A DNA stretch of 64,000 nt from Clostridia bacterium (GTDB taxonomy: Bacteria; Bacillota; Clostridia; Christensenellales; UBA1242). Below the pieces are notes generated by a model that was given only the letters and a program-made list of their open reading frames with translations, did no database searches and had not been told where the DNA came from. Both the position numbers and the translations under genes were made by a program. Below, in pieces: positions 1-64,000 of the stretch (its first letter is position 1; the number at the start of each line of letters is the position of its first letter). The DNA is taken from assembly GCA_045638465.1 (NCBI GenBank), contig JAZUBK010000043.1, forward strand, positions 8,416 to 72,415, read 5' to 3'.

Positions 1-1500
1 TTTCCTGATTATAATATATTTCTATCCAGTTTATACTTAATCCAAAAGTCAAACCAATAGAAACGGTTTCGCCTGGTTCTGCACTTTCTACACAGTCAAC
101 AGATCCCACACCGTTGATATTCTTAGTAATATTATAGGTTGTAACAACTTCTTCGAATACTACATAAACAGTTACGTTATTACATGGCATTGAAAAGTGG
201 CCGCTAAAATCAACTTCAGTAGTTGTTCCCTCAGCAATATAATACATTCTTGATACAGCGTATCCTGAATTTGGTGTTGCGTTTACTGCTATCACTGAAG
301 CACTAACAGCCGAATTAACTACTTCAAAAGTGCCACCCACTGTTTGCGCTTTTGTGATTGAATATCGTATTGCTTCAGTTTCTACGTAAATAGTAATATT
401 TGCGCTTGGCATAATGAAACTGCCACTAAAGGTTACTTGAGATAAAGAACCTTCTGCTACATAGTACATGTTTGATATTCTATGTCCAGCATTTGGAGTT
501 GCAGTAACGGTTACAGTAGAATTAGGAGCTGCAGATGATGCAACAGTAACTGTACAGTGCATTATCACGCCTTTTGAGATTGTGTATGATGCGCTTTCAA
601 ATAGAACATAAATAGTTATATTGTTACCAGGCATTGTAAAGTTGCCGCTAAAAGCAACCTCGGTTGTTGTTCCTTCAACAATATAATACATTCTTGCAAT
701 ATTGAAGCCTTCGTTTGCTTGAGCAGTAACAGAAACTGTTTCGCCATGAGTTGCAGAGGTATTAACACTAAAGCTTCCGTTTGTTACAGTGGCTTTGGTT
801 ATTGTATATTCTATTTTTTCAAATTCTACATAAACTGTTACATTTCCGCCAGGCATTGTAAAGCTACCACTAAATTCTACTTCGTCACTTTCGCCTTCTT
901 GCACGTAGTAACTTCTTGCTAGTCTATAATAACTATTTGGTGTAATTGTTACAGCTACGTTAGTGCCGTGTGTTGCGTTGGCAACAACACTAAAGCTGCC
1001 GTTTGTTGTAGCTGCTTTTGTGATTGTGTACTCTATTTTTGCAAATTCCACATAGATTGTAATATTTGCGCTTGGCATAATGAAGCTGTTTGTGAATACT
1101 ACTTCATTTGTTTTGCCTTCTTCTTTGTAGTACATTCTTGCTATTGCAAAATGACTATTTGGAGTTGCAACTATTGTAACCTCATCACCTTGGGCTGCAT
1201 TTGTAGGGGCTGTAAATGAGCCGTTTGTTGTTACAGCTTTTGTGATTGTATATTGTGTTTTTGCAAATTCTACATAAATTGTTACATCACTAGTTGGCAT
1301 TACAAAAGATGTTGTAAAGTCTACTCTATTGCCATTGCCATCAACATAGTATGATCTAATAAAACTATAGCCTACGTTTGCAGCAGTGCTTATAGCAACA
1401 GTTTCGCCAACCCTTGCTGTAGCAGAAGCTGTAAACGAACCGTTATTTGTTGCGGCTTTTGTGATTGTATATTGTCTTGCAAGTTGAGTGTATGTTGCGG
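1..1500 (-). repeat. In-frame tandem coding repeats, 222-bp period (74 aa), at least 6 units, probably continuing off-window
   Basis: The anchor 'ggcat' (rc ATGCC = the MP of the F.MP motif) recurs at 186, 408, 630, 852, 1074 and 1296, exactly 222 bp apart. The flanking sequence is imperfectly conserved. Confidence 0.85.
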
Positions 1501-3097
1501 TATAAGTTGTAACTTGAGTTGCTGCAACAATCTCGCTATCCCAACCAGCAAATACATATTCGTATTCTGCTGTCATTGGGCGTGTTGGGTTTTGACCTTT
1601 GTATTCTGGCATAGAGCCGTGGTTTACTTTGCTAGATTCTAGTTCTGTTCCGTCATAATTTGCAAAAGTAATTGTGTATGAGTGGATTGTGTATTTTGCA
1701 TAGAAATATTTGTTGCCTGTTTGATTTTCAAAAGTTGTAACAACCTCGCCTGTAAACTCATCATTTTCAAACCAACCGTCAAAGTCATAATGGTCTTTTG
1801 TAGGAACTGGCAAGGTTACTACATCTTCGATAGTATAACTTTGTGTATATTCTGTAGGCAATACGCCATCGTCGGTGTAATATGTGATTGTATATAAAGT
1901 TGCAATTATTTCAACGTACACTTCGATATTATTTGTTGGCATAACAAATGTTTGGTCAAATTCTACTTCATCTGTTGAGCCTTCACAAACATAGTAATAT
2001 CTTGATACTTCATAACCTTGAGGAGGAGTTGCTACAACTACTACATCATCACCAACCGAAGCAATTGGATTTTCGATAGTAAATTCGCAATCTTCTACAA
2101 CTGCAGTTATTGTATATTCTACCTTTGCAAATACTGCATATACAGTAATATTTCCCGCAGGAATTGTAAAAGTTTCTTCTATATCAACTTCGTTTTCTTG
2201 TCCATCGATAATATAGTAAAGTCTTGATAAAAAGTAGCCATCTTCTACTGTAATTGTAGGTGTTATATTTTCTTCAAATAAACCACTACCTACAATGTCG
2301 ATTGTTCCTTCACCTATTGTTTGGGTTGAGATATTGTATGTGTTTCTTTCCCAGTTTGCAGTAACTTCAAAGTTTTTCATACAACCTTTTGCTACTTGGT
2401 ATACCATAGCTGGAGATGTAATAATGTCATCTGTCCAACCAATAAATGTAAAACCTTCTTTTACTGGATCTGGAAGATTAAATGTAGGGGTATTGATTGT
2501 ATAATAGTCAATTCTTTCGCCCTCAAAATCTCCGCCTTGCAAATCATATGTAATTGTGTATTTTATTTCAACGATTGATACAAATACTTGGATATCACCC
2601 GCAGGCATAACAAATCTATTGCCAAGGATTAAAGTTTTTTCTTCTGTACCCTCCATGATATAGTACATTTCTTCTATTTCAAAACCTTGAGGAAGATTGA
2701 AGTTTACAACAACTAGTTCGCCCATTCTTGCAGTTTGAGCGACGTGTATATTTCCTTGGTTTTCGTTAGATATTGTATAGTCAAGAGGTGTATATCTTGC
2801 GGTATATTTACCTGCAGTTTCTTCGGTCATAATAAATGAGTAGTTCTGCATATTGCTTACCACTTCATTTTCTTTGATCCAAGCGTCAAAGACATATCCG
2901 TCTCTAGTCTTTGCTTTTAGCATAACAACAGAGCCCTCTTTGTACTTGCCGTCACCAGATAGACAAGAAACAATCTCATCGTCTCCATAAAACTCTATAG
3001 TTAGTCTATCGTCTTTTCTAAAGACAAAAAACCATGTAGCAAAACCTATGCCACAAATAAGTATTAAGCTAAAAAATATCCAAAAAAACTTCTTCAT
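1..3097 (-). CDS. Large secreted/surface repeat protein, N-terminal part only (gene runs off the left edge): signal/anchor, Listeria-Bacteroides (Flg_new)-type repeats, then tandem ~74-aa InlB-B-repeat-like domains
   Basis: Absent from the ORF track because there is no stop in the window. Reverse translation from ATG at 3097 (RBS AGAGGGA just upstream) gives MKKFFWIFFSLILICGIGFATWFF... and stays open to position 1. Motifs YTITYDLQGG...EGFTFIGWT, and repeated YTITKA..NGSF..MYY..EG..FSG.F.MP..N(V/I)T(V/I)YV.F. Confidence 0.8.
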   Translation of the reverse strand, partial: MKKFFWIFFSLILICGIGFATWFFVFRKDDRLTIEFYGDDEIVSCLSGDGKYKEGSVVMLKAKTRDGYVFDAWIKENEVVSNMQNYSFIMTEETAGKYTARYTPLDYTISNENQGNIHVAQTARMGELVVVNFNLPQGFEIEEMYYIMEGTEEKTLILGNRFVMPAGDIQVFVSIVEIKYTITYDLQGGDFEGERIDYYTINTPTFNLPDPVKEGFTFIGWTDDIITSPAMVYQVAKGCMKNFEVTANWERNTYNISTQTIGEGTIDIVGSGLFEENITPTITVEDGYFLSRLYYIIDGQENEVDIEETFTIPAGNITVYAVFAKVEYTITAVVEDCEFTIENPIASVGDDVVVVATPPQGYEVSRYYYVCEGSTDEVEFDQTFVMPTNNIEVYVEIIATLYTITYYTDDGVLPTEYTQSYTIEDVVTLPVPTKDHYDFDGWFENDEFTGEVVTTFENQTGNKYFYAKYTIHSYTITFANYDGTELESSKVNHGSMPEYKGQNPTRPMTAEYEYVFAGWDSEIVAATQVTTYTATYTQLARQYTITKAATNNGSFTASATARVGETVAISTAANVGYSFIRSYYVDGNGNRVDFTTSFVMPTSDVTIYVEFAKTQYTITKAVTTNGSFTAPTNAAQGDEVTIVATPNSHFAIARMYYKEEGKTNEVVFTNSFIMPSANITIYVEFAKIEYTITKAATTNGSFSVVANATHGTNVAVTITPNSYYRLARSYYVQEGESDEVEFSGSFTMPGGNVTVYVEFEKIEYTITKATVTNGSFSVNTSATHGETVSVTAQANEGFNIARMYYIVEGTTTEVAFSGNFTMPGNNITIYVLFESASYTISKGVIMHCTVTVASSAAPNSTVTVTATPNAGHRISNMYYVAEGSLSQVTFSGSFIMPSANITIYVETEAIRYSITKAQTVGGTFEVVNSAVSASVIAVNATPNSGYAVSRMYYIAEGTTTEVDFSGHFSMPCNNVTVYVVFEEVVTTYNITKNINGVGSVDCVESAEPGETVSIGLTFGLSINWIEIYYNQE

Positions 3098-3180
3098 CTC
3101 AATCCCTCTTTATCCGTAAAAAATTACATAGTATTTCATTATATATATTTATTATATATATTAATACAAAAAAAGTAAAT

Positions 3181-3208
3181 AAAAAAACTCTGGCTAAATA
3201 GTCAGAGT
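3181..3208 (-). terminator. Intrinsic terminator downstream of the yqeY-like gene
   Basis: Stem actctg (3187-3192) / cagagt (3203-3208), followed on the minus strand by a T-run (plus-strand A-run 3181-3186). Confidence 0.6.
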
Positions 3209-3219
3209 TTTATTTTTTA

Positions 3220-3642
3220 TTAAAATTTTTTCAAAGTTTCTTGAACAAGCTTCATTTCGCACTTACCAGCGTAGTTTGCTTTAAAATGTTTCATTACAGA
3301 AGGAACGCTCTTATCATCTAAAGAAGCTATAACATTGTAGATTTCTTCTGCAGACATCATTTGAGGAAGGTAACCCTCAAGAAGTTTTGCTTGTCTTTCG
3401 ATTTCTGCAGCTTTGTCTGCATTGTTTGCTTTTTTATAGTTTTCTGCCTCATCGCCAAGTTCTTTGATGGTTTTTTGCAAAATTGCAACCATATCGGCAT
3501 CAACTAATTCTTCGCCTTTTTCTCTTTTTATTATTGTTTGTTGCATAGCTTTTGTCATTACTATACTATATATGCTTCTTGCTACTTGGTCTTTTTCTTT
3601 CAAAGCAGTAACATTTGCTTTTTTGATTTCGTCTAGTATCAT
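3220..3642 (-). CDS. GatB/YqeY-domain protein
   Basis: 140-aa ORF. The sequence MILDEIKKANVTALKEKD...LLEGYLPQMMSAEEI...KANYAGKCEMKLV matches the YqeY family pattern from memory. It lies 15 nt downstream of the preceding gene. Confidence 0.75.
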   Translation of the reverse strand: MILDEIKKANVTALKEKDQVARSIYSIVMTKAMQQTIIKREKGEELVDADMVAILQKTIKELGDEAENYKKANNADKAAEIERQAKLLEGYLPQMMSAEEIYNVIASLDDKSVPSVMKHFKANYAGKCEMKLVQETLKKF

Positions 3643-3657
3643 ATTTATTTCTCCTCA

Positions 3658-6600
3658 TTATATTCTCATTCTACGTTTTACAACTATTACTCTGATGATT
3701 ATAGCCGCAAGAACTACACCCAAAGCTGCAGCTCCGTAATAGATAATTTCCATAGGAAACTCTTTCTTTTCTTCTACAATCAAAGTAAATTCTACAACAG
3801 AAGATGTATTACCATCACTGTCTACAAAGTATAATTTAATTATATATGTTCCAGGTTTGTTTACATCTACAGTGCTATCGTCAATATTCAAAAATCCGCT
3901 TTCTCTTAGATCTTTCCAACCGCTATTGATTGTGCCGTCTTCTGTATCTGTAATTTTGTACATAAAGTCATAAATATTAAACTTTCCACCTACAGGAATT
4001 GATGCACTAGTATTTAGCATTTCAATAATTGGGTTTCCGCCAGATACAACATGAATAGTAATAGATCTTTGTGTTTGGTTACCAGCGCTATCTTTGAATA
4101 GGTACGCTAGTTGATATTCTCTATCTCCACCAACAGTTGTTGCAAAGTCAACAGAAGGAACTTCCACTCCGCCTTTAAAGATTTTAACAGAAATAGGATT
4201 TAGTGCTCCGTCTATTTCGTCAAAAGCTGTAAAGTATCCGTCCGCAGTAAAGTCTGGATATTCTCTTCCTTTGATAAATGATGTTGTTTTGTCTTGAGCT
4301 AGTGTTACCTCTGGGGCTGTTTTGTCTACTATATTTAGTGTAACAGTGTACTCTTCACTCATAGCATCGTCGCTGTCGATAACTTTATATTTTAGATAAC
4401 CAACTCCAATAAAAGGAACATCTCTTTCTTGAACTTCATTGTATACGTCATGGAAAGAGATTGTCACTCTGCCATTTACACCAAATGAAAGGTTGGTGAT
4501 AATTGGTAATCCTTCACCATCTACAATACTGATACCGCTATTGATAAATTGAACACCACTAGCATCATCTGTTGCTAGAGATGATAAATCAAAAGTTATA
4601 TCATCAGTATAAGCAAATTCGTAATCTTTGTTTTGTCCTGTTGGAGCTTGGTTTTGAATCAAAATAGGAACAGTCAAAGTTGTTTCATTGTTTGATTGGT
4701 CAAATAATGTATATTTTACTGCATATTCTGCGATTTCTCTAAATGAATATCTTTCAAGTCCACCGCTAAAACTAAAACCTACGGTTGTAATAATTACATC
4801 ATTTGTACTTAAAGTAGAAGAGTTATCAGCAACATCTTCTAGGTATTCTCTAAAGTAAACTGTTGTATCTCTTCTAACAATAAGGCTATGATCACCTGAT
4901 TCTTCGTCATAAGTTAGAGTAATACTGTCGTCACCATCAAGATCCGCAAGGTAAATTGTTGGCGGTGTTTCGTCTTTAAAAATTATTTTATAGAAAGTGT
5001 TTTCGCTAGTAGAGTGGCCATCACTTACAAAGAATGTAAAAGAGATTTCTCCTGCCATAGCCATTGTTGGAGTAAAACTAAATTTTGTATGGTCGCTACC
5101 ATCTTGAGTAATAGTTCCTCTTGAAGATGTGGCGTTGTATGTGATAGTGTCACCATCATAATCGGTTGCATTGATAATAAAGTAAACTGATGTGCCTAGT
5201 GGTATTTCTTCGTTTACTGCGATATTTGCATCAGTTCCTTCTACTCTTGCCATTACGCTGATAATCTCTGGTGGAGTATCTACAATAACAAGTGTTGCAG
5301 TTGTTGTTCCTGTAAGAGAAGTATCTAAGTCTGTATAAGAGTATGTAATAGTGTAACTACCTGCTATTGTTGTGTCGATTGTTGGGTGGGTAATTATTAC
5401 TTTTGCTGGGTCTTGGAAAACATCTTCGTCAACGTAAGTTCCATCATATAAAACGATGTTTCTTAGGTTACCTCTTGCTGTTTCTTCGATATAATCTACT
5501 TCAGAATATTTTTCCACTTGAATTTCTGTTTGGTACAAAATAATAATTGGTTTTTGAGTTGCGGCTACTACAACAGATAGATAAACTATTTCTTCATATT
5601 CGCTTACAACATCATTCATATAGATTTCTAAGTTAAAAGTTCCTACACTAAGTGTTGATTGTCTCAAAGTAAGTTGTGCACTAAGTGGAGTTGTAAGTTC
5701 TGTATCTTCTGGAGCATAAGAAATATCGTAGCCAAGATCAAAAATATCTGTGTCGCTAAGTGCTGCACTTACATTTCTAAGTCCTGTTGTACAATTTACA
5801 TCAATAACAATATCCTCTCCTGCATTTATAGAAATTGTCTTTCTAGATGTTGTAGAAGTTGTTGGAATAGTTGTTCCACCATAAGATAATGAAATTGTAT
5901 CATCAAGTATTACTTCTTGTTCGATATATACATATAGACGACCAACTGTCTCTAAGTAGTTGTCCAAAACCCTTAGTCTATGTATAGGAATTTCTTGTTG
6001 GGTGTTAAATAATGTTTTATCAATTACACCATTCATAGATACAACACCTTCAGAAACAACACTACCATACATTAGTTCATCTACAGTATAAGTAGTTCCT
6101 TCGTCAAAATATGCAACAAGATAACTTTTTACAAAAGCCTCATCAAAAGTATATGATCCTACACTATCAGCGTCGATTGTTATAAGACCGTCGTATCCAG
6201 ATTTAAAGTAAACACCTTTGTTAGAAAAAGTTATTTTAAAAACTGAAACTGAAGTGTTATATGTATTTCCCCCTTCAGTAACTGTTCCATAATAATACAA
6301 ATTTAGATCGCCAGTGATGTTACCAGCAACAGTAAGGTATAATCTAGTAGAAGTATAAGAAAGAGCTTTTACCCCAGGGATTGAACTGGTTACAGTATGT
6401 GTTCCATTGCTTTCAGTTGTTGTATAAGGGTTACCTGCACTATCGCAAAAATGCAAAACTATAGTTCCTGCTTGTGAGTTGGCAAATAATCTAGAGTATG
6501 CAACAGAAGATAGTGATGGGTCTGAAACTTCGGTTAGTGCAAGGTCCAAACTTGCAGAATCGCTACTTGTTGGTAGAGCACCTGAGTATCTATACTTATT

Positions 6601-6738
6601 GTACATATTATAGGTAGTTTCAAACCCTGTCGCAGTAACTGTCGCATCAGCGTGAGATGTTACCGACAAAAAAGATATGAAATTGTAGTTAAAAGCTATT
6701 GTCAAACATAGCATAATTGCAATAAAAAATCTCTTCAT
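3658..6738 (-). CDS. Large cell-surface protein with Ig-like (DUF5011/HYR-type) modules and a C-terminal membrane anchor
   Basis: ORF 3658..6792. Preferred start is ATG 6738 (MKRFFIAIMLC..., RBS GAGGAAG). Signal peptide present. Module boundaries of the type DTPPEII, ETPPTIY, KTAPEVTL...DEIDG...D.AGN. C-terminal hydrophobic helix followed by KRRMRI. Confidence 0.7.
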   Translation of the reverse strand: MKRFFIAIMLCLTIAFNYNFISFLSVTSHADATVTATGFETTYNMYNKYRYSGALPTSSDSASLDLALTEVSDPSLSSVAYSRLFANSQAGTIVLHFCDSAGNPYTTTESNGTHTVTSSIPGVKALSYTSTRLYLTVAGNITGDLNLYYYGTVTEGGNTYNTSVSVFKITFSNKGVYFKSGYDGLITIDADSVGSYTFDEAFVKSYLVAYFDEGTTYTVDELMYGSVVSEGVVSMNGVIDKTLFNTQQEIPIHRLRVLDNYLETVGRLYVYIEQEVILDDTISLSYGGTTIPTTSTTSRKTISINAGEDIVIDVNCTTGLRNVSAALSDTDIFDLGYDISYAPEDTELTTPLSAQLTLRQSTLSVGTFNLEIYMNDVVSEYEEIVYLSVVVAATQKPIIILYQTEIQVEKYSEVDYIEETARGNLRNIVLYDGTYVDEDVFQDPAKVIITHPTIDTTIAGSYTITYSYTDLDTSLTGTTTATLVIVDTPPEIISVMARVEGTDANIAVNEEIPLGTSVYFIINATDYDGDTITYNATSSRGTITQDGSDHTKFSFTPTMAMAGEISFTFFVSDGHSTSENTFYKIIFKDETPPTIYLADLDGDDSITLTYDEESGDHSLIVRRDTTVYFREYLEDVADNSSTLSTNDVIITTVGFSFSGGLERYSFREIAEYAVKYTLFDQSNNETTLTVPILIQNQAPTGQNKDYEFAYTDDITFDLSSLATDDASGVQFINSGISIVDGEGLPIITNLSFGVNGRVTISFHDVYNEVQERDVPFIGVGYLKYKVIDSDDAMSEEYTVTLNIVDKTAPEVTLAQDKTTSFIKGREYPDFTADGYFTAFDEIDGALNPISVKIFKGGVEVPSVDFATTVGGDREYQLAYLFKDSAGNQTQRSITIHVVSGGNPIIEMLNTSASIPVGGKFNIYDFMYKITDTEDGTINSGWKDLRESGFLNIDDSTVDVNKPGTYIIKLYFVDSDGNTSSVVEFTLIVEEKKEFPMEIIYYGAAALGVVLAAIIIRVIVVKRRMRI

Positions 6739-6842
6739 ATAGACTTCCTCTTTATATACTATAGATATAACATTATTATATTTTTTTGTCAATTTTATTT
6801 AATTGTTTTGCAACTATTCCATAAATTTGTTAATATATATTT

Positions 6843-7166
6843 ATGGAAGAAAATAACACTAGACAATTCACAAAATTAGATGAGGGTTTCATTTGCGAAA
6901 ATTGTAAAAAGCAAGTTTCCCCACTAAAATACACTTCAAGAGACCATTGCCCACATTGTTTATACTCTCTACACGTTGATATCAACCCAGGAGATAGACA
7001 GTGCACCTGCAAAGGCCTTCTTCGTCCGACTGGCCTAGAAAAAAACAAAAAAGGCTATCAAATTGTCTACACTTGCACAAAGTGTGGACAAATAAAGAAA
7101 AACATTGTGGCCGAAGATGACAATTACGACAAAATACTTCGACTAAGTAGCGGTAGAAATATTTAG
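6843..7166 (+). CDS. RNHCP-domain zinc-binding protein
   Basis: 107 aa with CENC ... RDHCPHC ... CTKCG cysteine pairs. The RDHCP motif fits the RNHCP family signature from memory. Confidence 0.6.
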   Translation: MEENNTRQFTKLDEGFICENCKKQVSPLKYTSRDHCPHCLYSLHVDINPGDRQCTCKGLLRPTGLEKNKKGYQIVYTCTKCGQIKKNIVAEDDNYDKILRLSSGRNI

Positions 7167-7231
7167 TTTTGTTTGACTTTAGGCGGTTTGGCCTCTATAA
7201 TAAAAATATAAACAACTTAATAGGAGTAACT

Positions 7232-8041
7232 ATGCTAAAAAAATTATTAGCTTTAGTGCTTATCGTTTTGGTTTCGTTTGCATCTTTTGGTTGCGGGGAG
7301 CTATCTTTTGAAGACACCCCTTATACAAAAAGCGACAAATCAGTAGCAGAAATAATTACTTTTTATAATTCATCATACGCAGGAAACTTGCAGCTTAAAG
7401 CAAAGTATGAAGGTTCTTCTACTCTAAAATCTGGTAGCACTACTACAAAAACAGAATATAAATATATCGTTGGAAAAATAGGAAACGACAACTATTGCAA
7501 AATAGAAGAAGACATTACTGTTAATGGTATTCCTTCTCAAACTATAGTAACAATCTATTACCAAGATACAAAAGCCGTTGCTACAACATCTACTGCAACT
7601 GGCGCTACTACTAAGATAAAAGAATACTACCGTACAGATAATATCAACAGAGACCTTTTGCTTACTATCTTCCCAACACTATATGCCGAAAGTGTCGAAA
7701 AAACTGGCCACAAAGAATATGAGGAAAAACATTATTACAAACTAACATTAACTAAAGATAGTGTTAACGACGAATTTACAAATCCTATCATCACCCGTCC
7801 AGAAGATACATTTATCACTCTATACTCATATGAGTTTGGCGTAAACAAAGGTGGTTATCTATCTTACTTTGTCCTAGATTACGAACTAGAAGATAGCACA
7901 CGCAAAGTAGTTTCTACCTATACATCAAAAATTGAACTTGTACCACCATATGGTGCAGATATGTATATTGGCGAAGCTCCTGACTTTAGCGATTATGTAG
8001 ATCCTACTGAGCCAGGCGGCGGATCAGGTCCTACAGAATAA
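7232..8041 (+). CDS. Lipoprotein of unknown function
   Basis: ORF 7169..8041. Preferred start is ATG 7232 behind the RBS TAGGAG. MLKKLLALVLIVLVSFASFGC carries a lipobox. Confidence 0.7.
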   Translation: MLKKLLALVLIVLVSFASFGCGELSFEDTPYTKSDKSVAEIITFYNSSYAGNLQLKAKYEGSSTLKSGSTTTKTEYKYIVGKIGNDNYCKIEEDITVNGIPSQTIVTIYYQDTKAVATTSTATGATTKIKEYYRTDNINRDLLLTIFPTLYAESVEKTGHKEYEEKHYYKLTLTKDSVNDEFTNPIITRPEDTFITLYSYEFGVNKGGYLSYFVLDYELEDSTRKVVSTYTSKIELVPPYGADMYIGEAPDFSDYVDPTEPGGGSGPTE

Positions 8042-8058
8042 ACCTATAACAAAAAAAA

Positions 8059-8086
8059 ACTATACGAAATCGTATAGTTTTTTTTA
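8059..8086. terminator. Bidirectional intrinsic terminator between convergent genes
   Basis: Perfect stem actatacg (8059-8066) / cgtatagt (8071-8078), flanked by an A-run and a T-run. Confidence 0.75.
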
Positions 8087-8107
8087 TTGCGTTATTTGAT
8101 AAAAATA

Positions 8108-8449
8108 TTACACATTTTTGTTAATATTGGTAATTACAATGTCGGCATCTGTTTTTGCTACATTTGATATAAGCACTTTTCCGATCTCTATGCTTCTAGG
8201 AAGTTTAGCAGTCTTTATTTCTTTCAAAACTTCAAAGACTTTTTCTTTTGGCACAGGCTTTGAAGATTTTAGCGAAATTGTTTTGTCCTCGAACTTTTTG
8301 ATAGTTGTTATCATTCTCTCAGGCTTTGTTACTTCCCTTTCGCCATAGATTACACCTCTTGGGCAACCGCTACCCGTAACAGTAATCTTCTTGCCTTTGG
8401 TAACTTCTAGTTCGCAGCCTCTTGGGCACATAATACATATTACTTTCAT
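8108..8449 (-). CDS. DUF1667-domain protein (small subunit of the anaerobic glycerol-3-P dehydrogenase-type trio)
   Basis: 113 aa. MKVICIMCPRGCELEV...GSGCPRG is the cysteine pattern typical of DUF1667. TAATG start/stop overlap with the upstream gene. Confidence 0.7.
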   Translation of the reverse strand: MKVICIMCPRGCELEVTKGKKITVTGSGCPRGVIYGEREVTKPERMITTIKKFEDKTISLKSSKPVPKEKVFEVLKEIKTAKLPRSIEIGKVLISNVAKTDADIVITNINKNV

Positions 8450-9741
8450 TATTTGCCCTCCTTTACTTCGATGGTTATATCTCCGCTTATTTTTGACTTA
8501 TCCAAAACCAAAGTTTCCATCTCTGCAGGTAACATAATTGGCTTATCTTTTTCGGCGATGATATTATCACCACATTTTACAATAAGCTTTGTGTTTTCAA
8601 AGACTTTGCCAACTCTAAATCTAATATAACAAATACCGCCGCCAACAAATAGAGTTTTTGGAACTGTATACCTTATGCCGTTTCCACAAATAATCTTGAC
8701 GCTGTCACCCTTGGTCAAAGTGCCTTTTACAAATTTACCTGCGTTAAGTCCGCAAGTTTCGGCTTCTACTGTTACATTATCTACAATATCGTGAACATGC
8801 AAAACATTTCCGCAAGAGAATATACCCTCTTTATTTGTTTGCAAGTATTCGTCTACGATAGCGCCACCAGTAATATTATCCATTTCTATTCCAAAATCAC
8901 TTGCAATAGTATTTTCTGGGATAAGACCTACAGACAACACAACAGTGTCGCACTCAACAAATTCCTTTTTGTCAAGGTCTAAACTAAAATCAGGTTTTAC
9001 TGGGGCAACATATATACCCTCTACCCTGTCGGTTCCGACAACTTCGACAATGGTTTTGCTAAGATGTAGTGGGATATTATAATCGTCCAAACATTGAACA
9101 ATATTTCTTTTTAGCCCTGATGGGTACGGTTGAACTTCGTACACGCCTAGAACTTGTGTTCCTTCGTAGGTAAGTCTTCTTGCCATAATAAGTCCGATAT
9201 CACCAGAGCCGATAATTACAGCTTTATTTCCAACTTTTTTGCCATAAATATTTACTATCTTTTGAACACAACCTGCAGACATTACCCCCGCCGGTCTAGT
9301 TCCACAAAGATTAATCGCTCCTGCTGGTCTTTCTCTACAACCCATAGCAAGAACAATCGCTCCTGCGGTTATTTTGAAACTTCCCATAGGGCTTATAACT
9401 TCGATTACGTATCTTTGTTTTTTGCTCAAAGAGTTTATAAGTTTTGGAACAAAACTACACTCTCTTATCTTAGTTACAGTTGTTTCTAGCATCACTGCTA
9501 TATCGCTATTTTTTATCTTTTCGATAAAGGCATTAGCATACTCAGGGCCTGTCATTTCGGTTTTGAAATAAGAAAGGCCAAAACCATTATGAACACATTG
9601 ATTTAATATTCCGCCCAAAGTGGCATTACGCTCTAACAAAAGAACGCTACTTGTTTCTTCTCTTGCTTTTAGTGCTGCTGCCATACCAGCAGAGCCGCCG
9701 CCTATTACTACTACGTCATAATTATAGTTCATAGATGCCAC
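8449..9741 (-). CDS. NAD(P)/FAD-dependent (pyridine nucleotide-disulfide type) oxidoreductase
   Basis: 430 aa. N-terminal dinucleotide fold YDVVVIGGGSAGMAAA and a second fold VIIGSGDIGL. Overlaps the upstream gene by 20 nt. Confidence 0.75.
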   Translation of the reverse strand: MASMNYNYDVVVIGGGSAGMAAALKAREETSSVLLLERNATLGGILNQCVHNGFGLSYFKTEMTGPEYANAFIEKIKNSDIAVMLETTVTKIRECSFVPKLINSLSKKQRYVIEVISPMGSFKITAGAIVLAMGCRERPAGAINLCGTRPAGVMSAGCVQKIVNIYGKKVGNKAVIIGSGDIGLIMARRLTYEGTQVLGVYEVQPYPSGLKRNIVQCLDDYNIPLHLSKTIVEVVGTDRVEGIYVAPVKPDFSLDLDKKEFVECDTVVLSVGLIPENTIASDFGIEMDNITGGAIVDEYLQTNKEGIFSCGNVLHVHDIVDNVTVEAETCGLNAGKFVKGTLTKGDSVKIICGNGIRYTVPKTLFVGGGICYIRFRVGKVFENTKLIVKCGDNIIAEKDKPIMLPAEMETLVLDKSKISGDITIEVKEGK

Positions 9742-11155
9742 CCTCCTTTATGTCGCTAGTAACAACCGAAGTTGAGCCTTTAAATTTAACTTTCTTTTTG
9801 TCTACGCCATATTTTTTTGCCACCACATCCAAAAGTGCTGGATAACAAAAAGACCCTTGGCATCTACCCATAGTTGTTCTAAGACGTCTTTTTATACCGT
9901 CTGTGGTTAGCGGACTAATTGGACCATTTAGCACCTCATTAATTTCGCCTTGAGTTATATTTTCGCATCTGCAAACAACTCTTCCATAGTTACTATCTTT
10001 TTTGATAAGTCTATTTAGAGCAAAGTTACACATTGTTTTTGTGTTTGTATATGGTTTCCTCTTTGTTGCTTTTTTAGGTGTAATAACCATACCTTTTTCA
10101 ACAAGCATATCTTTTACATAATTTGCAATAGCAGGTGCTGCGCTAAGTCCAGGCGAACAAATACCTGCGACAAATAAATAGTTGTCTACCTTTTCGCTAA
10201 ATTTAATATAAAAGTCATCGCCAACCTTTACTCTTACTCCCGCATACATTTTGATTACCTTACGGAAGTTTATATTCGAAATTGTTTGAGAAGTCTTTTC
10301 TTTAATTTCTTTTACACCACTTTGTGATACGCTGGTTTCAAAGTCTGCAATATCAATAGCTGTTGGGCCAAGTGCGGTGTTGCCTGACACTGTAGGCATA
10401 ACTAAGATGCCTTTACCTTTGTTTGTAGGTAGTGGGAATATTGGCATAGGAGTTAGATTTTCGCCTTTGTCAAGGAGCATATACTCACCCTTTGTCAAAG
10501 TAACATCTAATTTTTCTGCGCCGATTACTTTGCTAACATCATTTACACCCGCACCTGCGCAGTTGATAACAAAATCACATTCAACAGTTTCGCCATTGGT
10601 TAGAGCAAGTGTAAAGGCATTTTTTCTCTTACATGATTTGATTTCGGTATTCAAAAGCAGTCTACCACCATTTAAAATACCTTCTTCGCAGTAAGCTATA
10701 CAAAAGTTGTATGGTGAGATAATCTTGGCTGTTTTTGAGTACAAAGCATAACAGATATCGTCAGCGATTTGAGGAACAAGTTTTTTAATAGCATCTCTTT
10801 TCAAAATTTTCATTTGTTTAACGCCATTATTTACACCCCTATCAAAAAGGCTGTTTATTCCGTCAAGGCCATCTTGTTTTGCTACAACCAAAGACCCGCA
10901 AGGCAATATCTTTTCGCCCAATCTTTTTGCCTCTTGCATATACATTTTGTTGCCTTCGACATTTAGTTTTGACTTCAAGGTATTTTCAGCACAGTCGTAT
11001 CCTGCGTGAATTATTCCGCTATTTGCTTTGGTTGCACCAAGCGAAACATCTTCGCCTTTTTCAACTAGCAAAACCGATACTCCATTACGAGCAAGAAGTG
11101 AAAAAATCGAAGCTCCGACTATTCCGCCTCCAACAATTACACAAGAATATTTCAT
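9722..11155 (-). CDS. FAD-dependent glycerol-3-phosphate dehydrogenase/oxidase-like protein with a BFD-like [2Fe-2S] domain
   Basis: 477 aa. CVIVGGGIVGASI FAD fold. C-terminal CRCENITQGEI...MGRCQGSFC is a BFD-type cysteine motif. Divergent from glpK. Confidence 0.75.
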   Translation of the reverse strand: MKYSCVIVGGGIVGASIFSLLARNGVSVLLVEKGEDVSLGATKANSGIIHAGYDCAENTLKSKLNVEGNKMYMQEAKRLGEKILPCGSLVVAKQDGLDGINSLFDRGVNNGVKQMKILKRDAIKKLVPQIADDICYALYSKTAKIISPYNFCIAYCEEGILNGGRLLLNTEIKSCKRKNAFTLALTNGETVECDFVINCAGAGVNDVSKVIGAEKLDVTLTKGEYMLLDKGENLTPMPIFPLPTNKGKGILVMPTVSGNTALGPTAIDIADFETSVSQSGVKEIKEKTSQTISNINFRKVIKMYAGVRVKVGDDFYIKFSEKVDNYLFVAGICSPGLSAAPAIANYVKDMLVEKGMVITPKKATKRKPYTNTKTMCNFALNRLIKKDSNYGRVVCRCENITQGEINEVLNGPISPLTTDGIKRRLRTTMGRCQGSFCYPALLDVVAKKYGVDKKKVKFKGSTSVVTSDIKEGGIYEL

Positions 11156-11301
11156 ATTTACTCCTTTTTGTAAGTTTTTTGTTAAAAAATACTTTATTTA
11201 TTTTCAATTTAATAATATACTTTAGTTAAGAATAAGTCAATTATTAACAAATAGCAAATGTGTTTTATTATACATTTTTTGTTAAAAATAGGGGGGTGGC
11301 T

Positions 11302-12774
11302 ATGAAATATATTGTTGCTTTGGACGAGGGTACAACTTCTGTAAGAGCTGTGCTCTATAACACTAAAAACCACTCTATCGAAAAAATAGAAAAACAAAGA
11401 TTCAAACAAATCTTTCCAGCGTCAGGTCTTGTAGAGCATGATGCAAATGTTATTTGGAATAAACAAACAAATGCTCTAAAAAAATTAACTGCAGATATAA
11501 ACCCTCATGATATCCATGGTATATGTATTACAAACCAAAGAGAAACTGTAGTTGCTTGGGACAAACGCACAGGAAAGCCTATCTGCAACGCAATAGTATG
11601 GCAGTGCCGAAGAACTGCTGATATGTGTAAAAAGTTAAATAAAGACAAAGCACTTTGCAAAAAGATAAAACAAAAAACAGGTCTTTTACCTGACGCATAT
11701 TTTAGCGGAACTAAAATAAAGTGGATTTTAGATAATGTAAAGATTGCAAAAAAACTACTAAAAGAAGGTAACCTGCTTGTAGGTACAATCGATAGTTATT
11801 TAATCTACAGACTTACAAACGGCAAAGTACATGCAACCGATGTAACTAACGCATCACGTACGATGCTATTTAACATCAACACCTTTGAGTGGGACCAAGA
11901 GTTGCTTGATTTATTTGGTATCCCAAGAGAGATTTTGCCAAAGGTTTTAAACTGCTGTGATGATTTTGGAACAACTGATATTTTAGGATCACCAATAAAA
12001 ATCACTGGCGTAGCGGGAGATCAACAAGCTTCGTTATTTGGTCAAGGCTGTTTTGAAAAGGGCGACATAAAAAACACTTATGGTACTGGTTGTTTTATTT
12101 TGCTTAATATCGGCAATAAACCAATAATCAGCAACAACGGACTTTTAACCACAGTTGCTTGTTCTCCAAATGGCGAAAAAGTATATGCTATAGAAGGTAG
12201 CGTATTTAACGCAGGTAGTACACTAGACTGGTTTTTGAAAGAGTTTAGGGTCGTAAGAAACCACGAACTTATCAACAAACAAATTGCCAAAGTTAGTGAC
12301 AATGGCGGAGTGTATCTTGTTCCTGCTTTCACTGGTATCGGAGCTCCTTATTGGGATATGGACGCAAGAGCAATGATCACTGGCCTTAGTCGTGGCTCTA
12401 ACTTATCACATATTTGTAGGGCAGTATACGAAAGTATGGCTTTCTCTACTTATGATGTTATGAAATTAATATCAAAAGAAAGCGACCTAAATATAAAAAC
12501 TCTAAAAGTAGACGGTGGCGTATCATCAAACGATTATATGTTGCAGTTTCAGTCAGATTTGCTTAATGCAAAGGTTGTACGCAGCAACAAAGAAAGTACT
12601 TGCCTTGGCGTAATATACCTATGCGGCCTTGCAACTGGCGTATACAAAAATCTTGACGACATAAAGAAAATCACAACAACTTACGGTGAGTTTTCACCAA
12701 CTAAAGATAGAAAGAAAGTAAACGAAAATATTAAAGGCTGGGAAAAAGCCATTAGACAATGTCTAAAAAAATAG
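11302..12774 (+). CDS. glpK: Glycerol kinase
   Basis: ORF 11260..12774. Preferred start is ATG 11302 behind a G-rich RBS. MKYIVALDEGTTSVRAV..., ITNQRETVVAWD, GAPYWD are FGGY-family/GlpK hallmarks. Confidence 0.9.
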   Translation: MKYIVALDEGTTSVRAVLYNTKNHSIEKIEKQRFKQIFPASGLVEHDANVIWNKQTNALKKLTADINPHDIHGICITNQRETVVAWDKRTGKPICNAIVWQCRRTADMCKKLNKDKALCKKIKQKTGLLPDAYFSGTKIKWILDNVKIAKKLLKEGNLLVGTIDSYLIYRLTNGKVHATDVTNASRTMLFNINTFEWDQELLDLFGIPREILPKVLNCCDDFGTTDILGSPIKITGVAGDQQASLFGQGCFEKGDIKNTYGTGCFILLNIGNKPIISNNGLLTTVACSPNGEKVYAIEGSVFNAGSTLDWFLKEFRVVRNHELINKQIAKVSDNGGVYLVPAFTGIGAPYWDMDARAMITGLSRGSNLSHICRAVYESMAFSTYDVMKLISKESDLNIKTLKVDGGVSSNDYMLQFQSDLLNAKVVRSNKESTCLGVIYLCGLATGVYKNLDDIKKITTTYGEFSPTKDRKKVNENIKGWEKAIRQCLKK

Positions 12775-12783
12775 GAGGCAGAT

Positions 12784-13833
12784 ATGAAAGGTAAATTTAT
12801 AAAATCTTTTGACAAAACAGATATCTACTGCTATACATGGGACAAAGTAACAAAACCCGTTGGTATCGTGCAAATTGTTCACGGTATGCAAGAACACGCA
12901 GCAAGATATGATGATTTTGCAAAATTTTTGAACAAACACGGATATATTGTTTTTGCCGACGACCATAGAGCCCATGGCAAAACCGCAGGAAGTATAGAAA
13001 ACTTAGGAAAATACGAGGGTGGCAATTTGTTTTATGACACAATGAAAGACCAAATGTTTTTCTCTTCTATGCTAAAAGAACAATATGACGATTTACCATT
13101 GTATATTTTTGGCCATAGCTATGGGTCTTTTATCACCCAAAACTATATCCAAAACTGTGACCTTTATAGCAAAGCAATCATCTGCGGCTCTGCTTGTATG
13201 AAAGGAAACATTGGCATCAAACTAGGAAAGTTTATCGCAGGGAGAACTATACACCACAAAGGCCCTAACGCCGTTGCATCTGCTGTTGAAAAAATTATGC
13301 AAGGCACATATAAAAGCATGGTAAAAACTGGTTCTTGGCTAAACACTGATGAAGAAGAAGTAAAGAAATATGCTCAAGACCCATATTGTGGAACTCCATT
13401 TTCTGCTAAATTTTACTATGACTTCTTTACTGGCCTTCTAAACTCATACGGAAAACACAAACTTCAAGAAATTAACCATCACAAACCTATATTGTTAATT
13501 TCTGGCAAAGACGACCCTGTCGGAAGTATGGGAAAATCTGTTGTAAAGCTATTCAAACTTTACCACGAAGATGACCTAGATGTTGCAATGAAGTTGTATG
13601 ACAATGCTAGACACGAAATATTAAATGAACCTATCAAAGAAATGGTTTATCAAGATATCTTAGACTTTATCGAAAAGCCTGTTGACAAAGAGCACTGCAA
13701 ACTTTATCCAAAGTTCAAGACCAAAGCCCACAAAGCAATGGCAAAAAAGACAGAAAAAGCTGAAAAAACAGCTCAAGATAAACCTGCAAAAGAAACTAAA
13801 ACAAAAGCAACAAAAAATACAAAAACAAAATAA
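12784..13833 (+). CDS. Alpha/beta hydrolase (monoacylglycerol lipase / lysophospholipase-like) with a Lys-rich C-terminal tail
   Basis: 349 aa. Nucleophile elbow GHSYGS, HG oxyanion region VHGMQEH, late D and H (DDPV, ARHEIL). Starts 9 nt after glpK. Confidence 0.7.
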   Translation: MKGKFIKSFDKTDIYCYTWDKVTKPVGIVQIVHGMQEHAARYDDFAKFLNKHGYIVFADDHRAHGKTAGSIENLGKYEGGNLFYDTMKDQMFFSSMLKEQYDDLPLYIFGHSYGSFITQNYIQNCDLYSKAIICGSACMKGNIGIKLGKFIAGRTIHHKGPNAVASAVEKIMQGTYKSMVKTGSWLNTDEEEVKKYAQDPYCGTPFSAKFYYDFFTGLLNSYGKHKLQEINHHKPILLISGKDDPVGSMGKSVVKLFKLYHEDDLDVAMKLYDNARHEILNEPIKEMVYQDILDFIEKPVDKEHCKLYPKFKTKAHKAMAKKTEKAEKTAQDKPAKETKTKATKNTKTK

Positions 13834-13841
13834 AAAAAAGG

Positions 13842-13863
13842 CCACCAATTATGGTGGTTTTTT
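13842..13863 (+). terminator. Intrinsic terminator of glpK-hydrolase unit
   Basis: Stem ccacca / tggtgg with loop atta, followed by a T-run. Confidence 0.7.
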
Positions 13864-13943
13864 ATATTTTGATATCATAATAGTTGGGATAACAATAAAT
13901 GTGTGATATATTATAAAAAACAAATATTGAAAGGAGTAACTAT

Positions 13944-14255
13944 ATGCAACAAAAAGTAAAAGATTTCAACAGTTTAATGCCTTGCCACACCAAGCCTATG
14001 CCACCATCAGCAAGACTTATGGATATTACTAGTGAAATAGGAGAACTAGCAAAAGAAGTGCTTAAAGCATCAAAGTACGGCACAAAAGATTTTGCAGTAA
14101 CAGAAGATTTCAAAATGGAATTTGGTGATGTGCTTTATTCTTTACTTTCATTTGCTATAGAAACAGGTATTGATGCTGAAGAAGCTTTAGACAAAATTTT
14201 AGCAAAATACAAAGCTCGTATTGAGACAAAAGGCTCAATGGGAAGCGAAAACTAA
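13944..14255 (+). CDS. MazG-like nucleotide pyrophosphohydrolase domain protein
   Basis: 103 aa. The pattern EIGELAKEV....E.GDVLYSL...A...GID.EEAL..KL.K resembles the small MazG family. Confidence 0.6.
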   Translation: MQQKVKDFNSLMPCHTKPMPPSARLMDITSEIGELAKEVLKASKYGTKDFAVTEDFKMEFGDVLYSLLSFAIETGIDAEEALDKILAKYKARIETKGSMGSEN

Positions 14256-14267
14256 AAAGGTATTTTT

Positions 14268-14726
14268 ATGGAAATAAAACGAGTAACAACAATAGATGAT
14301 GCAGATATTTGCGACCAACTTTTGACCGAACTTATACACTACGAATCAGGCCTTGATAAAGTAATAAATAGTAAATTTGTAGTAAATGATTTTTACCACA
14401 GAGCGATAGAAAGTAGCCAAAAATATCTTGCCCTAGCCCTTGAAAATGGAGAAGCTCTAGGTTTTATTTATGCCTACCGAAAAATTGCCAAAGGCACATC
14501 TTTTGACGATCATATCATAGAGATAGATGGACTATTTATAAAAGAAGGAAGAAGAAGCCAAGGCATCGGCTCTGCCCTTATAAAGTCAGTTGAAAACTGG
14601 GCAAAGAAAACCTATCAAACTGCACATATAGAAATAACATATATAAACGCAAACAAACCCGCCGAAAAGTGTTATACAAAACTAGGCTATACCCCTATCA
14701 AAACCATATTGCGAAAGAAAATATAA
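14268..14726 (+). CDS. GNAT-family N-acetyltransferase
   Basis: 152 aa. RRSQGIGSALI is the acetyl-CoA-binding motif (R/Q-x-x-G-x-G/A). Confidence 0.7.
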   Translation: MEIKRVTTIDDADICDQLLTELIHYESGLDKVINSKFVVNDFYHRAIESSQKYLALALENGEALGFIYAYRKIAKGTSFDDHIIEIDGLFIKEGRRSQGIGSALIKSVENWAKKTYQTAHIEITYINANKPAEKCYTKLGYTPIKTILRKKI

Positions 14727-14728
14727 CG

Positions 14729-14761
14729 AAAAAAAGACCTGCACCATGCAAGTCTTTTTTT
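14729..14761. terminator. Bidirectional terminator between convergent genes
   Basis: Stem gacctgca / tgcaagtc (one mismatch), flanked by an A-run and a T-run. Confidence 0.6.
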
Positions 14762-14768
14762 ATTTTTA

Positions 14769-16649
14769 TTAATTTTCGCTAAGCATATTTTCTAGCTCTT
14801 GTCTAGTTTCTTCGCTCTTATATAATTCTTTATACATTTTGCATCTTCTAAATAGTTGATTGTGTGTGCCTTGGTCTAAGATTTTACCACTTTCTAGCAC
14901 TACAATATTATCCGCACCAACTATTGTTGATAGTCTGTGTGCAACTATGATAATTGTATGGTCTTTCTTTAGGCTATCGATTGCCTTTACGATAAGGCCT
15001 TGGCTTTCGTTATCAAGGGCAGATGTTGCCTCGTCAAATACAATGATTTTGCTATTTTTTAGTAGTATTCTTGCGATAGCAATTCTTTGTTTTTGACCAC
15101 CTGATAACATAACTCCGTTTTCGCCAACCAAACTATCAAGGCCTTTATCAAGTTTTTTGATAAAGTTATAGATTTGAGCTCTCTTTAGGGCAGAGATCAT
15201 TTGCTCTTCGGTAGCGTTAGGATTGATAAACAATAAGTTTTCTCTGATTGTACGGTTAAAGATATATGGGGCTTGAGTTACGATACCGATGTTATCTCTT
15301 ATCGCATCTTCTGTAAGCTCGTTGATATCGTGTCCGTCAATTAATAGTTGTCCGCTCTTTACATCATATAATTTATTTAGCAAGGCAAGTATTGTACTTT
15401 TACCACTGCCTGACTTTCCAACGACTGCTGTTGTTTTGTTTGGTTCAAAAGTAAGGTTTAGATTTTCAAGTACGTTTTCATCTTCTACATAACCAAATGT
15501 AACATCTTTGAATTCGATTCTTCCTTCTACTTTTTCGATTATCTTGTCACCAAATTTTTCTTTTGGGAAATCGTCCATAATCTCAAAAACTCTTTGCGCA
15601 GCAAGTTCTCCCTCGATTGAGTATTGTTTGATCATAGCAAAGTAGTTTGTAAGACCTTTTACATTTCCGTGGTACATATAGATTACAAGGAATCCTGCAA
15701 GGGTGATATATTCTGCTTTAATAAATAATATACCCATAACAAAGAAACCAACCTCAAAACACGCACCAACTATATTACGAATAAGTACCCATTTTCTTCT
15801 AGTAAATCTTGATAGTCTGTGGATATCAAGTGCGTGTTCAAACTTTTCGCCAGAGTCTTTGATTGTATTATTACGAATATTCAAGCTCTTTACATCACGA
15901 AGGCCTCTTACTTGCTCATTGTATGAGCCAGTAGCAATTTCTCTTTTTTCTCTAAATTTCTTTCTTTGCAAAAACCACATTCTTTCTTTTTTGCTATCAA
16001 ACGCCCAAAGAACAAAAACGTATACAACTAACGCTAGGAAAAACCAAACATTAAGAAAAGCAATATAAATAAGGAACGCAAAGTTTGAAATAACGTCCAA
16101 AATTACGCTCATAATATCCATCAAAACGTCAGAGCATTTACCAGCGTCTTCGTTCATTCTTTCGATATATACACCGCTATTTGTTTGATCACTCTTTGTC
16201 ATAGTAACAGATGTTATGCTACGAATAAGTGCTTGTTTGATATCAAATACAACTTTGCTATCCATTTTTACATAACAAACACCATGTATATGGTTGAATA
16301 TTTCTACCAATACTCTTATTCCGACAAAAAGTAGTGCAAACAACAAGGCTTTGTCAAAATCAAGAACTGATAGATTTGCCAGAGCCTGAGCACTAAAGAT
16401 TGGCCCAAAAAGTCCTACCACACCACTGATTACTAGTGATAAGATAGTTGCGATAAACAAACCTAAATATCTGCGGTAAAAAGGAATAAGTTTTTTAAGG
16501 CCTTTATAACCTTTTAGTTTGTTTACAGGCTTTTTAGCTTTTTTGTCTGTTATGATAGGAGTTTCAGCTTTAGGCTGCTCCACTTTTACTTTTGTTTTCT
16601 TCTTTGTAACCTTCTCTGTGATTACAATTTCTTTTGTATTTTTTGCCAT
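14769..16649 (-). CDS. ABC exporter, fused permease/ATPase (MsbA/type I exporter-like) with a Lys-rich N-terminal extension
   Basis: 626 aa. Walker A GKSGSGKST, signature LSGGQKQRIAIAR, Walker B IIVFDEATSALD. Six predicted N-terminal helices. Confidence 0.85.
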   Translation of the reverse strand: MAKNTKEIVITEKVTKKKTKVKVEQPKAETPIITDKKAKKPVNKLKGYKGLKKLIPFYRRYLGLFIATILSLVISGVVGLFGPIFSAQALANLSVLDFDKALLFALLFVGIRVLVEIFNHIHGVCYVKMDSKVVFDIKQALIRSITSVTMTKSDQTNSGVYIERMNEDAGKCSDVLMDIMSVILDVISNFAFLIYIAFLNVWFFLALVVYVFVLWAFDSKKERMWFLQRKKFREKREIATGSYNEQVRGLRDVKSLNIRNNTIKDSGEKFEHALDIHRLSRFTRRKWVLIRNIVGACFEVGFFVMGILFIKAEYITLAGFLVIYMYHGNVKGLTNYFAMIKQYSIEGELAAQRVFEIMDDFPKEKFGDKIIEKVEGRIEFKDVTFGYVEDENVLENLNLTFEPNKTTAVVGKSGSGKSTILALLNKLYDVKSGQLLIDGHDINELTEDAIRDNIGIVTQAPYIFNRTIRENLLFINPNATEEQMISALKRAQIYNFIKKLDKGLDSLVGENGVMLSGGQKQRIAIARILLKNSKIIVFDEATSALDNESQGLIVKAIDSLKKDHTIIIVAHRLSTIVGADNIVVLESGKILDQGTHNQLFRRCKMYKELYKSEETRQELENMLSEN

Positions 16650-16734
16650 AATGATTTACCTATTATATATATTTAAAATTTTAGTATACTAATCTTATAC
16701 CACCAAACTTGCACTGTCAATAGCAAAATCCAAA

Positions 16735-17271
16735 TTAAAATAACATTTTTTGCAAAATTTCACCATCTAGGCTTTTTATTACAATTTCTCTGCCTTCTAT
16801 TACCATATAACTATGCTTACTATTTAGTTTTGGCAAAGACACAGAACCAGGACTTGCAAACACAACACCATTTTCTTCTTTGATAAATGGCACGTGAAAA
16901 TGACCATACAACATAACGTCACCGCAATCAAAAGGCACATTGTCTAAATTATACCTATGACCATGGGTTAGGGTGATAGTCTTGCCCTCATAAGGCAGGT
17001 CTACCCTTTCTTGCATCTCAAAGTCAGATATAAGTTGGTCAACCTCTGCATCGCAATTTCCTTTGATAGCGATAAGGCAGTGTTTATAACCATTTAGGGC
17101 TTTTGCCACATCGCCTGGGTTATACTCTTCTGTCAAAGGGTTTCTTGGCCCGTGATAATAAAAGTCACCCAAGATTATTAATCTGTCGCCCTTTTCGGTT
17201 ACAAACCTATCAAGAAGTTTGTTTGTATAATAAAGCGATCCGTGGATATCTGATGCGATAACAAGTTTCAT
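16735..17271 (-). CDS. YfcE/MJ0936-family metallophosphoesterase
   Basis: 178 aa. SDIHGS, GDFYYHGPRN, GNCD, THGH, GHFH metallophosphatase motifs. Confidence 0.75.
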   Translation of the reverse strand: MKLVIASDIHGSLYYTNKLLDRFVTEKGDRLIILGDFYYHGPRNPLTEEYNPGDVAKALNGYKHCLIAIKGNCDAEVDQLISDFEMQERVDLPYEGKTITLTHGHRYNLDNVPFDCGDVMLYGHFHVPFIKEENGVVFASPGSVSLPKLNSKHSYMVIEGREIVIKSLDGEILQKMLF

Positions 17272-17785
17272 TTCTATCTCCTTTAATTTATAGTTTCATT
17301 TTAGCACAAAAAAGGTATTTTTCTACACTTAATTTTGCTAAAAAACAACATTTTTATATACATTTTTGGAATAGCGGGTATAACCTATAAGTCAAAATTA
17401 AAAAACCTACTAACAAATAGTAGGTTTATGCATTGTATATTAAATTACAAAACTTTGTAGCGAACGTCCTTTGGAACACCTGCTCCTATTCTTTCTACCA
17501 TAGAAAAAATCTCTCAACCACAAAATATAGTCACACCGCTATATGTTGTGGCCAAAATCTATCACTCAAAAACATCTCAAAAACCCCGATGTGTTATGTT
17601 TTTATAACAATTAACCAAAACAAAAAAATAATTTTAAAAATATTTTTGAGTAAAAAAGTTATCCACAATGATTGTTTTTGATTAAAAACACCCCTTTTTT
17701 GATAGTTTTTGAATACCTTTTTGTTCATCAAAAAAAAGCAAGTGTTTTTGATAAGATTTTTTAAAAAAGATTTTTATTTTTTATA

Positions 17786-17814
17786 TTGCCTATATTATAG
17801 CCTTGTGCTATAAA
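17786..17814 (+). promoter_or_regulatory. Putative sigma-A promoter of nrdDG
   Basis: TTGCCT (17786-17791), 17-nt spacer, TATAAA (17809-17814), with TG two nt upstream of the -10. Confidence 0.5.
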
Positions 17815-17817
17815 TAG

Positions 17818-17862
17818 AACATATAGTATTTGTAGCAAAAAACATACCACTATATATTGTGT
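17818..17862 (+). promoter_or_regulatory. Tandem NrdR boxes
   Basis: AACATATAGTATTTGT (17818-17833) and CCACTATATATTGTGT (17847-17862) both fit the NrdR consensus acaCwAtATaTwGtgt as I remember it. They sit between the -10 element and the nrdD RBS. Confidence 0.65.
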
Positions 17863-17883
17863 TACAAGCAAATGGAGGAAACT

Positions 17884-20034
17884 ATGATAAAAGTAATCAA
17901 AAAAGACGGAACTAGAGAAGAATACAACGTAGAAAAGGTTATTGCAGCGATTTCTAAGAGCGCATCAAGAGCACTTATTACCTTTAATGATGCAGAGCTT
18001 GACAGAATCAGAAATTTTGTTAACAACGAAGTAAAAAATCTTGGCATCAAAGAAATTCCTATTCCTACAATGCACAATATTGTAGAAAAGGCCCTAGAGA
18101 GCGTAGACGACAGAGTTGCAAAATCTTATAAAGACTATCGTAACTATCGTCAAGACTTTGTAAAAATGCTAGATAACGTATACCAAAAAGTTCAAAGCAT
18201 CGACTTTATAGGAGATAGAAGTAACGCAAATACTGACAGCACACTAGTATCTACAAAAAGATGTCTTGGCTGGAACGAACTAAACGGTGAGTTTTATAAA
18301 AAGTTCTTCTTGATGCCAGAAGAAAGACAAGCGATGAAAGAAGGATATATCTATATCCACGATAGAAGCGCAAGACTAGATACATATAACTGCTGTTTGT
18401 TTGACCTTGCTACTGTTTTAGATGGTGGTTTTGAACTAGGCAATATCAAATATACAGAGCCTACTACACTTGCTATTTGCTTTAACGTAATAGGTGACGT
18501 TATTATGGCGGCTGCTTCTCAACAATATGGCGGATTTACTTTGCCAGAAATTGACAAAACACTTAGCAAATACGCAGAAAAAAGCTACAAAAAATATTGT
18601 GATGAATATTCAAAAATAGTTGCTGATTTTGGCTCTACTCTACCTAAAAAAGACCTAGAGGCAAAAACTAAAGAATATGCATACAACAAAGTAAAAAGAG
18701 ATTTTGAGCAAGGTTTCCAAGCTCTAGAATACAAACTAAACACTGTAGGATCATCTCGCGGTGACTATCCATTTGTTGCCTTTACGTTTGGTCTTGGCGG
18801 TAGCGATTTTGAAAAGATGGCTACTAAAGCTATGCTAAAAGTAAGAGCTGGTGGTCAAGGTGCTCCAGGATTTAAAAAAGCTGTATTGTTCCCTAAACTT
18901 ATTTTCCTTTATGACGAAAACGTACACGGCAAAGGAAAATGCCTAGAAGATTTGTTTGATGCAGCAGTTGAATGCTCAAGACACGCTCAATACCCAGACT
19001 ATCTATCACTAAGCGGCGAAGGTTATATCGCTGATATGTACAAAACATACGGCAGGGTTATCTCTCCTATGGGTTGCAGAGCTTTCCTTTCTCCATACTG
19101 GGAAAAAGGTGGACAAAAGAAATGTGGCGACGACGACAAACCTGTATTTGTAGGTAGATTTAACGGCGGCGCTATCACACTTAACCTTCCTATGATATTT
19201 ATGAAGGCAAAAACTTCTGGAAGAGATTTCTTTGAAGTTTACCACGAATATCTAGAAATGATCAGACACTTACACAAGAGAACTAAAGATTTCCTTGGAA
19301 AACTAAAAGCTTCAAAAAGCCCACTTGCCTTTATGGAAGGAGGCCTTTACAAAGGTAAACTAAAAGCTAACGACTCTATTGCTCCACTACTTGATTATGT
19401 AACATTTAGCTTTGGTTATACAGCTCTAAACGAAGTACAAAGACTATACAACGGAAAATCAATCGTTGAAGATGGCGAATTTGCCCTAGAGGTAATGAGA
19501 TATCTTAACGAATATGTAAACAAAATCAAAGAAGAAGACAAAATCCTTTATGCAATCTACGGAACACCAGGCGAAAGCTTGATACCACTTCAAGTAAAAC
19601 AATTTAGAGCGGTTTATGGCATCATCGAAGGTGTTTCTGATAAAGACTACTTTACAAATAGTTTCCACTGCCACGTAGGTGAAAAAATCTCTGCTATCCA
19701 AAAACAAGACGCAGAAAAAAGATTCTGGGAACTATCAAACGGCGGAAAAATCACTTATACAAAATACCCTATCGATTACAACACTGAGGCTTTGAAAGCA
19801 GTAATCAGACGTGGTATGGCTATGGGCTTTTATCAAGGCGTAAATATGGATAAATGCTATTGCGAAGATTGTGGTTACGAACAACTAGACATGACAAAAT
19901 GTCCAAAGTGCGGTAGCGAAAACATAACAGAGGTAAACAGAGTATGCGGATACCTTGGTTATTCTAAAGTAAAAGGCAGAAGCTTTATGAACGACGGCAA
20001 ACTAGCCGAAATCAAAGATAGAGTTTCTATGTAG
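17884..20034 (+). CDS. nrdD: Anaerobic (class III) ribonucleoside-triphosphate reductase
   Basis: ORF 17857..20034. Preferred start is ATG 17884 behind GGAGGAA. N-terminal ATP-cone (MIKVIKKDGTREEY), C-terminal Zn ribbon CEDCG...CPKCG and glycyl-radical motif RVCGYLG. Confidence 0.9.
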   Translation: MIKVIKKDGTREEYNVEKVIAAISKSASRALITFNDAELDRIRNFVNNEVKNLGIKEIPIPTMHNIVEKALESVDDRVAKSYKDYRNYRQDFVKMLDNVYQKVQSIDFIGDRSNANTDSTLVSTKRCLGWNELNGEFYKKFFLMPEERQAMKEGYIYIHDRSARLDTYNCCLFDLATVLDGGFELGNIKYTEPTTLAICFNVIGDVIMAAASQQYGGFTLPEIDKTLSKYAEKSYKKYCDEYSKIVADFGSTLPKKDLEAKTKEYAYNKVKRDFEQGFQALEYKLNTVGSSRGDYPFVAFTFGLGGSDFEKMATKAMLKVRAGGQGAPGFKKAVLFPKLIFLYDENVHGKGKCLEDLFDAAVECSRHAQYPDYLSLSGEGYIADMYKTYGRVISPMGCRAFLSPYWEKGGQKKCGDDDKPVFVGRFNGGAITLNLPMIFMKAKTSGRDFFEVYHEYLEMIRHLHKRTKDFLGKLKASKSPLAFMEGGLYKGKLKANDSIAPLLDYVTFSFGYTALNEVQRLYNGKSIVEDGEFALEVMRYLNEYVNKIKEEDKILYAIYGTPGESLIPLQVKQFRAVYGIIEGVSDKDYFTNSFHCHVGEKISAIQKQDAEKRFWELSNGGKITYTKYPIDYNTEALKAVIRRGMAMGFYQGVNMDKCYCEDCGYEQLDMTKCPKCGSENITEVNRVCGYLGYSKVKGRSFMNDGKLAEIKDRVSM

Positions 20035-20044
20035 GAGAAGTATT

Positions 20045-20545
20045 ATGAATTATTACAGCATAACAAAAAACGATATGGTAAACGGAGATGGACTTAGAGT
20101 AGTTCTTTGGGTTGCTGGTTGCGACCACTGTTGCGATGGTTGTCACAACTCATATACTTGGGACAAAAACTCTGGCCTAAAATTTGACGATAGCGCAAAA
20201 AAAGAAATCTTTGACGAACTAGATAAAGACTGGGTTTCTGGTATTACATTTAGCGGTGGAGATCCTTTCCTTTGCGACAATAGAGAAACAGTAACAAACT
20301 TTATTGGCGAAATCGCTGAAAAGTACCCAAACAAAACAATCTGGCTATATACTGGCTTTACTTGGGAAGAAATAAACAACTTGCCAAACATCGACAAAAT
20401 TGATGTGCTAGTTGATGGCGAATTTGTAAGAAAGCTAAAAGTTCCAAAACTAAAATGGAAAGGTAGCTCTAACCAAAGAGTAATCGATGTAAAACAAACT
20501 CTAAACAAAGGTTATATCGTTCTTCATACTACAGATGAAGAGTAA
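20045..20545 (+). CDS. nrdG: Anaerobic RNR activating protein (radical SAM)
   Basis: 166 aa. GCDHCCDGCHN cluster motif. Immediately downstream of nrdD. Confidence 0.85.
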   Translation: MNYYSITKNDMVNGDGLRVVLWVAGCDHCCDGCHNSYTWDKNSGLKFDDSAKKEIFDELDKDWVSGITFSGGDPFLCDNRETVTNFIGEIAEKYPNKTIWLYTGFTWEEINNLPNIDKIDVLVDGEFVRKLKVPKLKWKGSSNQRVIDVKQTLNKGYIVLHTTDEE

Positions 20546-20580
20546 AATATATAACAAACCCCTATTTCTATCAAAAAAAA

Positions 20581-20612
20581 CTACTGGATAAAATGTCCAG
20601 TAGTTTTTTTTA
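20581..20612. terminator. Bidirectional intrinsic terminator
   Basis: Stem ctactgga (20581-20588) / tccagtag (20596-20603), flanked by an A-run and a T-run. Confidence 0.75.
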
Positions 20613-20629
20613 TTTTATATTAAAGTTTT

Positions 20630-21781
20630 TTAAACCAAACACAAAATACCAAAAATCAAAGCTACAGCACCTACGATTATTAGGTTTCTTATCAACTTCT
20701 TTTTGTTTTTTGCCATTTTAATTTCTACAAATTTTTTCTTTAGATTTTTTATACCATTTGTATGTTCTGTTTCCGCCTCTTTTGCTTTGTTTGAAAGCTC
20801 TTCTTTGTTTATGTTTTCAACTTTTATTTTGTTTGTTCTTATTTTGTCAACAAACATTTTTAGTGCCTTTATCTTTGAATCTATTTTATTCATATTTTCA
20901 ACAATACAATCTGCAATAACATCTTGCATCGCAGTAAGCTCGTCTATATCAGAAAATTTCATTTGAGTAAACCAATAAGCATTGTTTTTGTTAAATGTAA
21001 TTTTAAAATCTGCAGAAGTTTCGTCTTCGTTAAAATATGTAATATCAATATCATAAAAAGCTGGTTTATCAATAGAAACTGATTCTTCACTATCTACCCC
21101 CACACCAAATATTCCACCAAGCAAAAGACCTACTTTTGGTTTTCTTGTGGTCTTTATATCTCCACCATTATTAGAAAATTTGATATCAATTAGGTTTTCT
21201 ATAGGACAAACAAATTGCTCTGCTCCATCATACCAAAAACCAAAAGTTTTGTTTTTGTCATCAGTAAAGAAAGCAACACATGCGTCTGGGTGTGGCATCA
21301 ACCAACTATAACCTTTTGAATCTAGGTATTCTATCATTTTCTTTTTGTTTGTTTCAAAGGTATTAGTAGCTAATTCTTTGTCTAGATTCAACACATCAAT
21401 TTGTATAGGATTTCTAGCAAGGATTCCTTTTTCTTCTACTTCATCATATTCGTCTTTTGGAAAAATACCGTGGTCTTCATCTGCCTTCTCCCAGCTAAGT
21501 TCTTTGCCACTATTAAATACTGCTCTATATTTTATGTCAGTACTTATTATATCTTTTGGCACGTCATCCACTTTTGTAACATCAATATTTTCGTCAAGCA
21601 AATAATCAAAAGACACCCCTAGTATTTTTGCCATTTTTTGAATCTTAGCAATATCTGGTTGAGACTCTCCTGTTTCCCATTTGTAAACAGATTGTCTAGA
21701 TACGTCAAGTTCATTGGCTAGGTCTTCTTGAGATAGACCACATCTTTTTCTTAGTATTGGTAACTTGTCACCTATTTTCAT
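20630..21781 (-). CDS. XRE-family HTH protein with a large unknown central domain, coiled-coil-like region and C-terminal tail anchor
   Basis: ORF 20630..21835. Preferred start is ATG 21781 (RBS AAGGAGA). LRKRCGLSQEDLANELDVSRQSVYKWETGESQP is a classic XRE HTH. The last ~22 residues, IIVGAVALIFGILCLV, are hydrophobic. Confidence 0.7.
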   Translation of the reverse strand: MKIGDKLPILRKRCGLSQEDLANELDVSRQSVYKWETGESQPDIAKIQKMAKILGVSFDYLLDENIDVTKVDDVPKDIISTDIKYRAVFNSGKELSWEKADEDHGIFPKDEYDEVEEKGILARNPIQIDVLNLDKELATNTFETNKKKMIEYLDSKGYSWLMPHPDACVAFFTDDKNKTFGFWYDGAEQFVCPIENLIDIKFSNNGGDIKTTRKPKVGLLLGGIFGVGVDSEESVSIDKPAFYDIDITYFNEDETSADFKITFNKNNAYWFTQMKFSDIDELTAMQDVIADCIVENMNKIDSKIKALKMFVDKIRTNKIKVENINKEELSNKAKEAETEHTNGIKNLKKKFVEIKMAKNKKKLIRNLIIVGAVALIFGILCLV

Positions 21782-21874
21782 ATTTTTATCTCCTTTGTTT
21801 GTACTTGTATCTCTGTACTGACTACATTTTAGCAAACAAGTTTATATTTGTTCAACAACCTACACTTTGCATTT

Positions 21875-21893
21875 TGTAAACTAGCAGTTTACA
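21875..21893. promoter_or_regulatory. Perfect inverted repeat TGTAAAC-N5-GTTTACA upstream of the XRE gene (candidate operator)
   Basis: TGTAAAC 21875-21881 and GTTTACA 21887-21893, about 95-110 nt upstream of the start at 21781. The same heptamer recurs at 21968, 21989 and 22003. Confidence 0.4.
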
Positions 21894-21966
21894 TTTTCCA
21901 ATTTTTACCAAAAAATCCCGAAAAATAGGCGTTTTTTTGAAGTTGTTTTTTGCGTTTTATTGCAAA

Positions 21967-21996
21967 ATGTAAACCGCAAGTTCTCTTGGTTTACAT
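21967..21996 (-). terminator. Possible terminator hairpin downstream of the exonuclease gene
   Basis: Stem atgtaaacc (21967-21975) / ggtttacat (21988-21996). The U-tract on the minus strand is short. Confidence 0.35.
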
Positions 21997-22004
21997 TTTG
22001 TAGT

Positions 22005-22589
22005 TTACATATATTTGTCGGCTTTTGTTATATATTTTCGAATATTTCTTCCGTTGATATCTAGCTTTTTTAACAAGCATTTTGCAACGAGCATTGTAAT
22101 CTCCGCATCGTCACTGCTTTTGTGGGCGGCAAGGTGTGATATATCTATCTCTAGGCTTTGGGCAAGTTTTTTAAGGCCCATTGGGTTTTTGTCGCCGCTA
22201 TATTTTTTGTATATATCTTGCACTTCAAACAATTTTACATTATCATCAATTATTAATTCTTTGTTATATCTTTTGCTTTCGCTATTTACATAAGCTACAT
22301 CATTGATAAGTCCATAACCAAAGACTATCGTTTGGCTGTCTTGAATTAAATTTTTTATCTTTTCGTAATATTTGTCAAAAGTCGGATTTGCTCTGATTTG
22401 GTCTAGCGGATATTTTACTATTTTGTTAAGAGCCCACTTGTCTAGTTCACTATCTTGAAGATTAGGATTGATTATTATATCTTCTTTTTGCAAGATATTA
22501 AATCTGTTATCAGTAAGCACATACCCAAAGGTGCAAATTGTCTTGTGCGCCCTATCTATAGATTCTATATCAAAAAATAAATAGTTCAT
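22005..22589 (-). CDS. DEDDh-type 3'-5' exonuclease (DnaQ-like) domain protein
   Basis: 194 aa. FFDIES (Exo I D-x-E), mid-protein NDV, C-terminal HKSSDDAE (H-x4-D). Confidence 0.6.
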   Translation of the reverse strand: MNYLFFDIESIDRAHKTICTFGYVLTDNRFNILQKEDIIINPNLQDSELDKWALNKIVKYPLDQIRANPTFDKYYEKIKNLIQDSQTIVFGYGLINDVAYVNSESKRYNKELIIDDNVKLFEVQDIYKKYSGDKNPMGLKKLAQSLEIDISHLAAHKSSDDAEITMLVAKCLLKKLDINGRNIRKYITKADKYM

Positions 22590-22622
22590 TTGGTCTTCCT
22601 TTTTTTGTATAGTAAAAAGTTA

Positions 22623-23654
22623 TTACCACTTATTAATTACTTTTTCAGCAAAAGCCATAAAGTCTTTTAATTCAACCTTTGTGCCGTCATCAAGTATCAT
22701 AGTTCCATTAAACTTACCAAAGACTTGGTGTTGATTTGAGTATATGACTACAACTGAAGTGAAAGACTTTCTGTCGATGACTGGTGTAAAATTCATTTCA
22801 AACCTACCGTCACTTGATGTAAATGTCCAAGGGCTCATATAGTCATCTTTTCCATCTTTTGTTTTTGGAATATTAAATGTTACGTTTTCTATTTTGTGGG
22901 CTACCCCATCGTAGAAAATCATATTTTCACTAGCAGCACTAGTATCACCAAAGCCATAACCAATATTAAAGCCAACTTTGTGGCCATTACAAGTGCCACA
23001 TCCTGCACCCCAGTACCATGTATTGCTATAAGTCCAAACACCTCTACCCCAGTCTAGTATTGCTTGGGTATTTTTGTCGCTAAATTTAATTTCACTATCT
23101 CCAAGTTTTGCAAAACCTTTTGCCTTCATACCAACAATTTTTTGGTTGTAATAAAAGTGTTTGTCTTTGTCAAATGGGGTTGCAATAACCATACTATCTT
23201 TTGGTTCGTCTGTTAGTGTAAATTCTACCGATAAATCTTTATCTTCACTAAACTTTTTGAAAAGGGCAGATAATTTGCGTTTTTTACCGTCGTTTAGAAA
23301 TTCAAAAAAGCCTTGTTTGTTTTCAAACCTCACATCTCCTATTTTGCTAGTTGATGGAAGGTTTGTTTTGCCTTTTGGCATAAGTGTCATTATTGACTTT
23401 GTAGTTTCGGTAGGAGCGTTAAAATCAATCAACGATAAACTCATAAGTCCCATATAACTATTGTCTGCAATCGTAAGTGCAACAGCATAATCGTCATTAT
23501 AGATAAGGTAATAATCCCACTCTTTGATTCTTAGTTTTCCTGCTTTGATATCTTTTCTATCGTAGTCCAAGATTAGGCTTTTTGCATAGCCTTTTTGAGT
23601 CAGGTTTCCTTTCTCGTCCAAAAGTTTTTGTTTTTTTGTTATTTCGTTTTGCAT
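22623..23654 (-). CDS. DUF2804-family protein
   Basis: 343 aa. LLDEKGNLTQKGYAK...RIKEWDYYLI...ALTIADNSYMGL matches the DUF2804 N-terminal pattern from memory. 33 nt upstream of the exonuclease gene. Confidence 0.55.
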   Translation of the reverse strand: MQNEITKKQKLLDEKGNLTQKGYAKSLILDYDRKDIKAGKLRIKEWDYYLIYNDDYAVALTIADNSYMGLMSLSLIDFNAPTETTKSIMTLMPKGKTNLPSTSKIGDVRFENKQGFFEFLNDGKKRKLSALFKKFSEDKDLSVEFTLTDEPKDSMVIATPFDKDKHFYYNQKIVGMKAKGFAKLGDSEIKFSDKNTQAILDWGRGVWTYSNTWYWGAGCGTCNGHKVGFNIGYGFGDTSAASENMIFYDGVAHKIENVTFNIPKTKDGKDDYMSPWTFTSSDGRFEMNFTPVIDRKSFTSVVVIYSNQHQVFGKFNGTMILDDGTKVELKDFMAFAEKVINKW

Positions 23655-23768
23655 AATTTTCCCCCCCCTTCTTTTTTTATTATTTTAGCACCATTTTGGT
23701 TTTATTCAAAATTGATTATATTACTTTTTTGCATATAAAATTTTTCTATGCCATTTACATTATTAAAA

Positions 23769-23803
23769 CAAAAAAAGATGGATAAACTTTTATCCATCTT
23801 TTT
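23769..23803 (-). terminator. Intrinsic terminator downstream of lipoprotein gene
   Basis: Stem agatggataa / ttatccatct with a 4-nt loop, flanked by an A-run and a T-run. Confidence 0.7.
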
Positions 23804-23810
23804 GTATTTA

Positions 23811-25259
23811 TTATAAAGTAACAACTGTGTCGTTTTCTGATCTTACATTTGATAGTGCTGTAGAGAATACAACATTACCTTTTACAGTAGCTGTACCGTA
23901 AGAGATTTTTTCTGCGCCATTTGCTGCGGTAGAAAATTCATAAATTCCACGGCCATAAGCTGAACTAATAAATCCACCGTTTAGTTCTACTGTAAGAACT
24001 TTTTGATAGCTACCGTTACAAGAGTCAATATTTATACCGCTACCTGTACTTATTGCTCCGCTGCCATTATATGCTGGTGCTGAGTATGCGCCATTTGCAA
24101 AGAATAAACAATTATTAAAGATATGTTTTCCGCTTTTTGCGTAATATCCATCTGCGCCAGTAAATTCACAGTTTGTATATTCATATGTGTAGTTTGATGT
24201 AAGGTAAGCACCAAATCCATAACTTTCTGTTCCGATAAATCTAGAATCTATAGCGTTAATTTTTACTGTAGCAGTTTCTGCAGTTCCATTAGTGTAGATT
24301 CCACCAAAACGGCCTTTCAAAGTTGCGTTGACAATATTGATGTTCCAATTGTCTTGACCCCATACATATAAACCGAAGTCTGATTCGCTACTTCCAAGGC
24401 AACCTGTTCTGCCTACGCTAGAGTCTGTGATTGTAACATCTAATGTGTTGTTTACAGAACTGATTGTTCCATTTGGATTTTTTACATAAGAGAAAAAGTC
24501 TAATTCTGATTCTAATACGTGTCCATTAAGGTCTAGCACAAATTCGTATGCTTCTCTGCCCTCTGTTACAGTATCAAATCTGATATCACCAAGGTATCCG
24601 TCTGCTTTTTCGATATCTTGAGATAGTTTTACATAGTTAGAATATTCAAAAGCCTCAAGCAAAGCTTCTTTTGATGCTACACTTGCAATAATGTCGCCAT
24701 TATTTATAATGCTATTTGCCTTTCCACCAATGTTTTTCTTTGTGTGGATAGTGCCGTTGTTTACGATGTCACCATAGTTTAGTAGTGTATAATCTGCAAA
24801 GTCAACTGTCTTGCCATTGTCGATTGTAACAGTAGCGCCATAAGGAATAGTAATATCCTCTTGCAAAACAACTGCTCTATAGTTAGAACTTCTCAAAGCA
24901 GAATCCATCTCTCCATAAGTGTCAACATATGAAACCCCAGGGGTGATTGTAAAGTTTAGTTCTAGTCTACCTACTAATTCTTGAGTTTCTCTTGCAGCCC
25001 AAACAACTACTGATGCAGTACCTGCATTTCTGTTATCATAATATTTTACTTCGTACTCACTGCTATCAATTACTTCGCCTTGATATGTGATTCTTACTTC
25101 TGGTTGCTTTTCTGTGCCATCATATTCTACTTCTGTATAACTCAAAGTTACAGTAGCATCATTGATATTGATTGGCTCTGTGCTGTCACAAGCAGTAAAA
25201 ATACCTGCCATAGGAACTACTAAAAGACCAGCCAAAAGACCTTTTGTTATTTTTTTCAT
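23811..25259 (-). CDS. Surface lipoprotein with an N-terminal MBG/YDG-type Ig-like domain and a beta-helix-like body
   Basis: 482 aa. Lipobox AGIFTAC. YDGTEKQPEV...SEYEVKYYDNRNAGTASVVV is an MBG-like pattern. The rest is Gly/Asn/Thr-rich and repetitive. Confidence 0.6.
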   Translation of the reverse strand: MKKITKGLLAGLLVVPMAGIFTACDSTEPININDATVTLSYTEVEYDGTEKQPEVRITYQGEVIDSSEYEVKYYDNRNAGTASVVVWAARETQELVGRLELNFTITPGVSYVDTYGEMDSALRSSNYRAVVLQEDITIPYGATVTIDNGKTVDFADYTLLNYGDIVNNGTIHTKKNIGGKANSIINNGDIIASVASKEALLEAFEYSNYVKLSQDIEKADGYLGDIRFDTVTEGREAYEFVLDLNGHVLESELDFFSYVKNPNGTISSVNNTLDVTITDSSVGRTGCLGSSESDFGLYVWGQDNWNINIVNATLKGRFGGIYTNGTAETATVKINAIDSRFIGTESYGFGAYLTSNYTYEYTNCEFTGADGYYAKSGKHIFNNCLFFANGAYSAPAYNGSGAISTGSGINIDSCNGSYQKVLTVELNGGFISSAYGRGIYEFSTAANGAEKISYGTATVKGNVVFSTALSNVRSENDTVVTL

Positions 25260-25512
25260 ATTCCCTCCTTATGTATAAAAACATAATAACCATTTTTATT
25301 ATATTACAACATATGCGATATGTCAATATATATAATTATTCACCGCAAAATTGCCTAAAATATACGCTAAAATGTGCTGTTTTTTGCAATATAATATTAT
25401 GTAATAAAAACTTTATTTCCAAACAAAAAATTTTGCAACAAAATCGACAAAAATTGCTTTTGTAAACTTTGCCTTTGAGATATAATACTTACATATAGGA
25501 GGGAGAAATTAA

Positions 25513-26874
25513 ATGGATACAAATTTGTGGGAAACATATGACCAAAAACAAAGACAACAATTAGAGGCTTTTTGCGGTGAATACAAAGATTTTTTGAGCA
25601 ACTGCAAAACTGAAAGAGAGTGTATAAAATACGCAGTGATAGAGGCCGAAAAAAGAGGCTTTAGATCACTAAAGTATTTGCTGGAAAAAGGCGAAACACT
25701 AAAGTGTGGTGATAAAGTTTATTCTGTTAATATGGATAAATCTATTGTGCTTTTTGTCGTAGGAAAAAGACCTATCGAACAAGGCATCAATATAGTAGGA
25801 GCTCACATTGATTCACCAAGGCTAGACCTAAAGGCAAAGCCACTATACGAAAGTAATGGTTTTTGCATGGTAGACACACATTATTATGGCGGCATAAAAA
25901 AATACCAATGGACTTGTCTTCCACTTGCTATCCATGGAGTTATCTTCCGTAAAGATGGCAGCAAAGTGGAGGTTGTCTTTGGCGAAAATGATGACAACTC
26001 TGTTGCAATTTCAGATCTTTTACCACACCTTGACAAAGATTCTGCAAAAGAAATAAAGGGCGAAGATCTAAACCTTCTTGCTGGAAACAAAGCAGACAAA
26101 GACGCAAAAGATAACAAATTCAAAGCTTTTATTTTGAACATACTAAAAGAAAAGAACATCTCCGAAGAAGACTTTTTCTCTGCAGAACTTGAAGTTGTGC
26201 CATCTGGCAGAGCAAGAGATTGTGGTATAGATAAATCTATGATTATAGGCTATGGCCATGACGATAGAGTTTGTACCTTTGCCAACCTAAAAGCTTTGTT
26301 TGAAACCGAAAATCCAGAGTATTCTGTAATGAGTTTGCTTGTGGACAAAGAAGAAATAGGCAGCGTAGGTGCTACAGGTATGCACAGCAAGGCCTTTGAA
26401 AATAGCGTCGCTGAGATAATGAACCTATGTGGTCAATATAACGAACTTGCCCTAAGAAGAGCTTTTAATCGTTCAAACTGCATATCAAGTGACGTAACTG
26501 CAGCGGTTGACCCTAACTACCCAGCACCTTTTAACGTGGCAACTGACGCACACTTTGCCAAAGGTATCAGCTTTAACAAATTTACTGGCGCTAGGGGAAA
26601 ATCTGGTGCAAACGACGCAAACCCAGAATTTATCGCAACACTTAGAGATTGCCTAGACAAAAACAACGTAACATACCAAGCAACCGAAATGGGAAAAGTT
26701 GACCAAGGCGGTGGCGGAACTATTGCATATATTATGGCAAAACATGGTATGAACGTAATTGATGCTGGTGTTCCTGTACTAAATATGCACTCTCCTTGGG
26801 AAATAATCAGCAAGGCAGATTTATTTGAAACATATAAGTGCTACAAAGCCTTCTACAAAATGGACATAAAATAA
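25513..26874 (+). CDS. M18-family aminopeptidase
   Basis: 453 aa. GAHIDSPRLDLK, GYGHDDRVC, VDKEEIGS, MHSPWE are M18/M42-type metal-ligand motifs. Confidence 0.8.
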   Translation: MDTNLWETYDQKQRQQLEAFCGEYKDFLSNCKTERECIKYAVIEAEKRGFRSLKYLLEKGETLKCGDKVYSVNMDKSIVLFVVGKRPIEQGINIVGAHIDSPRLDLKAKPLYESNGFCMVDTHYYGGIKKYQWTCLPLAIHGVIFRKDGSKVEVVFGENDDNSVAISDLLPHLDKDSAKEIKGEDLNLLAGNKADKDAKDNKFKAFILNILKEKNISEEDFFSAELEVVPSGRARDCGIDKSMIIGYGHDDRVCTFANLKALFETENPEYSVMSLLVDKEEIGSVGATGMHSKAFENSVAEIMNLCGQYNELALRRAFNRSNCISSDVTAAVDPNYPAPFNVATDAHFAKGISFNKFTGARGKSGANDANPEFIATLRDCLDKNNVTYQATEMGKVDQGGGGTIAYIMAKHGMNVIDAGVPVLNMHSPWEIISKADLFETYKCYKAFYKMDIK

Positions 26875-26885
26875 GACAACAAAAA

Positions 26886-26913
26886 ACGGCTAAAATATTT
26901 TAGTCGTTTTTTT
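26886..26913 (+). terminator. Intrinsic terminator
   Basis: Stem acggctaaaa / ttttagtcgt (one G-U pair) followed by a T-run. Confidence 0.65.
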
Positions 26914-26983
26914 ACTTTCGTTTTTTAATAAAAATTTTTTTGCAAAATAAAAAACCCGCTTTTCCAAAACGGGTTTTTATTTT

Positions 26984-27691
26984 TTATATAAAGAAGATTG
27001 CAAACATAATTAGTATTTGTGCTAGATAGTATAATACATAGTTTGTAGTTGTTGTAAGTTTGTTCTTTTGACCACCAAAGTAAATCATAGAAAGTACTAG
27101 ATCTGAAAGTAAAAACAAAGTAAAGCCGACAGCTAGTAATACACTAAACAAACTTCCGCCAAGCATAATTGCACCGGCGATTGATTGCACCATAGTAGTA
27201 CAAAGCATAAATGCATAAACTATGCTAGGAATTAATAATTTGCCAAACTTTAGTTTCATAAGTTTGATAGCTACTACAAATATACCTGCAGTAAGCACTG
27301 CTGCAATTATTATTGACCAATAACTAAATGGAGCGATAAGTATAAGCGCTACAAAGTAGAATATATGACCAATAGCAAAAGCAATTTCGCCACTTAGGAT
27401 AATCATAAAGTCTTTTTCGGTGTCTATTTCTCTTAAAGCTAACACGCCGTCACCAACTAAACCAAATCCTGCACCCGCAAGGAATAGTAGCCCTACTATC
27501 GAAGTGCCATAAGTCATACTCTCGGCAGTAGCAAAACCTACAATGCCAAGCAAAACAAATGCAATACTTGCAAACAATTTTAATATGCAAGACAATACAC
27601 CATTGCCTAGTGTAAAGAAAACTATAAAGTTAATCGCAAGTAAAATCGCAAAACTCAAAGCAAAATAAACTAACATATTATATCCCTCCAA
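26984..27691 (-). CDS. Polytopic membrane protein, YhhN (lysoplasmalogenase)-like
   Basis: 235 aa, about 8 helices. LVGDGVLAL and AIGHIFYF resemble YhhN-family motifs. 6 nt downstream of the TetR gene. The alternative start at 27676 is equally possible. Confidence 0.45.
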   Translation of the reverse strand: MEGYNMLVYFALSFAILLAINFIVFFTLGNGVLSCILKLFASIAFVLLGIVGFATAESMTYGTSIVGLLFLAGAGFGLVGDGVLALREIDTEKDFMIILSGEIAFAIGHIFYFVALILIAPFSYWSIIIAAVLTAGIFVVAIKLMKLKFGKLLIPSIVYAFMLCTTMVQSIAGAIMLGGSLFSVLLAVGFTLFLLSDLVLSMIYFGGQKNKLTTTTNYVLYYLAQILIMFAIFFI

Positions 27692-27697
27692 AATTTA

Positions 27698-28594
27698 TTA
27701 ATAATCAATATCTTCTGGGCCTGTTTCGTCGTCACCGTCTTCTGCGTATTCGTATTGATAGCCGTTCTCGTCGTACTCGCCTTCTTCATATTCACCATCG
27801 GCGTATTCTTCATCTGCGTATTCATCGTCAGCATAATCTTCTTCGGCATATTCTTCTTCGGCGTACTCTTCGTCGTATTCGCCATCTTCGTATTCGCCGT
27901 CTTCTGCGTACTCATCTTCGGCATATTCTTCTTCTGCAGCTTCGTCTTCTGCATAAGCAGTTTCTTCTTCTGCCTCTTCTGGTTGATACTCTGCAGCGTC
28001 TGATGAATCTGTAGATAGGTGTTTGATTAGTTGTGATGTAATTACATCGATAAGCCATGCACCTTGTTCGCTTGTGTAATCAAAATCTTCTGTAACATAT
28101 TTTGCCAAGATACCGATTGCGCCATAGTAAACATACTCAATAGATTGTTCACTATCATCAACGATATATCCTTCTGCAACACCTTTTTTGCAAATAGCAG
28201 TTAGAAGCTTGATAATGATAGTTTGGCTTTTGCCAAGTAGGTCACTTGCTCTAGCGCTATCTTCTGCGTTTAGGTATGATGCGTAAGTGTTAAATGTCCA
28301 AGGAAGCAACATCCATTTGTTTGATTTCATACAAACCATCATCGCTTTGATCCAAATTTTTAGTGATGGTTCAAATGTAGAAATTTTAAAGCTAGATGAG
28401 AAGAACTTTAACATTTTATTAATGTAAAAAATAATTGCATTGTAGATCATTTCGTCTTTGCTAGTAAAATATTCATAGATGGTACTTTTACCCATTTTAC
28501 ATCTTTTTGCTACTTCTGCAAGAGTGATGGCTTTGTACTCTGTACCTGCGTTTAGCATAGCCAAAACCTCTTTGAAAATAAGTTGTTTTTTCAT
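27698..28594 (-). CDS. TetR/AcrR-family regulator with a 105-aa acidic Tyr-periodic C-terminal tail
   Basis: 298 aa. N-terminal HTH TLAEVAKRCKMGKSTIYEYFTSKDEM. From residue 194 on, only D/E/Y/A/G/T/S/Q/P/N/I occur. Confidence 0.8.
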   Translation of the reverse strand: MKKQLIFKEVLAMLNAGTEYKAITLAEVAKRCKMGKSTIYEYFTSKDEMIYNAIIFYINKMLKFFSSSFKISTFEPSLKIWIKAMMVCMKSNKWMLLPWTFNTYASYLNAEDSARASDLLGKSQTIIIKLLTAICKKGVAEGYIVDDSEQSIEYVYYGAIGILAKYVTEDFDYTSEQGAWLIDVITSQLIKHLSTDSSDAAEYQPEEAEEETAYAEDEAAEEEYAEDEYAEDGEYEDGEYDEEYAEEEYAEEDYADDEYADEEYADGEYEEGEYDENGYQYEYAEDGDDETGPEDIDY

Positions 28595-28618
28595 TGTTTT
28601 CTCCTAAAAAATGATTAT

Positions 28619-28700
28619 CGACCAATTGGTTGGTAAATATTATAAAAAAATGGTTTATCCCAACCAAACTTTACTCTTCCATTATACCGACCTTTTGGTC
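28619..28700. promoter_or_regulatory. Two related palindromes (candidate TetR operators) in the TetR-pyk divergent region
   Basis: CGACCAATTGGTT (28619-28631, core ACCAATTGGT is a perfect 10-bp palindrome) and CGACCTTTTGGTC (28688-28700). An additional TGGTT..AACCA pair lies at 28651-28666. Confidence 0.4.
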
Positions 28701-28831
28701 TTTTGTAAATTAAAATTACAATATTTATCAAAAGAATTGCCCTATTTAGTAGATAAAAAGCAAAAATAAATGTATAATAACATTGTAAAATAATCAAGCC
28801 AAAGAGTCTTTGGCTAAAAGGAAGATATTAT

Positions 28832-30247
28832 ATGCAAAAAACAAAAATTGTTTGCACCATAGGTCCATCTTGCAACAACTACAAAACTTTGGCTCAAATG
28901 CTAAAGGCCGGTATGAGTGTAGCAAGACTAAATATGAGCCATGGCGACGAGTCAAGCCATCAAGAAATCGTTGACCTTGTAAAAAGAGTAAGAGAAGAAT
29001 TAGAGATTCCATGTGCCATCATGCTAGACACTCGTGGCCCAGAAGTTAGAATCGGCCAATTCAAAGACGGTAAAGTTACTCTAAAAAAAGGCAAAACATT
29101 TTTCTTCACTTCTAGAAAAATCAAAGGTGATGAAAATGGCGTTTCTTTGAGATTCCCTAAACTTGTAAAATTAGCGAAAAAGGGTATGCACATTTTAGCA
29201 AACAATGGTTTGCTTGACCTAAAGATTACAAACGTTACTGAAACAGATATTATTTGTAAAATAGTAACTGGTGGCGTACTATCAAATAACAAAAGTATTG
29301 CCCTACCACACGTTCCGCTAGATGTTCCTTATCTTAGTGATATAGACAAAACACATCTTGACTTTGCAGTAAAAAACAACCTAGAAATAATTGCTTGTTC
29401 TTTTGTTAACAAAGCAGACGATATCTTAGCCGTAAGAAAATATTTGCATAAACGTGGCGGAGACAAAATCGACCTTGTTGCAAAAATCGAAAGTCTAGAA
29501 GGCATCAAACAATTAGATGATATCATCGAAGTTTCTGATGGGATAATGGTTGCCCGTGGCGATATGGGATCAGAAGTTCCTATGGAACAAATACCATCTA
29601 TTCAAAAAATGATGGTAAGCAAAACAGTTAGCCGTTCTAAATATGTAATCGTTGCAACTGAGATGCTAGAGTCTATGATAGAAAAACGCCGTCCAACTAG
29701 AGCAGAAACAACAGACGTTGCAAATGCAATTTATGACAACACATCAGCAACTATGCTATCTGGCGAAACTGCAAGTGGTTTGTATCCAATAGAGGCTGTA
29801 ACTGCTATGGCAAACATTGCAAAAGCCACTGAAAAAGTTATTGATTATAGCAAAGCTTTTTCTAGTAAACAACTACCAAAATACAACACTCGTAACGCCA
29901 TTGCTTTTTCTGCGGTAGCTACTGCAAACGCACTTGGTGCAAAAGCAATTCTTTGTTTTTCTCATGAGGGAAATAGTGCAAAAGCAATTTCTAGCTTCCG
30001 TCCAGCCGCAAAGATTGTTGCTATAACAAACACTCCTGCTGTTGTACACAAAATGTCAATTTGCTGGGGTATAACTCCTGTACTTTGCGAAACTATCCAT
30101 AACACTGACGATATGTTTAGAAGAGCAAATGATATCGCAAAAAATCTAAAGGTTGCAATGCCTGGAGATACAATAATTATCACATCTGGTGTACCTGTAA
30201 ACAATATGGGTAAAACAAATCTTATCAAAGTACACATTGTAGAATAA
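28832..30247 (+). CDS. pyk: Pyruvate kinase
   Basis: 471 aa. KIVCTIGP, MSVARLNMSHG, MVARGDMG, ATEMLESM are canonical PK motifs. Confidence 0.9.
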   Translation: MQKTKIVCTIGPSCNNYKTLAQMLKAGMSVARLNMSHGDESSHQEIVDLVKRVREELEIPCAIMLDTRGPEVRIGQFKDGKVTLKKGKTFFFTSRKIKGDENGVSLRFPKLVKLAKKGMHILANNGLLDLKITNVTETDIICKIVTGGVLSNNKSIALPHVPLDVPYLSDIDKTHLDFAVKNNLEIIACSFVNKADDILAVRKYLHKRGGDKIDLVAKIESLEGIKQLDDIIEVSDGIMVARGDMGSEVPMEQIPSIQKMMVSKTVSRSKYVIVATEMLESMIEKRRPTRAETTDVANAIYDNTSATMLSGETASGLYPIEAVTAMANIAKATEKVIDYSKAFSSKQLPKYNTRNAIAFSAVATANALGAKAILCFSHEGNSAKAISSFRPAAKIVAITNTPAVVHKMSICWGITPVLCETIHNTDDMFRRANDIAKNLKVAMPGDTIIITSGVPVNNMGKTNLIKVHIVE

Positions 30248-30254
30248 AAAATAA

Positions 30255-30281
30255 AGAGTAGTTTATCACTACTCTTTTTTT
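30255..30281. terminator. Bidirectional intrinsic terminator
   Basis: Stem agagtagt / actactct with a 5-nt loop, followed by a T-run. Confidence 0.7.
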
Positions 30282-30302
30282 ATTTTTTACTTAAAGATTC
30301 TC

Positions 30303-31097
30303 TTATGCTTTATATAGTTTTGACACTACCCACATAACAAAACGTGTAGGAAGGAATCTTTGGATAAAGCACAAGAATCTATAACTACCACCTGCCACTA
30401 CTTGGTATGGTGGATTTTTTCTTTGTGCTACTTTATATATTTTCTTTGCCACCACTATTGGTTCAAGGCCTTTTTCTTCGTCCTGTTCCATTTTTGAGAT
30501 AGAGGCAGACTCTTTGATAAAGTAAGGAGACTTACTATCAACTTTTCTTTCTCTACTAGCAGAAAAACCAGTCTTGATATCACCAGGCAAAACGTTACAT
30601 ACTTTGATATTAAAGTCTTTTAGTTCCAATCTCAAAGCCTTCGCCCAGGTATCAAGCGCAGATTTACTTGCAGAATAAAAAGCTTGATAAGGAATAGGGA
30701 ATACACTAGCAACAGAGCTTGTGTTGATAATCATGCCACCCGATTGTTTACGCATATGCGGTAGTACTTCTTGGGTCATATTTACAGCGCCAAAGAAATT
30801 AACTTTAAATTGTTTTTCGGCAAGTTCAATATCAGTAGTTTCGATAGCACCCGCAATACCCATACCTGCGTTATTTATCAAAACATCAATTTTGCCTTCT
30901 AGTTTTATTACAAAATCCACAATCTCTTTTACAACTTTTTTGTCGGTTATATCACCTAGCACCGGAGATACTCCCTCTATATCAAAGTCTCTACGAGCAA
31001 CGCCATATACTTTGTAGCCGTGTGTTGCAAAATATATTGCAGTCTCTCTGCCTATGCCACTTGATGCGCCAGTAATAAGCGCTACTTTTTTGTCCAT
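30303..31097 (-). CDS. SDR-family oxidoreductase
   Basis: 264 aa. TGASSGIG cofactor motif, NNAG, YSASK catalytic motif. Confidence 0.85.
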   Translation of the reverse strand: MDKKVALITGASSGIGRETAIYFATHGYKVYGVARRDFDIEGVSPVLGDITDKKVVKEIVDFVIKLEGKIDVLINNAGMGIAGAIETTDIELAEKQFKVNFFGAVNMTQEVLPHMRKQSGGMIINTSSVASVFPIPYQAFYSASKSALDTWAKALRLELKDFNIKVCNVLPGDIKTGFSASRERKVDSKSPYFIKESASISKMEQDEEKGLEPIVVAKKIYKVAQRKNPPYQVVAGGSYRFLCFIQRFLPTRFVMWVVSKLYKA

Positions 31098-31151
31098 AAT
31101 TTTCCCTTTTTTATAAAAAGCGACTTAATAACCTAAGTCGCTTTTTTGTTA

Positions 31152-32717
31152 TTATTGTTGTTTGTTATCGTTTTTGCGTTGTTGTCTATCTCTTCTGATT
31201 TGTTCTCTTGCGATTTCTCTGTCGCTAAGTGGAGTAACGATTGCTCCTGATTTGAACCATTTATATAGATAAACACCACCAATAATAAGTACTGCAACAC
31301 CTACTACGATAATAAGTGTCCACATCATACGAGTTGTGCTTGTATTTTCGATAAAGATATATGCTTCTTCTGAAGTAAGGCCATCGATTGTTGCTTGTGC
31401 ATAAATGATATATTTACCGCTTTCTTCTACTTCAATATAGTTACCATCAGAATAATCAGTGTCGGCAAATCTAATTTGTACCAAAGCACCTTCTGGAGCC
31501 ATGGCAATTACTTTAAATGTGCCTTTTACTCTTTCTGGGTTTTTGTCTTGAATTTTGCCATCAATTTCTACTTTTATAGTAGGCATATCTGGGTAAACAT
31601 CAACTCTTTGAGCAGTAAAACCTTCTGTATACTCTGTGCCGTCATTGTAATATCTGATAATTAATCTACCAGTTGGAAGAATTAATCTTCCGTCTGCACC
31701 AGATTCTGATGCTAAAGTTTCTACGCCACCTACAGCAAAATCACTTTCTGCTCTATAAAAAGCTTTTGCAGTGATTAGTTCGTCTGCGGCAAAACCTTCT
31801 GTTGCAAGGTCAGGAGTAATTCTGATATATGTGTTATTAACAAATTTTACAGCTCCACTGCTTTTTTTGATACCTTGAACCAAAAGACTTACTTTATGAC
31901 CTTCAAATTGTTCATTTGCTTCTACAATATTTTCTTTTGTTACATCTGTCAAAAAGTTATTTGCAAGATAAACATACACTTCTGTAGTAGCCGCATTTGG
32001 CATAGTGATTTGTGCAACGTCTTCGATTAGGTTATTTTCTAGATGAGCTACTGCGTATGGCTCTCCGATGCTCTTTTTAGTCAAATAAGAAAGATCAATA
32101 GCTTTAAGCTCATTTCCAGAAAAATCTACATTACAAATTTTTGAAGTAGTAGGAAGTGTAACTGATGTTAAACCATTATTTTTTACAGAGATTGTATTTA
32201 GGTTAGGAAACTCAAGTAGCATATAGCTATCTATTGTTGGAATTTCGTGACCATCTAAGATAAGAGTAGTAAGATTTGTACAACCTCTCAAATATTCTAT
32301 ACCGTCAATGTTTGTGATTTTTCCTCTGATATTTGTAAGCAAGTCATCTTCTGATGTGTTGTCATAAAAGTTTAGTGTGATATCAGGACCAGATGGTGCA
32401 ATAAATGTTACGCTTACTTTGTCTTTAGTCAAATCAAGAACCTTTACAGGGGCAAGGTCACCAGCAAGTAACTTATTATCATTACTACCTGTATATTCTA
32501 TTTTGATTTGTTGAGCGATAGTCTTTAGGGCGGTATACAAATTTTCGTCCATAAAGTGCTCAGCAAGTGTTAATTCTGTATCTACTGTTACAACAGGTAC
32601 GTCCTCTCCGTCGTCTGCTGTTTCTGCGTATGCTTTTCTTCCGCCAAAGCCCATAGCAAACAAACTAAGTACTAGCGCAAGTGCAAAACTACATAGGCAA
32701 ATAATCTTTTTCTTCAT
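31152..32717 (-). CDS. Leucine-rich-repeat surface protein with signal peptide and C-terminal TM anchor
   Basis: 521 aa. LRR units (LTTLILDGHEI, NLNTISVKNNGLTSV, DFSGNELKAIDLSYL), hydrophobic helix WTLIIVVGVAVLIIGGVYLY, then a basic tail. Confidence 0.7.
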   Translation of the reverse strand: MKKKIICLCSFALALVLSLFAMGFGGRKAYAETADDGEDVPVVTVDTELTLAEHFMDENLYTALKTIAQQIKIEYTGSNDNKLLAGDLAPVKVLDLTKDKVSVTFIAPSGPDITLNFYDNTSEDDLLTNIRGKITNIDGIEYLRGCTNLTTLILDGHEIPTIDSYMLLEFPNLNTISVKNNGLTSVTLPTTSKICNVDFSGNELKAIDLSYLTKKSIGEPYAVAHLENNLIEDVAQITMPNAATTEVYVYLANNFLTDVTKENIVEANEQFEGHKVSLLVQGIKKSSGAVKFVNNTYIRITPDLATEGFAADELITAKAFYRAESDFAVGGVETLASESGADGRLILPTGRLIIRYYNDGTEYTEGFTAQRVDVYPDMPTIKVEIDGKIQDKNPERVKGTFKVIAMAPEGALVQIRFADTDYSDGNYIEVEESGKYIIYAQATIDGLTSEEAYIFIENTSTTRMMWTLIIVVGVAVLIIGGVYLYKWFKSGAIVTPLSDREIAREQIRRDRQQRKNDNKQQ

Positions 32718-32856
32718 ATTTCACCTCAATTATAATCTTTGATACAAAAATTATATCATTATTATTTATTTTTAGTCAACTAATGGAATAAAATAGTTAA
32801 CAAAAAAAGAATTAGAAATAAATTTTCTAACTCTTTTTTTATGTTTTTTCTAAATT

Positions 32857-33477
32857 TTAAAATCTCTTTTTTCTTTCTCTGCTGTTTCTTAGAGAAACTC
32901 TTAGTTTATAGAAGATACCAAGTTCTTTTTTCGCAAGGTCTTTTACGTCGTCAAAGTCCTCAATTTTTCTTTCCAAAGTTTGTTTGAAAAGAGGCTCATT
33001 GCGGAATCTATAACGAAAGTTTTTCATACGCATAATAGCATATTTGTTAGCATCTCTTTCGATAGGTTGCATAGAATAGAAAGAATACTTATCAGATTCG
33101 CCATTAACATAACCTTGGAAGTTCTTTTTCCATTTGTATGCCCTACTAAATCTTCTTACCTTTTTACCGCCATAGCAAAGGTGATGTTGGAAAGCGTGTC
33201 TGCCTTCGTGAAACAATGTGGCCATACCAAAGAATCTTAGGTTGTTTTCATATACAAATTTTGAATTAAGCTCAATAGTGTTGCTACTGTTCAAAAATTG
33301 ACCGTTCATATTTGGGTTTTCTTCCCATACTTTTGCAACAACCATACATGCTGGTCTACCAAGTTTTTTTGCTTGGATATTCTCTAGTTTTTGGAAAACA
33401 TTAAGTCTTTTTTGAGGATTTAGTCTTCTCCATTTTCTTTCTTTGAATTTGTTATAGGTAAAAAATCTAAAAAACAT
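32857..33477 (-). CDS. Small basic HExxH protein (putative Zn-metallopeptidase-like), unknown family
   Basis: 206 aa. LFHEGRHAFQHH contains HExxH plus downstream His. No signal peptide seen. Confidence 0.4.
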   Translation of the reverse strand: MFFRFFTYNKFKERKWRRLNPQKRLNVFQKLENIQAKKLGRPACMVVAKVWEENPNMNGQFLNSSNTIELNSKFVYENNLRFFGMATLFHEGRHAFQHHLCYGGKKVRRFSRAYKWKKNFQGYVNGESDKYSFYSMQPIERDANKYAIMRMKNFRYRFRNEPLFKQTLERKIEDFDDVKDLAKKELGIFYKLRVSLRNSRERKKRF

Positions 33478-33618
33478 ATTTTAATCTCCTGCTTTTATAC
33501 TAACATTTTTTTATTTAATAGTCAAAAGATTTACAATTTATAATAAGATTTTTCATTTTTCTGTTTACATTTTTTGGGTTTTCAAGTATACTTACCAAGC
33601 AAAAAAGAGGTTTGTTTA

Positions 33619-34647
33619 ATGAAAAAATATAAAAATGATATTATCAACATTTTATTCATTGTCTTAGGAACTGTGGTTATGGCTTTTGCCTTTAACGTCT
33701 TTTTGTTTCCTAATGACATTTCACCAAGTGGATTCTCTGGTCTTTCTGCTATTTTGTCTATACTACTTGCCCAAATCGGCATCAATATTCCAACATCAGT
33801 AATTTATTTGCTACTAAACGCAGTGCTATATGTCATAGCCTACAGACTCCTTGGCAAAAAGTTTGCCCTTATGGCTTTGATTGGCATTTTGTCATTTTCT
33901 GTTGCCCTAGAACTTATTGCCCTTATCCCACTGGTTGTTGAGGAGGACTTGCTTGTGTGCGCAATTTATGGTGCGGGAATTATGGGACTTGGCACTGGTC
34001 TTGTACTAAGAAACAATGGTTCAACAGGTGGCAGTGATTTACTTGCCCTAATTATCCGTAGTAAAACTCAAGTTTTGACTACAGGCCAAATAATGATGGC
34101 TTTAAATATCGTCGTTTTGGCTCTTAGCTGTATCACATACGGCTTTGGACCACTTATGTATTCTATCATAACATTGGCACTTTCTTCTGTCGTAACCGAC
34201 CTTGTAATAGATGGCGCAACTGGTGTTAGAGCTTACTACGTGTTTACAACAAAGAAAGAAGAAGTTTGTGCTGCAATTTATCAGCAAATAGGCAGAGGTG
34301 TAACTCAAATAAAAGCAGAAGGTATGTATACTCACACAGAAAGAGACATTTTACTTTGCCTTCTAAACAAATACCGTGCTCCATTGCTAAAACATATCGT
34401 TCACAAAATAGATAATGAGGCATTTGTTTTCTGCACACCTGTTAGCGAAGTTATTGGCAGAGGGTTTAGCGTTCCAGTAAAGAAAAATAAAGCAAAAGAA
34501 CTTGCAGACAATATCCATGCAACCACTCAAAAAGCAAACGAAACAAATACACAAGCCTCAGAAAATATGCCTCAAGAAAACACAAAAACAGAAAAAGAAA
34601 CAAAACCAAGCCCAAGAAAAAAAGCCCCAACCACAAAAAACAAATGA
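33619..34647 (+). CDS. YitT-family membrane protein (DUF2179 C-domain) with a Lys/Thr-rich tail
   Basis: ORF 33574..34647. Preferred start is ATG 33619 (RBS AAGAGG). NVFLFPNDISPSGFSGLS and NGSTGGSDLLA are YitT hallmarks. Confidence 0.7.
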   Translation: MKKYKNDIINILFIVLGTVVMAFAFNVFLFPNDISPSGFSGLSAILSILLAQIGINIPTSVIYLLLNAVLYVIAYRLLGKKFALMALIGILSFSVALELIALIPLVVEEDLLVCAIYGAGIMGLGTGLVLRNNGSTGGSDLLALIIRSKTQVLTTGQIMMALNIVVLALSCITYGFGPLMYSIITLALSSVVTDLVIDGATGVRAYYVFTTKKEEVCAAIYQQIGRGVTQIKAEGMYTHTERDILLCLLNKYRAPLLKHIVHKIDNEAFVFCTPVSEVIGRGFSVPVKKNKAKELADNIHATTQKANETNTQASENMPQENTKTEKETKPSPRKKAPTTKNK

Positions 34648-34735
34648 GCAAACTAAAATAAACTAGAATATAAAAAAATAAAATGTTAATAATTAAAAAA
34701 TTCAGTTTGACCATTTATCAATATATACAAAAAAA

Positions 34736-34760
34736 CAGCGAAAACGGATTCGCTGTTTTT
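34736..34760. terminator. Bidirectional intrinsic terminator
   Basis: Stem cagcgaa (34736-34742) / ttcgctg (34749-34755), flanked by an A-run and a T-run. Confidence 0.7.
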
Positions 34761-34794
34761 ATTTTTTTGATTTACTTTGTTATGTGTTTTTAAC

Positions 34795-35637
34795 CTACCT
34801 CAATGGAGCGTCACAGTTTTTGCATTTGCTAGAAGAAAAATCATTTGATGTATTACAATATGGACATCTTATTGTAAGTTCACTTTCTTCTGTATTTTGT
34901 GGCACATACTCTGGGCCTATCTCTGACTCTAAACCTTGTTGGGAAGTTGGCTCTTCTTGTGTAGGTTGCTCTTGAGGATTTTTATATCCGGCAACAGCTC
35001 TTTGAGTTGCGGCTATTTTTTCATTTAACTCCTCTTTTGCATTTTTATGTTCTCTTACCGCCCATTTACCATTTAGTACGATAAGGGTTGTTAATACTGC
35101 AATAAATATACCAACAACCAAGAATGCTACCCACATATTTTCGGCAAGAGTAGTTTTTTCAAGCTCATATAATCCGTTTTCAGTTTGCATCTTCACATTT
35201 CCTACACCACTTACTTTATCCCAATTTTCGCCAATAATTTTTACAGTAAATGTATATCTTACTTCGCCGTTTTTTGTGGTTTTTTTGAAATTAGAAACCT
35301 CGGCTGTTGGAACTGGAATAGCTGAATTTTCGCTATAGTCTACTTTAAAAGCAATCGCATCACCATATTTTTGTTCTCTATCAACTACCGTTATATGATA
35401 TGTGGCCTCTTCAACGTGGATTTCTTCTTTTACATAATAAACGAACTCACCTGGGTGTTTTGATTGGTTAACAAGCATAACCAAGGCAAATATTAACGTA
35501 GCTACAAAAAAACCTAAGAAAAACATAATGAATATGTGTAGGTTTCTTTTTTGTTTTGGTTCGGTTATTTCTTTTCCGTTCACGGTCATTCTGTTGCCAT
35601 CGCCCAATCTTGTTGCTGACCTTATTTTTATTTTCAT
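34795..35637 (-). CDS. Two-TM membrane protein with an extracytoplasmic ~130-aa domain and a C-terminal zinc ribbon
   Basis: 280 aa. TM1 LHIFIMFFLGFFVATLIFALVML, TM2 WVAFLVVGIFIAVLTTLIVL, C-terminal CPYC...CKNC. Confidence 0.55.
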   Translation of the reverse strand: MKIKIRSATRLGDGNRMTVNGKEITEPKQKRNLHIFIMFFLGFFVATLIFALVMLVNQSKHPGEFVYYVKEEIHVEEATYHITVVDREQKYGDAIAFKVDYSENSAIPVPTAEVSNFKKTTKNGEVRYTFTVKIIGENWDKVSGVGNVKMQTENGLYELEKTTLAENMWVAFLVVGIFIAVLTTLIVLNGKWAVREHKNAKEELNEKIAATQRAVAGYKNPQEQPTQEEPTSQQGLESEIGPEYVPQNTEESELTIRCPYCNTSNDFSSSKCKNCDAPLR

Positions 35638-35770
35638 AATGTCGCTCCTTTTTTATGCTTTGAGTATAACACATTAATACAAAAATTAAAAGTTATTTTG
35701 GGTCTTATGTTTGCCTAAAATATTTGTTATTAAAATTAATTTTTGCTAAACTATACTTAGGAGAAAAAAT

Positions 35771-36442
35771 ATGTTTAGTATTTTAGTTGTTGAAGACGAT
35801 GTAAACCTTAATAAACTTATGTGCTCTGTTTTGACCCAAAACGGATACAAAACATACCCTTGTCACAACGCAGATAAAGCACTAGAAAGATTTGGGGACA
35901 ACTACATTGATCTTGTTATCTCAGATATAATGATGCCAGGCAAAGATGGTTACGAACTAGCAAAAGAAATAAGAACAAAAAATAGCGAAGTTCCTATTTT
36001 GTTTGTTACTGCAAAAGAATCTATCGAAGACAAAGAAAAAGGCTTTGATATCGGCATAGATGATTATATGGTAAAACCTATTGACCTCAGCGAACTTATG
36101 CTACGTGTAAAAGCCCTTCTTCGCAGAGCTAAGATAATCAACGAAAGGCAATTAACAATCGGCAAGACAAGACTTGACTATGATAGCCTAAAAGTTCATC
36201 GTGACGGCAAGATTATAGAGCTTCCACAAAAAGAATTCTTGATTTTGTACAAGCTCCTTTCCTTCCCTGACAAAATTTTTACCAGAGCCCAAATAATGGA
36301 AGAGTTTTGGCCAGGAGATAGCGACAGCTTGGAGCGTACAGTCGATGTACATATCACAAGAATAAGAGAAAAATTAAACGACAACCCAGACTTTGAAATA
36401 ATCACTGTTAGAGGTCTAGGATATAAGGCGACAATAAAATGA
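35771..36442 (+). CDS. OmpR-family response regulator
   Basis: 223 aa. Receiver DD...D(LVISDIMMPG)...K, and a C-terminal winged helix (VDVHITRIREKL...VRGLGYK). Confidence 0.85.
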   Translation: MFSILVVEDDVNLNKLMCSVLTQNGYKTYPCHNADKALERFGDNYIDLVISDIMMPGKDGYELAKEIRTKNSEVPILFVTAKESIEDKEKGFDIGIDDYMVKPIDLSELMLRVKALLRRAKIINERQLTIGKTRLDYDSLKVHRDGKIIELPQKEFLILYKLLSFPDKIFTRAQIMEEFWPGDSDSLERTVDVHITRIREKLNDNPDFEIITVRGLGYKATIK

Positions 36443-37515
36443 AAAACAAAAACCAACTAAAAGATAAAAAATCGCAAACTTGGGTATTTACACAACTAGT
36501 AGGGTTATCTTTGCTAACTATCGTAATGTCAATTTTGTTTTTGATAGTAACTACTGCAATATTTAGCCAATTTGATATTTTTAACCTAAACGCCCTTGTT
36601 AATAACGGATTTTTCTATGTAATCATATTTATAGCGTTTGTTATATCAACGGTTATTTCTATCTTTATCCTAAGGGAATTTTCAAAACCTCTTAGCAATC
36701 TTTCGGACGCAGCAATGCAAGTTGCCCAAGGGAATTTTGAGATCAAACTAGAAAGACCAAAAAAACGCAACGGCAAAAGCCCTAAAAAATCTGAAATTGA
36801 TATGGTTTATGATAGTTTCAACAAAATGGTCAACGAACTAAAACAAAACGAAATGTTCAAAACTGACTTTATCTCAAACGTATCACACGAAATGAAAACT
36901 CCCCTTGCAACAATCCAAGGCTATGCGACTTTGCTACAAAACGAAAAACTAACAAAAAAAGAAAAACAAGAGTATCTATCTACAATAATCACAGCAACAA
37001 AACAGTTAACTACTCTTACAACCAATATCCTAAAACTATCTAAACTAGAAAACCAAAGCATCTTTATTGAGCCTAAAGAATACAACCTTGCAGAACAAAT
37101 ACGTAGAGTAATTTTGTCACTAGAGGGACTATGGAATAGCAAAGAGATTGACTTTAATATCGACGTTGACGAAATCTCTGCAAAACTAGATGAGTCTTTG
37201 GTTGAACAAGTATGGAAAAACTTAATAGAAAACGCAATTAAATTTTCACCTCAAAAAGGCAAAATAGATATCTTGCTAAAGCAAGACGAATCTCATATAA
37301 TAGCCACCATAAAAGACAATGGTATAGGCATGTCAGAAAACACCAAAAAGCACCTGTTTGATAAATTCTATCAAGGCGACAACTCACACTCAAAAGAAGG
37401 CAACGGCCTTGGTCTTGCCTTAGTAAAAAAGATAATAGATATCCACAACGCAGAAATAACAGTCGAAAGCGAAGTTGGTATTGGCTCAACCTTTATAATC
37501 AAATTCAAAAAATAA
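36439..37515 (+). CDS. Sensor histidine kinase (HisKA/HATPase_c)
   Basis: 358 aa. 4-nt overlap with the RR gene. Two TMs, H-box SNVSHEMKTPL, N-box, DNGIGM, GNGLGL. Confidence 0.85.
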   Translation: MKNKNQLKDKKSQTWVFTQLVGLSLLTIVMSILFLIVTTAIFSQFDIFNLNALVNNGFFYVIIFIAFVISTVISIFILREFSKPLSNLSDAAMQVAQGNFEIKLERPKKRNGKSPKKSEIDMVYDSFNKMVNELKQNEMFKTDFISNVSHEMKTPLATIQGYATLLQNEKLTKKEKQEYLSTIITATKQLTTLTTNILKLSKLENQSIFIEPKEYNLAEQIRRVILSLEGLWNSKEIDFNIDVDEISAKLDESLVEQVWKNLIENAIKFSPQKGKIDILLKQDESHIIATIKDNGIGMSENTKKHLFDKFYQGDNSHSKEGNGLGLALVKKIIDIHNAEITVESEVGIGSTFIIKFKK

Positions 37516-37549
37516 AAAAAGAAGTGGCAAATTCCACTTCTTTTTTTTT
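37516..37549. terminator. Bidirectional intrinsic terminator
   Basis: Stem gaagtgg (37521-37527) / ccacttc (37534-37540), flanked by an A-run and a T9 run. Confidence 0.75.
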
Positions 37550-37552
37550 GTA

Positions 37553-39364
37553 TTATAATGTATTTTCTTTTGGAGTTACACTAAAGAATGAAACAATCTC
37601 GTCTCCGTCTTTTATAACTATAGAAAATCTTACATTGTTACCATAACTTGTTCCTGTTTTCATCACGCTGAAATATTCAGTTGTATTGATAACATAACAA
37701 TGATTTGTTTTGTCCAAATAATACTCGCAACTTCCAGCATCAGTCCACTCTATTGATTGAGGATTTACGCCATACTCGTCACAATATTTTGTTACGTCCA
37801 AAACAGAGCAGTAAATGTCTTGCATAACAAAGTTTGTTGTAACCGCTCCATCAACTGTAAGTGTATATGAAATAGGAATATTTGTTGTCAAAGAGCTATA
37901 TATTTTTTTATCAACAAGTTCTGACTCTAACTTGTGAAGGGCGTTTTCTACAGTAACCACGATAGAATATGTCTTTCCATCTTGTAGTGATGTAAGGAAG
38001 GTAGAAGGAATAATAATGTTATAATCAGAAATTTGAGCTTCACTAGCATCTAGAGCAATAAATGAGCCGTTATTTATAAATTTACCATCAACACCACCCT
38101 CAGCATCAAGAACTTTTGTTTCAGCCTCTGTGTAGTGAGTTTCGGTTTGGTTGCCTGTATTTTCAAAAGGAACAAGTACATGGCTTTTTTTGTTGCCAAT
38201 AATTACACCATTATTTGTGCAATTAATTACTTCATGAATATTTTGAACTATGGTATTTGTTTTGTATGTGTCATTACCAAAGAATATTCCGATAGAACCT
38301 GTAGTTGTTACATCTGCATTGTTTACACAATTTCTAAAAGTAACTTTTCCATCTGTTTTTGGATAACCACCAACAAAAATTCCACTCCAACTTGAAGTTG
38401 AATTTATTTTTGTTACGTCCATTGTGCAATTTGTTATATCAAAAGACGCATCGTGCATAACGTGACTGATAAACGCAGATTTATTTGTTCCTTGTTGATT
38501 AATTGGGGCGCCGTTTGAATCTATAGTAATATTCTCAAATTTTGTTGTATCTCTACGTGCTCCTTCATTATAAACGCCACCGCTTGTATAAAAAGCAAGA
38601 CCTACAACACTGTCTGCCAAAGAAACATCTAGGTTTTTAATTGTTGTATCTACTATTATGTTAAATATATAACCTGAAGGAAAGTTGGTTGGGTTTACAT
38701 TAGAAAGTTTGTAATTTCCCTCATTATCATTTGTAAAAACATTTGTTTTTGCTCCGTCTAGTACAAATGAAGAATAACCAGTTGCGGTAATTACTTGGCT
38801 ATCAAAGACGATATCATTTATTAATCTAAAATATTGTTTTGAGGTTTCATAAGTCCAAGTTTTTACACCACTTTTCTCAGCGCTTACTACATTTACTGTA
38901 GCATATCCAGTTGTTTTAACAACTTTGTCATAAGTGTCTGAACTAGGGACTTTTGTATCTCCTTGGTAATAATCTACTTCTTCGCTACTTGTAAGTGCAG
39001 AAACAGAATCTGCCATTTTCTTGAAATGCTCTTCGGTAGAAATAAGATATGGATTTTCTTGTGTTCCGTTACCACCTTTTGCAATTAGTGTAGCGGTATC
39101 ATTTTTCCAACCTTTTAATACCCATTGTCTAGCATAACCATTTTCATCTTCTAGAACAGGCCAATTTGTTTGGTCATTTAAATCTTTTTTATCAATCTTC
39201 TTTACAACATTTTTTGTAGAAGAATCGTTATCTTCATCAAAAACCAAGGTATAACTAGAGTTTTCTTTGTCTCCATCGTTATTGCCACAAGCCGTAAACA
39301 TGCCTGTGCAACATATTGCAGCCAAAGAACCTAACGCTATCTTTTTTAGAATATCCTTTTTCAT
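37553..39364 (-). CDS. Large surface lipoprotein of unknown function (beta-helix-like)
   Basis: 603 aa. Lipobox CCTGMFTAC. Asn/Thr/Gly-rich repetitive body with no catalytic motif recognised. Confidence 0.6.
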   Translation of the reverse strand: MKKDILKKIALGSLAAICCTGMFTACGNNDGDKENSSYTLVFDEDNDSSTKNVVKKIDKKDLNDQTNWPVLEDENGYARQWVLKGWKNDTATLIAKGGNGTQENPYLISTEEHFKKMADSVSALTSSEEVDYYQGDTKVPSSDTYDKVVKTTGYATVNVVSAEKSGVKTWTYETSKQYFRLINDIVFDSQVITATGYSSFVLDGAKTNVFTNDNEGNYKLSNVNPTNFPSGYIFNIIVDTTIKNLDVSLADSVVGLAFYTSGGVYNEGARRDTTKFENITIDSNGAPINQQGTNKSAFISHVMHDASFDITNCTMDVTKINSTSSWSGIFVGGYPKTDGKVTFRNCVNNADVTTTGSIGIFFGNDTYKTNTIVQNIHEVINCTNNGVIIGNKKSHVLVPFENTGNQTETHYTEAETKVLDAEGGVDGKFINNGSFIALDASEAQISDYNIIIPSTFLTSLQDGKTYSIVVTVENALHKLESELVDKKIYSSLTTNIPISYTLTVDGAVTTNFVMQDIYCSVLDVTKYCDEYGVNPQSIEWTDAGSCEYYLDKTNHCYVINTTEYFSVMKTGTSYGNNVRFSIVIKDGDEIVSFFSVTPKENTL

Positions 39365-39538
39365 TTTTACCTCCTAAAAAATTCTACTTTTATTGTACAT
39401 TTTTTATTCTCTCTATGTCAAATTATTTATATATATATTATGCGTATAACTTAATTAAAATATCAATCTAAAATCTTCCCCTTGTGCCTAAGCAAAGCTT
39501 TTTTTTATAATTAAAATAATTATTCTAAACTTCATTGT

Positions 39539-39567
39539 TTGATTTTTAATAAAAAGTATATTATAAT
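39539..39567 (+). promoter_or_regulatory. Putative promoter of the tRNA-Arg gene
   Basis: TTGATT (39539-39544), 17-nt spacer, TATAAT (39562-39567), about 30 nt upstream of the tRNA 5' end. Confidence 0.55.
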
Positions 39568-39596
39568 AGCAATATCGCAAAGCAATACAAGATTAT

Positions 39597-39671
39597 GTTT
39601 TTGTAGTTCAATGGATAGAACAGTCGCCTCCTAAGCGACCGATGCGGGTTCGATTCCCGCCGAGAACACCA
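39597..39671 (+). tRNA. tRNA-Arg (anticodon CCT)
   Basis: Manual cloverleaf. Acceptor gtttttg/cgagaac (two G-U pairs), D arm gttc..gaac, anticodon stem gtcgc/gcgac with loop ctCCTaa, T arm gcggg-ttcgatt-cccgc, encoded CCA. Confidence 0.85.
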
Positions 39672-39680
39672 CAAAAAAAA

Positions 39681-39708
39681 CGCCTCAGATTTTTGAGGCG
39701 TTTTTTTT
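39681..39708 (+). terminator. Intrinsic terminator after tRNA-Arg
   Basis: Stem cgcctca / tgaggcg followed by a T8 run. Confidence 0.75.
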
Positions 39709-39794
39709 GATTAAAAGAAAACCACGGCTTTTATATTTGATAAAAATATTGTGCTGTGGTATACTGACCTTGGAATTTTTGAGAGGGAAAAATT

Positions 39795-40823
39795 ATGAAT
39801 AACAAAAAGAACATTGTTGCTTTTGGGGAGATTATGCTAAGGCTTACTCCACCTGATTATACAACTATCGCCCAAGCTAGAAACTTCATCGCAAATTATG
39901 GCGGTGGCGAAGCAAATGTTTTAGTCTCACTATCACATTTGGGCCACAACACTGAGTTTATAACAAAAGTACCTGACAACCAACTTGGCGAATCTGCAAT
40001 AAAACACCTAAAAGGCCACGGAGTAAATACAGATCATATCGCAAGGGGCGGATCTAACCTTGGTATGTATTTTGTAGAAACAGGTTTTGGTGGTAGACCA
40101 TCAAAAGTTTTGTATAACCGTAAATACTCATCTGTTACTACTATTGAACCAAAAGACATTGATTTTGACGAAGTGTTTTCTAACGCTAGTTGGTTTCATC
40201 TTTCTGGCATCACTCTTGCTCTTGGCAATCACACTAGAACACTTGCCTATAAGTGCCTTGAGTACTGCGTAAAGTACGGCGTAAAAGTTTCTTTTGACTT
40301 TAACTACCGCTCTAAACTTTGGGATAATATTGATAGTGCAAGACCATATTTTAAAAAGGTTATTCCTTTTGTTGACGTATTGTTTGCGAACCATTTTGAT
40401 ATTCAAGAGATTTTGGAAGTAAAGCTAGACGAAGAACCTTCAGATCTTATAACAAAGAAAATTGAACTTTCTAAAAAGCTGATTTCTCAAACAAAACTAA
40501 CATATGTGTTTGGCACTGATCGTGTCGTTCACACCGCCAGTGACAACTCGTTGTCTTCATACTGCATAGATAAAAAAGGCAACTACCATAGCCACGGACC
40601 AATTAGATTTTCTATCTATGACCGAATAGGTGGTGGTGATGCTTTTGCCTCTGGAGTTTTACATGGTCTAATCAAAGATTTTAAAAACCCAGAGTACGCA
40701 CTAAAGTTTGGCCTTGCTACATCTATACTAGAGCATACTTTGTATGGCGACGTTTCTACATTGTCAGAAGCAGAGGTTGAAGAGTTTATCAAAACCAACG
40801 GCGACGCCAGTATCCAAAGATAA
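39795..40823 (+). CDS. kdgK: PfkB-family sugar kinase, 2-dehydro-3-deoxygluconokinase-like
   Basis: 342 aa. FGEIMLRLTP, GGGEANV, C-terminal DRIGGGDAFASG is the PfkB signature. Confidence 0.65.
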   Translation: MNNKKNIVAFGEIMLRLTPPDYTTIAQARNFIANYGGGEANVLVSLSHLGHNTEFITKVPDNQLGESAIKHLKGHGVNTDHIARGGSNLGMYFVETGFGGRPSKVLYNRKYSSVTTIEPKDIDFDEVFSNASWFHLSGITLALGNHTRTLAYKCLEYCVKYGVKVSFDFNYRSKLWDNIDSARPYFKKVIPFVDVLFANHFDIQEILEVKLDEEPSDLITKKIELSKKLISQTKLTYVFGTDRVVHTASDNSLSSYCIDKKGNYHSHGPIRFSIYDRIGGGDAFASGVLHGLIKDFKNPEYALKFGLATSILEHTLYGDVSTLSEAEVEEFIKTNGDASIQR

Positions 40824-40831
40824 TCATAAAA

Positions 40832-40859
40832 AGAACCTAAAACATAGGTTCTTTTTTTT
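40832..40859 (+). terminator. Intrinsic terminator
   Basis: Stem agaaccta / taggttct followed by a T-run. Confidence 0.7.
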
Positions 40860-40889
40860 ATTTTTTCAGTTTTTGCAAATTTTGGGGTA

Positions 40890-40918
40890 TTGACAGTGGG
40901 CTTTGGTTGGGGTAAACT
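40890..40918 (+). promoter_or_regulatory. Putative promoter of the 476-aa orphan gene
   Basis: TTGACA (40890-40895), 17-nt spacer, TAAACT (40913-40918). Confidence 0.5.
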
Positions 40919-40950
40919 ATTATTGTCGTAAGACAATAAGGAGATATTAA

Positions 40951-42381
40951 ATGTATTATACTAAACAAAAAGGTTTTGGACCATTTAAGCGTTGGGCTTT
41001 GATGGAAAAGGTTACACCTAGACACAAAGAGGAAGAAGTAAAACTAAGAAATGGCTTTTTGTACACAGAAGGTGGCAAAAGACCTATCAGTTCTGCACAA
41101 ATCACTATTGACAAAGACGGTTTTATTGTATTTGAAGGTACAGGCAGAACTTCTGTTAGGGCAAAATCTTTTGAAGCATATAGTAATGGATATGTATTTA
41201 GAACTGACGAAGGCACACAAGGTTATATAGCAAGAAATGGTAACGTTGTAAATCCAGTTCAAAAAGGATATACATACAAAGATGGTGCTACTGTCACTGG
41301 CGTTGAAGTAAGTGGCAAGACACTTGTTTTCCAAAAGGTTTCTAACGATGGAAAAATCTTCTATACAGTAGGCGACGCTCTATCTGGCCTTGAAGTTTTC
41401 CCAGGAAAATATACTAGTTATTCTTTTGGTGACAGAGAGGAAGGAATCCTTGGCAAATTTATTATCCTAGGCAATGCAGACGGAACAAAAACCATTGTAA
41501 ACCATGCTTGGGCTATGCTAGGCGAAAACATCACAAAATATGCAAAGTGCGATGAAACTTTGTATTTGCTAAGCAACACACCAAAGAATCCAAACGGCCA
41601 CAAAACAGTGCTTGAAGGTTACCCTATAGCAACTGCAACTACTGGAACACCTACTTTGAAATTTTTGCAATATGGCGTAACAGAATTTGACATAGATTAT
41701 AGAGAGTTGATCACATATGATGGCAAACTATCTACAGTATATGACGTTTCACCTTACGAAAAAGGTTCTATTATCCCTAGATTCTCTAGAGAGGGTAAGA
41801 TCACAAACATTTCACCTATGTTCGACGAACATGATTTCTATACATTAGAAAAAGACGGCGAAAAAACAGTTCTTCTAGAAAATGGTACTCCATGTAACAA
41901 CCCAGAGCTAAAAGGCCTAAAATCTATCGGCGAAAGACATGGTTTTGCTTACGTTGTAGATGTAGAAACTAAAGACGGAGTAAAACACGGCGTTGTTAGA
42001 ACAAAAGACCTTTCTACACTTGTTGCTCCTCGATATGACAGAATAAAATTTTTGGGAAGAGATGAAGACGAAGAAAAACTTTGTCTTGCAACTTTTGGTC
42101 AAACATTTAGAATAGACAAATTTACTCCTGCATGTATTTCTGGACAAGAAACAATTTATACATCAGAAAATTTAGTTCCTCTAAACCAATATGAAAAGGC
42201 ACAACTAATCAAAAACGAGCCTTACACTCTATATGTATCAGATTCTGTTGATGAATGCAAAGTTCTTGACCTTAGCGGAAAAGATAACAGACCAGTTGCT
42301 TATAATGCAGCAGTATATGCAAGTAAACAACTTGGAATTCCTCTTCCATCAAAAGATATTGAATTTGTAAAAGATTGTTAA
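40951..42381 (+). CDS. Hypothetical cytoplasmic protein, no recognisable domain
   Basis: 476-aa ORF with RBS AAGGAG. No signal peptide or TM. Beta-rich, Gly/Thr/Lys-rich sequence. Confidence 0.6.
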   Translation: MYYTKQKGFGPFKRWALMEKVTPRHKEEEVKLRNGFLYTEGGKRPISSAQITIDKDGFIVFEGTGRTSVRAKSFEAYSNGYVFRTDEGTQGYIARNGNVVNPVQKGYTYKDGATVTGVEVSGKTLVFQKVSNDGKIFYTVGDALSGLEVFPGKYTSYSFGDREEGILGKFIILGNADGTKTIVNHAWAMLGENITKYAKCDETLYLLSNTPKNPNGHKTVLEGYPIATATTGTPTLKFLQYGVTEFDIDYRELITYDGKLSTVYDVSPYEKGSIIPRFSREGKITNISPMFDEHDFYTLEKDGEKTVLLENGTPCNNPELKGLKSIGERHGFAYVVDVETKDGVKHGVVRTKDLSTLVAPRYDRIKFLGRDEDEEKLCLATFGQTFRIDKFTPACISGQETIYTSENLVPLNQYEKAQLIKNEPYTLYVSDSVDECKVLDLSGKDNRPVAYNAAVYASKQLGIPLPSKDIEFVKDC

Positions 42382-42385
42382 TAAA

Positions 42386-42421
42386 CAAAAAAACACATAT
42401 CACTTTTGATATGTGTTTTTT
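42386..42421. terminator. Bidirectional intrinsic terminator
   Basis: Perfect 10-bp stem acacatatca / tgatatgtgt, flanked by an A-run and a T-run. Confidence 0.75.
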
Positions 42422-42427
42422 ATTTTT

Positions 42428-43006
42428 CTAAATTGGCAAAGCATATAGCAAAAGCCCTAAAGATGCAGAAATCAAAATAATGATTATTGGTGACAGCTTT
42501 TTGTTTTTTACTTTTAACAAGGTAAAGTATAAAGTAGCAAGAATACCAAATATTACAATACCCTTCCAATCGATAACCATTTTGTCGCCGATAGTTGCAA
42601 CATTGAAGATTGTGCTTATAATCATAGTAATTGAAGTAGCCAAAATAAGTCCAACAACAGCAGGTCTTATCCCACTAAGCACCCCTTGAACTCCTGCGTA
42701 TTTTAGAATATTTTTTAAAACCGCACTAACTATAAGTATAATAATAAAAGCAGGAAGTACCACTCCTAGAGTGGCAAGAAAAGCCCCTAAGATTCCACCC
42801 TGAGAAGAACCTATAAAGGTTGCCATATTTACAGCTATTGGGCCAGGGGTTGATTCTGATACCGCAATAAAGTTCATAAAGACATCTTCAGTTAGCCAAC
42901 CATTAGACAACACCTCTTCTCTCATAAGAGGAATCATACCATATCCGCCACCAAAAGAGACTGCACCAATTTTGAGAAAGGTTAAAAATAGTTTTAGATA
43001 AATCAT
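42428..43006 (-). CDS. chrA: Chromate transporter family protein (short CHR, second half of pair)
   Basis: 192 aa. GAVSFGGGYGMIPLMREEV and ESTPGPIAVN are CHR motifs. Confidence 0.75.
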   Translation of the reverse strand: MIYLKLFLTFLKIGAVSFGGGYGMIPLMREEVLSNGWLTEDVFMNFIAVSESTPGPIAVNMATFIGSSQGGILGAFLATLGVVLPAFIIILIVSAVLKNILKYAGVQGVLSGIRPAVVGLILATSITMIISTIFNVATIGDKMVIDWKGIVIFGILATLYFTLLKVKNKKLSPIIIILISASLGLLLYALPI

Positions 43007-43866
43007 TTCTTGCCCTCCTTTTTCTTAGGAGGTTTTTTAGTAGAAGATTTATTTTTTCTTTCTTTTTTATAATCGACCTTTTCAGAATCTGGCTTTGTTT
43101 CTTCTTTTTCTGTATTAGGCTCTATTTCTGTTGAAGTTTTGTTTTCATTTAATTTTTCAAAAATATCATCTAACTTTTCGCTATCGTTTTCTATTTCTTT
43201 TGATATAGCAGATAGTGTTTCTTTGCTTTCGGTTATTTTTTCTTGATTTAGTTTTGAATCTTCTACCTGCATATTTTGGGTTTGTTTAGCAAGTTTTCTT
43301 TTTGTAATTATATTGCAAATGTGATAGCTAAATAGTCCCACGATGCCACTAATTAAAATATAATAAATAGATGAAAATTTAACCGCAAATAACGAAAAAC
43401 AAATCATAAGTATTGCAGTAACTGACAAGATGATTATTGGCAAAGGTTTTCGCTTGATGTCTTTTAACATCTTAACCCCTGCAGTAAATATCAAAAATGC
43501 CACGCCTACTTGAATACCTCTGAAAGCATACGCCACATACTCCAAAGACAAAAAAGCATCTAAAAATAGTGAAATAACAAATATAATAACAAAAGATGGA
43601 ATACATACTGCAACCGTTGCAGCAAGTGAACCCCAAAATTTCGCCATTTTATAACCTATATATGTAGCACTATTTATTGCGATAGGCCCAGGCGAAGATT
43701 CTGCTATAGCTATCATATCCAAAAACTCTTCTTTTGACATCCATTTACGTTTGGATACAAATTCATTTTCTAAAAGCGCAATCATACCATATCCGCCGCC
43801 AAAAGTAAATAAGCCTATCTTGAGCATGGTATAAAATAGCGTAAAAACAATTTTTCCTTTTTTCAT
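43003..43866 (-). CDS. chrA: Chromate transporter family protein (short CHR, first half of pair) with a ~95-aa Lys/Glu-rich C-terminal tail
   Basis: 287 aa. GLFTFGGGYGMIALLENE and ESSPGPIAIN. 4-nt overlap with the downstream partner. Confidence 0.75.
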   Translation of the reverse strand: MKKGKIVFTLFYTMLKIGLFTFGGGYGMIALLENEFVSKRKWMSKEEFLDMIAIAESSPGPIAINSATYIGYKMAKFWGSLAATVAVCIPSFVIIFVISLFLDAFLSLEYVAYAFRGIQVGVAFLIFTAGVKMLKDIKRKPLPIIILSVTAILMICFSLFAVKFSSIYYILISGIVGLFSYHICNIITKRKLAKQTQNMQVEDSKLNQEKITESKETLSAISKEIENDSEKLDDIFEKLNENKTSTEIEPNTEKEETKPDSEKVDYKKERKNKSSTKKPPKKKEGKK

Positions 43867-43929
43867 AGATTTTCCTTTTATGTGTTTATTGTATATTTTT
43901 TATATCTTCTTATCAAGCGTTTGACAAAT

Positions 43930-43957
43930 AAAAAAACCACAAGGGTTTACCTTGTGG
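43930..43957 (-). terminator. Intrinsic terminator
   Basis: Stem ccacaagg / ccttgtgg, followed by a T-run on the minus strand. Confidence 0.65.
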
Positions 43958-43964
43958 TAATTTT

Positions 43965-44594
43965 TTATTCGTCGTCTTCTTCGTATTCGCCGATACCAAA
44001 CTCTCTTTTTATTGCTTGGCTATATTGTCTTACGTGTACTTTGGCTCTCATCATACGATAATTCTTTATCTGACTTGCTCTTAATTTCGGCAGGTCGATG
44101 GCGAGCATCTCAAAACCATCCCAAAAGAATGTCCATGCGATAATTGATATAAGTAGGTCAACAAATGGTTGGCCCCATACATACAATACTACAAATTCTA
44201 AAAGCGCTACTAACACACCTAAAAGAAGTAGCATTGATCCCAAAAGAATATTTTTCTTCATTTCCTTATTTTGGGTTACTATCCTTTCGGCATAGTGTCT
44301 TTTTACGGCTCTTCTTATACGTTTTTTATCAAAGTTGTCAGTTGGCTCTTCGGTATAGATATCTATAGAGATATCGTCTTTTTGTGGAAATTGTCCAGCA
44401 AACATCTCTACATACTCTATAACGTCTTTGCTTACCATATCGTAAGTTTTGAACGAGCATGGATAGAAAAAGTCTTCTAGTTCTTTTAGTCCCACGTTAA
44501 TTATTGCATTGCCTTGGTCATCGTATTCGATATCTTCGGCTTCTTTCATCGGCGTACTTTTCTTTAATTTTCTTAAAGTTTTACTTCCAAACAT
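43965..44594 (-). CDS. Hypothetical membrane protein (cytosolic N-domain, 2 TM, acidic C-terminus)
   Basis: 209-aa ORF. Hydrophobic segments ILLGSMLLLLGVLVALLEFVVLYV and LLISIIAWTFFWDGF. Confidence 0.5.
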   Translation of the reverse strand: MFGSKTLRKLKKSTPMKEAEDIEYDDQGNAIINVGLKELEDFFYPCSFKTYDMVSKDVIEYVEMFAGQFPQKDDISIDIYTEEPTDNFDKKRIRRAVKRHYAERIVTQNKEMKKNILLGSMLLLLGVLVALLEFVVLYVWGQPFVDLLISIIAWTFFWDGFEMLAIDLPKLRASQIKNYRMMRAKVHVRQYSQAIKREFGIGEYEEDDE

Positions 44595-44737
44595 AAAATA
44601 TTTTTTTAATAAACTCCTTATGTCAATATTTCATTGACCACCATATTATACCCTTTTAAACATTTTTTGTCAAATATCCTAACATTGGGGCAATAGTAAA
44701 GGCAACCCAAAAGCCTTTTTGAGTTGCCTTATATTAT

Positions 44738-45325
44738 TTATACAAAGTCGTTTTGCTTTGGTTTTGATTTAGATTTCTTTGAGGCTTTTTCTTTGGTTTC
44801 ATTAATTACTGTTTTGATTTCTTTATAAAGTTCGTATGGATTTTGAACAGAATAAAAACTAAAAGCAGCTCCGCCACCTGCAGTCATTGGACTTGCCACA
44901 CTACCAAAACTAATTGTGCCTGTATTTTTGCGGAATAATTTGTCTAAAAGACCAACCCCTACATCAATCGCACCAATCATATCAATATCAAGGCTTTTAT
45001 AATCAACGCCAATTACACCACATCTTATGATAACTCTTTTGTTAGAGTAAGCATAAAATCTCTTTTTATAAGAAAGATATGTACAGAAGATAAGCAAAAA
45101 GTCTAAAACCACAACTATCGCAACTATTACAATTAATACGCCTATAGGTGCTACTTCTCCCAATTCGTCAGGAATAGTAACAGTCATAACGCCAAAACCA
45201 ACAAAGAATAATGTAAATATTATTGCGCCTAAAACACTAGACCAAAAGAACTTGAACTTATTTGGCTTTAATACTTTAATAATTTTTTCGTCGCTATCTA
45301 AGATATTGTCAAATAGATTTTCCAT
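44738..45325 (-). CDS. Membrane protein with bacterial PH (bPH_2/YdbS-like) domain
   Basis: 195 aa. Two TMs followed by YAYSNKRVIIRCGVIGVDYKSLDIDMIGAIDV, typical of the membrane-flanked bPH_2 family. Confidence 0.6.
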   Translation of the reverse strand: MENLFDNILDSDEKIIKVLKPNKFKFFWSSVLGAIIFTLFFVGFGVMTVTIPDELGEVAPIGVLIVIVAIVVVLDFLLIFCTYLSYKKRFYAYSNKRVIIRCGVIGVDYKSLDIDMIGAIDVGVGLLDKLFRKNTGTISFGSVASPMTAGGGAAFSFYSVQNPYELYKEIKTVINETKEKASKKSKSKPKQNDFV

Positions 45326-45351
45326 AATTATTCTCCTATTTATCTGGTTAA

Positions 45352-45852
45352 TTATTTTGTTGTCTTATTTCTTTTTAGATTCTCTTTGCTCTCATCAACA
45401 ACCTTATAATAAGAAGGAAGGCTAAGCAAAACCATCATTACTACAAAACCTGCGCCTGGCAAAAGAACTAATAATAAATAGAACCATTCTCTGCCACTAT
45501 CTTTAATTCTTCTTATGGTACAAGTTATGCCAGGAATTACTGTACAAATAAGATATACTATTCCTATCCATTGATAAGCTATCACTCCTAGCAAAGCAAT
45601 AATTACATTAACCATTGTCGCATACCAAAATTCTTTTACAGATGTTAGCGACTTAATATCAAATATTTTAACCCAAAAATCTCTTACGGCAAATCCCACA
45701 TCTACAAAGAAGTTTCTTTTGCGGTTGCTTTCTTTACTCTTTTTCAAAAGCATTCTTTCAATTTTGATTTCTCTTTCGGTCATCTTTTTTCCACACACTG
45801 GGCATGGCTCTTTTAAATTTTTAATTTCGTTTCCACATTTTGGACATTTCAT
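45352..45852 (-). CDS. Zinc-ribbon + DUF805-like membrane protein
   Basis: 166 aa. N-terminal CPKCG...CPVCG. TIRRIKDSGREWFYLLL resembles the DUF805 RR(L/I)HD(T/S)G(R/K)SGWW motif. Confidence 0.55.
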   Translation of the reverse strand: MKCPKCGNEIKNLKEPCPVCGKKMTEREIKIERMLLKKSKESNRKRNFFVDVGFAVRDFWVKIFDIKSLTSVKEFWYATMVNVIIALLGVIAYQWIGIVYLICTVIPGITCTIRRIKDSGREWFYLLLVLLPGAGFVVMMVLLSLPSYYKVVDESKENLKRNKTTK

Positions 45853-45870
45853 AAGTAGTTAAATTTCCTT

Positions 45871-46425
45871 TTAGTTGTATTTGTTGCAATATGGACATTC
45901 TGTGTCATTAGTGTTTTTTACATAAACACCGCCACAACCTTCGCACTTGATAGACCTTGCCTTGAAGGTCTTTTTTTCAAAACCATATATTGGCTCTTCG
46001 GTGATTTCAACAGCTGAGATATACCCAAACCTAAATAATCTGCTCACATATTTTCTGGTGCGCCTTGGTGACATTTTTAGCTTTTCGCTTAGTGACTGAT
46101 AATCTGTCACACCCTCTTGAATAAGTGCCCAAGTTCTTTTCATATTTCTTAGTCGTCGAAAGTTTGTCCAGATAAATGGTAAACCATAGAATCCTGCAAA
46201 CACACAAACGATTGAAAATACAAAAGTAACAAGAGATCTTTTTATATCAAAGGCAGACAAAATAATCATTGGTATACACGCTACAAACATCAGCGAAATA
46301 AGTATGCCAACAATCAAATTTAGTTTGATCTTTTTGTTAAGTTGATTCATTAATTTATTCCTTTTTACAATAGGTATTATATCATCACTAAAATATATTC
46401 CCAAACGATTTTGCACCATTGCCAA
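45871..46425 (-). CDS. Two-TM protein with a putative winged-helix segment and a C-terminal zinc ribbon
   Basis: 184-aa ORF. A later start at MNQLNKK is possible. CEGCGG...CPYC at the C-terminus. Confidence 0.5.
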   Translation of the reverse strand: MAMVQNRLGIYFSDDIIPIVKRNKLMNQLNKKIKLNLIVGILISLMFVACIPMIILSAFDIKRSLVTFVFSIVCVFAGFYGLPFIWTNFRRLRNMKRTWALIQEGVTDYQSLSEKLKMSPRRTRKYVSRLFRFGYISAVEITEEPIYGFEKKTFKARSIKCEGCGGVYVKNTNDTECPYCNKYN

Positions 46426-47065
46426 AAAAATTGCTTGTTTTATTTTTTGTCCCTATCCAAACTATTGCCTCATAAATCTTTTAACTTTCCACTCTAAAAG
46501 CATAGTATCTGTTTTGCTTTTTCATAAAAAATTACGTAAAAAACTCACAGTTTATTTTAGATGAAATAGGCATAAAAAAAATTACTCAAACATGCCGCAA
46601 ACAGCACCCCTAATCAAACCTTTATTTTCGACCATAAACTTAATAATTTATATGTCACGAATTTTCATTTTTATTAATTTTGTTGACAGATAAAAAGTCT
46701 CTAAAGTTATAACATTTTTGCAAATAAACGGCAATAAAATATTTTTCAATAAATAGACAATTTCTACTCATCTTACCCCGCCCCTTTAGCAACGGCCAAA
46801 AAACCGACCATGTGGTTTTGTTTCTCAAAAATTGCTTCACTTTTCCCCCGCAAATTGTGAGTCAATTTTTAGCCCAAATTATCACAAAAACCCCGCCGAA
46901 CGTTTGGTCTGATTTTTTATAAAAAGCCTATATTTAGGCGTTTTTTAATAAGACCAGACGGTCGGAAATGATTTTTTATCATCAGAAGAAAAAAGTGAGA
47001 AAACCACCCTAAAAAACACCTCAAAAAATGTTGCAAAAGTGCCACTAATTTTTGAACAAAAAGGA

Positions 47066-47094
47066 TTGAACTTTTAACTTTCTTAGTGTATAAT
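47066..47094 (+). promoter_or_regulatory. Near-consensus sigma-A promoter of the giant-protein operon
   Basis: TTGAAC (47066-47071), 17-nt spacer, TATAAT (47089-47094), preceded directly by TG. Confidence 0.6.
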
Positions 47095-47144
47095 GTTTTT
47101 CGGCAATAAAAATATATTATATATATTTTTAATTATTTATCAAA

Positions 47145-47166
47145 AGTTAACAATTAGTTAACAATT
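47145..47166 (+). repeat. Perfect tandem 11-mer AGTTAACAATT x2 in the operon leader (candidate operator)
   Basis: 47145-47155 and 47156-47166 are identical. Each copy contains the palindrome GTTAAC. Confidence 0.7.
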
Positions 47167-47222
47167 CTATTTTATACTTGCTTTGAGCGAAAAGCAAAAA
47201 TGGAAAAGGAGTCTAAAAAACT

Positions 47223-47972
47223 ATGGCAAGAAAAGCTAGAGAAATCAGCATCATTAATAGTTATGTTATTTGCTTTAACGCTAGAGAGAATTTGACCTTT
47301 GACGTGGGTGATAAAAGAAACTTTTTGTCACTACTAAATGGGCTAAAATCTGACGGCTTTGAACTTCTTGCCTACAACTTAAAAGACAGGGCTTTTTATC
47401 TTTTTGCTTTTGATATCAAAATGAGCATTGACACTTTGCTTAGAAAGATTGCAGTTAGATTTGCAAAAAGCTACAACCAACGCCATTGTCGCAGTGGTAA
47501 AGTTTTTGCTGATAGAGCGACTACTACCCCAGCCCAAAATTATGACGATGTTATTTCTATGATTTTGAGGATACACGAACTTAACGATATTCAACCTACT
47601 AAGTTTTGTAGTTTCAAAAAATACTTTGAAGATTCTAATATTGACCAAGCCTTTATTTTAGAAAAGTTTGGCTCTGAAGAAAACTTCTATGAGTATTCTA
47701 AAAACAAAAGCAACGTATCAACTGACTCTTTACAAAAGAAACTTTCAGACAACGAATTAGAAGAATATATCTTCAACACATACAAACTAGATAGTGAAGA
47801 AATCAAAAACTTATCTACTCGCAAAAAGGAAAACTTCGTAACTAGTTTGATCAAACTAACCAAAGCCTCAGCTAGACAAATAAGTAGAGTTACTAGTTTA
47901 CCTTTGAGATTCCTTTGGGACTTGTACAAAAAATCTTCAACAGAGGAAAGGAAAGATGGAGAAGCAAGATAA
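47223..47972 (+). CDS. Y1/HUH (IS200/RAYT, COG1943-type) transposase-like protein lacking catalytic residues, with a C-terminal DnaA-C-like HTH
   Basis: 249 aa. MARKARE..., LLAYNLKDRAFYLF, SGKVFADR, ILRIHELN align to the family consensus MPRKAR..., AYCLMxNHxHLL, GHLFQDRF, LRYIHxNP. C-terminal ASARQISRVTSLPLRFL is HTH-like. Confidence 0.65.
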   Translation: MARKAREISIINSYVICFNARENLTFDVGDKRNFLSLLNGLKSDGFELLAYNLKDRAFYLFAFDIKMSIDTLLRKIAVRFAKSYNQRHCRSGKVFADRATTTPAQNYDDVISMILRIHELNDIQPTKFCSFKKYFEDSNIDQAFILEKFGSEENFYEYSKNKSNVSTDSLQKKLSDNELEEYIFNTYKLDSEEIKNLSTRKKENFVTSLIKLTKASARQISRVTSLPLRFLWDLYKKSSTEERKDGEAR

Positions 47973-49221
47973 CAAAACAGATAAAGATTTGCCTTTAGAA
48001 AAAGTTAATAAGTCTACTAAAAAATCATCTACAAAAAAGCCACCTCAAAAAACTAACAATAGTGGCAAGAAAAAAGAAATCGAACTTCCAAAGTTTGAGT
48101 ACAAAAAACTTATCAATGAAGATGATGTAAAAAAAGAAGACTCTTTATCTAAAGTAGATGAGTTAACTACTAATTCTATAAAGACAGACAAATCTAAAAA
48201 ACTAAATAAATCTAAAAAAGAAAAAGCCAAGGCAAAAACAGATGAGCCAAAGCAAAAGAAAAAGTTTAACAAAAGATCTTTTGTTTCTATGTTAGTACTT
48301 TTTGTTTTGGGTATCAGTTCGGGACTTTTTGCTGGTAATTGGTATGCAACAAACTTTATAGCAGGACCAGCTACCGACTATAGTTTGTTTTCTGAAGTAG
48401 AACTTAGAGCGGGTAACGACAAAATTGCAGCAGACTACGCAAACAAAGTTCCAACAGCAGATAGTGCATGGAAATCATTTATCGCAGCAGAAAAGAACTT
48501 TTACTCTGCAGATACATTTGATATTTTGACCAACGGCGTTGTTGATACTATCGTAAAACAAGATTTTTATTCTAGAAAAATCTACAACGGCGAAAAATTT
48601 TATTTTGAACAAATAAGTGACGGTATGGTTGCGGTGGCTAGTAAATATGTTTATGAGCCATCTAAATATATCTTGGAAGACAAATCAACACACATTGTTT
48701 GCTCAAAGGCAAAACTTAACGGAACAAGAACTATTAACGATTATCTTACTTGTGATTTTGGCTGTAAGCATGGCAACAAAAATGCTTATATCTTTAACAC
48801 AGATTATTCAAGCAAAACAACTACAATGACAGAAGATGAGTTTATTGAGGCTCTTGGCGGCAAGACTCTTAGCCCTATCTCTTATATAGTCTCTGACAAA
48901 ACCGTACTATCTTGCGGAAAGTTCAAGGTAGTTGGCAGTGGAGACGACACTAGATATACATTTACTATGAACTTACATAGTGGCGCTTCTGTTCTAAACT
49001 ATGTTAAACAAATGAAAACCGTAAGTGGTTTGTCAGATTTTCCTACATTTACCGAAGTCGTTTTTAACGTTAGCCTTCAAATGCTAGACGGCAAGGTAAT
49101 GTTTGATTATATATGCATCTCAGAAAAATATAGCGTTCCTTATGGTTCACTTACACCTAAATGTACAGGAACACTACACCAAAGATTTTTATTTAACGGG
49201 GATTATACAATTCCTGCTTAG
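47956..49221 (+). CDS. Single-pass anchored protein: ~105-aa Lys-rich N-terminus, TM, ~295-aa extracytoplasmic domain of unknown fold
   Basis: 421 aa. Overlaps the upstream gene by 17 nt. TM is FVSMLVLFVLGISSGLFAGNWYA. Confidence 0.65.
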   Translation: MEKQDNKTDKDLPLEKVNKSTKKSSTKKPPQKTNNSGKKKEIELPKFEYKKLINEDDVKKEDSLSKVDELTTNSIKTDKSKKLNKSKKEKAKAKTDEPKQKKKFNKRSFVSMLVLFVLGISSGLFAGNWYATNFIAGPATDYSLFSEVELRAGNDKIAADYANKVPTADSAWKSFIAAEKNFYSADTFDILTNGVVDTIVKQDFYSRKIYNGEKFYFEQISDGMVAVASKYVYEPSKYILEDKSTHIVCSKAKLNGTRTINDYLTCDFGCKHGNKNAYIFNTDYSSKTTTMTEDEFIEALGGKTLSPISYIVSDKTVLSCGKFKVVGSGDDTRYTFTMNLHSGASVLNYVKQMKTVSGLSDFPTFTEVVFNVSLQMLDGKVMFDYICISEKYSVPYGSLTPKCTGTLHQRFLFNGDYTIPA

Positions 49222-49230
49222 GAGAAAGTT

Positions 49231-52200
49231 ATGAAAAAATTTCTAAAAGGATTGAGATACTTTTTGTGCTATGTGGCAATAACGCTATCCACAGCTGTAG
49301 GCGTGGTTGTTTATCAGTCAAATAGTGCAGGTAGTGTTAGCAACGGAAATTTAGCAGGTTCTACCGTAGGACAGGTAGAAAATAACTTAATGGAAGTTGT
49401 TACAAACTTAATGGACCTTGAAAGTTTTAATGTAAATAGCTCTGTATCATTAACTGATACCACAAAGCCTTCTTCAACACCTATTGATATTGACTTTAAT
49501 ATCGATATCAACCTAGGCACTGGGTTTTCTTCTATAGAGGCTGATGGTGTATTTGATATAGCACTAGACAACAAAACTTTTGATGTAGCAATTAGGTTTG
49601 TAGATAATACTTTCTATGTTTCTGCACTAGACCAAGATATTCAGTTCACAGCATCTGGACTTGTCGAGGGTATTGGCGGCGTACTAGCACTGCTTGATGT
49701 AGACCTTCCACTAGACAGTAGCCTTATGGAAAACTTTGACGTTACTGCACTTCTTGGATATATGGGTGAGTACAAAGAAGTAGAAACCGAAACAGGATAT
49801 AATATAAACCTTGAGTTTATGGGTTATGATATAGCAATGGTTTGCGACAACTTGTTTAACTTAAACTCAGTAGTAATAGAAAATATGGCTATTGAAGGGT
49901 TTAAAATTGACCTAAACTTAGGACTTGAAACTTATGAGCAAAAGGTTGAAATCACAAAACCTCAACATAGCTTTATAAATCTTGATACAGTAACAAGCCT
50001 TGTTAATATGACTCAAGATGTTTTAGAAAACAACTTTGTTATGGCAGATATCTCTGCAAGTTACGAAGGTATAAACCTAGACTTTAATGCTAAAGCAGAT
50101 TTTTCAGACAACTTTATTATGAGTCTTACAACTCCAGCTTTTGACGGAATTAACTTCTCTTTCAAAAATGGCAGTTTGTATGCAAACGTTGGCAACCTAA
50201 AAGTTAAAGGAAGAGCTGCCGATATATCTACAATAATTGATTTCGTAAACGGAGACTTGAGAGCAAATATCGAAAGCATCTCTCCAGAAATTGTAGAAAC
50301 TATCACCTCTAAGACAAATGAGATTACTTCATCTATCTCAAACGAACTAAAAAATATAGATGCAAATAAGCTTCTTGATTATATAGACTATCTAACAATA
50401 TCAGATAACCAAATCATTATTGATATACCAAGCACTGCCAAAGTTGTAATAGATATTGAAAGTGGTTATATTACTTCAATTACTGCAAACGCCTATGGCG
50501 TAGATCTTACAATAGATAATATATCTTTTGAAAAACAAGCTATCGAAATTAACACAAATGACTTTGTTGATTTTGACAAAGTATTCCCAACTTTCAAAAC
50601 TTTTGTAAACACACTATTTACAAAAGGTATCAGTGGTACAATGACATTTGGCCGTGGAAACAAAACAAACTCTCTAAACTACGGAATAAGATATACAAAC
50701 CACTTCGAAACAAGTTTTGATACAACTATATTAAACAAAACAGTTTCTGTAGTTTCAGACAACTCAAAAGTTTATTTGATGGTAGATGGCATAAAGGTAA
50801 ATGTAGACCTTGCCGAATACCAAACAATTATTGATTACATAAACGAAACCTTTAATCAAAACATTTCTTTGCCTAGCTTTGAGATGCCAGAGATTGACCC
50901 ATACACAATGGTTGTCGGGGCTATCTCTTCTATAGATTATCTAAAAGCTATTGATAGTGGCATCGAACTATCTATAGGCGGAATTGTTATCCAAATTATT
51001 TCAAACGAAAACTATATCCAAACGCTAAATGTAAAATACAACGATTATTCATTTGCTCTAAATATTACAGGTTACGGCGAAGTTGAATTGTTTGACATAG
51101 ACAAAGACGACTACCTAGTATTTAGCGATCTTACAAACTACGTAGACAAAGCAACAAGCTTTGCAAATAGCACAAGCTTTAATATGCACCTTGGCATTAT
51201 GGCAGACATAAATGGCACAGACATTACAGCGATGGCAGACGGAAGAGTTGGACTAAACGGAAATGTAGAAGCAACCGTTACTACTACAGTTAATGATTTT
51301 GGCCTAGATTTCTCTATGGCTTTGACTGATGATGCTTTGGGCCTAACATATGACGGACTAAACGTTTATGCAAAACAATCATCAATTGGTGCTCTTACAA
51401 ACATTATCAAAAACATTGTTCCAAATTATGTAAATATTGATAGTTTGCTACAACAAAATAATATAGACCTTGATAAAACACTAAGCTCAGACATTAAACT
51501 TCCTGCTATAGATACAAAACAACTTATCTTAGCAGTAAAACGACTAAATCTTAACAAAGATACTCTAACAGCAGAACTTGACTGCAGCGAATTCACTTCA
51601 GGCGAAAAATCAACTGCAATTGTCGTTGTAAGAATGGTAAATGGCGGATACGAACTAAGAATAGGTTTAGTATATAACGATATAGTTATTAATTTGTACC
51701 TAAAACTTACTTCTACAGAAGACTTTACAGCTTCTATTCCAGCAGATGCAATCGATGTGGAAGACTACTTAAATCTTGTAGAATATATGCACAATACAAT
51801 CGATAGCAGAAATCTAGCACTAGACGTAACTGCAACAATCGACCAAACAGAAATTGTAGCTAAAGTTCTTGCAGACTTTAGATCTACTCTAAAAGTTAAA
51901 GCAACAACAGAAAGTTTGGGTAGCAAACTAGATGTTGTTTATGCAAGTGATATAAACAAACTACTTGTTACATTTGGTGATATCAAAATCTCAGGCAAAT
52001 CTTCTGACCTTGCAGATATCCTAAACTTTGTAAAAGTAGACCTAAACAATGCGCTTTTAACTTATGGCGAAAAGGCTTTGTCAAAGGTTAACTTTGAAAG
52101 TCTAACTCAAAGCAAAGATACAACTATTACATTTGAGGATATAAAAGATATCCTACACTCTATCACATTTGGTGATGACACAATTAGTTTTGTAAAAGAT

Positions 52201-55200
52201 AACATTGTTGTTACTTTGACAATTACAAACAAATCAATCTCAAATATCAAGTTTGCTATAGATAATATCGTAGTAAATGTAGGTGTTTCAGACAATACCC
52301 AAGCAATTACATACACAACTGCAGGTTATAGTGCATTTGAAAACATCTTGGATAATCTAAAAGCAATTACAAATGTTGCAACCTCTCAAGCTTTTGGCGG
52401 AAAGGTAACTATAACTTACAACAAAGATAAAACTTACACAGGAAACCTAAAAGTTAACTACATTAATAATGTATTGAGCGTTCATGTAGATTCTAACGTC
52501 TACGACCAAGATATATCTATTGATATTATTGGCTCTATAGTTTATGTAAAACTAAACGAACTAAAACTTCAAGTTTCTTGGGCAGAAAGATATGCTCTTC
52601 AAGAATATCTAAATTCAAAATTTGATTTACAATTAGATATTGATGCTATATTCAATATGGCAAAAGGCGTTGCAAGTTCTACAAAAGACTTTAGCCTAGA
52701 CAATATCAATATCGACTTTATCTCAAACTTTGTAGCAAACAAAAACGGCCTTGACATTACAGTAAGTGATATTCCTGTATCTCTTGGCATCGCAAAATAC
52801 GGCGACACTGACAAAAACTATTTGTCTTATATCTCTGCAGGTTATGACAAATTTGACATTTCAATTAACGAAATGACATTTGGTCAAGACGCAATAGTAA
52901 ATAGCGTAAACGCAACAGAATATCACAAGTACACAGACTTTACAAAATATTTCGACGAGATAGAGAGATTGATCAACGCATCTAAAGATAGCGCAACAGA
53001 CCAATACACTCTAAAAGGCGGAATCAAACTATACAAACTAGACGCAAACGGCAATGCTCTTGTAACTGATGGAGTTGCAGATGAAATCACAATCTCTATT
53101 AATGATTTGAAATTTGACGCAACCAAGAACACCTTTATTGGCGGAATCGATGCTAAAGGCTCTGGCTCACTATACGAAAGTTACCTTTCTGGCTATGACC
53201 ACAGCTTTGATGCGGCATATGATTATAACTTCATCTATTTTGATTACAACGGCCTAAGAGCTAAGTTTAGTAAACAAAGTAACAGTGAGTTTATCACCAC
53301 TCTAAAGAAAATGCTTCCTACATATCTTGGCGACACTCCGCTTACAAGACAATTAGTTTCTATATTTGATATGATTAGGTTTGACACTATGGGTAATATG
53401 TTATTCAACCCAGTAAAACTTGACGTAACATACAATATGATAGAACAATTTGCTCCTATGCTATCTACACTAAAATTAGAAGAAAATGGCAGCCTAACTA
53501 TTGGACTTGACATCTCTACACTAGACCCAACATTTAAAGAAGAATTGCTTTTGAATGTATCTATTGACGAAAGCGGTAGACTTGCTCTAGTTATAAACAA
53601 ATTCAAACTAACAAAAGATCTTGCTATTGACTTTACAATCTATGTAGACACTGCAAGTACCTTTACTGTAAATCCAGAGGGCGACTATCTTGATATGACT
53701 TCTATTGGCAAACTTCTTAGCGATTTTGATAACACAGCCCAAAAGACAACTACCGACAACGAAGTTTATAAACTAAACCTAAGTGGTAGCTTCCACCTAA
53801 AGATTGCAGTAAGCTTTATCAAGATCAACGAAGATATCCCATTTAAAGCACAACTTATCATCGATAGAAACAGCAATCAATTAATCGAAGCAAAAATCGA
53901 AGTTGATATGCCATCTATTATTTTAGTTACCGATGGTTGCTACTCAACTCTATATCTAACCAATAGACTAGAGGGCGAAAATATTTTGTATATTGATAGA
54001 CAAGGCAAAGACCCTCTAAAATCAAAATACAAAGTAAGTGAGCTTGGCGCTAACCTACTAAATGTTATTTCTGATATTACTGCAATATCTTCATCAACCC
54101 TAGAAACATTTATGACTATGGACATCAAATATATCGATGGCCCATCTAAGGCAGAAAATGTATTGAAAGATTATTCTTGCGTAACAGGAATAAATACAAG
54201 AGATTATACTATTGGCCTAGACCTAAGACAAATTACTCGTATGGATATGATGCTTGGCTACTCTGCATCTAACCCTACAGGAGTTGTTATCCATTCACAA
54301 AACAACGCTTTCTCATCAATTGATATCAACAATATAACCTTAGAGGCTATATCAAATGTATTTATTTATGTAAATGGTACAATCGACCTTACAAAGATAA
54401 ATCAAACAAGTGATATTATAGGCGAAATCGAAAACCTTGACGCTACACTTTATGGCTCATGGGGTGATGGTAGCTTAGTTGCTGACTTTATCGAAAATGG
54501 TGGTAGCAACGTTCCAAACAAAATGGGAACAACTGGTAGAAGCTTTACTCTTCCTGTTCCTGTAAAAGAAGTTGTAAACGGCAACACCTTAGAAGTTTAT
54601 AAATTCCTTGGCTGGAGCCTAAATAGTGACGGTAGCGGAGAGCTTTATAACGGCAAATATATGTTCGAAACAAGTTCTCTTACATTCTACGCTGTATGGG
54701 AGCTAGATACTGTCTACACAAGCAGAACAATTAATTTTGTTACAGAGTATCTAATGGCAAATGGTATCGATAGTAAAGTAGAAAACAATATATCATCTAT
54801 TACAAACTATAATGGATACGACATCTCAAACAGCTTACCAACTATAAGCGACACAGTTACTATCTACTACGAAGACGAAGGCGTATCTATCACATATAGA
54901 TATGACGGTTTATTTAAAACAAGAACAGTAAATAGTGACGGAACTATTGTCTATAGCGACAAGTTTGATCAAACAGTTATGCCAAACGAAGATTTGACAT
55001 TGTATGCAAGTTTTGTGGAAATCGACAGAGTTTATAAGAGAAAACTTACTATCTTAGATGAAAGCAAGACTTTGTACGAAGGTTACTTCGTAGAAGGCGA
55101 TGTTATCGACATCTTGAGTTTGGTTGCATACAAAGATACAACTAGATGGTATGATGATTATGACGCTACTGCTACAACAAGATACACCAACGAAATCTTA

Positions 55201-55893
55201 ACAGTTGACCTTCCAACCACAATGCCAAGAGGAAATGACCTATCACTATATGTTAGAAATAAGTATACTATTACTTATACTTCAAACTTCGGTGACAAAA
55301 AGACATATACTCAAACAGATTATCAAGGAGAACCTATTTCTCTTCCTACTCAAACAAGTTATGAAAATATCGTATACAAAGAAGAAAAAGATTCTGACGG
55401 AAATAAGATTCCAAACTACCTATCAACATTTGTATATGAAGGTTATACATTGAGTACTGATTCTTCAGTTGCAGTACCAAGCGTTATTCCAAGCAAAAAC
55501 GCAACATATGCAGCAAAATGGTCAAATATAACTACAAGTTATGTAAAAGTTACCTTCTCTTCTCCTTGGGTAAAACCAAGTGCTTGGTGGTTTGGTTGTT
55601 CTCAAGAAGTGGCGCCTAGAGGAACTCTTGTAAGATATGTTCTAAACGGCTCAACTCTAAACAATACAACCCTAAGCAAAAAGACCTCTATTATTGGTCT
55701 TACTGCAAACGAAGACGAAAACATTTCTGACTACTGTGTATATAAATATGCTATAAAATATAAATTCTCTATTACCGTATGGAATAAAGAAGGCGCTAAA
55801 AACCACAACACAGGAAGTGCAACAGCAAAGAGTTGGACAATTACTGGCGATACAACATTCTATGGAGAATGGGAGTGCACAGGCATTGTTTAA
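49231..55893 (+). CDS. Giant (2,220 aa) N-terminally anchored exoprotein with ~195-aa periodic modules and C-terminal Flg_new-type repeats
   Basis: Uninterrupted ORF with RBS AGGAGA. N-terminal helix YFLCYVAITLSTAVGVVVY. Seven recurring beta-strand/helix anchor motifs. C-terminal YKFLGWSLNSDGSGELYNGKYMF..LTFYAVWE. Confidence 0.8.
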   Translation: MKKFLKGLRYFLCYVAITLSTAVGVVVYQSNSAGSVSNGNLAGSTVGQVENNLMEVVTNLMDLESFNVNSSVSLTDTTKPSSTPIDIDFNIDINLGTGFSSIEADGVFDIALDNKTFDVAIRFVDNTFYVSALDQDIQFTASGLVEGIGGVLALLDVDLPLDSSLMENFDVTALLGYMGEYKEVETETGYNINLEFMGYDIAMVCDNLFNLNSVVIENMAIEGFKIDLNLGLETYEQKVEITKPQHSFINLDTVTSLVNMTQDVLENNFVMADISASYEGINLDFNAKADFSDNFIMSLTTPAFDGINFSFKNGSLYANVGNLKVKGRAADISTIIDFVNGDLRANIESISPEIVETITSKTNEITSSISNELKNIDANKLLDYIDYLTISDNQIIIDIPSTAKVVIDIESGYITSITANAYGVDLTIDNISFEKQAIEINTNDFVDFDKVFPTFKTFVNTLFTKGISGTMTFGRGNKTNSLNYGIRYTNHFETSFDTTILNKTVSVVSDNSKVYLMVDGIKVNVDLAEYQTIIDYINETFNQNISLPSFEMPEIDPYTMVVGAISSIDYLKAIDSGIELSIGGIVIQIISNENYIQTLNVKYNDYSFALNITGYGEVELFDIDKDDYLVFSDLTNYVDKATSFANSTSFNMHLGIMADINGTDITAMADGRVGLNGNVEATVTTTVNDFGLDFSMALTDDALGLTYDGLNVYAKQSSIGALTNIIKNIVPNYVNIDSLLQQNNIDLDKTLSSDIKLPAIDTKQLILAVKRLNLNKDTLTAELDCSEFTSGEKSTAIVVVRMVNGGYELRIGLVYNDIVINLYLKLTSTEDFTASIPADAIDVEDYLNLVEYMHNTIDSRNLALDVTATIDQTEIVAKVLADFRSTLKVKATTESLGSKLDVVYASDINKLLVTFGDIKISGKSSDLADILNFVKVDLNNALLTYGEKALSKVNFESLTQSKDTTITFEDIKDILHSITFGDDTISFVKDNIVVTLTITNKSISNIKFAIDNIVVNVGVSDNTQAITYTTAGYSAFENILDNLKAITNVATSQAFGGKVTITYNKDKTYTGNLKVNYINNVLSVHVDSNVYDQDISIDIIGSIVYVKLNELKLQVSWAERYALQEYLNSKFDLQLDIDAIFNMAKGVASSTKDFSLDNINIDFISNFVANKNGLDITVSDIPVSLGIAKYGDTDKNYLSYISAGYDKFDISINEMTFGQDAIVNSVNATEYHKYTDFTKYFDEIERLINASKDSATDQYTLKGGIKLYKLDANGNALVTDGVADEITISINDLKFDATKNTFIGGIDAKGSGSLYESYLSGYDHSFDAAYDYNFIYFDYNGLRAKFSKQSNSEFITTLKKMLPTYLGDTPLTRQLVSIFDMIRFDTMGNMLFNPVKLDVTYNMIEQFAPMLSTLKLEENGSLTIGLDISTLDPTFKEELLLNVSIDESGRLALVINKFKLTKDLAIDFTIYVDTASTFTVNPEGDYLDMTSIGKLLSDFDNTAQKTTTDNEVYKLNLSGSFHLKIAVSFIKINEDIPFKAQLIIDRNSNQLIEAKIEVDMPSIILVTDGCYSTLYLTNRLEGENILYIDRQGKDPLKSKYKVSELGANLLNVISDITAISSSTLETFMTMDIKYIDGPSKAENVLKDYSCVTGINTRDYTIGLDLRQITRMDMMLGYSASNPTGVVIHSQNNAFSSIDINNITLEAISNVFIYVNGTIDLTKINQTSDIIGEIENLDATLYGSWGDGSLVADFIENGGSNVPNKMGTTGRSFTLPVPVKEVVNGNTLEVYKFLGWSLNSDGSGELYNGKYMFETSSLTFYAVWELDTVYTSRTINFVTEYLMANGIDSKVENNISSITNYNGYDISNSLPTISDTVTIYYEDEGVSITYRYDGLFKTRTVNSDGTIVYSDKFDQTVMPNEDLTLYASFVEIDRVYKRKLTILDESKTLYEGYFVEGDVIDILSLVAYKDTTRWYDDYDATATTRYTNEILTVDLPTTMPRGNDLSLYVRNKYTITYTSNFGDKKTYTQTDYQGEPISLPTQTSYENIVYKEEKDSDGNKIPNYLSTFVYEGYTLSTDSSVAVPSVIPSKNATYAAKWSNITTSYVKVTFSSPWVKPSAWWFGCSQEVAPRGTLVRYVLNGSTLNNTTLSKKTSIIGLTANEDENISDYCVYKYAIKYKFSITVWNKEGAKNHNTGSATAKSWTITGDTTFYGEWECTGIV

Positions 55894-55899
55894 TAAAAC

Positions 55900-55931
55900 A
55901 AAAAAAGACTAGAATTTTTCTAGTCTTTTTT
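55900..55931 (+). terminator. Intrinsic terminator of the giant-protein operon
   Basis: Stem agactag / ctagtct followed by a T-run. Confidence 0.7.
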
Positions 55932-55990
55932 ATTTTTTTTAACTATCTTTTGCAACTATTATCTTAACAATATCTTTATTATATTTCATA

Positions 55991-56024
55991 AAAAAACGCC
56001 CTAAGATAACTTAGGCGCTTTTTT
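55991..56024 (-). terminator. Intrinsic terminator of the HTH-RSH bicistron
   Basis: Minus strand GCGCCTAAG-ttatc-CTTAGGGCG (one bulge) followed by a T-run. Confidence 0.65.
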
Positions 56025-56031
56025 GTTTATA

Positions 56032-57513
56032 TTATTTCTCTGCATATTTTTTCTCAAAATATTTGATTAATACTTTCTTTGCATTTTCGCTATTTACATA
56101 AGCAAACCATCTAATCTCTGCTATTGGTTTTAAAAGTCCAGTTTTGCTGTCAGTTTCGTTATAAACAACGACTTGGTCGCCCTCTACAAGCCTTGTATAA
56201 GGCGGTTTTGGGTTTGGCGACTTATTTATCAAAGCATATTTACACGAAAGCCCTAGGTCATTGTGAACCTTAAAAGCAAAGTCCAAAACCGTACTATTTT
56301 CTGGAAGGCGTATATGTTCTCCGCTACGGGTTTTTACTGTAATATATCTTTTTGCAATATCACCAATAATGTTGTCATCAATAAGGTCAATCTCTGAACT
56401 ATCAGTTGTTCCGTTACGCATCAAAATATATTGTTCCATAGTCATAGCTGTTATTCTATATTTGATCAAACTACGATCTTGAACAATAAGGTAATGAAGG
56501 CCGTATCTATCGTTCTTTTCGTATCCTATAACCTTTAGGTCGTCATTTAGCACTCCTGCGTCAAACATTTCATATACTAGGTGAAATATATTGTCTTTGG
56601 TATTTCCATTAAAAATAAAGTATAGTTTAACAGTAGGCATACGGTTAAAAGAGTTACGCCTTATGTGTTTGATAGAGTTTATCTCAAGGTGCTTTTTCAT
56701 ACGTTCGCAAAGACTATATAGAGTATCCCTTTCAAAAATGATTTTGCTATAAGAATATTCTTTTTTTGCAAAGTAATTGTTGGCCTTATAGTTTATATTA
56801 TCACAAAGGTCATTAATATGGCTTACACACGAATCAAAATATCTATTGTATCTACCACAAAGGTCGCCATACAACTCTCTATTTAGTATTTTGTAGCACT
56901 CATCTTTTAGGTTGTCATAAAAGTATTTTGATCTCAAAAGATATGCTAGAGGAATTATCCACTTTTGAGTTTCTTTAACCTTTTCTACCTGCTTATATTC
57001 GCTAAAAGTTTCTATCGTGCGAAGGTTGTGTAGTCTATCGGCAAACTTGATATAAAAGGCAAGTTTGTTTTGTTTACCAAAAGATATTAACTTGTTAAAA
57101 GTTTGGTCATCAAGGCTTTCTTTTTTGAAATTTTCATCATAAAAGATATCTTTGATTGAAGTTTCGTTTTCTTCGATTGCGGTTACTGCATCTACAATAT
57201 TTGCAACGTTTTCATCAAAAGCTTCTCTTATCTCAGAAATTGTACAACCACAATCTTCTACTACGTCGTGAAGAAGTGCTGCAGCTATCATTTCGCTGTC
57301 AAAGTCTAGTTCGGCCAAAATCTTTGCTACGGCTACGGGGTGGCTTATGTATGGTGTGCCGTCTTTACGCATTTGGCCATTATGTAATTTTTCGGCAAGG
57401 TTGAAGGCGTTGACAACATTTAGTATACCTGTCGATTCGTTCCTTTTCAAAATCGCAAGTATATCTTCAAAATCTTGCTTATAATCTATCATCTTCATCT
57501 CCATATGAGCCAT
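56032..57513 (-). CDS. RelA/SpoT homolog: intact HD (p)ppGpp-hydrolase domain, degenerate synthetase-like region, TGS domain; no C-terminal ZFD/ACT region
   Basis: 493 aa. HNGQMRKDGTPYISHPVAVA, AALLHDVVED (H82 D83), FADRLHNLRT. TGS-like ITVKTRSGEHIRLPENSTVLDFAF. Start ambiguous (57513, 57504 or 57492). Confidence 0.75.
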   Translation of the reverse strand: MAHMEMKMIDYKQDFEDILAILKRNESTGILNVVNAFNLAEKLHNGQMRKDGTPYISHPVAVAKILAELDFDSEMIAAALLHDVVEDCGCTISEIREAFDENVANIVDAVTAIEENETSIKDIFYDENFKKESLDDQTFNKLISFGKQNKLAFYIKFADRLHNLRTIETFSEYKQVEKVKETQKWIIPLAYLLRSKYFYDNLKDECYKILNRELYGDLCGRYNRYFDSCVSHINDLCDNINYKANNYFAKKEYSYSKIIFERDTLYSLCERMKKHLEINSIKHIRRNSFNRMPTVKLYFIFNGNTKDNIFHLVYEMFDAGVLNDDLKVIGYEKNDRYGLHYLIVQDRSLIKYRITAMTMEQYILMRNGTTDSSEIDLIDDNIIGDIAKRYITVKTRSGEHIRLPENSTVLDFAFKVHNDLGLSCKYALINKSPNPKPPYTRLVEGDQVVVYNETDSKTGLLKPIAEIRWFAYVNSENAKKVLIKYFEKKYAEK

Positions 57514-58477
57514 CCCTTATCATACGGAAGAAACTATCATCTTCGCTATTTGATACCTTTGCAAATCGGAACATATTAGCGTCCAAAGTTTCTTTAACAA
57601 TGTTTTCTAAGCTATCGCTTATGATTCTTTGTTTTTGGAAATCATTAAGGCCGCTTGGGTTATCCATGTCCTCAAGGTATAGATTTTTGAACAAAGTAAT
57701 TAATTGGTTACTTTCGGTTTGAACGTTTACTTCGCTTATATCAAGAGACAATCTTTGGTAAAGTTCTCCGTCTGGTATTTTGAATAACTTTTCGCTCATT
57801 ATAATATATTGAACGCAAGGCATCTTTTCTCTACCACGAGCAACAGAGTTAACTGTTCCTAGTCCACCAATATATTTGTTATTGCTAGGTGGGTTGTTTA
57901 AAATAATCAAACAATGGTCTTCTTCTAGATTGTTTTTCATTAAAATAAATATTTGAGCGGCAGAAGATTCCAAAGTTCCAGTATACTTTAGCTCTTGCTC
58001 CATATAATAATCAACTTTTTGCTTTTCGCTCTTTAGCATAGATAGGTATTTAAAAGTTTCTTCCATTTCTTTTCTGCTATCAAAAAACTTAGCAAAAACT
58101 TTCAATCCATCTTTTTCTTTACCTTCGCCAAGAATAGAGATAATACCATATCTTAGGATATTGGTTGATCTGTGCACTCTACCTTTGTAAACGTTGGTGT
58201 CATAATAATATAGTGCGTACTCTCCCACAAATCTAGTGTCGGCTTTTGTTAGTTCTCTCTTTTCGGTAGGGGTGATAGGCCCTGTCAAAAACTTATCTAT
58301 ATCAATGCCATACGCCCTTTTTAATTTCAAAAGAAAACTAGCAGATGGGTCGCTGTTTTTGTTTAGATAATTGTTTACTGACGCAGGAGAAACCCCCGTA
58401 TCTTCAGCAATCTTCTTTTGGCTATATTTATCTGCCAAAACTTTTAGATTCGATGTAAAGTAATTTAGTTCGCTCAT
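57479..58477 (-). CDS. XRE-family HTH protein with ~260-aa unknown C-terminal domain
   Basis: 332 aa. RBS AAGGAGA. KKIAEDTGVSPASVNNYLNKNSDPSASFLLKLKRAYG is an HTH. Overlaps the downstream RSH gene. Confidence 0.7.
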   Translation of the reverse strand: MSELNYFTSNLKVLADKYSQKKIAEDTGVSPASVNNYLNKNSDPSASFLLKLKRAYGIDIDKFLTGPITPTEKRELTKADTRFVGEYALYYYDTNVYKGRVHRSTNILRYGIISILGEGKEKDGLKVFAKFFDSRKEMEETFKYLSMLKSEKQKVDYYMEQELKYTGTLESSAAQIFILMKNNLEEDHCLIILNNPPSNNKYIGGLGTVNSVARGREKMPCVQYIIMSEKLFKIPDGELYQRLSLDISEVNVQTESNQLITLFKNLYLEDMDNPSGLNDFQKQRIISDSLENIVKETLDANMFRFAKVSNSEDDSFFRMIRDGSYGDEDDRL

Positions 58478-58501
58478 ATATTTATCTCCTTTTATGATGT
58501 T

Positions 58502-58531
58502 ATTTTACACGACCAAAACCCACTTTGGCAA
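58502..58531 (-). promoter_or_regulatory. Putative promoter of the HTH-RSH bicistron
   Basis: Minus strand TTGCCA (58531-58526), 18-nt spacer, TAAAAT (58507-58502). The spacer contains the inverted repeat CCAAA-N6-TTTGG (58513-58528). Confidence 0.4.
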
Positions 58532-58651
58532 TTAAAAAAACCTAAAAATGATTAAAAATACTAAATTAATTAAAAATTATAAATTTCTTTTTTATTTATA
58601 TAAAGCGACAACAAAATAAAAGATTTAGATGAGCTTGTAAATGTTGAAATT

Positions 58652-58688
58652 AAAAAATCCAAATTGCAATTTGCAATCTGGATTTTTT
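58652..58688 (-). terminator. Intrinsic terminator downstream of the 295-aa membrane protein gene
   Basis: Stem atcca+attgca / tgcaat+tggat, flanked by an A-run and a T-run. Confidence 0.65.
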
Positions 58689-58701
58689 AGTATAATACAA
58701 A

Positions 58702-59589
58702 TTATTTTTTTGTAGACTTTTTGGTTTTCTTTGCAGGTGTCTTTATTGTTGGATTGTCAATCTCAACAACTTTCATTTTGTTATCACAAAGACCATACTT
58801 AACCTCTGTTATAATATTGTCAATTTCTGCTAACATTTCAACAACGACATCTCCGCCCGGAACTGTGATTTCTACAACAGAACGGTCTTTGCCAAAAACT
58901 ATGCTACCTATTGGTTGAATCTCTTGATATGGCTTGATATAAAACTCCAATGTCACAGCAAAAGCTTTTTGGCTAATTACTTCTTCTACAACTTCTCTTT
59001 TGATAAAAATAATTGAAACGCCTAATGCAATAGCAGCCAAAATATATCCATATTTGAAAGCCGCTCCGGGACCACCCGCTATAACTGGCCCAATTAATGC
59101 TCCTAAGATCATAACCGCAGCAAATGCCCAAAGACCAAAAGCCCAAATAGAAATATTCAATTTGCCTTGAGTTTTTTTATCTGTTTTTTTCTTAACTGTA
59201 TAACCAACCCCTTGGACATCTTCAATGTTTCTTGAAATTTTATTTATTCTACTTCCGTCATCAGAAAGCAAAATAAGCCTTTTATCGGTTATTATAATCT
59301 CTGTTTCTTTTTTCTTTTGGTCGCCAGAATCATTATCGTCATAAAGCTCTGTAAAAGCCCATTTCTTTTTGATTGTTTCGCCTGAAGCTACTTTATTATA
59401 GTAAGATAATGACATATAATCATCTTCAACTATTTCACCATTTTTGTTTTTAGCCTCAGATTTATCATCAGAAGTTGTAAGTTTTACTTTGCGCTTTTCA
59501 GCTAAAGAATCTTCTTTATCATCATCTAAATCTACATCTACTTCTTCAAGTTCTTCATCCTCTTCTATCTTATCATATTTTTTTGCCAT
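58702..59589 (-). CDS. Membrane protein: acidic N-terminus, PH/GRAM-like segment, 2 TM, C-terminal domain, Lys-rich end
   Basis: 295 aa. RBS AAGGAGA. IIITDKRLILLSDDGS, TMs ISIWAFGLWAFAAVMILGALIG and YILAAIALGVSIIFI. Confidence 0.55.
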   Translation of the reverse strand: MAKKYDKIEEDEELEEVDVDLDDDKEDSLAEKRKVKLTTSDDKSEAKNKNGEIVEDDYMSLSYYNKVASGETIKKKWAFTELYDDNDSGDQKKKETEIIITDKRLILLSDDGSRINKISRNIEDVQGVGYTVKKKTDKKTQGKLNISIWAFGLWAFAAVMILGALIGPVIAGGPGAAFKYGYILAAIALGVSIIFIKREVVEEVISQKAFAVTLEFYIKPYQEIQPIGSIVFGKDRSVVEITVPGGDVVVEMLAEIDNIITEVKYGLCDNKMKVVEIDNPTIKTPAKKTKKSTKK

Positions 59590-59735
59590 AGTTTTCTCCT
59601 TTTATTACAAATAATTGTAACATTAAACTTAGAATAAGACAATAAAAAACACATAGCTTTTGCTATGTGTTTATATATGTTTATTGTTTATAAAAGATTT
59701 TTTGTCGCTTGTTTTTGCGATATGTTTGTTTAGAG

Positions 59736-61169
59736 TTATTTGTTTAGTTCCTCTAGTTTTTTGATAATGATTGGTTTGATAAAATCAATCTTTGCAGTGC
59801 CTTTTGTGGCTCTCATTGTTTGACCAATAAAGAAGTTCATTACTTTTTCTGGCTCGTCTTTGTAATCAGGTACTGCTTTTGCATTTTGAGTAAATACCTC
59901 TTCGATAGTTTTTGTTAGGCTGTCTGCGTCAAATGTAACTATCATACCAGATTCTTTTGCAGTTTTACGTGCGTCTTTATCAGAAAAAGCCACCATTTCA
60001 AATAGTTCTTTGCCATTGACACGGGTGATAGTTTTGTCTTCTACCATAGTCATAATATCAACTAGGTTGCTAGAAGATATAACGTCGTTTAGGTCTTCTG
60101 ATGGTTTTTCTTTTAGTTTTCTAAGCACTTCGGTCATAACCCAGTTTGAAACGACTTTTGGGTTATCAAAACCTTTCAAGCACTCTTCAAAATATTGTGA
60201 AATGTAATATTCTGAAGTAAGGATTTTGCTATCGTACTCAGGAAGTCCCAAAGTTTCTACATAATATACTTGTCTTTCTGGTGCAAGTCTAGGAATTTCT
60301 TTGCGGATATTTTCTACGATATCTTGACCGATTGCCACAGACAAAATGTCAGGGTCTGGGAAATATCTATAGTCTTGGGCTTCTTCTTTGCTACGCATAG
60401 TAAGGCTCTTGTTGTGGTTGTCGTCCCATTTACGAGTTTGTTGTTTGATAACTCCGCCTTCGTTTAGAACGTCCATTTGTCTTTGAGCTTCGTATGTGAT
60501 TGCTCTATGAACCATTTTAAATGAGTTTAGGTTTTTCATCTCAGTACGAGTTCCAAATTTTTCGCTACCTTTTGGTTTGATAGAAAGGTTAACGTCACAT
60601 CTCATACCGCCTTGCTCCATACGACAATCAGCGATTTGACCAAAGACAAGGTTTGAACGAAGTTTTGTCATAAACTCTACTGCTTCTTCTGCAGAAGAGA
60701 TGTCTGGCTCTGTAACTATCTCAATAAGTGGTACGCCGCCACGGTTGTAGTCGATAAGTGTTCCGACTGCGCTATTTACGTGGATAAGCTTACCAGCGTC
60801 TTCTTCTAGGTGGATACGGTTAAGTCTGATAAACTTACCGCTATCTAGTCTTATTCCGCCGCCTAGACAAATTGGTTTTTGAAGTTGGCTGATTTGGTAT
60901 GCTTTGCAAAGGTCAGGATAGAAGTAGTTTTTTCTTTCAAAAACTGCAACTGGTGAAATTTCGCAACCCATACAAAGACCAGCTTTTACAGTAAGTTCTA
61001 CTGCTCTTTTGTTAATAACAGGAAGTGTTCCTGGAAGACCAATACAAACAGGGCAAACATTGGTGTTAGGCTCTGAACCAAAAGCATTTTTGCAACTACA
61101 AAAAACTTTTGTGTTAGTTTTTAGTTCGGCGTGAATCTCAAGGCCGATAACTACATCATAATCCTTCAT
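59736..61169 (-). CDS. gatB: Asp/Glu-tRNA amidotransferase subunit B
   Basis: 477 aa. VIGLEIHAEL, NTNVCPVCIGLPGTLP, RMEQGGMRCDVNLS. Confidence 0.9.
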   Translation of the reverse strand: MKDYDVVIGLEIHAELKTNTKVFCSCKNAFGSEPNTNVCPVCIGLPGTLPVINKRAVELTVKAGLCMGCEISPVAVFERKNYFYPDLCKAYQISQLQKPICLGGGIRLDSGKFIRLNRIHLEEDAGKLIHVNSAVGTLIDYNRGGVPLIEIVTEPDISSAEEAVEFMTKLRSNLVFGQIADCRMEQGGMRCDVNLSIKPKGSEKFGTRTEMKNLNSFKMVHRAITYEAQRQMDVLNEGGVIKQQTRKWDDNHNKSLTMRSKEEAQDYRYFPDPDILSVAIGQDIVENIRKEIPRLAPERQVYYVETLGLPEYDSKILTSEYYISQYFEECLKGFDNPKVVSNWVMTEVLRKLKEKPSEDLNDVISSSNLVDIMTMVEDKTITRVNGKELFEMVAFSDKDARKTAKESGMIVTFDADSLTKTIEEVFTQNAKAVPDYKDEPEKVMNFFIGQTMRATKGTAKIDFIKPIIIKKLEELNK

Positions 61170-62596
61170 TATTTGCTCTCCTTGTAATTTTTGTGAATAT
61201 AACTTGCTATGTCAAATACTGTTTGTTCATCAAACTTTTTGCCGATAACTTGCATACCAAGTGGAAGACCATTTTTGCCTGTGCTATAAGGAATATTAAT
61301 AGCAGGTACACCAACTAAGTTTGAGATGATAGTAAACATATCTTCTGCATACATAGCTGTTGGGTCTTTTTTAGAATTTACTGCAAATGCTTCGCCAAAA
61401 GTTGTTGGCATAATGATAGCGTCTACCATTTCAAAAGCTTTTGCAAATTCTCTAGTTAAAGCTTGTTGAATTCTTTTTGCTTTTACATAATAAGCATCGT
61501 AGTACCCAGAAGATAATACGAAGTTTCCTAGCATAATTCTTCTTTTTACTTCTTTGCCAAAACCTTCTGTACGGCTCATTTCATACACATCACCGATAAC
61601 CTTTGCGTCTGGGCTACGTCTTGTGTATTTTACGCCGTCAAATCTACCCAAGTTTGAAGTTGCTTCTGCTGGGGCGATTATATAATAGATAGGTAGTGAA
61701 ATTTCATAACCTTTGATGTCAATAGTTTTTACTATAGCACCTTGGCTCTCTATCCATCTAACTAGTCTGTCAAAATTTGCTTTGTATTCGCAAGATTCTA
61801 GTAGTTTGTCAATTTCGGCTACAACACCAATAGTTTTGCCATCTAGAGCAGGTTTAATATCTTTTAGATAACTACCTACTGGCTCATGGCTACAAGTAGT
61901 ATCGTTGATATCTTCGCCTGACATTATTTCCATAAGTAGTGCTGCATCTTCTACGGTATGAGTAATAGGTCCGATTTGGTCAAGAGAACTTGCAAACGCA
62001 ATAAGACCATATCTTGATACCCTACCGTAACTACCTTTGATACCAACAACGCCATTTAGTGATGCTGGTTGTCTGATAGAACCACCTGTATCGCTACCTA
62101 GAGCCGCTGCGCACATATCTAGTGCCACTGCCGCTGCGCTACCGCCAGAACTACCACCAGCAACTTTGCCATCGTCAAAAGCGTTTAGGCCTGGGCCATA
62201 TGCTGAGTTTTCGCAGCTACTACCCATAGCAAACTCGTCCATATTTGCTCTACCGATAATTACTGCATCTTCGTCAAGAAGTCTTTGTACTGCAGTTGCG
62301 GTATATTGTGCTTTGTGATTTTCTAGAAACTTTGATGCACAAGAGGCAATCTTGCCCTCGTACATAATGTTGTCTTTGAGCAAAATTGGTACACCAGCAA
62401 GGCGACCTACTTTTTCGCCTTTAGCAATCTTTTCGTCGATTTCTTTTGCCCTATCTAGTGCGTCTTCAAATTTTTCTAATATAGCCATTTTGTGGCTGTA
62501 TTTGTCCATATTTGCAAAGTAATATTTTACAAGTTCAACGCATGATTGTTTACCTGCTTTTATATCCTTTGCGATATCTATTAAACTTTTTGCCAT
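61169..62596 (-). CDS. gatA: Asp/Glu-tRNA amidotransferase subunit A
   Basis: ORF 61169..62626. Preferred start is ATG 62596 (TAATG overlap with gatC). Amidase signature GGSSGGSAAAVA, GSDTGGSIRQPA. Confidence 0.9.
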   Translation of the reverse strand: MAKSLIDIAKDIKAGKQSCVELVKYYFANMDKYSHKMAILEKFEDALDRAKEIDEKIAKGEKVGRLAGVPILLKDNIMYEGKIASCASKFLENHKAQYTATAVQRLLDEDAVIIGRANMDEFAMGSSCENSAYGPGLNAFDDGKVAGGSSGGSAAAVALDMCAAALGSDTGGSIRQPASLNGVVGIKGSYGRVSRYGLIAFASSLDQIGPITHTVEDAALLMEIMSGEDINDTTCSHEPVGSYLKDIKPALDGKTIGVVAEIDKLLESCEYKANFDRLVRWIESQGAIVKTIDIKGYEISLPIYYIIAPAEATSNLGRFDGVKYTRRSPDAKVIGDVYEMSRTEGFGKEVKRRIMLGNFVLSSGYYDAYYVKAKRIQQALTREFAKAFEMVDAIIMPTTFGEAFAVNSKKDPTAMYAEDMFTIISNLVGVPAINIPYSTGKNGLPLGMQVIGKKFDEQTVFDIASYIHKNYKESK

Positions 62597-62886
62597 TATT
62601 CTACTACCCTTGGTACGTTGAAGCACCCCTTTCTTTGTTTTGGAGCGTTGATCAAAGCCTTTTCTTGAGACATAGAAGGTCTGATCTCGTCTTCTCTTAG
62701 TTCTGTGATAGGCACGATATTATCAAAGATATATTCGCCATCAACTTCAAAACTTTCGATTTGGTTAATCATATCTAGAGTATTGTTAAACTCTGGCAAG
62801 AAGTTTTCTAATTCTTCGTCGCTAAATTTTAGTGCAGACAAATCTGCCAAGTGCTTTATATCGTCAATTGTTAATTTTTTACTCAT
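62596..62886 (-). CDS. gatC: Asp/Glu-tRNA amidotransferase subunit C
   Basis: ORF 62596..62970. Preferred start is ATG 62886 (MSKKLTIDDIKHLADLSALKFSDEE..., RBS AAAGGA). 96 aa. Confidence 0.85.
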   Translation of the reverse strand: MSKKLTIDDIKHLADLSALKFSDEELENFLPEFNNTLDMINQIESFEVDGEYIFDNIVPITELREDEIRPSMSQEKALINAPKQRKGCFNVPRVVE

Positions 62887-62905
62887 GATAAAATCCTTTC
62901 TTTTA

Positions 62906-64000
62906 TTATGGTCTGATTCTGTCTGGACCACGGAAGATAAACATTGCTTCTCTAAGGTTAGGAAGGTCAAGAAGTAACATTGTTAATCTGTCGATACCCA
63001 TACCAAAACCACCGTGTGGAGGACAACCATATTTAAAGAAGTCAATATATGATTCTCTCATAGTATCTGGGTCGATACCTTTTTCTCTAATTTGAGCTTC
63101 TAGCACGTCAGCTCTATGCTCTCTTTGAGCACCACTTGTGATTTCTACGTCTTTGTAGTATAGGTCGTATGTCTTTGTGTACATTGGGTCATCTTCTTTC
63201 TTCATAGAATAGAAAGGTCTAACGCCTGTTGGATATTCTTTTACAAAGAAGAATTGGTGACCGTTTTTCTTCATCATATATTCGCAAAGTAGTCTTTCGG
63301 CTTCTCTGTCTAGGTCATCGCCTTCTTCTAGTGGATAATCGCACTCTTCGTCTAAGATTTTGTAAGCTTCTTTCATAGTAATACGTGGGAAAGGAAGTGT
63401 AGGAACTACAACATCAACGCCTAGTTCTTCTTTTACTCTGTCGCCTAGCTTTTCGGCTACTAGTTTGATACCAGCATGGATAAGTTCTTCTTCTACTTTC
63501 ATAACGTCTTCAACGTCAGTAACTCCTGCAAATTCTAGGTCAAAGCCAGTAAACTCTGTAGCGTGTTGTTTTGTGTGTGAGTTTTCTGCTCTGTATACTG
63601 GAGTTCCGATAAATACTTTTTCAAAGCCACCAGCGATAGCCATTTGTTTGTAAAATTGTGGGCTTTGGATAAGGTATGCTTTACGCTCAAAGTATTTTAC
63701 TTCAAATACACCTGCACCACTTTCACTTTCGTTACCGCTGATTGTTGGGCAGTGAACTTCGATAAAGCCATTGTCGTAGCAGTAATCTCTCATACCTTTC
63801 ATCAAAGCTGTTTGAACTTCGAATACAAGACGTTTTTTGCTATCTCTTAGGTCGATCCAACGATAGTCTAGTCTTTGGTCGATTGAGCTTTCACTGTCAA
63901 TTGGTGAAATTTCTGCTTTGCTTTGTACAACAACTTCTGTAGGCAATATTTCTTTTCCGCCTAGTTTTACCCATTGGTTTTCTACAAGCTCACCACAAAC
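62906..64000 (-). CDS. aspS: Aspartyl-tRNA synthetase, archaeal/type-2 (probably non-discriminating), N-terminus off the right edge
   Basis: The frame stays open upstream of the listed Met to position 64000 (…VENQWVKLGGKEILPTEVV…). Class II motifs QSPQFYKQ, FRAENS, GMGIDRLTMLLL..FRGPDRIRP. Directly upstream of gatCAB. Confidence 0.8.
   Translation of the reverse strand, partial: VCGELVENQWVKLGGKEILPTEVVVQSKAEISPIDSESSIDQRLDYRWIDLRDSKKRLVFEVQTALMKGMRDYCYDNGFIEVHCPTISGNESESGAGVFEVKYFERKAYLIQSPQFYKQMAIAGGFEKVFIGTPVYRAENSHTKQHATEFTGFDLEFAGVTDVEDVMKVEEELIHAGIKLVAEKLGDRVKEELGVDVVVPTLPFPRITMKEAYKILDEECDYPLEEGDDLDREAERLLCEYMMKKNGHQFFFVKEYPTGVRPFYSMKKEDDPMYTKTYDLYYKDVEITSGAQREHRADVLEAQIREKGIDPDTMRESYIDFFKYGCPPHGGFGMGIDRLTMLLLDLPNLREAMFIFRGPDRIRP

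Follow-up and report, generated by a model that had tools for sequence, protein, structure and literature searches.

What a gene of transposase descent is doing at the head of an operon for two membrane-anchored proteins is the question raised by positions 47066 to 55931 of the window, the whole 64,000-nt stretch of clostridial DNA analysed here. A sequence-only reading had taken the three genes for an undescribed envelope system. The answer favoured here, which we consider about evenly balanced between right and wrong, is an autoregulated operon in which a dead-transposase regulator (orf1) is combined with a LolA-type envelope pair (orf2 and the giant) that would form a surface fibre.

Operon architecture and transcription signals

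Recomputation reproduced exactly the gene coordinates of the sequence-only reading, including the 17-nt overlap of orf1 with orf2 and the 9-nt gap between orf2 and the giant; a Shine-Dalgarno sequence precedes each of the three genes. The features of the operon are as follows:

47030..47044, plus strand: candidate operator GTTGCAAAAGTGCCA, a putative relic of a terminal inverted repeat (TIR), 21 nt upstream of the -35 element
47066..47094, plus strand: promoter TTGAAC-17-TATAAT, sigma-70-type, 10/12 consensus match
47146..47162, no strand assigned: GTTAAC-N5-GTTAAC element, operator-like, between the -10 element and the ribosome-binding site
47223..47972, plus strand: orf1, 249 aa, dead Y1/HUH domain and C-terminal HTH
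47956..49221, plus strand: orf2, 421 aa, bitopic membrane protein
49231..55893, plus strand: the giant, 2220 aa, bitopic
55901..55931, no strand assigned: bidirectional intrinsic terminator, 14-pair hairpin with A/T runs on its flanks

Sites resembling promoters are, taken together, about as frequent as chance predicts in this AT-rich region (52 observed, 46 expected). That the promoter at 47066-47094 is real, as first proposed, is indicated by its score and by its -10 element, which is invariant in the orthologous loci L005 and L008; a near-consensus promoter occupies the equivalent position in almost all of 31 related loci. The terminator said to bracket the operon proved to be a strong hairpin flanked by T-runs. 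The GTTAAC-N5-GTTAAC pattern has a single match in the window and is kept in L001, L004, L005 and L008, including loci without orf1, and may represent a second operator-like site restricted to the subclade of the window.

The gap upstream of orf1 (46426-47222) had been described as a long structured leader. Its length stands at 797 nt, but the structure is not supported: the fold z-score is -2.2 (20 shuffles), the sole Rfam match is a spurious snoRNA (E 0.025), and the proximal ~200 nt are conserved whereas the distal 600 nt are not, so that a structured RNA or riboswitch was rejected. No meaningful repeats were found in the leader.

Conservation of the three-gene unit

Compared across genomes, the order orf1-orf2-giant proved strongly conserved, being present in about 30 species-level MAGs of GTDB and in 4 metagenome contigs, and it holds even where orf1 identity is as low as 28%. 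Of the 34 loci, all have the orf2 family, 32 have orf1 and 30 the giant, and any other gene family is common to at most nine. Each locus holds one copy of the operon, and among close relatives its chromosomal slot is the same; the operon neighbours differ between distant lineages. The proposed three-gene unit is thus upheld as regards order, with the qualification that orf1 is dispensable in two sister lineages (L001 and L004), which lost it and kept orf2. Three loci (L021, L023 and L025) carry orf1 and orf2 and lack the giant, an observation that counts against the surface-fibre reading.

On genomic evidence, the operon is best described as a vertically inherited, self-contained unit of an uncultured low-GC gut Firmicutes clade, whose members, given their Clostridia or Bacilli label, are presumably monoderm.

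Orf1 derives from a Y1 transposase

Orf1 consists of a TIRYT-type Y1/HUH domain (aa ~1-125) and an HTH (aa ~205-235). The HTH segment is marked by the invariant TKASARQISRVTSLPLRFLW, which aligns to a segment of its relatives with weak, sub-threshold matches to HTH_7, HTH_23 and HTH_3. No direct Pfam match to PF01797 was obtained for orf1 or any of 22 family members. A profile of the family retrieves Y1_Tnp plus HTH proteins (E 1e-22 to 1e-32), and these score above the PF01797 gathering threshold across residues ~12-123; the homology of orf1 to Y1_Tnp is transitive, because the profile reaches PF01797-passing proteins and not Pfam directly. The Y1 fold is presumably retained. Within the window, orf1 has no paralogue.

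TIRYT proteins (TnpA_REP subclass 2.1) are Y1 HUH transposases that carry a C-terminal HTH and are flanked by TIRs (Di Nocera 2013, PMC3733652; Quentin 2018, PMC6006769); the target of this HTH was left open by Quentin et al. (PMC6006769). They share with orf1 the succession of Y1 domain and HTH in ~250 aa and, with its locus, a TIR-type motif directly upstream of the promoter of the gene. Unlike them, orf1 lacks both HUH histidines (none of the 22 members has His at either site; the window orf1 has A57 and Y59), the catalytic tyrosine of the RYIHxNP motif (again 0 of 22; R116 in the window orf1) and the NP..KAG loop, the segment after the tyrosine position, which is deleted. It is also single-copy, vertically inherited and in an operon with two envelope genes, and its locus keeps the left-end motif only, sometimes as direct repeats. 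The profile result and the loss of HUH and tyrosine in 22/22 members agree with the earlier description of a dead Y1 transposase with an HTH. Its sequence marks orf1 as a Y1 (HUH) transposase of the TIRYT type that has been domesticated and is predicted to be unable to cut DNA because the HUH histidines and the catalytic tyrosine are gone.

A transposon end as candidate operator

A 15-mer of family consensus GTTGCAAAAGGGACA lies upstream of the orf1 promoter at almost every locus with orf1, and the rest of the 644 kb scanned is nearly devoid of it; the window copy differs from the consensus by 2 mismatches. All copies lie upstream in direct orientation, with the core (A/G)GGGACA(C/G), and their distances to the -35 element fall into two groups, 6-9 nt and 16-18 nt, that differ by one helical turn. 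In some loci another copy follows shortly after the -10 element; no inverted right-end copy occurs downstream of orf1 in any locus. The motif is missing from L001 and L004, both without orf1. Active relatives (P0075 and P0072) have TIRs of the same sequence type on both sides (GCAAACAGGGGGACGGTTCT; GGGGACGTTTC), and 6 nt lie between the TIR core and the -35 element of P0072, the transposase promoter abutting the TIR. The published TIRYT TIR consensus is GGGGWSAS (PMC3733652, PMC6006769). Because it matches the TIRs of active relatives and is absent where orf1 is absent, the 15-mer is read as an exapted transposon end that would now act as an operator.

Other interpretations of the 15-mer were considered and rejected. 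The sigma-54 consensus is TGGCAC-N5-TTGCA, and a sigma-54 promoter is a misfit in spacing and strand. Further upstream copies (window 45883; L007 9368 and 9410) are coincidental, being CPxCN zinc-ribbon codons of the neighbouring gene. With regard to further targets, the operator combined with TTGAC matched 28 times in a metagenome scan, 4 of these upstream of orf1 homologues; most of the others lie on higher-GC contigs, in line with a rough chance expectation, and nothing in the contigs scanned points to a wider regulon. Phase variation by an invertible promoter was discarded, the copies being direct rather than inverted and orf1 having no catalytic residues.

From these data we infer that orf1 binds the 15-mer site upstream of the -35 element and autoregulates the operon, the TIR relic lying close upstream of -35 on a constant face of the helix, as in the promoters of the active relatives. 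Repression seems the likelier sign of this control, given promoters close to consensus, the second copy that can lie downstream of -10, and the orf1-less lineages that keep the operon. In the subclade of the window control by orf1 may be decaying, given the degenerate 15-mer, its off-phase spacing of 21 nt, the second, unrelated element and the orf1-less sisters, all of which weigh against the regulatory reading.

A domesticated bacterial transposon protein used as a transcription factor is known in TldR, derived from TnpB (10.1101/2023.11.30.569447). In both cases a transposon DNA-targeting protein has lost catalysis, kept targeting (putatively, for orf1), is vertically inherited and adjoins host genes, those of orf1 being presumably under its control. 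The ancestor of orf1 was, however, a Y1 HUH transposase and not an RNA-guided nuclease; recognition would be of the protein-DNA kind, with the HTH on an exapted TIR, and regulation is here a prediction. No literature on dead Y1 transposases as regulators was found.

The same evidence bears on whether the locus is a mobile or conflict element (an active TIRtron with cargo, a prophage fibre module or a defence system) or a fortuitous adjacency. The transposase descent of orf1, the different insertion contexts occupied by active relatives and the variable neighbours in distant lineages speak in its favour. Against it stand the loss of catalytic residues throughout the family, the lack of a right-end motif, the single copy in a constant slot among close relatives, a GC content equal to that of the flanks and a gene order kept across about 30 species, and this explanation is largely refuted and very improbable. 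PADLOC and PHROGs matches are at noise level, so a defence or phage origin was dismissed; fold matches in BFVD are meaningless (top tail-fibre-type TM-scores <0.1, overall at most 0.29, low probabilities).

Orf2 and the giant adopt a predicted LolA-like fold

The two downstream proteins had been said to belong to no nameable family. At the sequence level this stands: Pfam, NCBIfam, PADLOC, PHROGs and PDB searches of orf2 and the giant were negative except for Flg_new, PDB being searched with single sequences and with profiles, and neither protein has a Pfam, NCBIfam or PDB profile match to the member families of the LolA-like group. Pfam and NCBIfam scans covered orf1 too and, Flg_new aside, gave sub-threshold noise for all three proteins; matches such as Cas_APE2256, DUF6040 and SepX were set aside as low-complexity or Lys-rich artefacts. 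No characterised adhesin or S-layer family was matched in these sequence searches. At the level of fold the claim fails, since a predicted LolA-like fold can be named. The AF2 models, of medium confidence (mean pLDDT 66.8; pTM of the giant 0.36; alignments of 10-12 sequences), predict for orf2 and for the units of the giant an unclosed antiparallel beta-barrel with a helical lid, and the LolA-like assignments have Foldseek E-values of 1e-5 to 1e-3. The predicted topology, an N-terminal helix and 6 strands, then lid helices and 5 more strands, is that of LolA, LolB, LprG, LppX and RseB/MucB, the group that tops the Foldseek matches of orf2 and of the giant's units. In contrast to these, orf2 and the giant are TM-anchored and belong to presumably monoderm hosts, and the giant is predicted to hold about seven units in tandem in one chain.

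Orf2 begins with a disordered cytoplasmic tail rich in Lys (aa 1-104). Its single hydrophobic segment (aa 107-128) belongs to a TM helix that carries GxxxGxxxG (aa 106-134), and this is followed by an ectodomain (aa ~140-421) of LolA/LprG/RseB-like predicted fold, for which pLDDT is mostly above 80. Foldseek retrieved LprG (3mha; E 2.5e-4, target-normalised TM-score 0.50), LolA-LolB and RseB. The label of Lys-rich protein fits the window, but the Lys-rich tail is confined to one sublineage, and most family members have a cytoplasmic part of 3-23 residues. In MAGs labelled 'Bacilli', orf2 and the giant are both lipoproteins with no TM anchor. The idea that orf2 is a single-unit paralogue of the giant's repeat was abandoned, hhalign finding no similarity.

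In size and architecture (short tail, TM helix or lipobox, ~280-aa LolA/RseB-like ectodomain), a typical orf2 resembles SsdC (YdcC) of B. subtilis, a 338-aa protein with an N-terminal TM segment and an extracytoplasmic MucB/RseB-like domain (PMC7769602), and GerS of C. difficile, a LolA-like lipoprotein (10.1101/2025.01.13.632879). It differs from them in having no detected sequence relatedness and no sporulation context, and in being paired with orf1 (32/34 loci) and usually with the giant.

The giant has one hydrophobic segment only, and hydrophobicity bears out the single TM segment attributed to it and to orf2. Its parts are:

49252..49317, plus strand: TM helix, aa 8-29, conserved motif Y-x-x-I-T-x-x-T-A-x-G-V-V
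49387..53730, plus strand: predicted LolA-like array, aa ~53-1500, about seven tandem units of ~190-200 aa each
54364..55890, plus strand: Flg_new-type (Listeria-Bacteroides) repeats, aa ~1712-2220, C-terminal

Six units were modelled (53-240, 250-435, 448-620, 631-830, 843-1025 and 1038-1230), each a repeat of helix, 6 strands, helices and 5 strands; the internal repeats point to a seventh. In an hhalign self-comparison, residues 206-871 align with 789-1524 (E 6e-40). Foldseek matched the model to LolA, LprG, LprF, RseB and MucB (E 3e-5 to 1e-3, probability 1.0, target-normalised TM-score 0.45-0.57). No literature on tandem LolA-like surface proteins was found.

Internal repeats of ~110 aa span residues 1712-2220. 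The Flg_new-type repeats reported there are weak in the window giant, where the match (aa 1753-1822, E 6.5e-4) stays at 20.2 bits, below the Pfam cut-off of 27, but clear in homologues: PF09479 reaches 67 bits in that of L010, and most database homologues carry a precomputed PF09479. Family members range from 768 to >3000 aa, indicating a variable repeat number, and the giant diverges fast (48% identity where GatB has 92%).

With the Flg_new fibrillar adhesins of Firmicutes the giant shares size, variable tandem repeats, fast divergence and the Flg_new repeats themselves. It is distinguished from them by its anchoring through an N-terminal TM helix (or lipid) instead of a C-terminal LPXTG, which is absent (the C-terminus being ...WECTGIV), by stalk modules that are LolA-like rather than Ig-like, and by a co-conserved dedicated partner and a putative dedicated regulator. 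No SLH or CW_binding domain was matched in Pfam. To our knowledge, LolA-like domains have not been described as the stalk module of fibrillar adhesins, a point against the surface-fibre reading.

Possible functions of the envelope pair

The TM helices of orf2 and the giant are conserved even between proteins ~20% identical overall, and we infer that the two proteins associate through them; their occurrence as lipoproteins in 'Bacilli'-labelled MAGs argues against an obligatory TM-TM contact. Their complex would be a long, surface-exposed fibre whose Flg_new tip crosses the wall and protrudes from it. Most probably this fibre would be adhesin-like in function, binding a ligand or scaffolding at the cell surface, and it possibly handles lipids.

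A possible but rather unlikely alternative makes lipid handling the function itself, with the role of orf1 unchanged. Orf2 would load or unload membrane cargo (lipids, lipoteichoic-acid-type glycolipids, lipoproteins, or scavenged host or dietary lipids) and hand it along the LolA-like cavities of the giant, in a bucket brigade across the wall conceived by analogy with LolA/LolB, LprG and the LptC-LptA bridge. LolA, LolB, LprG, LprF and RseB/MucB, of the same fold, bind acyl chains; one of the two proteins offers a single domain close to the membrane and the other a chain of several domains, both of one fold class; in the model, the helices that separate strand 6 from strand 7, at the LolA lid position, are of low confidence and possibly mobile; and the conserved TM helices would also suit a relay. 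The host, being presumably monoderm, however offers no obvious acceptor membrane, the repeat number is free to vary, the giant is missing from some loci and diverges fast, and Firmicutes have LolA-like proteins with non-lipid roles, namely GerS (10.1101/2025.01.13.632879) and SsdC (PMC7769602).

It is improbable that orf1 and orf2 form a signalling pair, modelled on anti-sigma factors with a LolA-like DUF4367 or RseB-type sensor domain, in which orf2 would act as a membrane sensor or anti-regulator sequestering or releasing orf1, and the giant would be regulated cargo. Their reading frames overlap, they are the most persistent members of the unit even where the giant is missing, and RseB/MucB-type domains function in envelope-stress signalling. 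Yet the cytoplasmic part of orf2 is short in most members and lacking in the lipoproteins, which therefore leaves nothing to hold a cytoplasmic regulator, and L001 and L004 retain orf2 without orf1.

Implications

The three families have no Pfam model and are restricted to uncultured gut Clostridia and Bacilli MAGs, genomes often encountered in gut metagenomes of humans and animals. In its most far-reaching form, which we hold to be unlikely, the interpretation would be that a dead TIRYT transposase and its former TIR serve as a factor/operator pair controlling a monoderm lipid-relay machine, with orf2 as loader and the giant as chain. If true, the locus would supply the first description of a dead Y1/HUH (TIRYT) transposase recruited as a sequence-specific transcription factor, its former TIR serving as operator, and a clean, testable bacterial case of a transposase and a transposon end co-opted together; it would also suggest a GGGACA-type TIR as the target of the TIRYT C-terminal HTH. 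The orf2 loader would pass hydrophobic cargo along at least seven domains of the giant spanning the wall, a monoderm counterpart of the carrier logic of Lol, Lpt and LprG. A lipid-carrier fold would have been polymerised into a giant membrane-anchored chain in bacteria presumably without an outer membrane, providing either a new type of surface-fibre stalk or a new route for hydrophobic molecules across the Gram-positive wall.

Operon organisation and genomic setting

The operon comprises orf1, orf2 and a third gene encoding a giant protein, whose coordinates, overlap and gap matched the sequence-only reading exactly on re-checking. Each gene has its own Shine-Dalgarno sequence, and the ribosome-binding site of the giant contains the orf2 stop codon.

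Features of the operon
47030-47044, forward strand: degenerate copy of the putative operator 15-mer, GTTGCAAAAGTGCCA
47066-47094, forward strand: promoter TTGAAC-17-TATAAT, called on conservation
47146-47162, no strand assigned: GTTAAC-N5-GTTAAC, a subclade-specific second element
47223-47972, forward strand: orf1, 249 aa
47956-49221, forward strand: orf2, 421 aa, overlapping orf1 by 17 nt
49231-55893, forward strand: giant, 2220 aa, 9 nt after orf2
Giant residues 1712-2220, forward strand: Flg_new-type repeats (weak profile match, internal repeats, homologues)
55901-55931, bidirectional: terminator, a 14-pair hairpin

Hexamer pairs resembling promoters show no enrichment in such AT-rich DNA (52 seen, 46 expected), and the promoter call was therefore based on conservation: the orthologous loci L005 and L008 share an invariant -10, and a near-consensus promoter occupies the equivalent place in nearly all related loci. 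Both the promoter and the terminator proposed earlier were upheld, the latter as the bidirectional hairpin. The flanks were likewise found to be unrelated, ordinary chromosomal genes on the opposite strand (chromate transporter, bPH_2 and DUF805 genes upstream; HD_4/TGS gene, HTH_3 gene and GatB/GatA downstream), and GC content is uniform over the region. Mobile-element, phage and defence readings of the module were rejected.

Several further features of the window were recorded. A short GC-rich hairpin with T-runs on both sides (46926-46939, GCCTATATTTAGGC), located centrally within the non-conserved portion of the 797-nt intergenic region, is terminator-like, yet no adjacent gene is visible. 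Downstream, two overlapping minus-strand genes (56032-57513 and 57479-58477) encode an HD_4+TGS protein (a RelA/SpoT-like hydrolase in which no synthetase domain was detected) and an HTH_3 protein of 332 aa; this pair adjoins the operon in 6-7 loci, including the distant L003, where it lies 4 kb downstream in the other orientation, and may represent more than local synteny. A second large predicted surface protein, unrelated to the giant, is encoded at 3658-6792 on the minus strand (1044 aa; Big_9, Cadherin_5 and Bact_surface_Ig-like domains). The wider context (8449-13833 and 17857-20545) is ordinary anaerobe housekeeping: DAO+BFD FAD oxidoreductases (probably glycerol-3-phosphate dehydrogenase), a carbohydrate kinase of the FGGY family that may be a glycerol kinase, an S33 hydrolase and NrdD, the anaerobic ribonucleotide reductase. 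NrdD is followed by a small ORF, at a position where an NrdG-type activase would be expected. A tRNA-Arg(CCT) lies at 39597-39671.

Conservation of the three-gene module

Among 5.8 billion protein clusters, 14 relatives of the giant, 28 of orf1 and 11 of orf2 were found, and the orf1 alignment, run against GTDB species representatives, picked out 30 loci, all from uncultured MAGs labelled Clostridia, Christensenella, Bacilli or Coprobacillus. In nearly all of these, an orf2 homologue comes immediately after orf1 and a very large ORF (1650 to >3035 aa) comes next, an order that persists down to 28% orf1 identity. When every ORF in 34 loci was clustered into families, only orf2 (34/34), orf1 (32/34) and the giant (30/34) were widely shared, no fourth family occurring in more than nine of the 34. 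As these families alone are widely shared and their order is kept, the adjacency is selected and the module consists of exactly these three genes; the synteny that the sequence-only reading had proposed checking across genomes is thus conserved.

Two kinds of exception were observed. L001 and L004 are very closely related loci (GatB 92-94% identical) in which orf2 and the giant occupy the same slot but orf1 is missing. In 'Bacilli'-labelled MAGs, the third gene is either short (768-961 aa) and homologous to the N-terminus of the giant (hhalign probability 89-95%), or replaced by an unrelated short-chain dehydrogenase (SDR) gene (L021, L023 and L025). L019 (CAVEBU010000015.1), labelled Alistipes finegoldii, carries a full Firmicutes-type module whose orf1 is about as similar to the query as those of Christensenella-labelled loci; the public record is probably mis-binned or mislabelled.

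Origin of orf1 and its putative operator

No Pfam match was obtained for orf1 or any member of its family. Searched against 1.84 billion representatives, the orf1-family profile retrieved 8092 proteins, and those matched at E 1e-22 to 1e-32 exceed the threshold of Pfam Y1_Tnp (PF01797) over residues ~12-123 and show weak C-terminal HTH matches. In a joint alignment, the active proteins carry NHxHLL (the HUH motif) and RYIHxNP (the catalytic Tyr), where orf1 has DRAFYLF and LRIHE, with the NP..KAG loop deleted; among 22 family members, none has His at either HUH position or Tyr at the catalytic position, and the C-terminal segment TKASARQISRVTSLPLRFLW is almost invariant. The parent group corresponds to subclass 2.1 of the TnpA_REP-like proteins, the 'TIRYT' transposases, which possess a C-terminal HTH and are flanked by terminal inverted repeats (TIRs) sharing GGGGWSAS (PMC6006769, PMC3733652). 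The orf1 family has a similar C-terminal HTH but lacks both the HUH His and the catalytic Tyr. On these alignments, orf1 is best read as a dead TIRYT transposase, as its earlier identification as a dead Y1-transposase/HTH protein had anticipated.

When the 170 nt preceding orf1 were read in every locus, a 15-mer, GTTGCAAAAGGGACA, emerged. Allowing up to two mismatches, it lies on the coding strand, 50-215 nt ahead of orf1, in 27 of 32 orf1-bearing loci, the window included, and is exact in most of them. Of the other five, four have variants with a one-base indel or, in the case of L008, three mismatches; the match in L015 is much weaker, and no promoter-proximal copy was confirmed there. The motif is absent from L001 and L004, which lack orf1, and essentially absent from the other 644 kb examined, while four metagenome contigs with the 15-mer plus TTGAC each have orf1 directly downstream. 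The few stray matches fall on codons for CPxCN zinc-ribbon motifs in a neighbouring gene: near-matches at 45883-45897 of the window and at 9368-9382 and 9410-9424 of L007 lie inside neighbouring minus-strand genes, their reverse complements encoding KCPHCN, KCPYCN and ECPYCN. These were dismissed as coincidental, and constitute a trap for motif scans.

From the motif's 3' end to the -35 the distance is 6-9 nt in 14 loci and 16-18 nt in 16, two classes differing by one helical turn, and 20-21 nt in the window and L005; in seven loci a further copy follows shortly after the -10. GTTAAC-N5-GTTAAC is conserved even in loci without orf1, and control of the operon may be shifting in the window's lineage.

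Active relatives point to the motif's source. The P0075 transposase occurs in three different insertion contexts, which implies recent mobility, and has AGCAAACAGGGGGACGGTTCTCTGTTTG on one side and the inverted form of that sequence on the other; P0072 is likewise bordered by CATGGGGACGTTTCCTTTGCCACA in both orientations, one at each end, and its -35 (TTGCCA) begins 6 nt past GGGGACG. Since the extended orf1-family motif, GCAAAAGGGACA(G/C)TTCT, is of the same sequence type and at the same promoter distance as these TIRs, we conclude that the left TIR was kept through domestication. The Y1_Tnp+HTH genes of L063-L065 (at 74-841, 105-872 and 246-1013) and L066-L067 (at 1501-2250) have perfect or near-perfect flanking TIRs, CAAAC(A/G)(G/A)GGGGACGGTTCTCTGTTTG and CA(T/G)GGGGACGTTTC(C/G)TTTGCCACA, and are apparently active TIRtrons, the TIR-flanked elements of this group.

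Architecture of the envelope proteins

Orf2 and the giant each have one N-terminal hydrophobic helix, as predicted, and no sequence-level relatives of either were found in Pfam, NCBIfam or PDB, in line with the earlier statement that no family could be named apart from the Flg_new-type repeats at the giant's C-terminus. The description of orf2 as a Lys-rich anchored protein held for the anchor, but the Lys-rich tail is confined to the window's subclade, most homologues having 3-23 cytoplasmic residues. The AF2 model of orf2 comprises a disordered tail (aa 1-104), a helix (106-134) and an ectodomain with pLDDT mostly >80, whose best PDB fold matches (E 2.5e-4; target-normalised TM-score, TMt, ~0.5) are LprG, LolA-LolB, RseB, DUF1329 and lipovitellin/ApoB, all LolA-like lipid-binding half-barrels.

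The giant is internally repetitive over residues ~100-1524 (206-871 against 789-1524, E 6e-40; sub-period ~200 aa). Its modelled residues 1-1200 form six units (mean pLDDT 66.8, pTM 0.36), each made of a helix followed by six strands, then two or three helices, then five strands, and this predicted topology is that of LolA; Foldseek retrieved RseB, LolA, LprG, LprF and MucB (probability 1.0, TMt 0.45-0.57). A seventh unit at ~1250-1500 would follow by internal homology. No homology was detectable between orf2 and the giant's units. The close homologues P0001, P0003 and P0005 (2797-2826 aa) have ~590 extra residues, about three more LolA-like units; this equals the period of the large internal duplication, so that unit number shifts in blocks of three. 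The giant is 48-49% identical where GatB is 92-94%, diverging faster than housekeeping genes and about as fast as other small membrane proteins nearby.

The transmembrane helices, with GxxxGxxxG in orf2 and Y-x-x-I-T-x-x-T-A-x-G-V-V in the giant, are the best-conserved parts of both proteins, which suggests contact within the membrane. Against this, both proteins of 'Bacilli' MAGs bear lipoboxes where the anchor would otherwise be. Lipoprotein signal peptides begin the L020 orf2 homologue (10729-11559) and shortened giant (11572-13878) and the orf2 homologues of L021, L023 and L025, with lipobox residues LLVGC, LMVGC and LSSC.

Proposed regulation and possible function

The kinds of component are already known, namely the Y1 transposase superfamily, the LolA-like fold and Flg_new surface repeats. 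Literature searches returned no description of a dead TIRYT together with an exapted TIR, of a tandem LolA-like array in one giant protein, or of the conserved three-gene combination.

The HTH of orf1 would bind the retained TIR motif and control the operon. Orf1 would more probably repress the operon than activate it, given the near-consensus promoters, the site downstream of the -10 in some loci and the persistence of the operon without orf1. A sensor or anti-regulator role for orf2 is unlikely, because it usually has almost no cytoplasmic part.

The main rival to a structural role has the LolA-like modules carrying lipidic cargo across the wall, in keeping with what the fold does elsewhere; we regard this as rather improbable, and a truly new envelope lipid-relay system as unlikely. 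GerS, a Firmicutes precedent, is a LolA-like amidase activator. Another, SsdC, is TM-anchored and RseB-like and has a morphogenetic role (PMC7769602). Taken together, the precedents argue in both directions. In the structural reading, orf2 and the giant's first unit would form the base of a fibre, the LolA-like modules its stalk and the Flg_new repeats its distal tip. Taken as a whole, the picture of an autoregulated operon producing a long surface fibre anchored in the membrane has, in our estimate, about an even chance of being correct.

Follow-up and report, generated by a model that had tools for sequence, protein, structure and literature searches.

The first gene of an envelope operon in an uncultured gut Clostridia bacterium encodes a protein with the fold of a Y1 (HUH) transposase from which the catalytic residues have gone. 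Judging from its sequence, from that of its relatives and from the DNA around them, we consider it probable, albeit well short of certain, that this is a domesticated, catalytically dead transposase of the RAYT/TIRYT type which would now serve as an autoregulatory transcription factor, using one end of its former transposon as operator. The features that were observed or computed are the fold, the loss of catalytic residues, the conservation of the protein, synteny, the conservation of an upstream motif and its register with a promoter, and the relation of that motif to the TIRs of intact relatives. The window is the whole stretch of 64,000 nt that was analysed; the features discussed here are collected in Table 1. 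The open reading frame for 249 aa named in the original prediction is present, and its 3' end overlaps the next ORF by 17 nt.

Table 1. Coordinates of features at the dead Y1-HTH locus (positions in the window)
Feature	Position	Strand	Remarks
Motif copy TGTTGCAAAAGTGCCAC	47029..47045	+	Proposed operator; 2 mismatches to TGTTGCAAAAGGGACAC
Sigma-70-like promoter	47066..47094	+	TTGAAC, 17 nt spacer, TATAAT; 20 nt downstream of motif
Tandem 11-mer, AGTTAACAATT twice	47145..47166	+	Predicted 5' UTR; conserved only in L009 and L012
Dead Y1(HUH)-HTH gene	47223..47972	+	249 aa, ATG start; first gene of the operon; family of 28 close clusters
Y1/HUH-fold N-terminal domain, residues 1-123	47223..47591	+	AF2 secondary structure, Foldseek
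RAFYLF, equivalent of the HUH column, codons 56-61	47388..47405	+	Alignments chained to H59/H61 of 4ER8
ILRIHELN, equivalent of the (L)RYIHxNP helix, codons 114-121	47562..47585	+	Alignments
C-terminal five-helix HTH, residues ~172-240	47736..47942	+	AF2 domain model, pLDDT 93; invariant columns
Second gene, 421-aa single-pass membrane protein	47956..49221	+	TM at residues ~107-128
Third gene, 2220-aa giant surface protein	49231..55893	+	N-terminal TM or signal anchor

Loss of both catalytic signatures from a Y1/HUH fold

Pfam, NCBIfam, and PDB sequence (phmmer) and profile searches gave no meaningful match for the protein or for 28 close homologues; PF01797 matched none of these even at E values of up to 1, and NF047646, the REP-associated tyrosine transposase model, gave no direct match to the window protein. 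The link to the Y1 transposases is made only through exhaustive profile searching and fold comparison. The exhaustive search with the family profile yielded 7769 representatives and reached PF01797-positive proteins of ~250 aa at E values of 1e-22 to 1e-35. These relatives also have a Y1 domain followed by a C-terminal HTH, and they carry NHxHLL and RYIHxNP at the places where the window protein reads R-A-F-Y-L-F and L-R-I-H-E-L. Matches that lie just outside the clade of dead proteins score 37-64 bits with PF01797 (cutoff 23) and 70-84 bits with NF047646.

The AF2 model of the window protein has two domains and an overall pLDDT of 83.8, with the N-terminal domain ordered beta-alpha-beta-beta-alpha-beta-alpha (pLDDT ~90). 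Its best match in Foldseek is 4ER8, the TnpA_REP of E. coli (E 1e-4, target TM 0.66), followed by the TnpA proteins of IS200, IS608 and ISDra2, so that model and search agree on an RRM-like HUH fold, the type in which helix alpha-D lies over a four-stranded sheet. The kinship to Y1/RAYT proteins that had been read from short sequence motifs is thus real, but it comes from the family profile and the 4ER8 fold match and not from a direct PF01797 search; the strings quoted for it all occur in the translation, namely MARKAR (1-6), LLAYNL, RAFYLF, SGKVFADR, ILRIHELN and ASARQISRVTSLPLRFL.

Catalytic columns were assigned through two chained alignments, of the window protein with its intact relatives and of one intact relative (P0053) with 4ER8. 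H59 and H61 of 4ER8 fall on A57 and Y59 of the window protein, Y115 on R116 and N119 on L120, and the region of H123 is deleted. RAFYLF, on a predicted strand (E57-63), stands where intact relatives read NHVHLL, with Ala57 and Tyr59 for the two His. ILRIHELN lies within a predicted helix (H107-123) that corresponds to alpha-D, where class 2 proteins carry the catalytic Tyr (Y---NP); here that Tyr is Arg116 and the metal-ligand Asn is Leu120, and a deletion of seven to nine residues, varying with the sequences aligned, follows, with the NPxKAG segment missing. An HxH motif is absent from the whole protein, whose only His residues are 88 and 118, and there is therefore no HUH motif elsewhere in it that might have overturned the proposed substitutions. 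The His-hydrophobic-His column reads A57-F58-Y59 in the window protein; across the dead clade the positions that correspond to catalytic residues vary, so that no substitute active site is conserved. Alignments and predicted structure together confirm a Y1/HUH (RAYT-like) fold in which, as the original prediction held for both the HUH motif and the Tyr, the two catalytic signatures have been replaced.

The C-terminal domain

The HTH segment TKASARQISRVTSLPLRFLW is close to invariant across the family, its invariant columns being T213, S216, A217, R218, Q219, R222, T224, P227, R229, L231 and W232. That an HTH is retained agrees with what had been proposed; its description as DnaA-C-like fares less well. 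PF08299 matches neither the window protein nor its 28 homologues nor isolated C-terminal segments, for which Pfam gives just weak generic HTH families, and hhalign against DnaA domain IV (the 1J1V sequence, checked against PDB) reports a probability of 0.4%. A PDB profile search finds designed repeat proteins and weak HTH regulators. In Foldseek 8BTG, 1J1V and 3PVP come out on top for the entire C-terminal model, over 69-74 columns with TM 0.46-0.52 and non-significant E values of 2.3-5.7. DnaA domain IV and the C-terminal domain have five helices in the same order, with the HTH last; the weakly supported label would appear to describe this topological resemblance only, without statistical backing, and it is consistent with the Bac_DnaA_C-type HTH reported in TnpA_REP subclass 2.1 (Quentin et al. 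2018, PMC6006769).

Conservation and host range

In an NJ tree the 48 dead representatives fall into a single clade. Across family members 31-95% identical to the window protein, 24 columns are invariant. In 28 GTDB species each genome carries a single locus, and dN/dS values of 0.08-0.18 indicate purifying selection; from these comparisons the dead Y1-HTH gene is, as far as sequence can tell, under selection and not decaying. The hosts are MAGs of uncultured gut Firmicutes labelled Clostridia, Christensenella and Bacilli, and all members of the dead clade come from uncultured organisms. Viral contigs in IMG/VR hold no relatives of the protein, which makes a phage origin unlikely.

A conserved operon with a giant surface protein

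That the gene heads an envelope operon is borne out by the membrane and giant surface protein genes that follow. The second protein has a conserved domain of ~290 aa, presumed extracytoplasmic, C-terminal to its TM, and belongs to no known family, with no match to Pfam or, using an alignment profile, to PDB. The C-terminal region of the third protein is related to the Listeria-Bacteroides (Flg_new) repeat, and orthologues exceed the PF09479 cutoff. The survey that had been suggested, of linkage between HUH-less members and giant-protein genes, finds the linkage to be systematic: the trio of dead Y1-HTH protein, single-pass (bitopic) membrane protein of 276-421 aa and giant protein is present in 23 of 29 loci, and two further contigs stop before the third gene. 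The trio is also found in separately fetched loci (L001, L004, L005 and L007), down to members with 28-35% identity, and the giant protein varies from 768 to more than 3000 aa. Where the flanking DNA is long enough to judge, in P0045, P0047 and P0053, the intact relatives are stand-alone genes, and so is the partly degenerate relative P0095.

In most loci the stop and start codons of the first two genes overlap or nearly abut. Translational coupling with a membrane protein is atypical of a simple regulator, and it counts against the regulatory reading.

A 17-nt motif in register with the promoter

Essentially every locus has a family-wide 17-nt motif, TGTTGCAAAAGGGACAC, upstream of the dead Y1-HTH gene. 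With up to two mismatches it is found on the + strand within 300 nt upstream in 29 of 35 loci, and the remaining six have versions with an indel or greater divergence. At this threshold there are 36 matches in 10.5 kb of upstream + strand DNA and two in 1.15 Mb elsewhere, both of the latter explained by zinc-ribbon codons. The window copy is degenerate in the GGGACA core, reading GTGCCA, and the copies of its closest relatives (L009 and L012) are also imperfect. A near-consensus promoter, TTGACx-17-TATAAT, begins 5-7 or ~15-17 nt after the promoter-proximal copy in orthologous loci, two distances that differ by one helical turn. Where a second copy exists, it is 21 or 31-32 nt upstream or 66-67 nt downstream, and the spacing suits a protein that sits on a single face of the double helix. 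At the window gene no inverted partner of the motif was found; upstream copies are in direct orientation only.

The tandem 11-mer and the palindromic element at 46896-46965, which had been put forward as binding targets, are both present but are kept only in the two closest loci; the element shared by the family is the 17-nt motif.

In the dead clade a divergent HTH, RQ[IV]VKVTGLPFRFVY, occurs at just two loci, and both carry TGTAAC or CGTAAC for TGTTGC, with the AAAAGGGACA half of the motif intact. Covariation of HTH and motif is thus possible, on two loci; in L012, contrary to this, the 5' half of the motif is altered without an obvious change in the HTH.

Other origins for the motif were considered. 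Its reverse complement could encode Cys-Pro-Phe-Cys-Asn, and such an antisense reading fits three off-site near-matches in CPxCN zinc-ribbon codons of neighbouring genes; it was rejected for the upstream copies because their spacings (21, 31-32 and 65-67 nt) are mostly not multiples of three and the synonymous positions are all invariant. In a comparison by eye, none of the sigma-54, Spo0A, CcpA, CodY, Rex or LexA-type sites fits. DnaA boxes are asymmetric; the motif, also asymmetric, is not a DnaA box. A metagenome-wide scan with the 17-mer gave at least 120 stretches, mostly chance matches that did not delineate a regulon; among the matches listed, 108 lie inside ORFs from unrelated environments and two belong to new loci of the family.

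Relation of the motif to transposon ends

Four of the five intact relatives examined, all with HUH and Tyr, have related sequences containing GGGAC beside the gene. P0047 and P0069 have a flanking inverted pair, P0053 has hairpins on both flanks, and P0057 has an upstream motif and a short downstream match. The TIR of locus L165 contains TGCAACAGGGACAG, with 12 of 14 positions the same as the motif core; L161 has a AAAAGGGACAG hairpin on each flank and L159 a 33-nt TIR pair, and at L166 no flanking inverted pair was found. The repeats of the intact relatives match the published TIRYT signature GGGGWSAS (Di Nocera 2013, PMC3733652). The window gene has no flanking pair of inverted repeats or hairpins, in agreement with the original prediction. 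Intact relatives without envelope genes in their neighbourhood also have related motifs at their flanks, which ties the motif to the protein family itself, and we infer from these sequences that protein and motif are cognate.

Discussion

The scheme that we favour starts from a RAYT/TIRYT-type Y1 transposase that would already have carried a C-terminal HTH, as in the TnpA_REP subclass 2.1 architecture. In a single ancestor of the gut Firmicutes clade the His residues of the HUH motif, the Tyr nucleophile and the metal-binding Asn would have been lost, and the right-hand inverted repeat as well; what remained would be the fold, the HTH and the left arm of the repeat. The protein would bind the 17-bp site, one arm of the former transposon end, as double-stranded DNA, one or two turns of the helix before the -35 box, with additional phased copies farther upstream or just past the -10 box, and binding would control its own operon, including the bitopic membrane protein and the giant surface protein. 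The 5' half of the site, TGTTGCAA, is probably recognized by the near-invariant HTH. The GGGACA half may be contacted by the dead HUH domain, which would make recognition bipartite, or the Y1 domain may instead be a module for oligomerization or for contact with an effector or RNA polymerase. We infer that the motif is bound by this protein, and likewise the direction of the regulation and the roles given to the two domains. Whether the locus represents the complete conversion of a Y1/HUH transposon into a regulatory circuit, with the dead transposase as regulator, the TIR arm as operator and the old arrangement of left end and promoter put to use in driving a captured operon, seems to us evenly balanced; a literature search found no characterized or described case of such an exaptation of a Y1 transposase.

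Single-stranded DNA or hairpins are the usual ligands of HUH domains, and for this reason the mode of recognition is uncertain. We consider it unlikely, albeit worth weighing, that the protein has remained a binder of single-stranded or hairpin nucleic acid like its HUH ancestors, contacting ssDNA in an open complex or R-loop or RNA of the 5' UTR, and that it acts by attenuation, mRNA stability or translation and not as a classical duplex-binding transcription factor. Such a role would be in keeping with the invariance of the Y1 fold and of the N-terminal residues MARKAR...S...Y, which are common to the active relatives, with the behaviour of TnpA_REP, a monomer that recognizes a hairpin and 5' tetranucleotide base-specifically, and with the second motif copy that lies ~13-14 nt past the -10 box in about eight loci and would be transcribed; but the promoter-proximal copy lies ahead of the -35 box and would escape transcription, the lone arm that makes up the motif has no conserved partner with which to form a hairpin, the spacing of the copies tracks the helical repeat of duplex DNA, and no part of the protein is better conserved than the HTH.

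It is distinctly improbable that a different host factor recognizes the motif and that the dead Y1-HTH protein has no regulatory role but works alongside the envelope proteins, for instance as a cytoplasmic adaptor for assembly or export, kept at a fixed ratio through translational coupling. The close juncture of the first two genes would suit such an adaptor, as would the Lys-rich cytoplasmic extension of ~100 aa in the second protein of the window, but the TM of most orthologues begins at residues 1-25 and leaves hardly any cytoplasmic segment, the near-invariant HTH argues for DNA binding, and the related motifs beside intact relatives occur away from envelope genes. A decaying IS200/RAYT-type remnant or pseudogene, or a still-mobile element with non-canonical catalytic residues, is very improbable. 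In favour of it are the missing catalytic residues, and Quentin et al. 2018 (PMC6006769) set aside sequences lacking HuH and Y as probable pseudogenes, but the gene is conserved at full length in 48 representatives and 28 GTDB species at a dN/dS of ~0.1, in single copy and at a fixed position in an operon, with no TIR pair, no TnpB and, given the variable catalytic columns, no conserved substitute active site.

The analysis supports the view of the protein as a probable exapted regulator and not a mobile element, as originally predicted. TnpA_REP/RAYT (E. coli YafM; 4ER8; NF047646) is the best structural match, and the window protein has several class-2 TnpA_REP landmarks: the N-terminal MxRxxR, G-x-[VL]-F-x-x-R, the I-H of the YIH motif and the Ser motif after the catalytic helix. 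The dead clade is, like the RAYTs, single copy and vertically inherited. Unlike TnpA_REP, the window protein has H59, H61, Y115 and N119 replaced, the H123 region deleted and an HTH added, and unlike at RAYT genes no REP or BIME repeats were seen at the window gene.

Closer in architecture are the TIRYTs, or TnpA_REP subclass 2.1, which combine a Y1 domain with a C-terminal HTH and have no REPs (Di Nocera 2013, PMC3733652; Quentin 2018, PMC6006769), the HTH being of the Bac_DnaA_C, HTH_23 or HTH_28 type (Quentin 2018, PMC6006769). The intact near relatives are typical TIRtrons. The TIRYT repeat is GGGGWSAS, compared with AGGGACAC or GGGGACAG in the dead clade. Described TIRYT members all keep HUH and Tyr, sequences that lack them having been left out of the published surveys, whereas the dead clade lacks catalysis, retains only the upstream repeat arm, as one or two direct copies in register with the promoter, and has its gene joined in an operon with envelope genes.

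The TnpA proteins of IS200/IS605 elements (IS608, ISDra2; PF01797) share the RRM-like HUH fold, but the window protein and its locus have no PF01797 match, HUH, Tyr, subterminal hairpins, TnpB or multiple copies. Neither the neighbouring ORFs nor a Pfam scan of the two downstream proteins holds a TnpB, as had been noted, and a single locus per genome, conserved chromosomal synteny and the absence of an adjoining TnpB do not describe an autonomous IS200/IS605 element. The TldRs, nuclease-dead TnpB-like proteins shown experimentally to be RNA-guided repressors (bioRxiv 10.1101/2023.11.30.569447), are alike in function only, each being an IS200/IS605-family protein without catalysis that is proposed or shown to be a transcription factor. 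They are unrelated, being TnpB/RuvC proteins guided by RNA; recognition by the window Y1/HUH protein, a candidate only, would be by the protein itself.

The label 'domesticated' has already been given to RAYT/TIRYT-type Y1/HUH transposases. In this clade the fold, the HTH and one transposon-end arm persist under strong selection without any catalysis, which points to DNA binding as the selected activity, and a single protein with a single 17-bp site provides a directly testable system for the role of RAYT-like proteins. If true, the regulatory reading parallels the story of TnpB and TldR for the other gene of the IS200/IS605 elements. The analysis also draws attention to a three-gene module, conserved and without annotation, in Clostridia, Christensenella-like and Bacilli MAGs of uncultured gut organisms, the regulation of which could matter for surface or adhesion phenotypes.

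A probable domesticated member of the Y1 transposases

We class the 249-aa product of ORF 47223..47972 as a transposase of RAYT/TIRYT descent that has been domesticated. Pfam and NCBIfam searches with the protein and its 28 close homologues, which have neither names nor precomputed Pfam domains, gave no relevant hit, and sequence and profile searches of the PDB with the protein and its family were empty. An exhaustive search of 1.84 billion representatives with a profile of 29 sequences (A1) matched 7769 proteins at E <=1e-3 and 1431 at E <=1e-10. The nearest matches outside the clade of similarly inactive relatives (the dead clade) are about 250 aa long, score 37-64 bits against PF01797 (Y1_Tnp; cutoff 23) and 70-84 bits against NF047646 ('REP-associated tyrosine transposase'), share the two-domain layout of the window protein and possess NH[VIL]HLL and RYIHxNP; one of them, in Desulforamulus aquiferis, is annotated 'transposase'. 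The AlphaFold model (pLDDT 83.8) reads beta-alpha-beta-beta-alpha-beta-alpha, then a helical domain, and its top PDB match in Foldseek is 4ER8, the E. coli TnpA_REP structure with a REP hairpin (E 1e-4, target TM 0.66, 152 aligned columns), followed by IS200, ISDra2 and IS608 TnpA.

The catalytic columns were traced through two chained alignments, of the window protein with intact relatives and of the intact relative P0053 with 4ER8. The published active site of TnpA_REP comprises H59, H61, Y115, N119 and H123; the first four correspond to A57, Y59, R116 and L120, and the NPxKAG segment of the H123 region is deleted from the window protein. These alignments bear out the original prediction that the HUH motif and catalytic Tyr had been replaced, and the peptide strings it quoted all occur in the translation. 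In the model, predicted strand 57-63 contains RAFYLF and predicted helix 107-123 contains R116, the places in which an HUH strand and a helix alpha-D would be expected. The protein has two histidines, at residues 88 and 118, so that an HUH motif elsewhere in it is impossible.

Among the top 170 representatives, neighbour-joining placed 48, each lacking the two His residues and the Tyr, in one dead clade; His-His-Tyr is intact in 94 of the remaining 122 and partially lost in 26. In the 48, the catalytic-equivalent columns are variable (A/N/D/T/I..., Y/S/L/V..., R/K/N/D/E/Q...) and contain no conserved substitute active site. Since partial losses affect 26 of the 170, recurrent catalytic decay within the Y1-HTH family seems likely. 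In the wider family, P0055, P0075, P0082, P0095, P0139, P0144 and others no longer have the first His, and many of them no longer have the Tyr; P0075 and P0095 end in ...VWLL, and the gene for P0095 (L162 5001-5816) stands alone directly past birA-bioY.

Modelled separately, the C-terminal domain (pLDDT 93) has five helices with an HTH at the end, and its weak generic HTH matches are to HTH_24, HTH_7, HTH_3 and MarR in Pfam and to HipB, Lrp/AsnC and NtrC-type regulators in the PDB. Of the 'DnaA-C-like HTH' originally proposed, the HTH therefore stands, but a likeness to DnaA is not demonstrated: PF08299 was never matched, and an hhalign comparison with domain IV of E. coli DnaA (a sequence confirmed beforehand as identical to 1J1V) gave 0.4% probability. 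Foldseek does place DnaA domain IV structures (8BTG, 1J1V and 3PVP) first among its whole-domain matches, but with E values of 2.3-5.7 and TM of about 0.5. The label is plausible and agrees with the literature on TnpA_REP subclass 2.1, to which TIRYTs correspond and which has Y1 with a C-terminal HTH of Bac_DnaA_C, HTH_23 or HTH_28 type and no REPs (PMC6006769).

A conserved motif upstream of the gene

Alignment of upstream regions revealed a 17-nt motif, TGTTGCAAAAGGGACAC. At <=2 mismatches it occurs 36 times on the + strand within 300 nt upstream, in 29 of 35 non-redundant loci, and twice elsewhere (the remaining 1.15 Mb, both strands); the six other loci have versions with one indel or greater divergence. 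At <=3 mismatches the chance expectation for the entire window is 0.16. Because the reverse complement of the motif reads Cys-Pro-Phe-Cys-Asn, CPxCN codons give near-matches, and all off-site hits were accounted for as antisense of CPxCN zinc-ribbon codons in neighbouring small membrane/zinc-ribbon genes.

Features in the window and at related loci
Feature	Position	Strand	Description
Dead Y1-HTH gene	47223..47972	+	249-aa ORF
Second operon gene	47956..49221	+	421-aa ORF; 17-nt overlap with 47223..47972
Lys-rich extension of second protein	47956-48270		Residues 1-105
Third operon gene	49231..55893	+	2220-aa ORF
Divergent cluster	43965-46425	-	Four small predicted membrane/zinc-ribbon proteins, 166-209 aa
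17-nt motif copy	47029-47045	+	TGTTGCAAAAGTGCCAC; imperfect match
Tandem 11-mer	47145-47166		AGTTAACAATT x2; predicted long 5' UTR
Long imperfect palindrome	46896-46965 (core 46926-46939)		Core resembling a bidirectional terminator, GCCTATATTTAGGC, between T and A runs
Antisense CPxCN near-match, window	45882-45898		3 mismatches
Antisense CPxCN near-match, L011	9367-9425
Antisense CPxCN near-match, L013	about -633 from gene
L159/L160 (P0047)			33-nt inverted pair with GGGGACG; right arm overlaps stop codon
L161 (P0053)	both flanks		Perfect hairpins with AAAAGGGACAGTCCCA
L165 (P0069)			33-nt inverted pair, GTGCAACAGGGACAGTCCCCGTTGCAC
L166 (P0057)	upstream of promoter; right after gene		AACAAAGGGACAG; short GGGAC-containing match GTCGTCCC

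The promoter-proximal copy ends 5-7 nt or about 15-17 nt ahead of a near-consensus TTGACx-17-TATAAT (20 nt in the window, 13 nt in L038), and where there are extra copies they are found 21 or 31-32 nt farther upstream, or else 66-67 nt downstream, immediately past the -10 box. Such spacings, near whole helical turns, fit those expected of a protein that would bind one face of duplex DNA; that the dead Y1-HTH protein binds ssDNA or RNA, not duplex DNA, we regard as rather unlikely. The upstream sites, near -50 or -60, point to activation, and those just past the -10 box, in the Christensenella-like subgroup, suggest additional autorepression.

The motif nucleotides are invariant across proteins only about 30% identical, in parallel with the near-invariant HTH. 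In the dead clade a divergent HTH, RQ[IV]VKVTGLPFRFVY, occurs at just two loci (P0043 and P0044), and these have TGTAAC or CGTAAC, not TGTTGC, in the 5' half of the motif, the AAAAGGGACA half being unaltered. Because of this possible two-locus covariation, and because GGGAC is constant across relatives with differing HTHs, we hypothesize that recognition of TGTTGCAA falls to the HTH and that of GGGACA to the dead Y1 domain, which may instead have another role.

Motif-related sequences also adjoin the gene in four of five intact relatives examined (P0047, P0053, P0057 and P0069), as inverted pairs, hairpins or single copies; the L165 arm TGCAACAGGGACAG and the motif core TGCAAAAGGGACAC are identical at 12 of 14 positions. 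The motif is absent from P0045, the closest intact relative. These flanking elements form a 'TIRtron' arrangement, and they are consistent with the GGGGWSAS signature described for TIRYTs (PMC3733652, PMC6006769). No inverted partner of the motif was found at the window gene, so the dead clade has apparently retained the left arm only, in direct orientation beside the promoter.

Conservation of the tandem 11-mer, both in sequence and in position, is confined to L009 and L012 (AGTTAATAATTAGTTAACATTT, AGTTAATATTTAGTTAATATA), the two closest loci, and these and the window are the three with an imperfect 17-nt motif; it possibly serves as a second operator particular to this clade or as an RNA element. 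The palindrome, for which Rfam has nothing, occupies the middle of an intergenic region of ~800 nt that separates divergent genes. It is also conserved in L009, and a shorter related element, CCGAAC-N-GGTCG, lies upstream in L001, L010, L011 and L013.

Operon, selection and hosts

A systematic link between HUH-less members and giant-protein genes, posed as a question at the outset, does hold for the dead clade: the trio of dead Y1-HTH gene, single-pass membrane protein gene and giant surface protein gene is found in 23 of 29 loci, with the contig stopping ahead of the third gene in two more, and also in the separately fetched L001, L004, L005 and L007. The genes after the first are homologous across loci (276-421 aa, then 768 to >3000 aa), and the stop and start codons of the first two usually overlap or abut. 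Both downstream products have one N-terminal TM segment. For the second protein neither Pfam nor the PDB sequences gave a match; the giant protein has Listeria-Bacteroides (Flg_new) repeats, which clear the Pfam cutoff in the orthologues from L015 and L020 and score weakly in the window. The three intact relatives with sufficient flanking DNA (P0045, P0047 and P0053) stand alone among housekeeping genes. That the dead Y1-HTH protein has no regulatory function and acts as a partner of the envelope proteins appears distinctly unlikely.

Three rabbit-gut Bacilli MAGs (L023, L025 and L027) keep the first two genes and a pair of motif copies spaced by 21 nt; they have a run of 200-450-aa ORFs in place of the absent giant gene. 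The ~100-aa Lys-rich low-complexity extension ahead of the TM segment of the second protein is full length only in the closest relatives, L009 and L010. In L011 and L013, where the TM segment starts at about residues 49 and 71, it is reduced in length; most orthologues have none, their TM segment beginning within the first 25 or so residues. One protein of the divergent cluster resembles a DUF805-type neighbour (148 aa, PF05656) upstream of the family gene in L001-L003, and thus upstream synteny is partly conserved at 49% family-protein identity.

Within the dead clade dN/dS is 0.08-0.18, with dS saturated, and 24 columns, clustered in the N-terminal MARKAR..S....Y and in TKASARQISRVTSLPLRFLW, are invariant among members 31-95% identical to the window protein. 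The dead Y1-HTH gene is under selection and is not debris; a pseudogene or a cryptically active element is scarcely credible.

Among GTDB species representatives 28 loci turned up, one in each of 28 assemblies. These are without exception MAGs of uncultured organisms from gut or rumen, with the labels Clostridia, Christensenella, Eubacteriales, Bacilli or Coprobacillus; IMG/VR viral contigs gave no relative of the protein. One family locus of 40% GC with a typical operon (L021, CAVEBU010000015.1) belongs to a contig that bears the label Alistipes finegoldii. Since every other host is a Firmicutes-type MAG, an error of binning or labelling is probable.

A proposed route from transposase to regulator

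On this computational evidence, which derives throughout from uncultured organisms, the sign of regulation and the DNA binding are our inferences, and the best-supported route would have three steps. An ancestral TIRYT-type element would have had its left inverted repeat adjacent to its own promoter; the transposase would then have lost its catalytic residues and the right end and turned into a site-specific DNA-binding protein; and this protein would have come to control the promoter it already sat behind, two envelope genes being brought under that promoter.

The RAYT/TIRYT papers treat catalytically intact proteins only, and in one study HUH- and Tyr-less sequences were removed as presumed pseudogenes (Quentin et al., 2018; PMC6006769). 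No account of a Y1 transposase that has lost catalysis and acts as a regulator emerged from full-text literature searches; the closest conceptual parallel is TldR, a nuclease-dead TnpB turned transcription factor (bioRxiv 10.1101/2023.11.30.569447). The protein and its putative operator make an unusually clean and testable pair.

Follow-up and report, generated by a model that had tools for sequence, protein, structure and literature searches.

A giant gut Clostridia protein with seven to eight tandem domains of predicted LolA-like fold and a conserved membrane partner

LolA is built from 11 antiparallel strands with embedded helices and is closed by an N-terminal helix (PMC11885536). LolA and LolB, each consisting of one soluble or lipid-anchored domain, carry lipoproteins in bacteria with two membranes. 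LprG, LppX, and LprF, mycobacterial lipoproteins of ~200 aa that carry glycolipids, are tethered by a lipid anchor and face the wall. RseB, MucB, and GerS are single- or two-domain proteins that act in sensing or in protein activation, and the LolA-like fold of GerS is used in Firmicutes for protein–protein work, the activation of an amidase, and not for lipid transport (10.1101/2025.01.13.632879). Here, we describe a protein from an uncultured gut Clostridia bacterium with a 1.15-Mb genome in which seven to eight domains are fused. Compared to RseB, MucB, and GerS, it is a tandem array and has a different partner. Its gene lies in a 64,000-nucleotide stretch of DNA, the whole of which we call the window, and is the sole carrier of these modules in the genome. 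We predict with good confidence that the protein is the larger member of a conserved pair of envelope proteins in uncultured, single-membrane gut Clostridia. Its architecture, shown or predicted with good confidence, is an N-terminal helix followed by seven complete domains of 180–240 residues, arranged head-to-tail, and an eighth that is half-recognisable. Toward the C-terminus, conservation is highest over modules 7 and 8 and on to ~aa 2000, and repeats of the Listeria-Bacteroides type follow. The features, in window coordinates, are as follows.

47066..47094, forward strand: promoter-like site TTGAAC-17-TATAAT, preceding P0003, P0002, and P0001 (consensus scan, 10/12 matches)
47223..47972, forward strand: first operon gene, P0003, 249 aa, overlapping the partner gene by 17 nt
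47956..49221, forward strand: partner gene, P0002, 421 aa, with a homolog immediately 5' of the giant gene at 11 of the 12 loci
49231..55893, forward strand: giant gene, P0001, 2220 aa (ORF list, translation)
49258..49314, forward strand: N-terminal hydrophobic helix, aa 10-28 (YFLCYVAITLSTAVGVVVY), mean Kyte-Doolittle hydropathy 1.87
49378..49950, forward strand: module 1, aa 50-240, HMM E 5e-16; motif aa 128-155, nt 49612-49695
49957..50544, forward strand: module 2, aa 243-438, HMM E 1e-39; motif aa 316-339, nt 50176-50247
50548..51090, forward strand: module 3, aa 440-620, HMM E 2e-38; motif aa 514-537, nt 50770-50841
51097..51726, forward strand: module 4, aa 623-832, HMM E 8e-29; motif aa 705-729, nt 51343-51417
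51739..52311, forward strand: module 5, aa 837-1027, HMM E 8e-32; motif aa 911-934, nt 51961-52032
52315..52896, forward strand: module 6, aa 1029-1222, HMM E 2e-34; motif aa 1104-1127, nt 52540-52611
52915..53625, forward strand: module 7 with an insertion, aa 1229-1465, HMM E 7e-23; motif aa 1335-1362, nt 53233-53316
53674..54096, forward strand: eighth copy, recognised over its first half, aa 1482-1622, hhalign Prob 96%, E 4e-9
54097..54480, forward strand: conserved segment, aa 1623-1750, with high ortholog identity and a strand-like pattern seen by eye only
54487..55890, forward strand: C-terminal region with Listeria-Bacteroides (Flg_new / InlB B-repeat) type repeats (Pfam PF09479, from hits of homologs)
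55901..55931, no strand assigned: two-way terminator-like hairpin with a 14-bp stem, 8 nt past the stop codon

Promoter-like sites are no more numerous in this region than in shuffled sequence. The terminator-like hairpin has T runs on both strands. A homolog of P0003 was found upstream in 7 of the 11 other loci examined, one of which is cut by a contig end.

The sequence-only reading had proposed that a strand-helix motif recurs seven times in the giant protein. Each of the seven strings was found exactly once, at the residues and nucleotides listed above, and the spacings of 188, 198, 191, 206, 193, and 231 aa were reproduced. When a 16-member family profile was aligned with itself using hhalign, the periodicity was significant, with off-diagonal E-values of 4e-55, 1e-43, and 4e-48 at shifts of one, two, and three modules and of 5e-20, 2e-10, and 0.02 at shifts of four, five, and six. 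These self-alignments map the motif starts 128→316→514→703/705→911/913→1104→1335, and onward to ~1586, a register that is identical over six shifts and is the one originally proposed. An iterated module HMM likewise found seven modules in the 2220-aa protein. In pairwise hhalign comparisons of module profiles, modules 2–6 matched one another with E-values of 1e-11 to 1e-25; the nearest relative of module 5 was module 2 (E 7e-24), that of module 6 was module 3 (E 9e-25), and module 4 matched modules 2, 3, 5, and 6 at 1e-11 to 1e-15. E-values were 1e-5 to 1e-8 for module 1 against modules 2–4 and 1e-7 to 1e-10 for module 7 against modules 2, 4, and 6, with best control values of 0.048 for column-shuffled and 3e-5 for reversed profiles.

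Self-BLASTP of the giant protein gave no off-diagonal match, and pairwise module identity is just ~11–20%, as might be expected if the periodicity arose by chance or simply reflected a composition rich in strands, without true internal duplication. The profile self-comparison, the register mapping, and the controls refute this explanation, whose probability we regard as negligible: single pairs reach E-values of 1e-25 and the shifted self-alignment 4e-55, compared to at least 0.05 (rounded) for shuffled and at least 3e-5 for reversed controls, the register does not change across six shifts, both modelled modules are predicted to have the same fold, and duplication can be seen in relatives, whose recent copies are 90–96% identical. 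Thus, the modules are homologous copies with one common predicted fold. They are also ancient, as had been claimed, with no pair in the giant protein at least 30% identical and similarity at the DNA level essentially nil. DNA self-BLAST yielded a single borderline in-register match (54 nt, 78% identity, E 0.003), pairing gene nt 970-1021 with 1563-1615, or motif 2 with motif 3; the absence of DNA-level identity stated earlier thus essentially holds.

Although all seven proposed copies are real, the count was incomplete, as a partly recognisable eighth copy had been missed. This copy contains ENILYIDRQGKDPLKSKYKVSELGANLLNVISDI, carries the motif ENILYIDRQG...LLNVISDI at ~aa 1583-1616, and aligns to positions 2-106, the first half, of a 127-module profile; its residues Y1587 and R1590 are invariant in 16/16 homologs. 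Its second half matched the profile no better than a reversed control did (E 0.2–0.3), and the conserved segment at aa 1623-1750 may be a diverged form of that half.

To modules 2 and 3 together (aa 241-622), AlphaFold2, given 53 in-phase module pairs as input, assigned a structure with pLDDT 87.5 and pTM 0.77, in which the two modules share a fold. Each modelled module is predicted to begin with a helix, followed by six strands, a set of embedded helices, and a further five strands; module 3 has two embedded helices, and module 2, modelled with pLDDT mostly >85, has an additional helix of ~25 aa. The motif seen in the sequence corresponds to strand 5, a turn, strand 6, and helix 2, the first embedded helix, and the strand 5–strand 6–helix 2 stretch is the best-conserved part of the domain. 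The structure had been expected to be modular and beta-rich; the model is modular, but each unit is mixed alpha/beta, with three or four helices and eleven strands. Foldseek matched the modules at probability 1.0 to LolA (2w7q, 9azz, 8v1k, 4ki3), LolB (3wjt), and LprF (4qa8), the last among the top matches, and also to RseB (2v43) and MucB (6in9), with moderate similarity (target-normalised TM-score 0.40–0.45, rmsd 7–11 Å). The predicted topology matches that published for LolA, including the placement of helices between strands 6 and 7 (PMC11885536), and the model shows the unclosed 11-strand barrel, embedded helices, and N-terminal helix of the LolA-like superfamily. On the strength of these models, we predict with good confidence that the modules have the open half-barrel fold of the LolA/LolB/LprG/RseB type, with antiparallel strands and one to three embedded helices per domain. 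The likeness does not extend to sequence. The Pfam families LolA, LolB, LppX_LprAFG, and MucB_RseB gave no match to the whole giant protein or to the first module pair and were absent from the list of 25 families obtained with the 53 pairs; NCBIfam gave no match to the giant protein, and a PDB sequence search with profiles gave none.

An N-terminally anchored, very long, strand-rich, and repetitive protein could also be a continuous beta-groove bridge of the AsmA, TamB, YhdP, or VPS13 kind or an LptA-like jellyroll bridge, and the giant protein does share with LptC-LptA-LptD and TamB/YhdP the idea of a bridge anchored by an N-terminal helix and made of repeated lipid-binding units. We consider such a bridge very improbable. 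Its fold would be a different one, since the repeats here are discrete closed domains, with 11 strands and three or four helices each, whereas the units of a groove protein, each five strands and a loop, join into one continuous groove, and no TamB, AsmA, Lpt, or VPS13 structure was among the best 50 of 1011 Foldseek matches. There is also no outer membrane to bridge to. Omp85/BamA was found neither in the host genome nor in five other carriers, whereas 7/7 two-membrane control genomes scored, and from this gene content the envelope is predicted to have one membrane. Unlike the hosts of LolA and LolB, the cell thus appears to offer neither the two-membrane envelope nor the outer-membrane acceptor of Lol lipoprotein sorting. 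Because successive domain envelopes are 1–6 residues apart in the module HMM and the modelled junction of modules 2 and 3 is confident (pLDDT 92–96), the array is most likely a stiff rod and not beads on a string.

The protein encoded immediately upstream combines a cytoplasmic tail rich in Lys, a single membrane helix, and an ectodomain of ~290 aa. The AlphaFold2 model of the ectodomain (pLDDT 91.3, pTM 0.88) matched LprG best in Foldseek (3mh8/3mha, probability 1.0, TM-score ~0.5), with lipovitellin and ApoB sheets following among the top matches, and the ectodomain is accordingly modelled, by prediction, as LprG/LolA-like. Like LprG, LppX, and LprF, the partner would be membrane-tethered and wall-facing, but it is held by a membrane helix rather than a lipid anchor, its ectodomain is larger than these ~200-aa proteins, and there is no sequence similarity: LolA, LolB, LppX_LprAFG, and MucB_RseB are not among the four Pfam families found for 12 partners. 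No Rv1410-like transporter is conserved beside it.

The giant protein does have one N-terminal hydrophobic helix, as had been proposed, preceded by the basic start MKKFLKGLR, and such a helix is present in 138/150 family representatives. Judged from its sequence, it is a putative signal anchor or signal peptide. If it were a cleavable signal peptide, the chain would be secreted into the wall or matrix, where the partner or its own C-terminal repeats would retain it as part of a surface layer or matrix. The positive-hydrophobic-polar N-terminus, the small residues S30-N31-S32 just past the helix, and the very acidic composition, which resembles that of many wall-associated proteins, are consistent with release, but we think it unlikely. 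The hydrophobic stretch of 19 residues is long for a signal-peptide core. Moreover, in an alignment of 16 homologs reaching down to ~20% identity, Y14 and A22 never vary and conservation is at least 90% at T21 and G24, which suggests that the helix is retained, packed against a second helix, and the partner has a matching glycine zipper, G119xxxG123xxxG127, in which G123 and G127 are invariant and G119 is at least 90% conserved.

What such an array does is less certain. The main rival to our preferred explanation is a relay, in which the half-barrels are working hydrophobic cups and the chain hands acylated molecules, lipids or lipoglycans, from cup to cup across the wall, while the membrane-anchored, LprG-like partner loads or unloads them at the membrane. 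Transport could run outward, delivering glycolipids, lipoteichoic acid, or lipoprotein anchors, or inward, bringing scavenged lipids or fatty acids to a cell unable to make them. We regard a relay as possible, and hold it tentatively. Both members of the pair are predicted to share the fold of established lipid carriers, the partner's matches include PIM-bound LprG (3mha), the two genes are syntenic in 11/12 loci, and rigid end-to-end packing, if the models are right, would suit hand-over between cups. In addition, a FabF-type ketoacyl synthase is missing from the host genome and from all six sampled genomes of its family, and these cells must therefore import acyl chains. However, loss of the synthase is common across the order (92/151 genomes) and is not linked to the giant gene: the enzyme is present in 2/9 module carriers and 57/142 non-carriers (Fisher p = 0.48), and three genomes of the same family also lack it, two without a module match (G094, G144) and one with a single weak match (G120). 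As GerS illustrates, LolA-like folds in Firmicutes can do non-lipid work. Furthermore, no lipase, acyltransferase, or transporter is conserved near the pair in 13 loci, and a relay leaves both the conserved distal head and the repeats at the C-terminus without a role. The specific form in which an LprG-like loader and eight LolA-type cups would make up an ATP-free extracellular relay across the wall, with no second membrane, is doubtful. If it were true, a 1.15-Mb cell unable to make fatty acids might pull lipid from whatever the distal repeats hold.

Our first choice, to which we give about an even chance, is that the giant protein is an anchored, rigid rod of LolA-like domains, partnered at the membrane, that presents a distal binding head. 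The N-terminal helix would hold the rod in the membrane and may pair with the partner's membrane helix, a pairing suggested by the conserved small-xxx-small zipper in each. The LprG-like ectodomain of the partner would sit at the base, and the rod, part of a strongly acidic protein (D+E 294 vs K+R 162), would carry its conserved distal head and repeat domains out across the wall and past it, to where they may bind a ligand presented by food particles, host mucus, or other cells. Against an anchored rod, a plain spacer leaves the lipid-carrier fold of the partner unexplained, and the known stalks of fibrillar adhesins are made of small domains of 80–100 aa and not of 190-aa half-barrels.

In its predicted overall layout, the giant protein resembles fibrillar adhesins, which consist of an anchor, a stalk of tandem domains, and a distal binding domain. 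Their stalk domain is small and Ig-like rather than alpha/beta, they carry an LPXTG sortase signal where the giant protein has a putative N-terminal anchor, and the dedicated partner is a feature of the giant protein. By analogy, fast internal modules, a conserved distal part, block duplications, and C-terminal repeats typical of surface proteins appear adhesin-like. The Listeria-Bacteroides-type repeats, which would also be in keeping with a fibrillar adhesin, are indicated in the giant protein by a PF09479 match at aa 1753-1822 that falls below the Pfam cut-off of 27 (20.2 bits, E 6.5e-4); most of its homologs have precomputed PF09479 hits.

Taken as a whole, the interpretation offered from sequence is supported, with three refinements, and the number of modules does vary among homologs. 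The family is large, and no description of it was found: the module profile finds 917 protein clusters with 5–19 modules each, compared to 7–8 here, the variable repeat number expected of a fibrillar-adhesin stalk. The internal modules evolve fastest, and the stretch from module 7 to ~aa 2000 is the most conserved; module 7, the best-conserved module among orthologs, is 80% identical to its ortholog in one relative (L001), compared to 34–70% for modules 1–6. Array length changes as blocks of 2–4 modules are duplicated or lost, much as in the stalks of fibrillar adhesins, and in an anchored rod, evolution would thereby tune length. Relatives L008 and L005 have recent block duplications with 90–96% identity, L001 has a three-module duplication, and a further relative (L002) has lost modules 4 and 5.

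The 2,220-aa giant protein had been described, in a sequence-only reading, as carrying seven copies of a motif in which a β-strand region is followed by an amphipathic helix. Each of the seven motif strings was found once, exactly at the residues and nucleotides reported, and the spacings of 188, 198, 191, 206, 193, and 231 aa were reproduced. Self-BLASTP of the giant protein detected no internal (off-diagonal) similarity, and profiles were therefore required. We collected and aligned 15 homologs and compared the resulting family profile with itself by hhalign, which gave off-diagonal alignments for every displacement from one to six modules (E = 4e-55, 1e-43, 4e-48, 5e-20, 2e-10, and 0.02, respectively). 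Every shifted alignment superposed the motif starts (residues 128, 316, 514, 703/705, 911/913, 1104, and 1335). An iterated module HMM delimited the following units, with only 1–6 residues between neighbors.

Giant gene and its modules
49231..55893, + strand: giant gene, ORF of 6,663 nt encoding 2,220 aa
aa 50-240, + strand: module 1
aa 243-438, + strand: module 2
aa 440-620, + strand: module 3
aa 623-832, + strand: module 4
aa 837-1027, + strand: module 5
aa 1029-1222, + strand: module 6
aa 1229-1465, + strand: module 7

In hhalign comparisons of individual modules, profiles of modules 2–6 matched one another at E values of 1e-11 to 1e-25, the module 1 profile matched modules 2–4 at 1e-5 to 1e-8, and the module 7 profile matched modules 2, 4, and 6 at 1e-7 to 1e-10; the best control values were 0.048 for column-shuffled and 3e-5 for reversed profiles. 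No two modules of this protein are as much as 30% identical. DNA self-BLAST of the giant gene returned a single borderline match (54 nt, 78% identity, E = 0.003), which aligned motif 2 with motif 3 in register (gene nt 970-1021 and 1563-1615; window 50200-50251 and 50793-50845). Together with the negative self-BLASTP result, this lone match argues that the module copies are old, bearing out the earlier description of the repeats as ancient. The 54-nt match between modules 2 and 3 is the only trace of the repeat at the DNA level.

The shifted self-alignments continued to ~aa 1586, and comparison of aa 1482-1622 with a 127-module profile aligned the first half of a module (Prob 96%, E = 4e-9), comprising the first helix, six strands, and the second helix. 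This stretch contains a further motif, ENILYIDRQGKDPLKSKYKVSELGANLLNVISDI, absent from the original list. The next 120 residues, which would make up the rest of module 8, gave a profile score no better than that of a reversed control. By eye, the 120 residues after aa 1622 are strand-rich. On profile evidence, the tally is seven modules plus a half-supported eighth; all seven copies first reported stand, and the count was incomplete.

Because single-protein alignments were shallow, folding was based on a stack of 53 pairs of neighboring modules, taken in phase and without overlap from 14 loci, in which a local check found no row displaced by a module. From this alignment, which mixes paralogous modules, AlphaFold2 modeled aa 241-622 (modules 2 and 3) with a mean pLDDT of 87.5 and a pTM of 0.77, and with pLDDT values of 92–96 over the junction between the two modules. 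The predicted module consists, in order, of one helix, six antiparallel strands, embedded helices (one of them long, with an additional helix of ~25 aa in module 2), a short helix, and five strands. Both modeled modules have this order of elements, consistent with one shared fold, and the recurring motif spans strand 5, the turn and strand 6 together with the first embedded helix. The same order fits the published description of LolA, with 11 antiparallel strands, embedded helices, and an N-terminal helix as closure (PMC11885536). Foldseek searches of the PDB matched the model, at a probability of 1.0, to LolA (2w7q, 9azz, 8v1k, 4ki3), LolB (3wjt), LprF (4qa8), RseB (2v43), and MucB (6in9), with moderate TM-scores of 0.40–0.45 normalized to the target. 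Interleaved matches to DNA-polymerase sliding clamps were rejected (probability ≤0.35, TM-score 0.08–0.12, rmsd ~25 Å), and a viral structure library held nothing meaningful for the model. By sequence, the giant protein had no match in Pfam, NCBIfam, or the PDB, and module pairs had none in Pfam or the PDB. The modules are well predicted to be LolA-type domains, tightly joined.

A search of 1.84 billion representative proteins with the 127-module profile recovered 917 proteins (clusters at 50% identity) at E ≤ 1e-3, 442 of which remained at E ≤ 1e-30. Module number, which the sequence-only reading had singled out for comparison, does vary among homologs: family members contain 5–19 matched stretches and are 1,295–6,215 aa long. 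An N-terminal hydrophobic helix is present in 138 of 150 representatives, the first module begins by residue 80 in 122 of them, and the median tail beyond the last module is 530 aa. Precomputed Listeria-Bacteroides repeat matches exist for most close homologs; the corresponding match in the giant protein (aa 1753-1822) scores 20.2 bits, under the cut-off of 27.

Changes in module number among relatives retained the terminal modules. In the 10-module relative at locus L001, modules 3-4-5 are duplicated (copies 50–60% identical), and in the five-module relative at L002, modules 4 and 5 are missing. Growth occurred by two-module blocks at L005 and L003 (copies up to 96% identical) and by a four-module block at L008 (90–96% identity), indicating that arrays in some lineages are still expanding. 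Recent block duplications are located at L008:8917-13200 and L005:8500-12700. Within the giant protein, module 2 is most closely related to module 5 and module 3 to module 6, a pairing that hints at an ancestral three-module unit. Compared to the L001 ortholog, module 7 is 80% identical and modules 1–6 are 34–70% identical, and conservation in the giant protein is highest over residues 1300-2000.

The giant gene comes last in a set of three genes that overlap or abut one another, bounded as follows.

Features of the three-gene unit
47066-47094: promoter-like site upstream of the three genes
47956-49221, + strand: partner gene, the middle gene, encoding 421 aa
55901-55931: two-way terminator-like hairpin downstream of the giant gene

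A homolog of the first gene is present at 7 of 11 other loci examined, and a partner homolog lies immediately upstream of the giant gene at 11 of the 12 loci with upstream DNA, the exception being L010. There, L010:4001-16294 encodes a 4,097-aa, 16-module relative with a cytidine-deaminase gene in the partner's place and a phage-type integrase gene and an HTH gene just downstream. The partner has a single membrane helix with the pattern G119xxxG123xxxG127, in which G123 and G127 are invariant and G119 is at least 90% conserved. Its Lys-rich cytoplasmic tail (window 47956-48270; 33 K+R in 105 aa) varies from 0 to ~105 residues among relatives. Across 16 homologs, down to 20% identity, the N-terminal helix of the giant protein retains Y14 and A22 in every case and T21 and G24 in at least 90% of cases. 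From these zipper-like features, we infer that the two helices would pair in the membrane.

The partner ectodomain was modeled with a pLDDT of 91.3 and a pTM of 0.88, and its best structural matches were LprG structures 3mh8 and 3mha (the latter with PIM bound; probability 1.0, TM-score ~0.5), followed by lipovitellin and ApoB sheets and LolB. By sequence, the partner had no relative in Pfam, NCBIfam, or the PDB, and hhalign detected no relation between the partner and module profiles (E = 0.6). The partner is well predicted to be a conserved LprG-like protein. The predicted folds of both proteins favor the main alternative to the structural role that we prefer, namely that the half-barrel cups function as lipid carriers, with the giant protein and partner relaying lipid across the wall, which we consider rather unlikely.

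The host genome (1.15 Mb, 97.8% completeness) has no other module-bearing gene, and the giant gene occupies 0.6% of it, so the gene must be worth its cost. Same-family relatives have genomes of 0.8–1.0 Mb at 100% completeness. Omp85 was found neither in the host genome nor in five other carriers, whereas 7/7 two-membrane control genomes scored, indicating that the host envelope has one membrane. A FabF-type ketoacyl synthase was likewise not found in the host or in any of six sampled genomes of its family; the small genomes and this uniform absence make it probable that the lineage is auxotrophic for fatty acids and leads a dependent life. A host without fatty-acid synthesis would suit a lipid relay. 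However, the synthase is present in only 59/151 genomes of the order, so its loss is common, and a link between the gene and this loss was rejected as not significant (synthase present in 2/9 carriers and 57/142 non-carriers; Fisher p = 0.48). Evidence against the relay comes from the missing phyletic link, from neighborhoods in which no lipid enzyme is conserved, and from the precedent of GerS, a LolA-like protein of Firmicutes with a non-lipid role (10.1101/2025.01.13.632879).

We prefer the reading in which the giant protein would be a stiff rod that is fixed in the membrane next to its partner and keeps a distal binding head at a distance from the cell. This preference rests on features that the giant protein family shares with adhesin stalks: length varies, the middle evolves fast, and the tip is conserved. 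The protein itself has a hydrophobic N-terminus and a conserved distal part and is very acidic (D+E 294, K+R 162).

The LolA/LprG half-barrel is familiar as a single-domain carrier. A literature search for tandem LolA-like arrays (chains of 5–19 domains) found no description, and what appears to be new here is a known fold, as predicted, in an architecture and a sequence family for which that search found none. A lipid-carrying chain would provide a new route for hydrophobic molecules through the Gram-positive wall and could also reveal how tiny-genome gut bacteria acquire lipid; a chain that serves only as a stalk would instead add a new type of stalk domain to those of surface proteins. Under either reading, the module merits its own family entry and an experimental structure.

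Two other surface-type proteins are encoded in the window, one of 521 aa that combines a C-terminal membrane helix with leucine-rich-repeat-like segments (31152-32717, − strand) and one of 603 aa that is lipoprotein-like, its signal sequence containing a Cys (37553-39364, − strand). Three genomes of the same order contain open frames of 10,300–11,348 aa (G025:C26, G095:C9, and G139:C4), each with one weak module-profile match (E ~1e-4), which may encode other kinds of giant surface protein.
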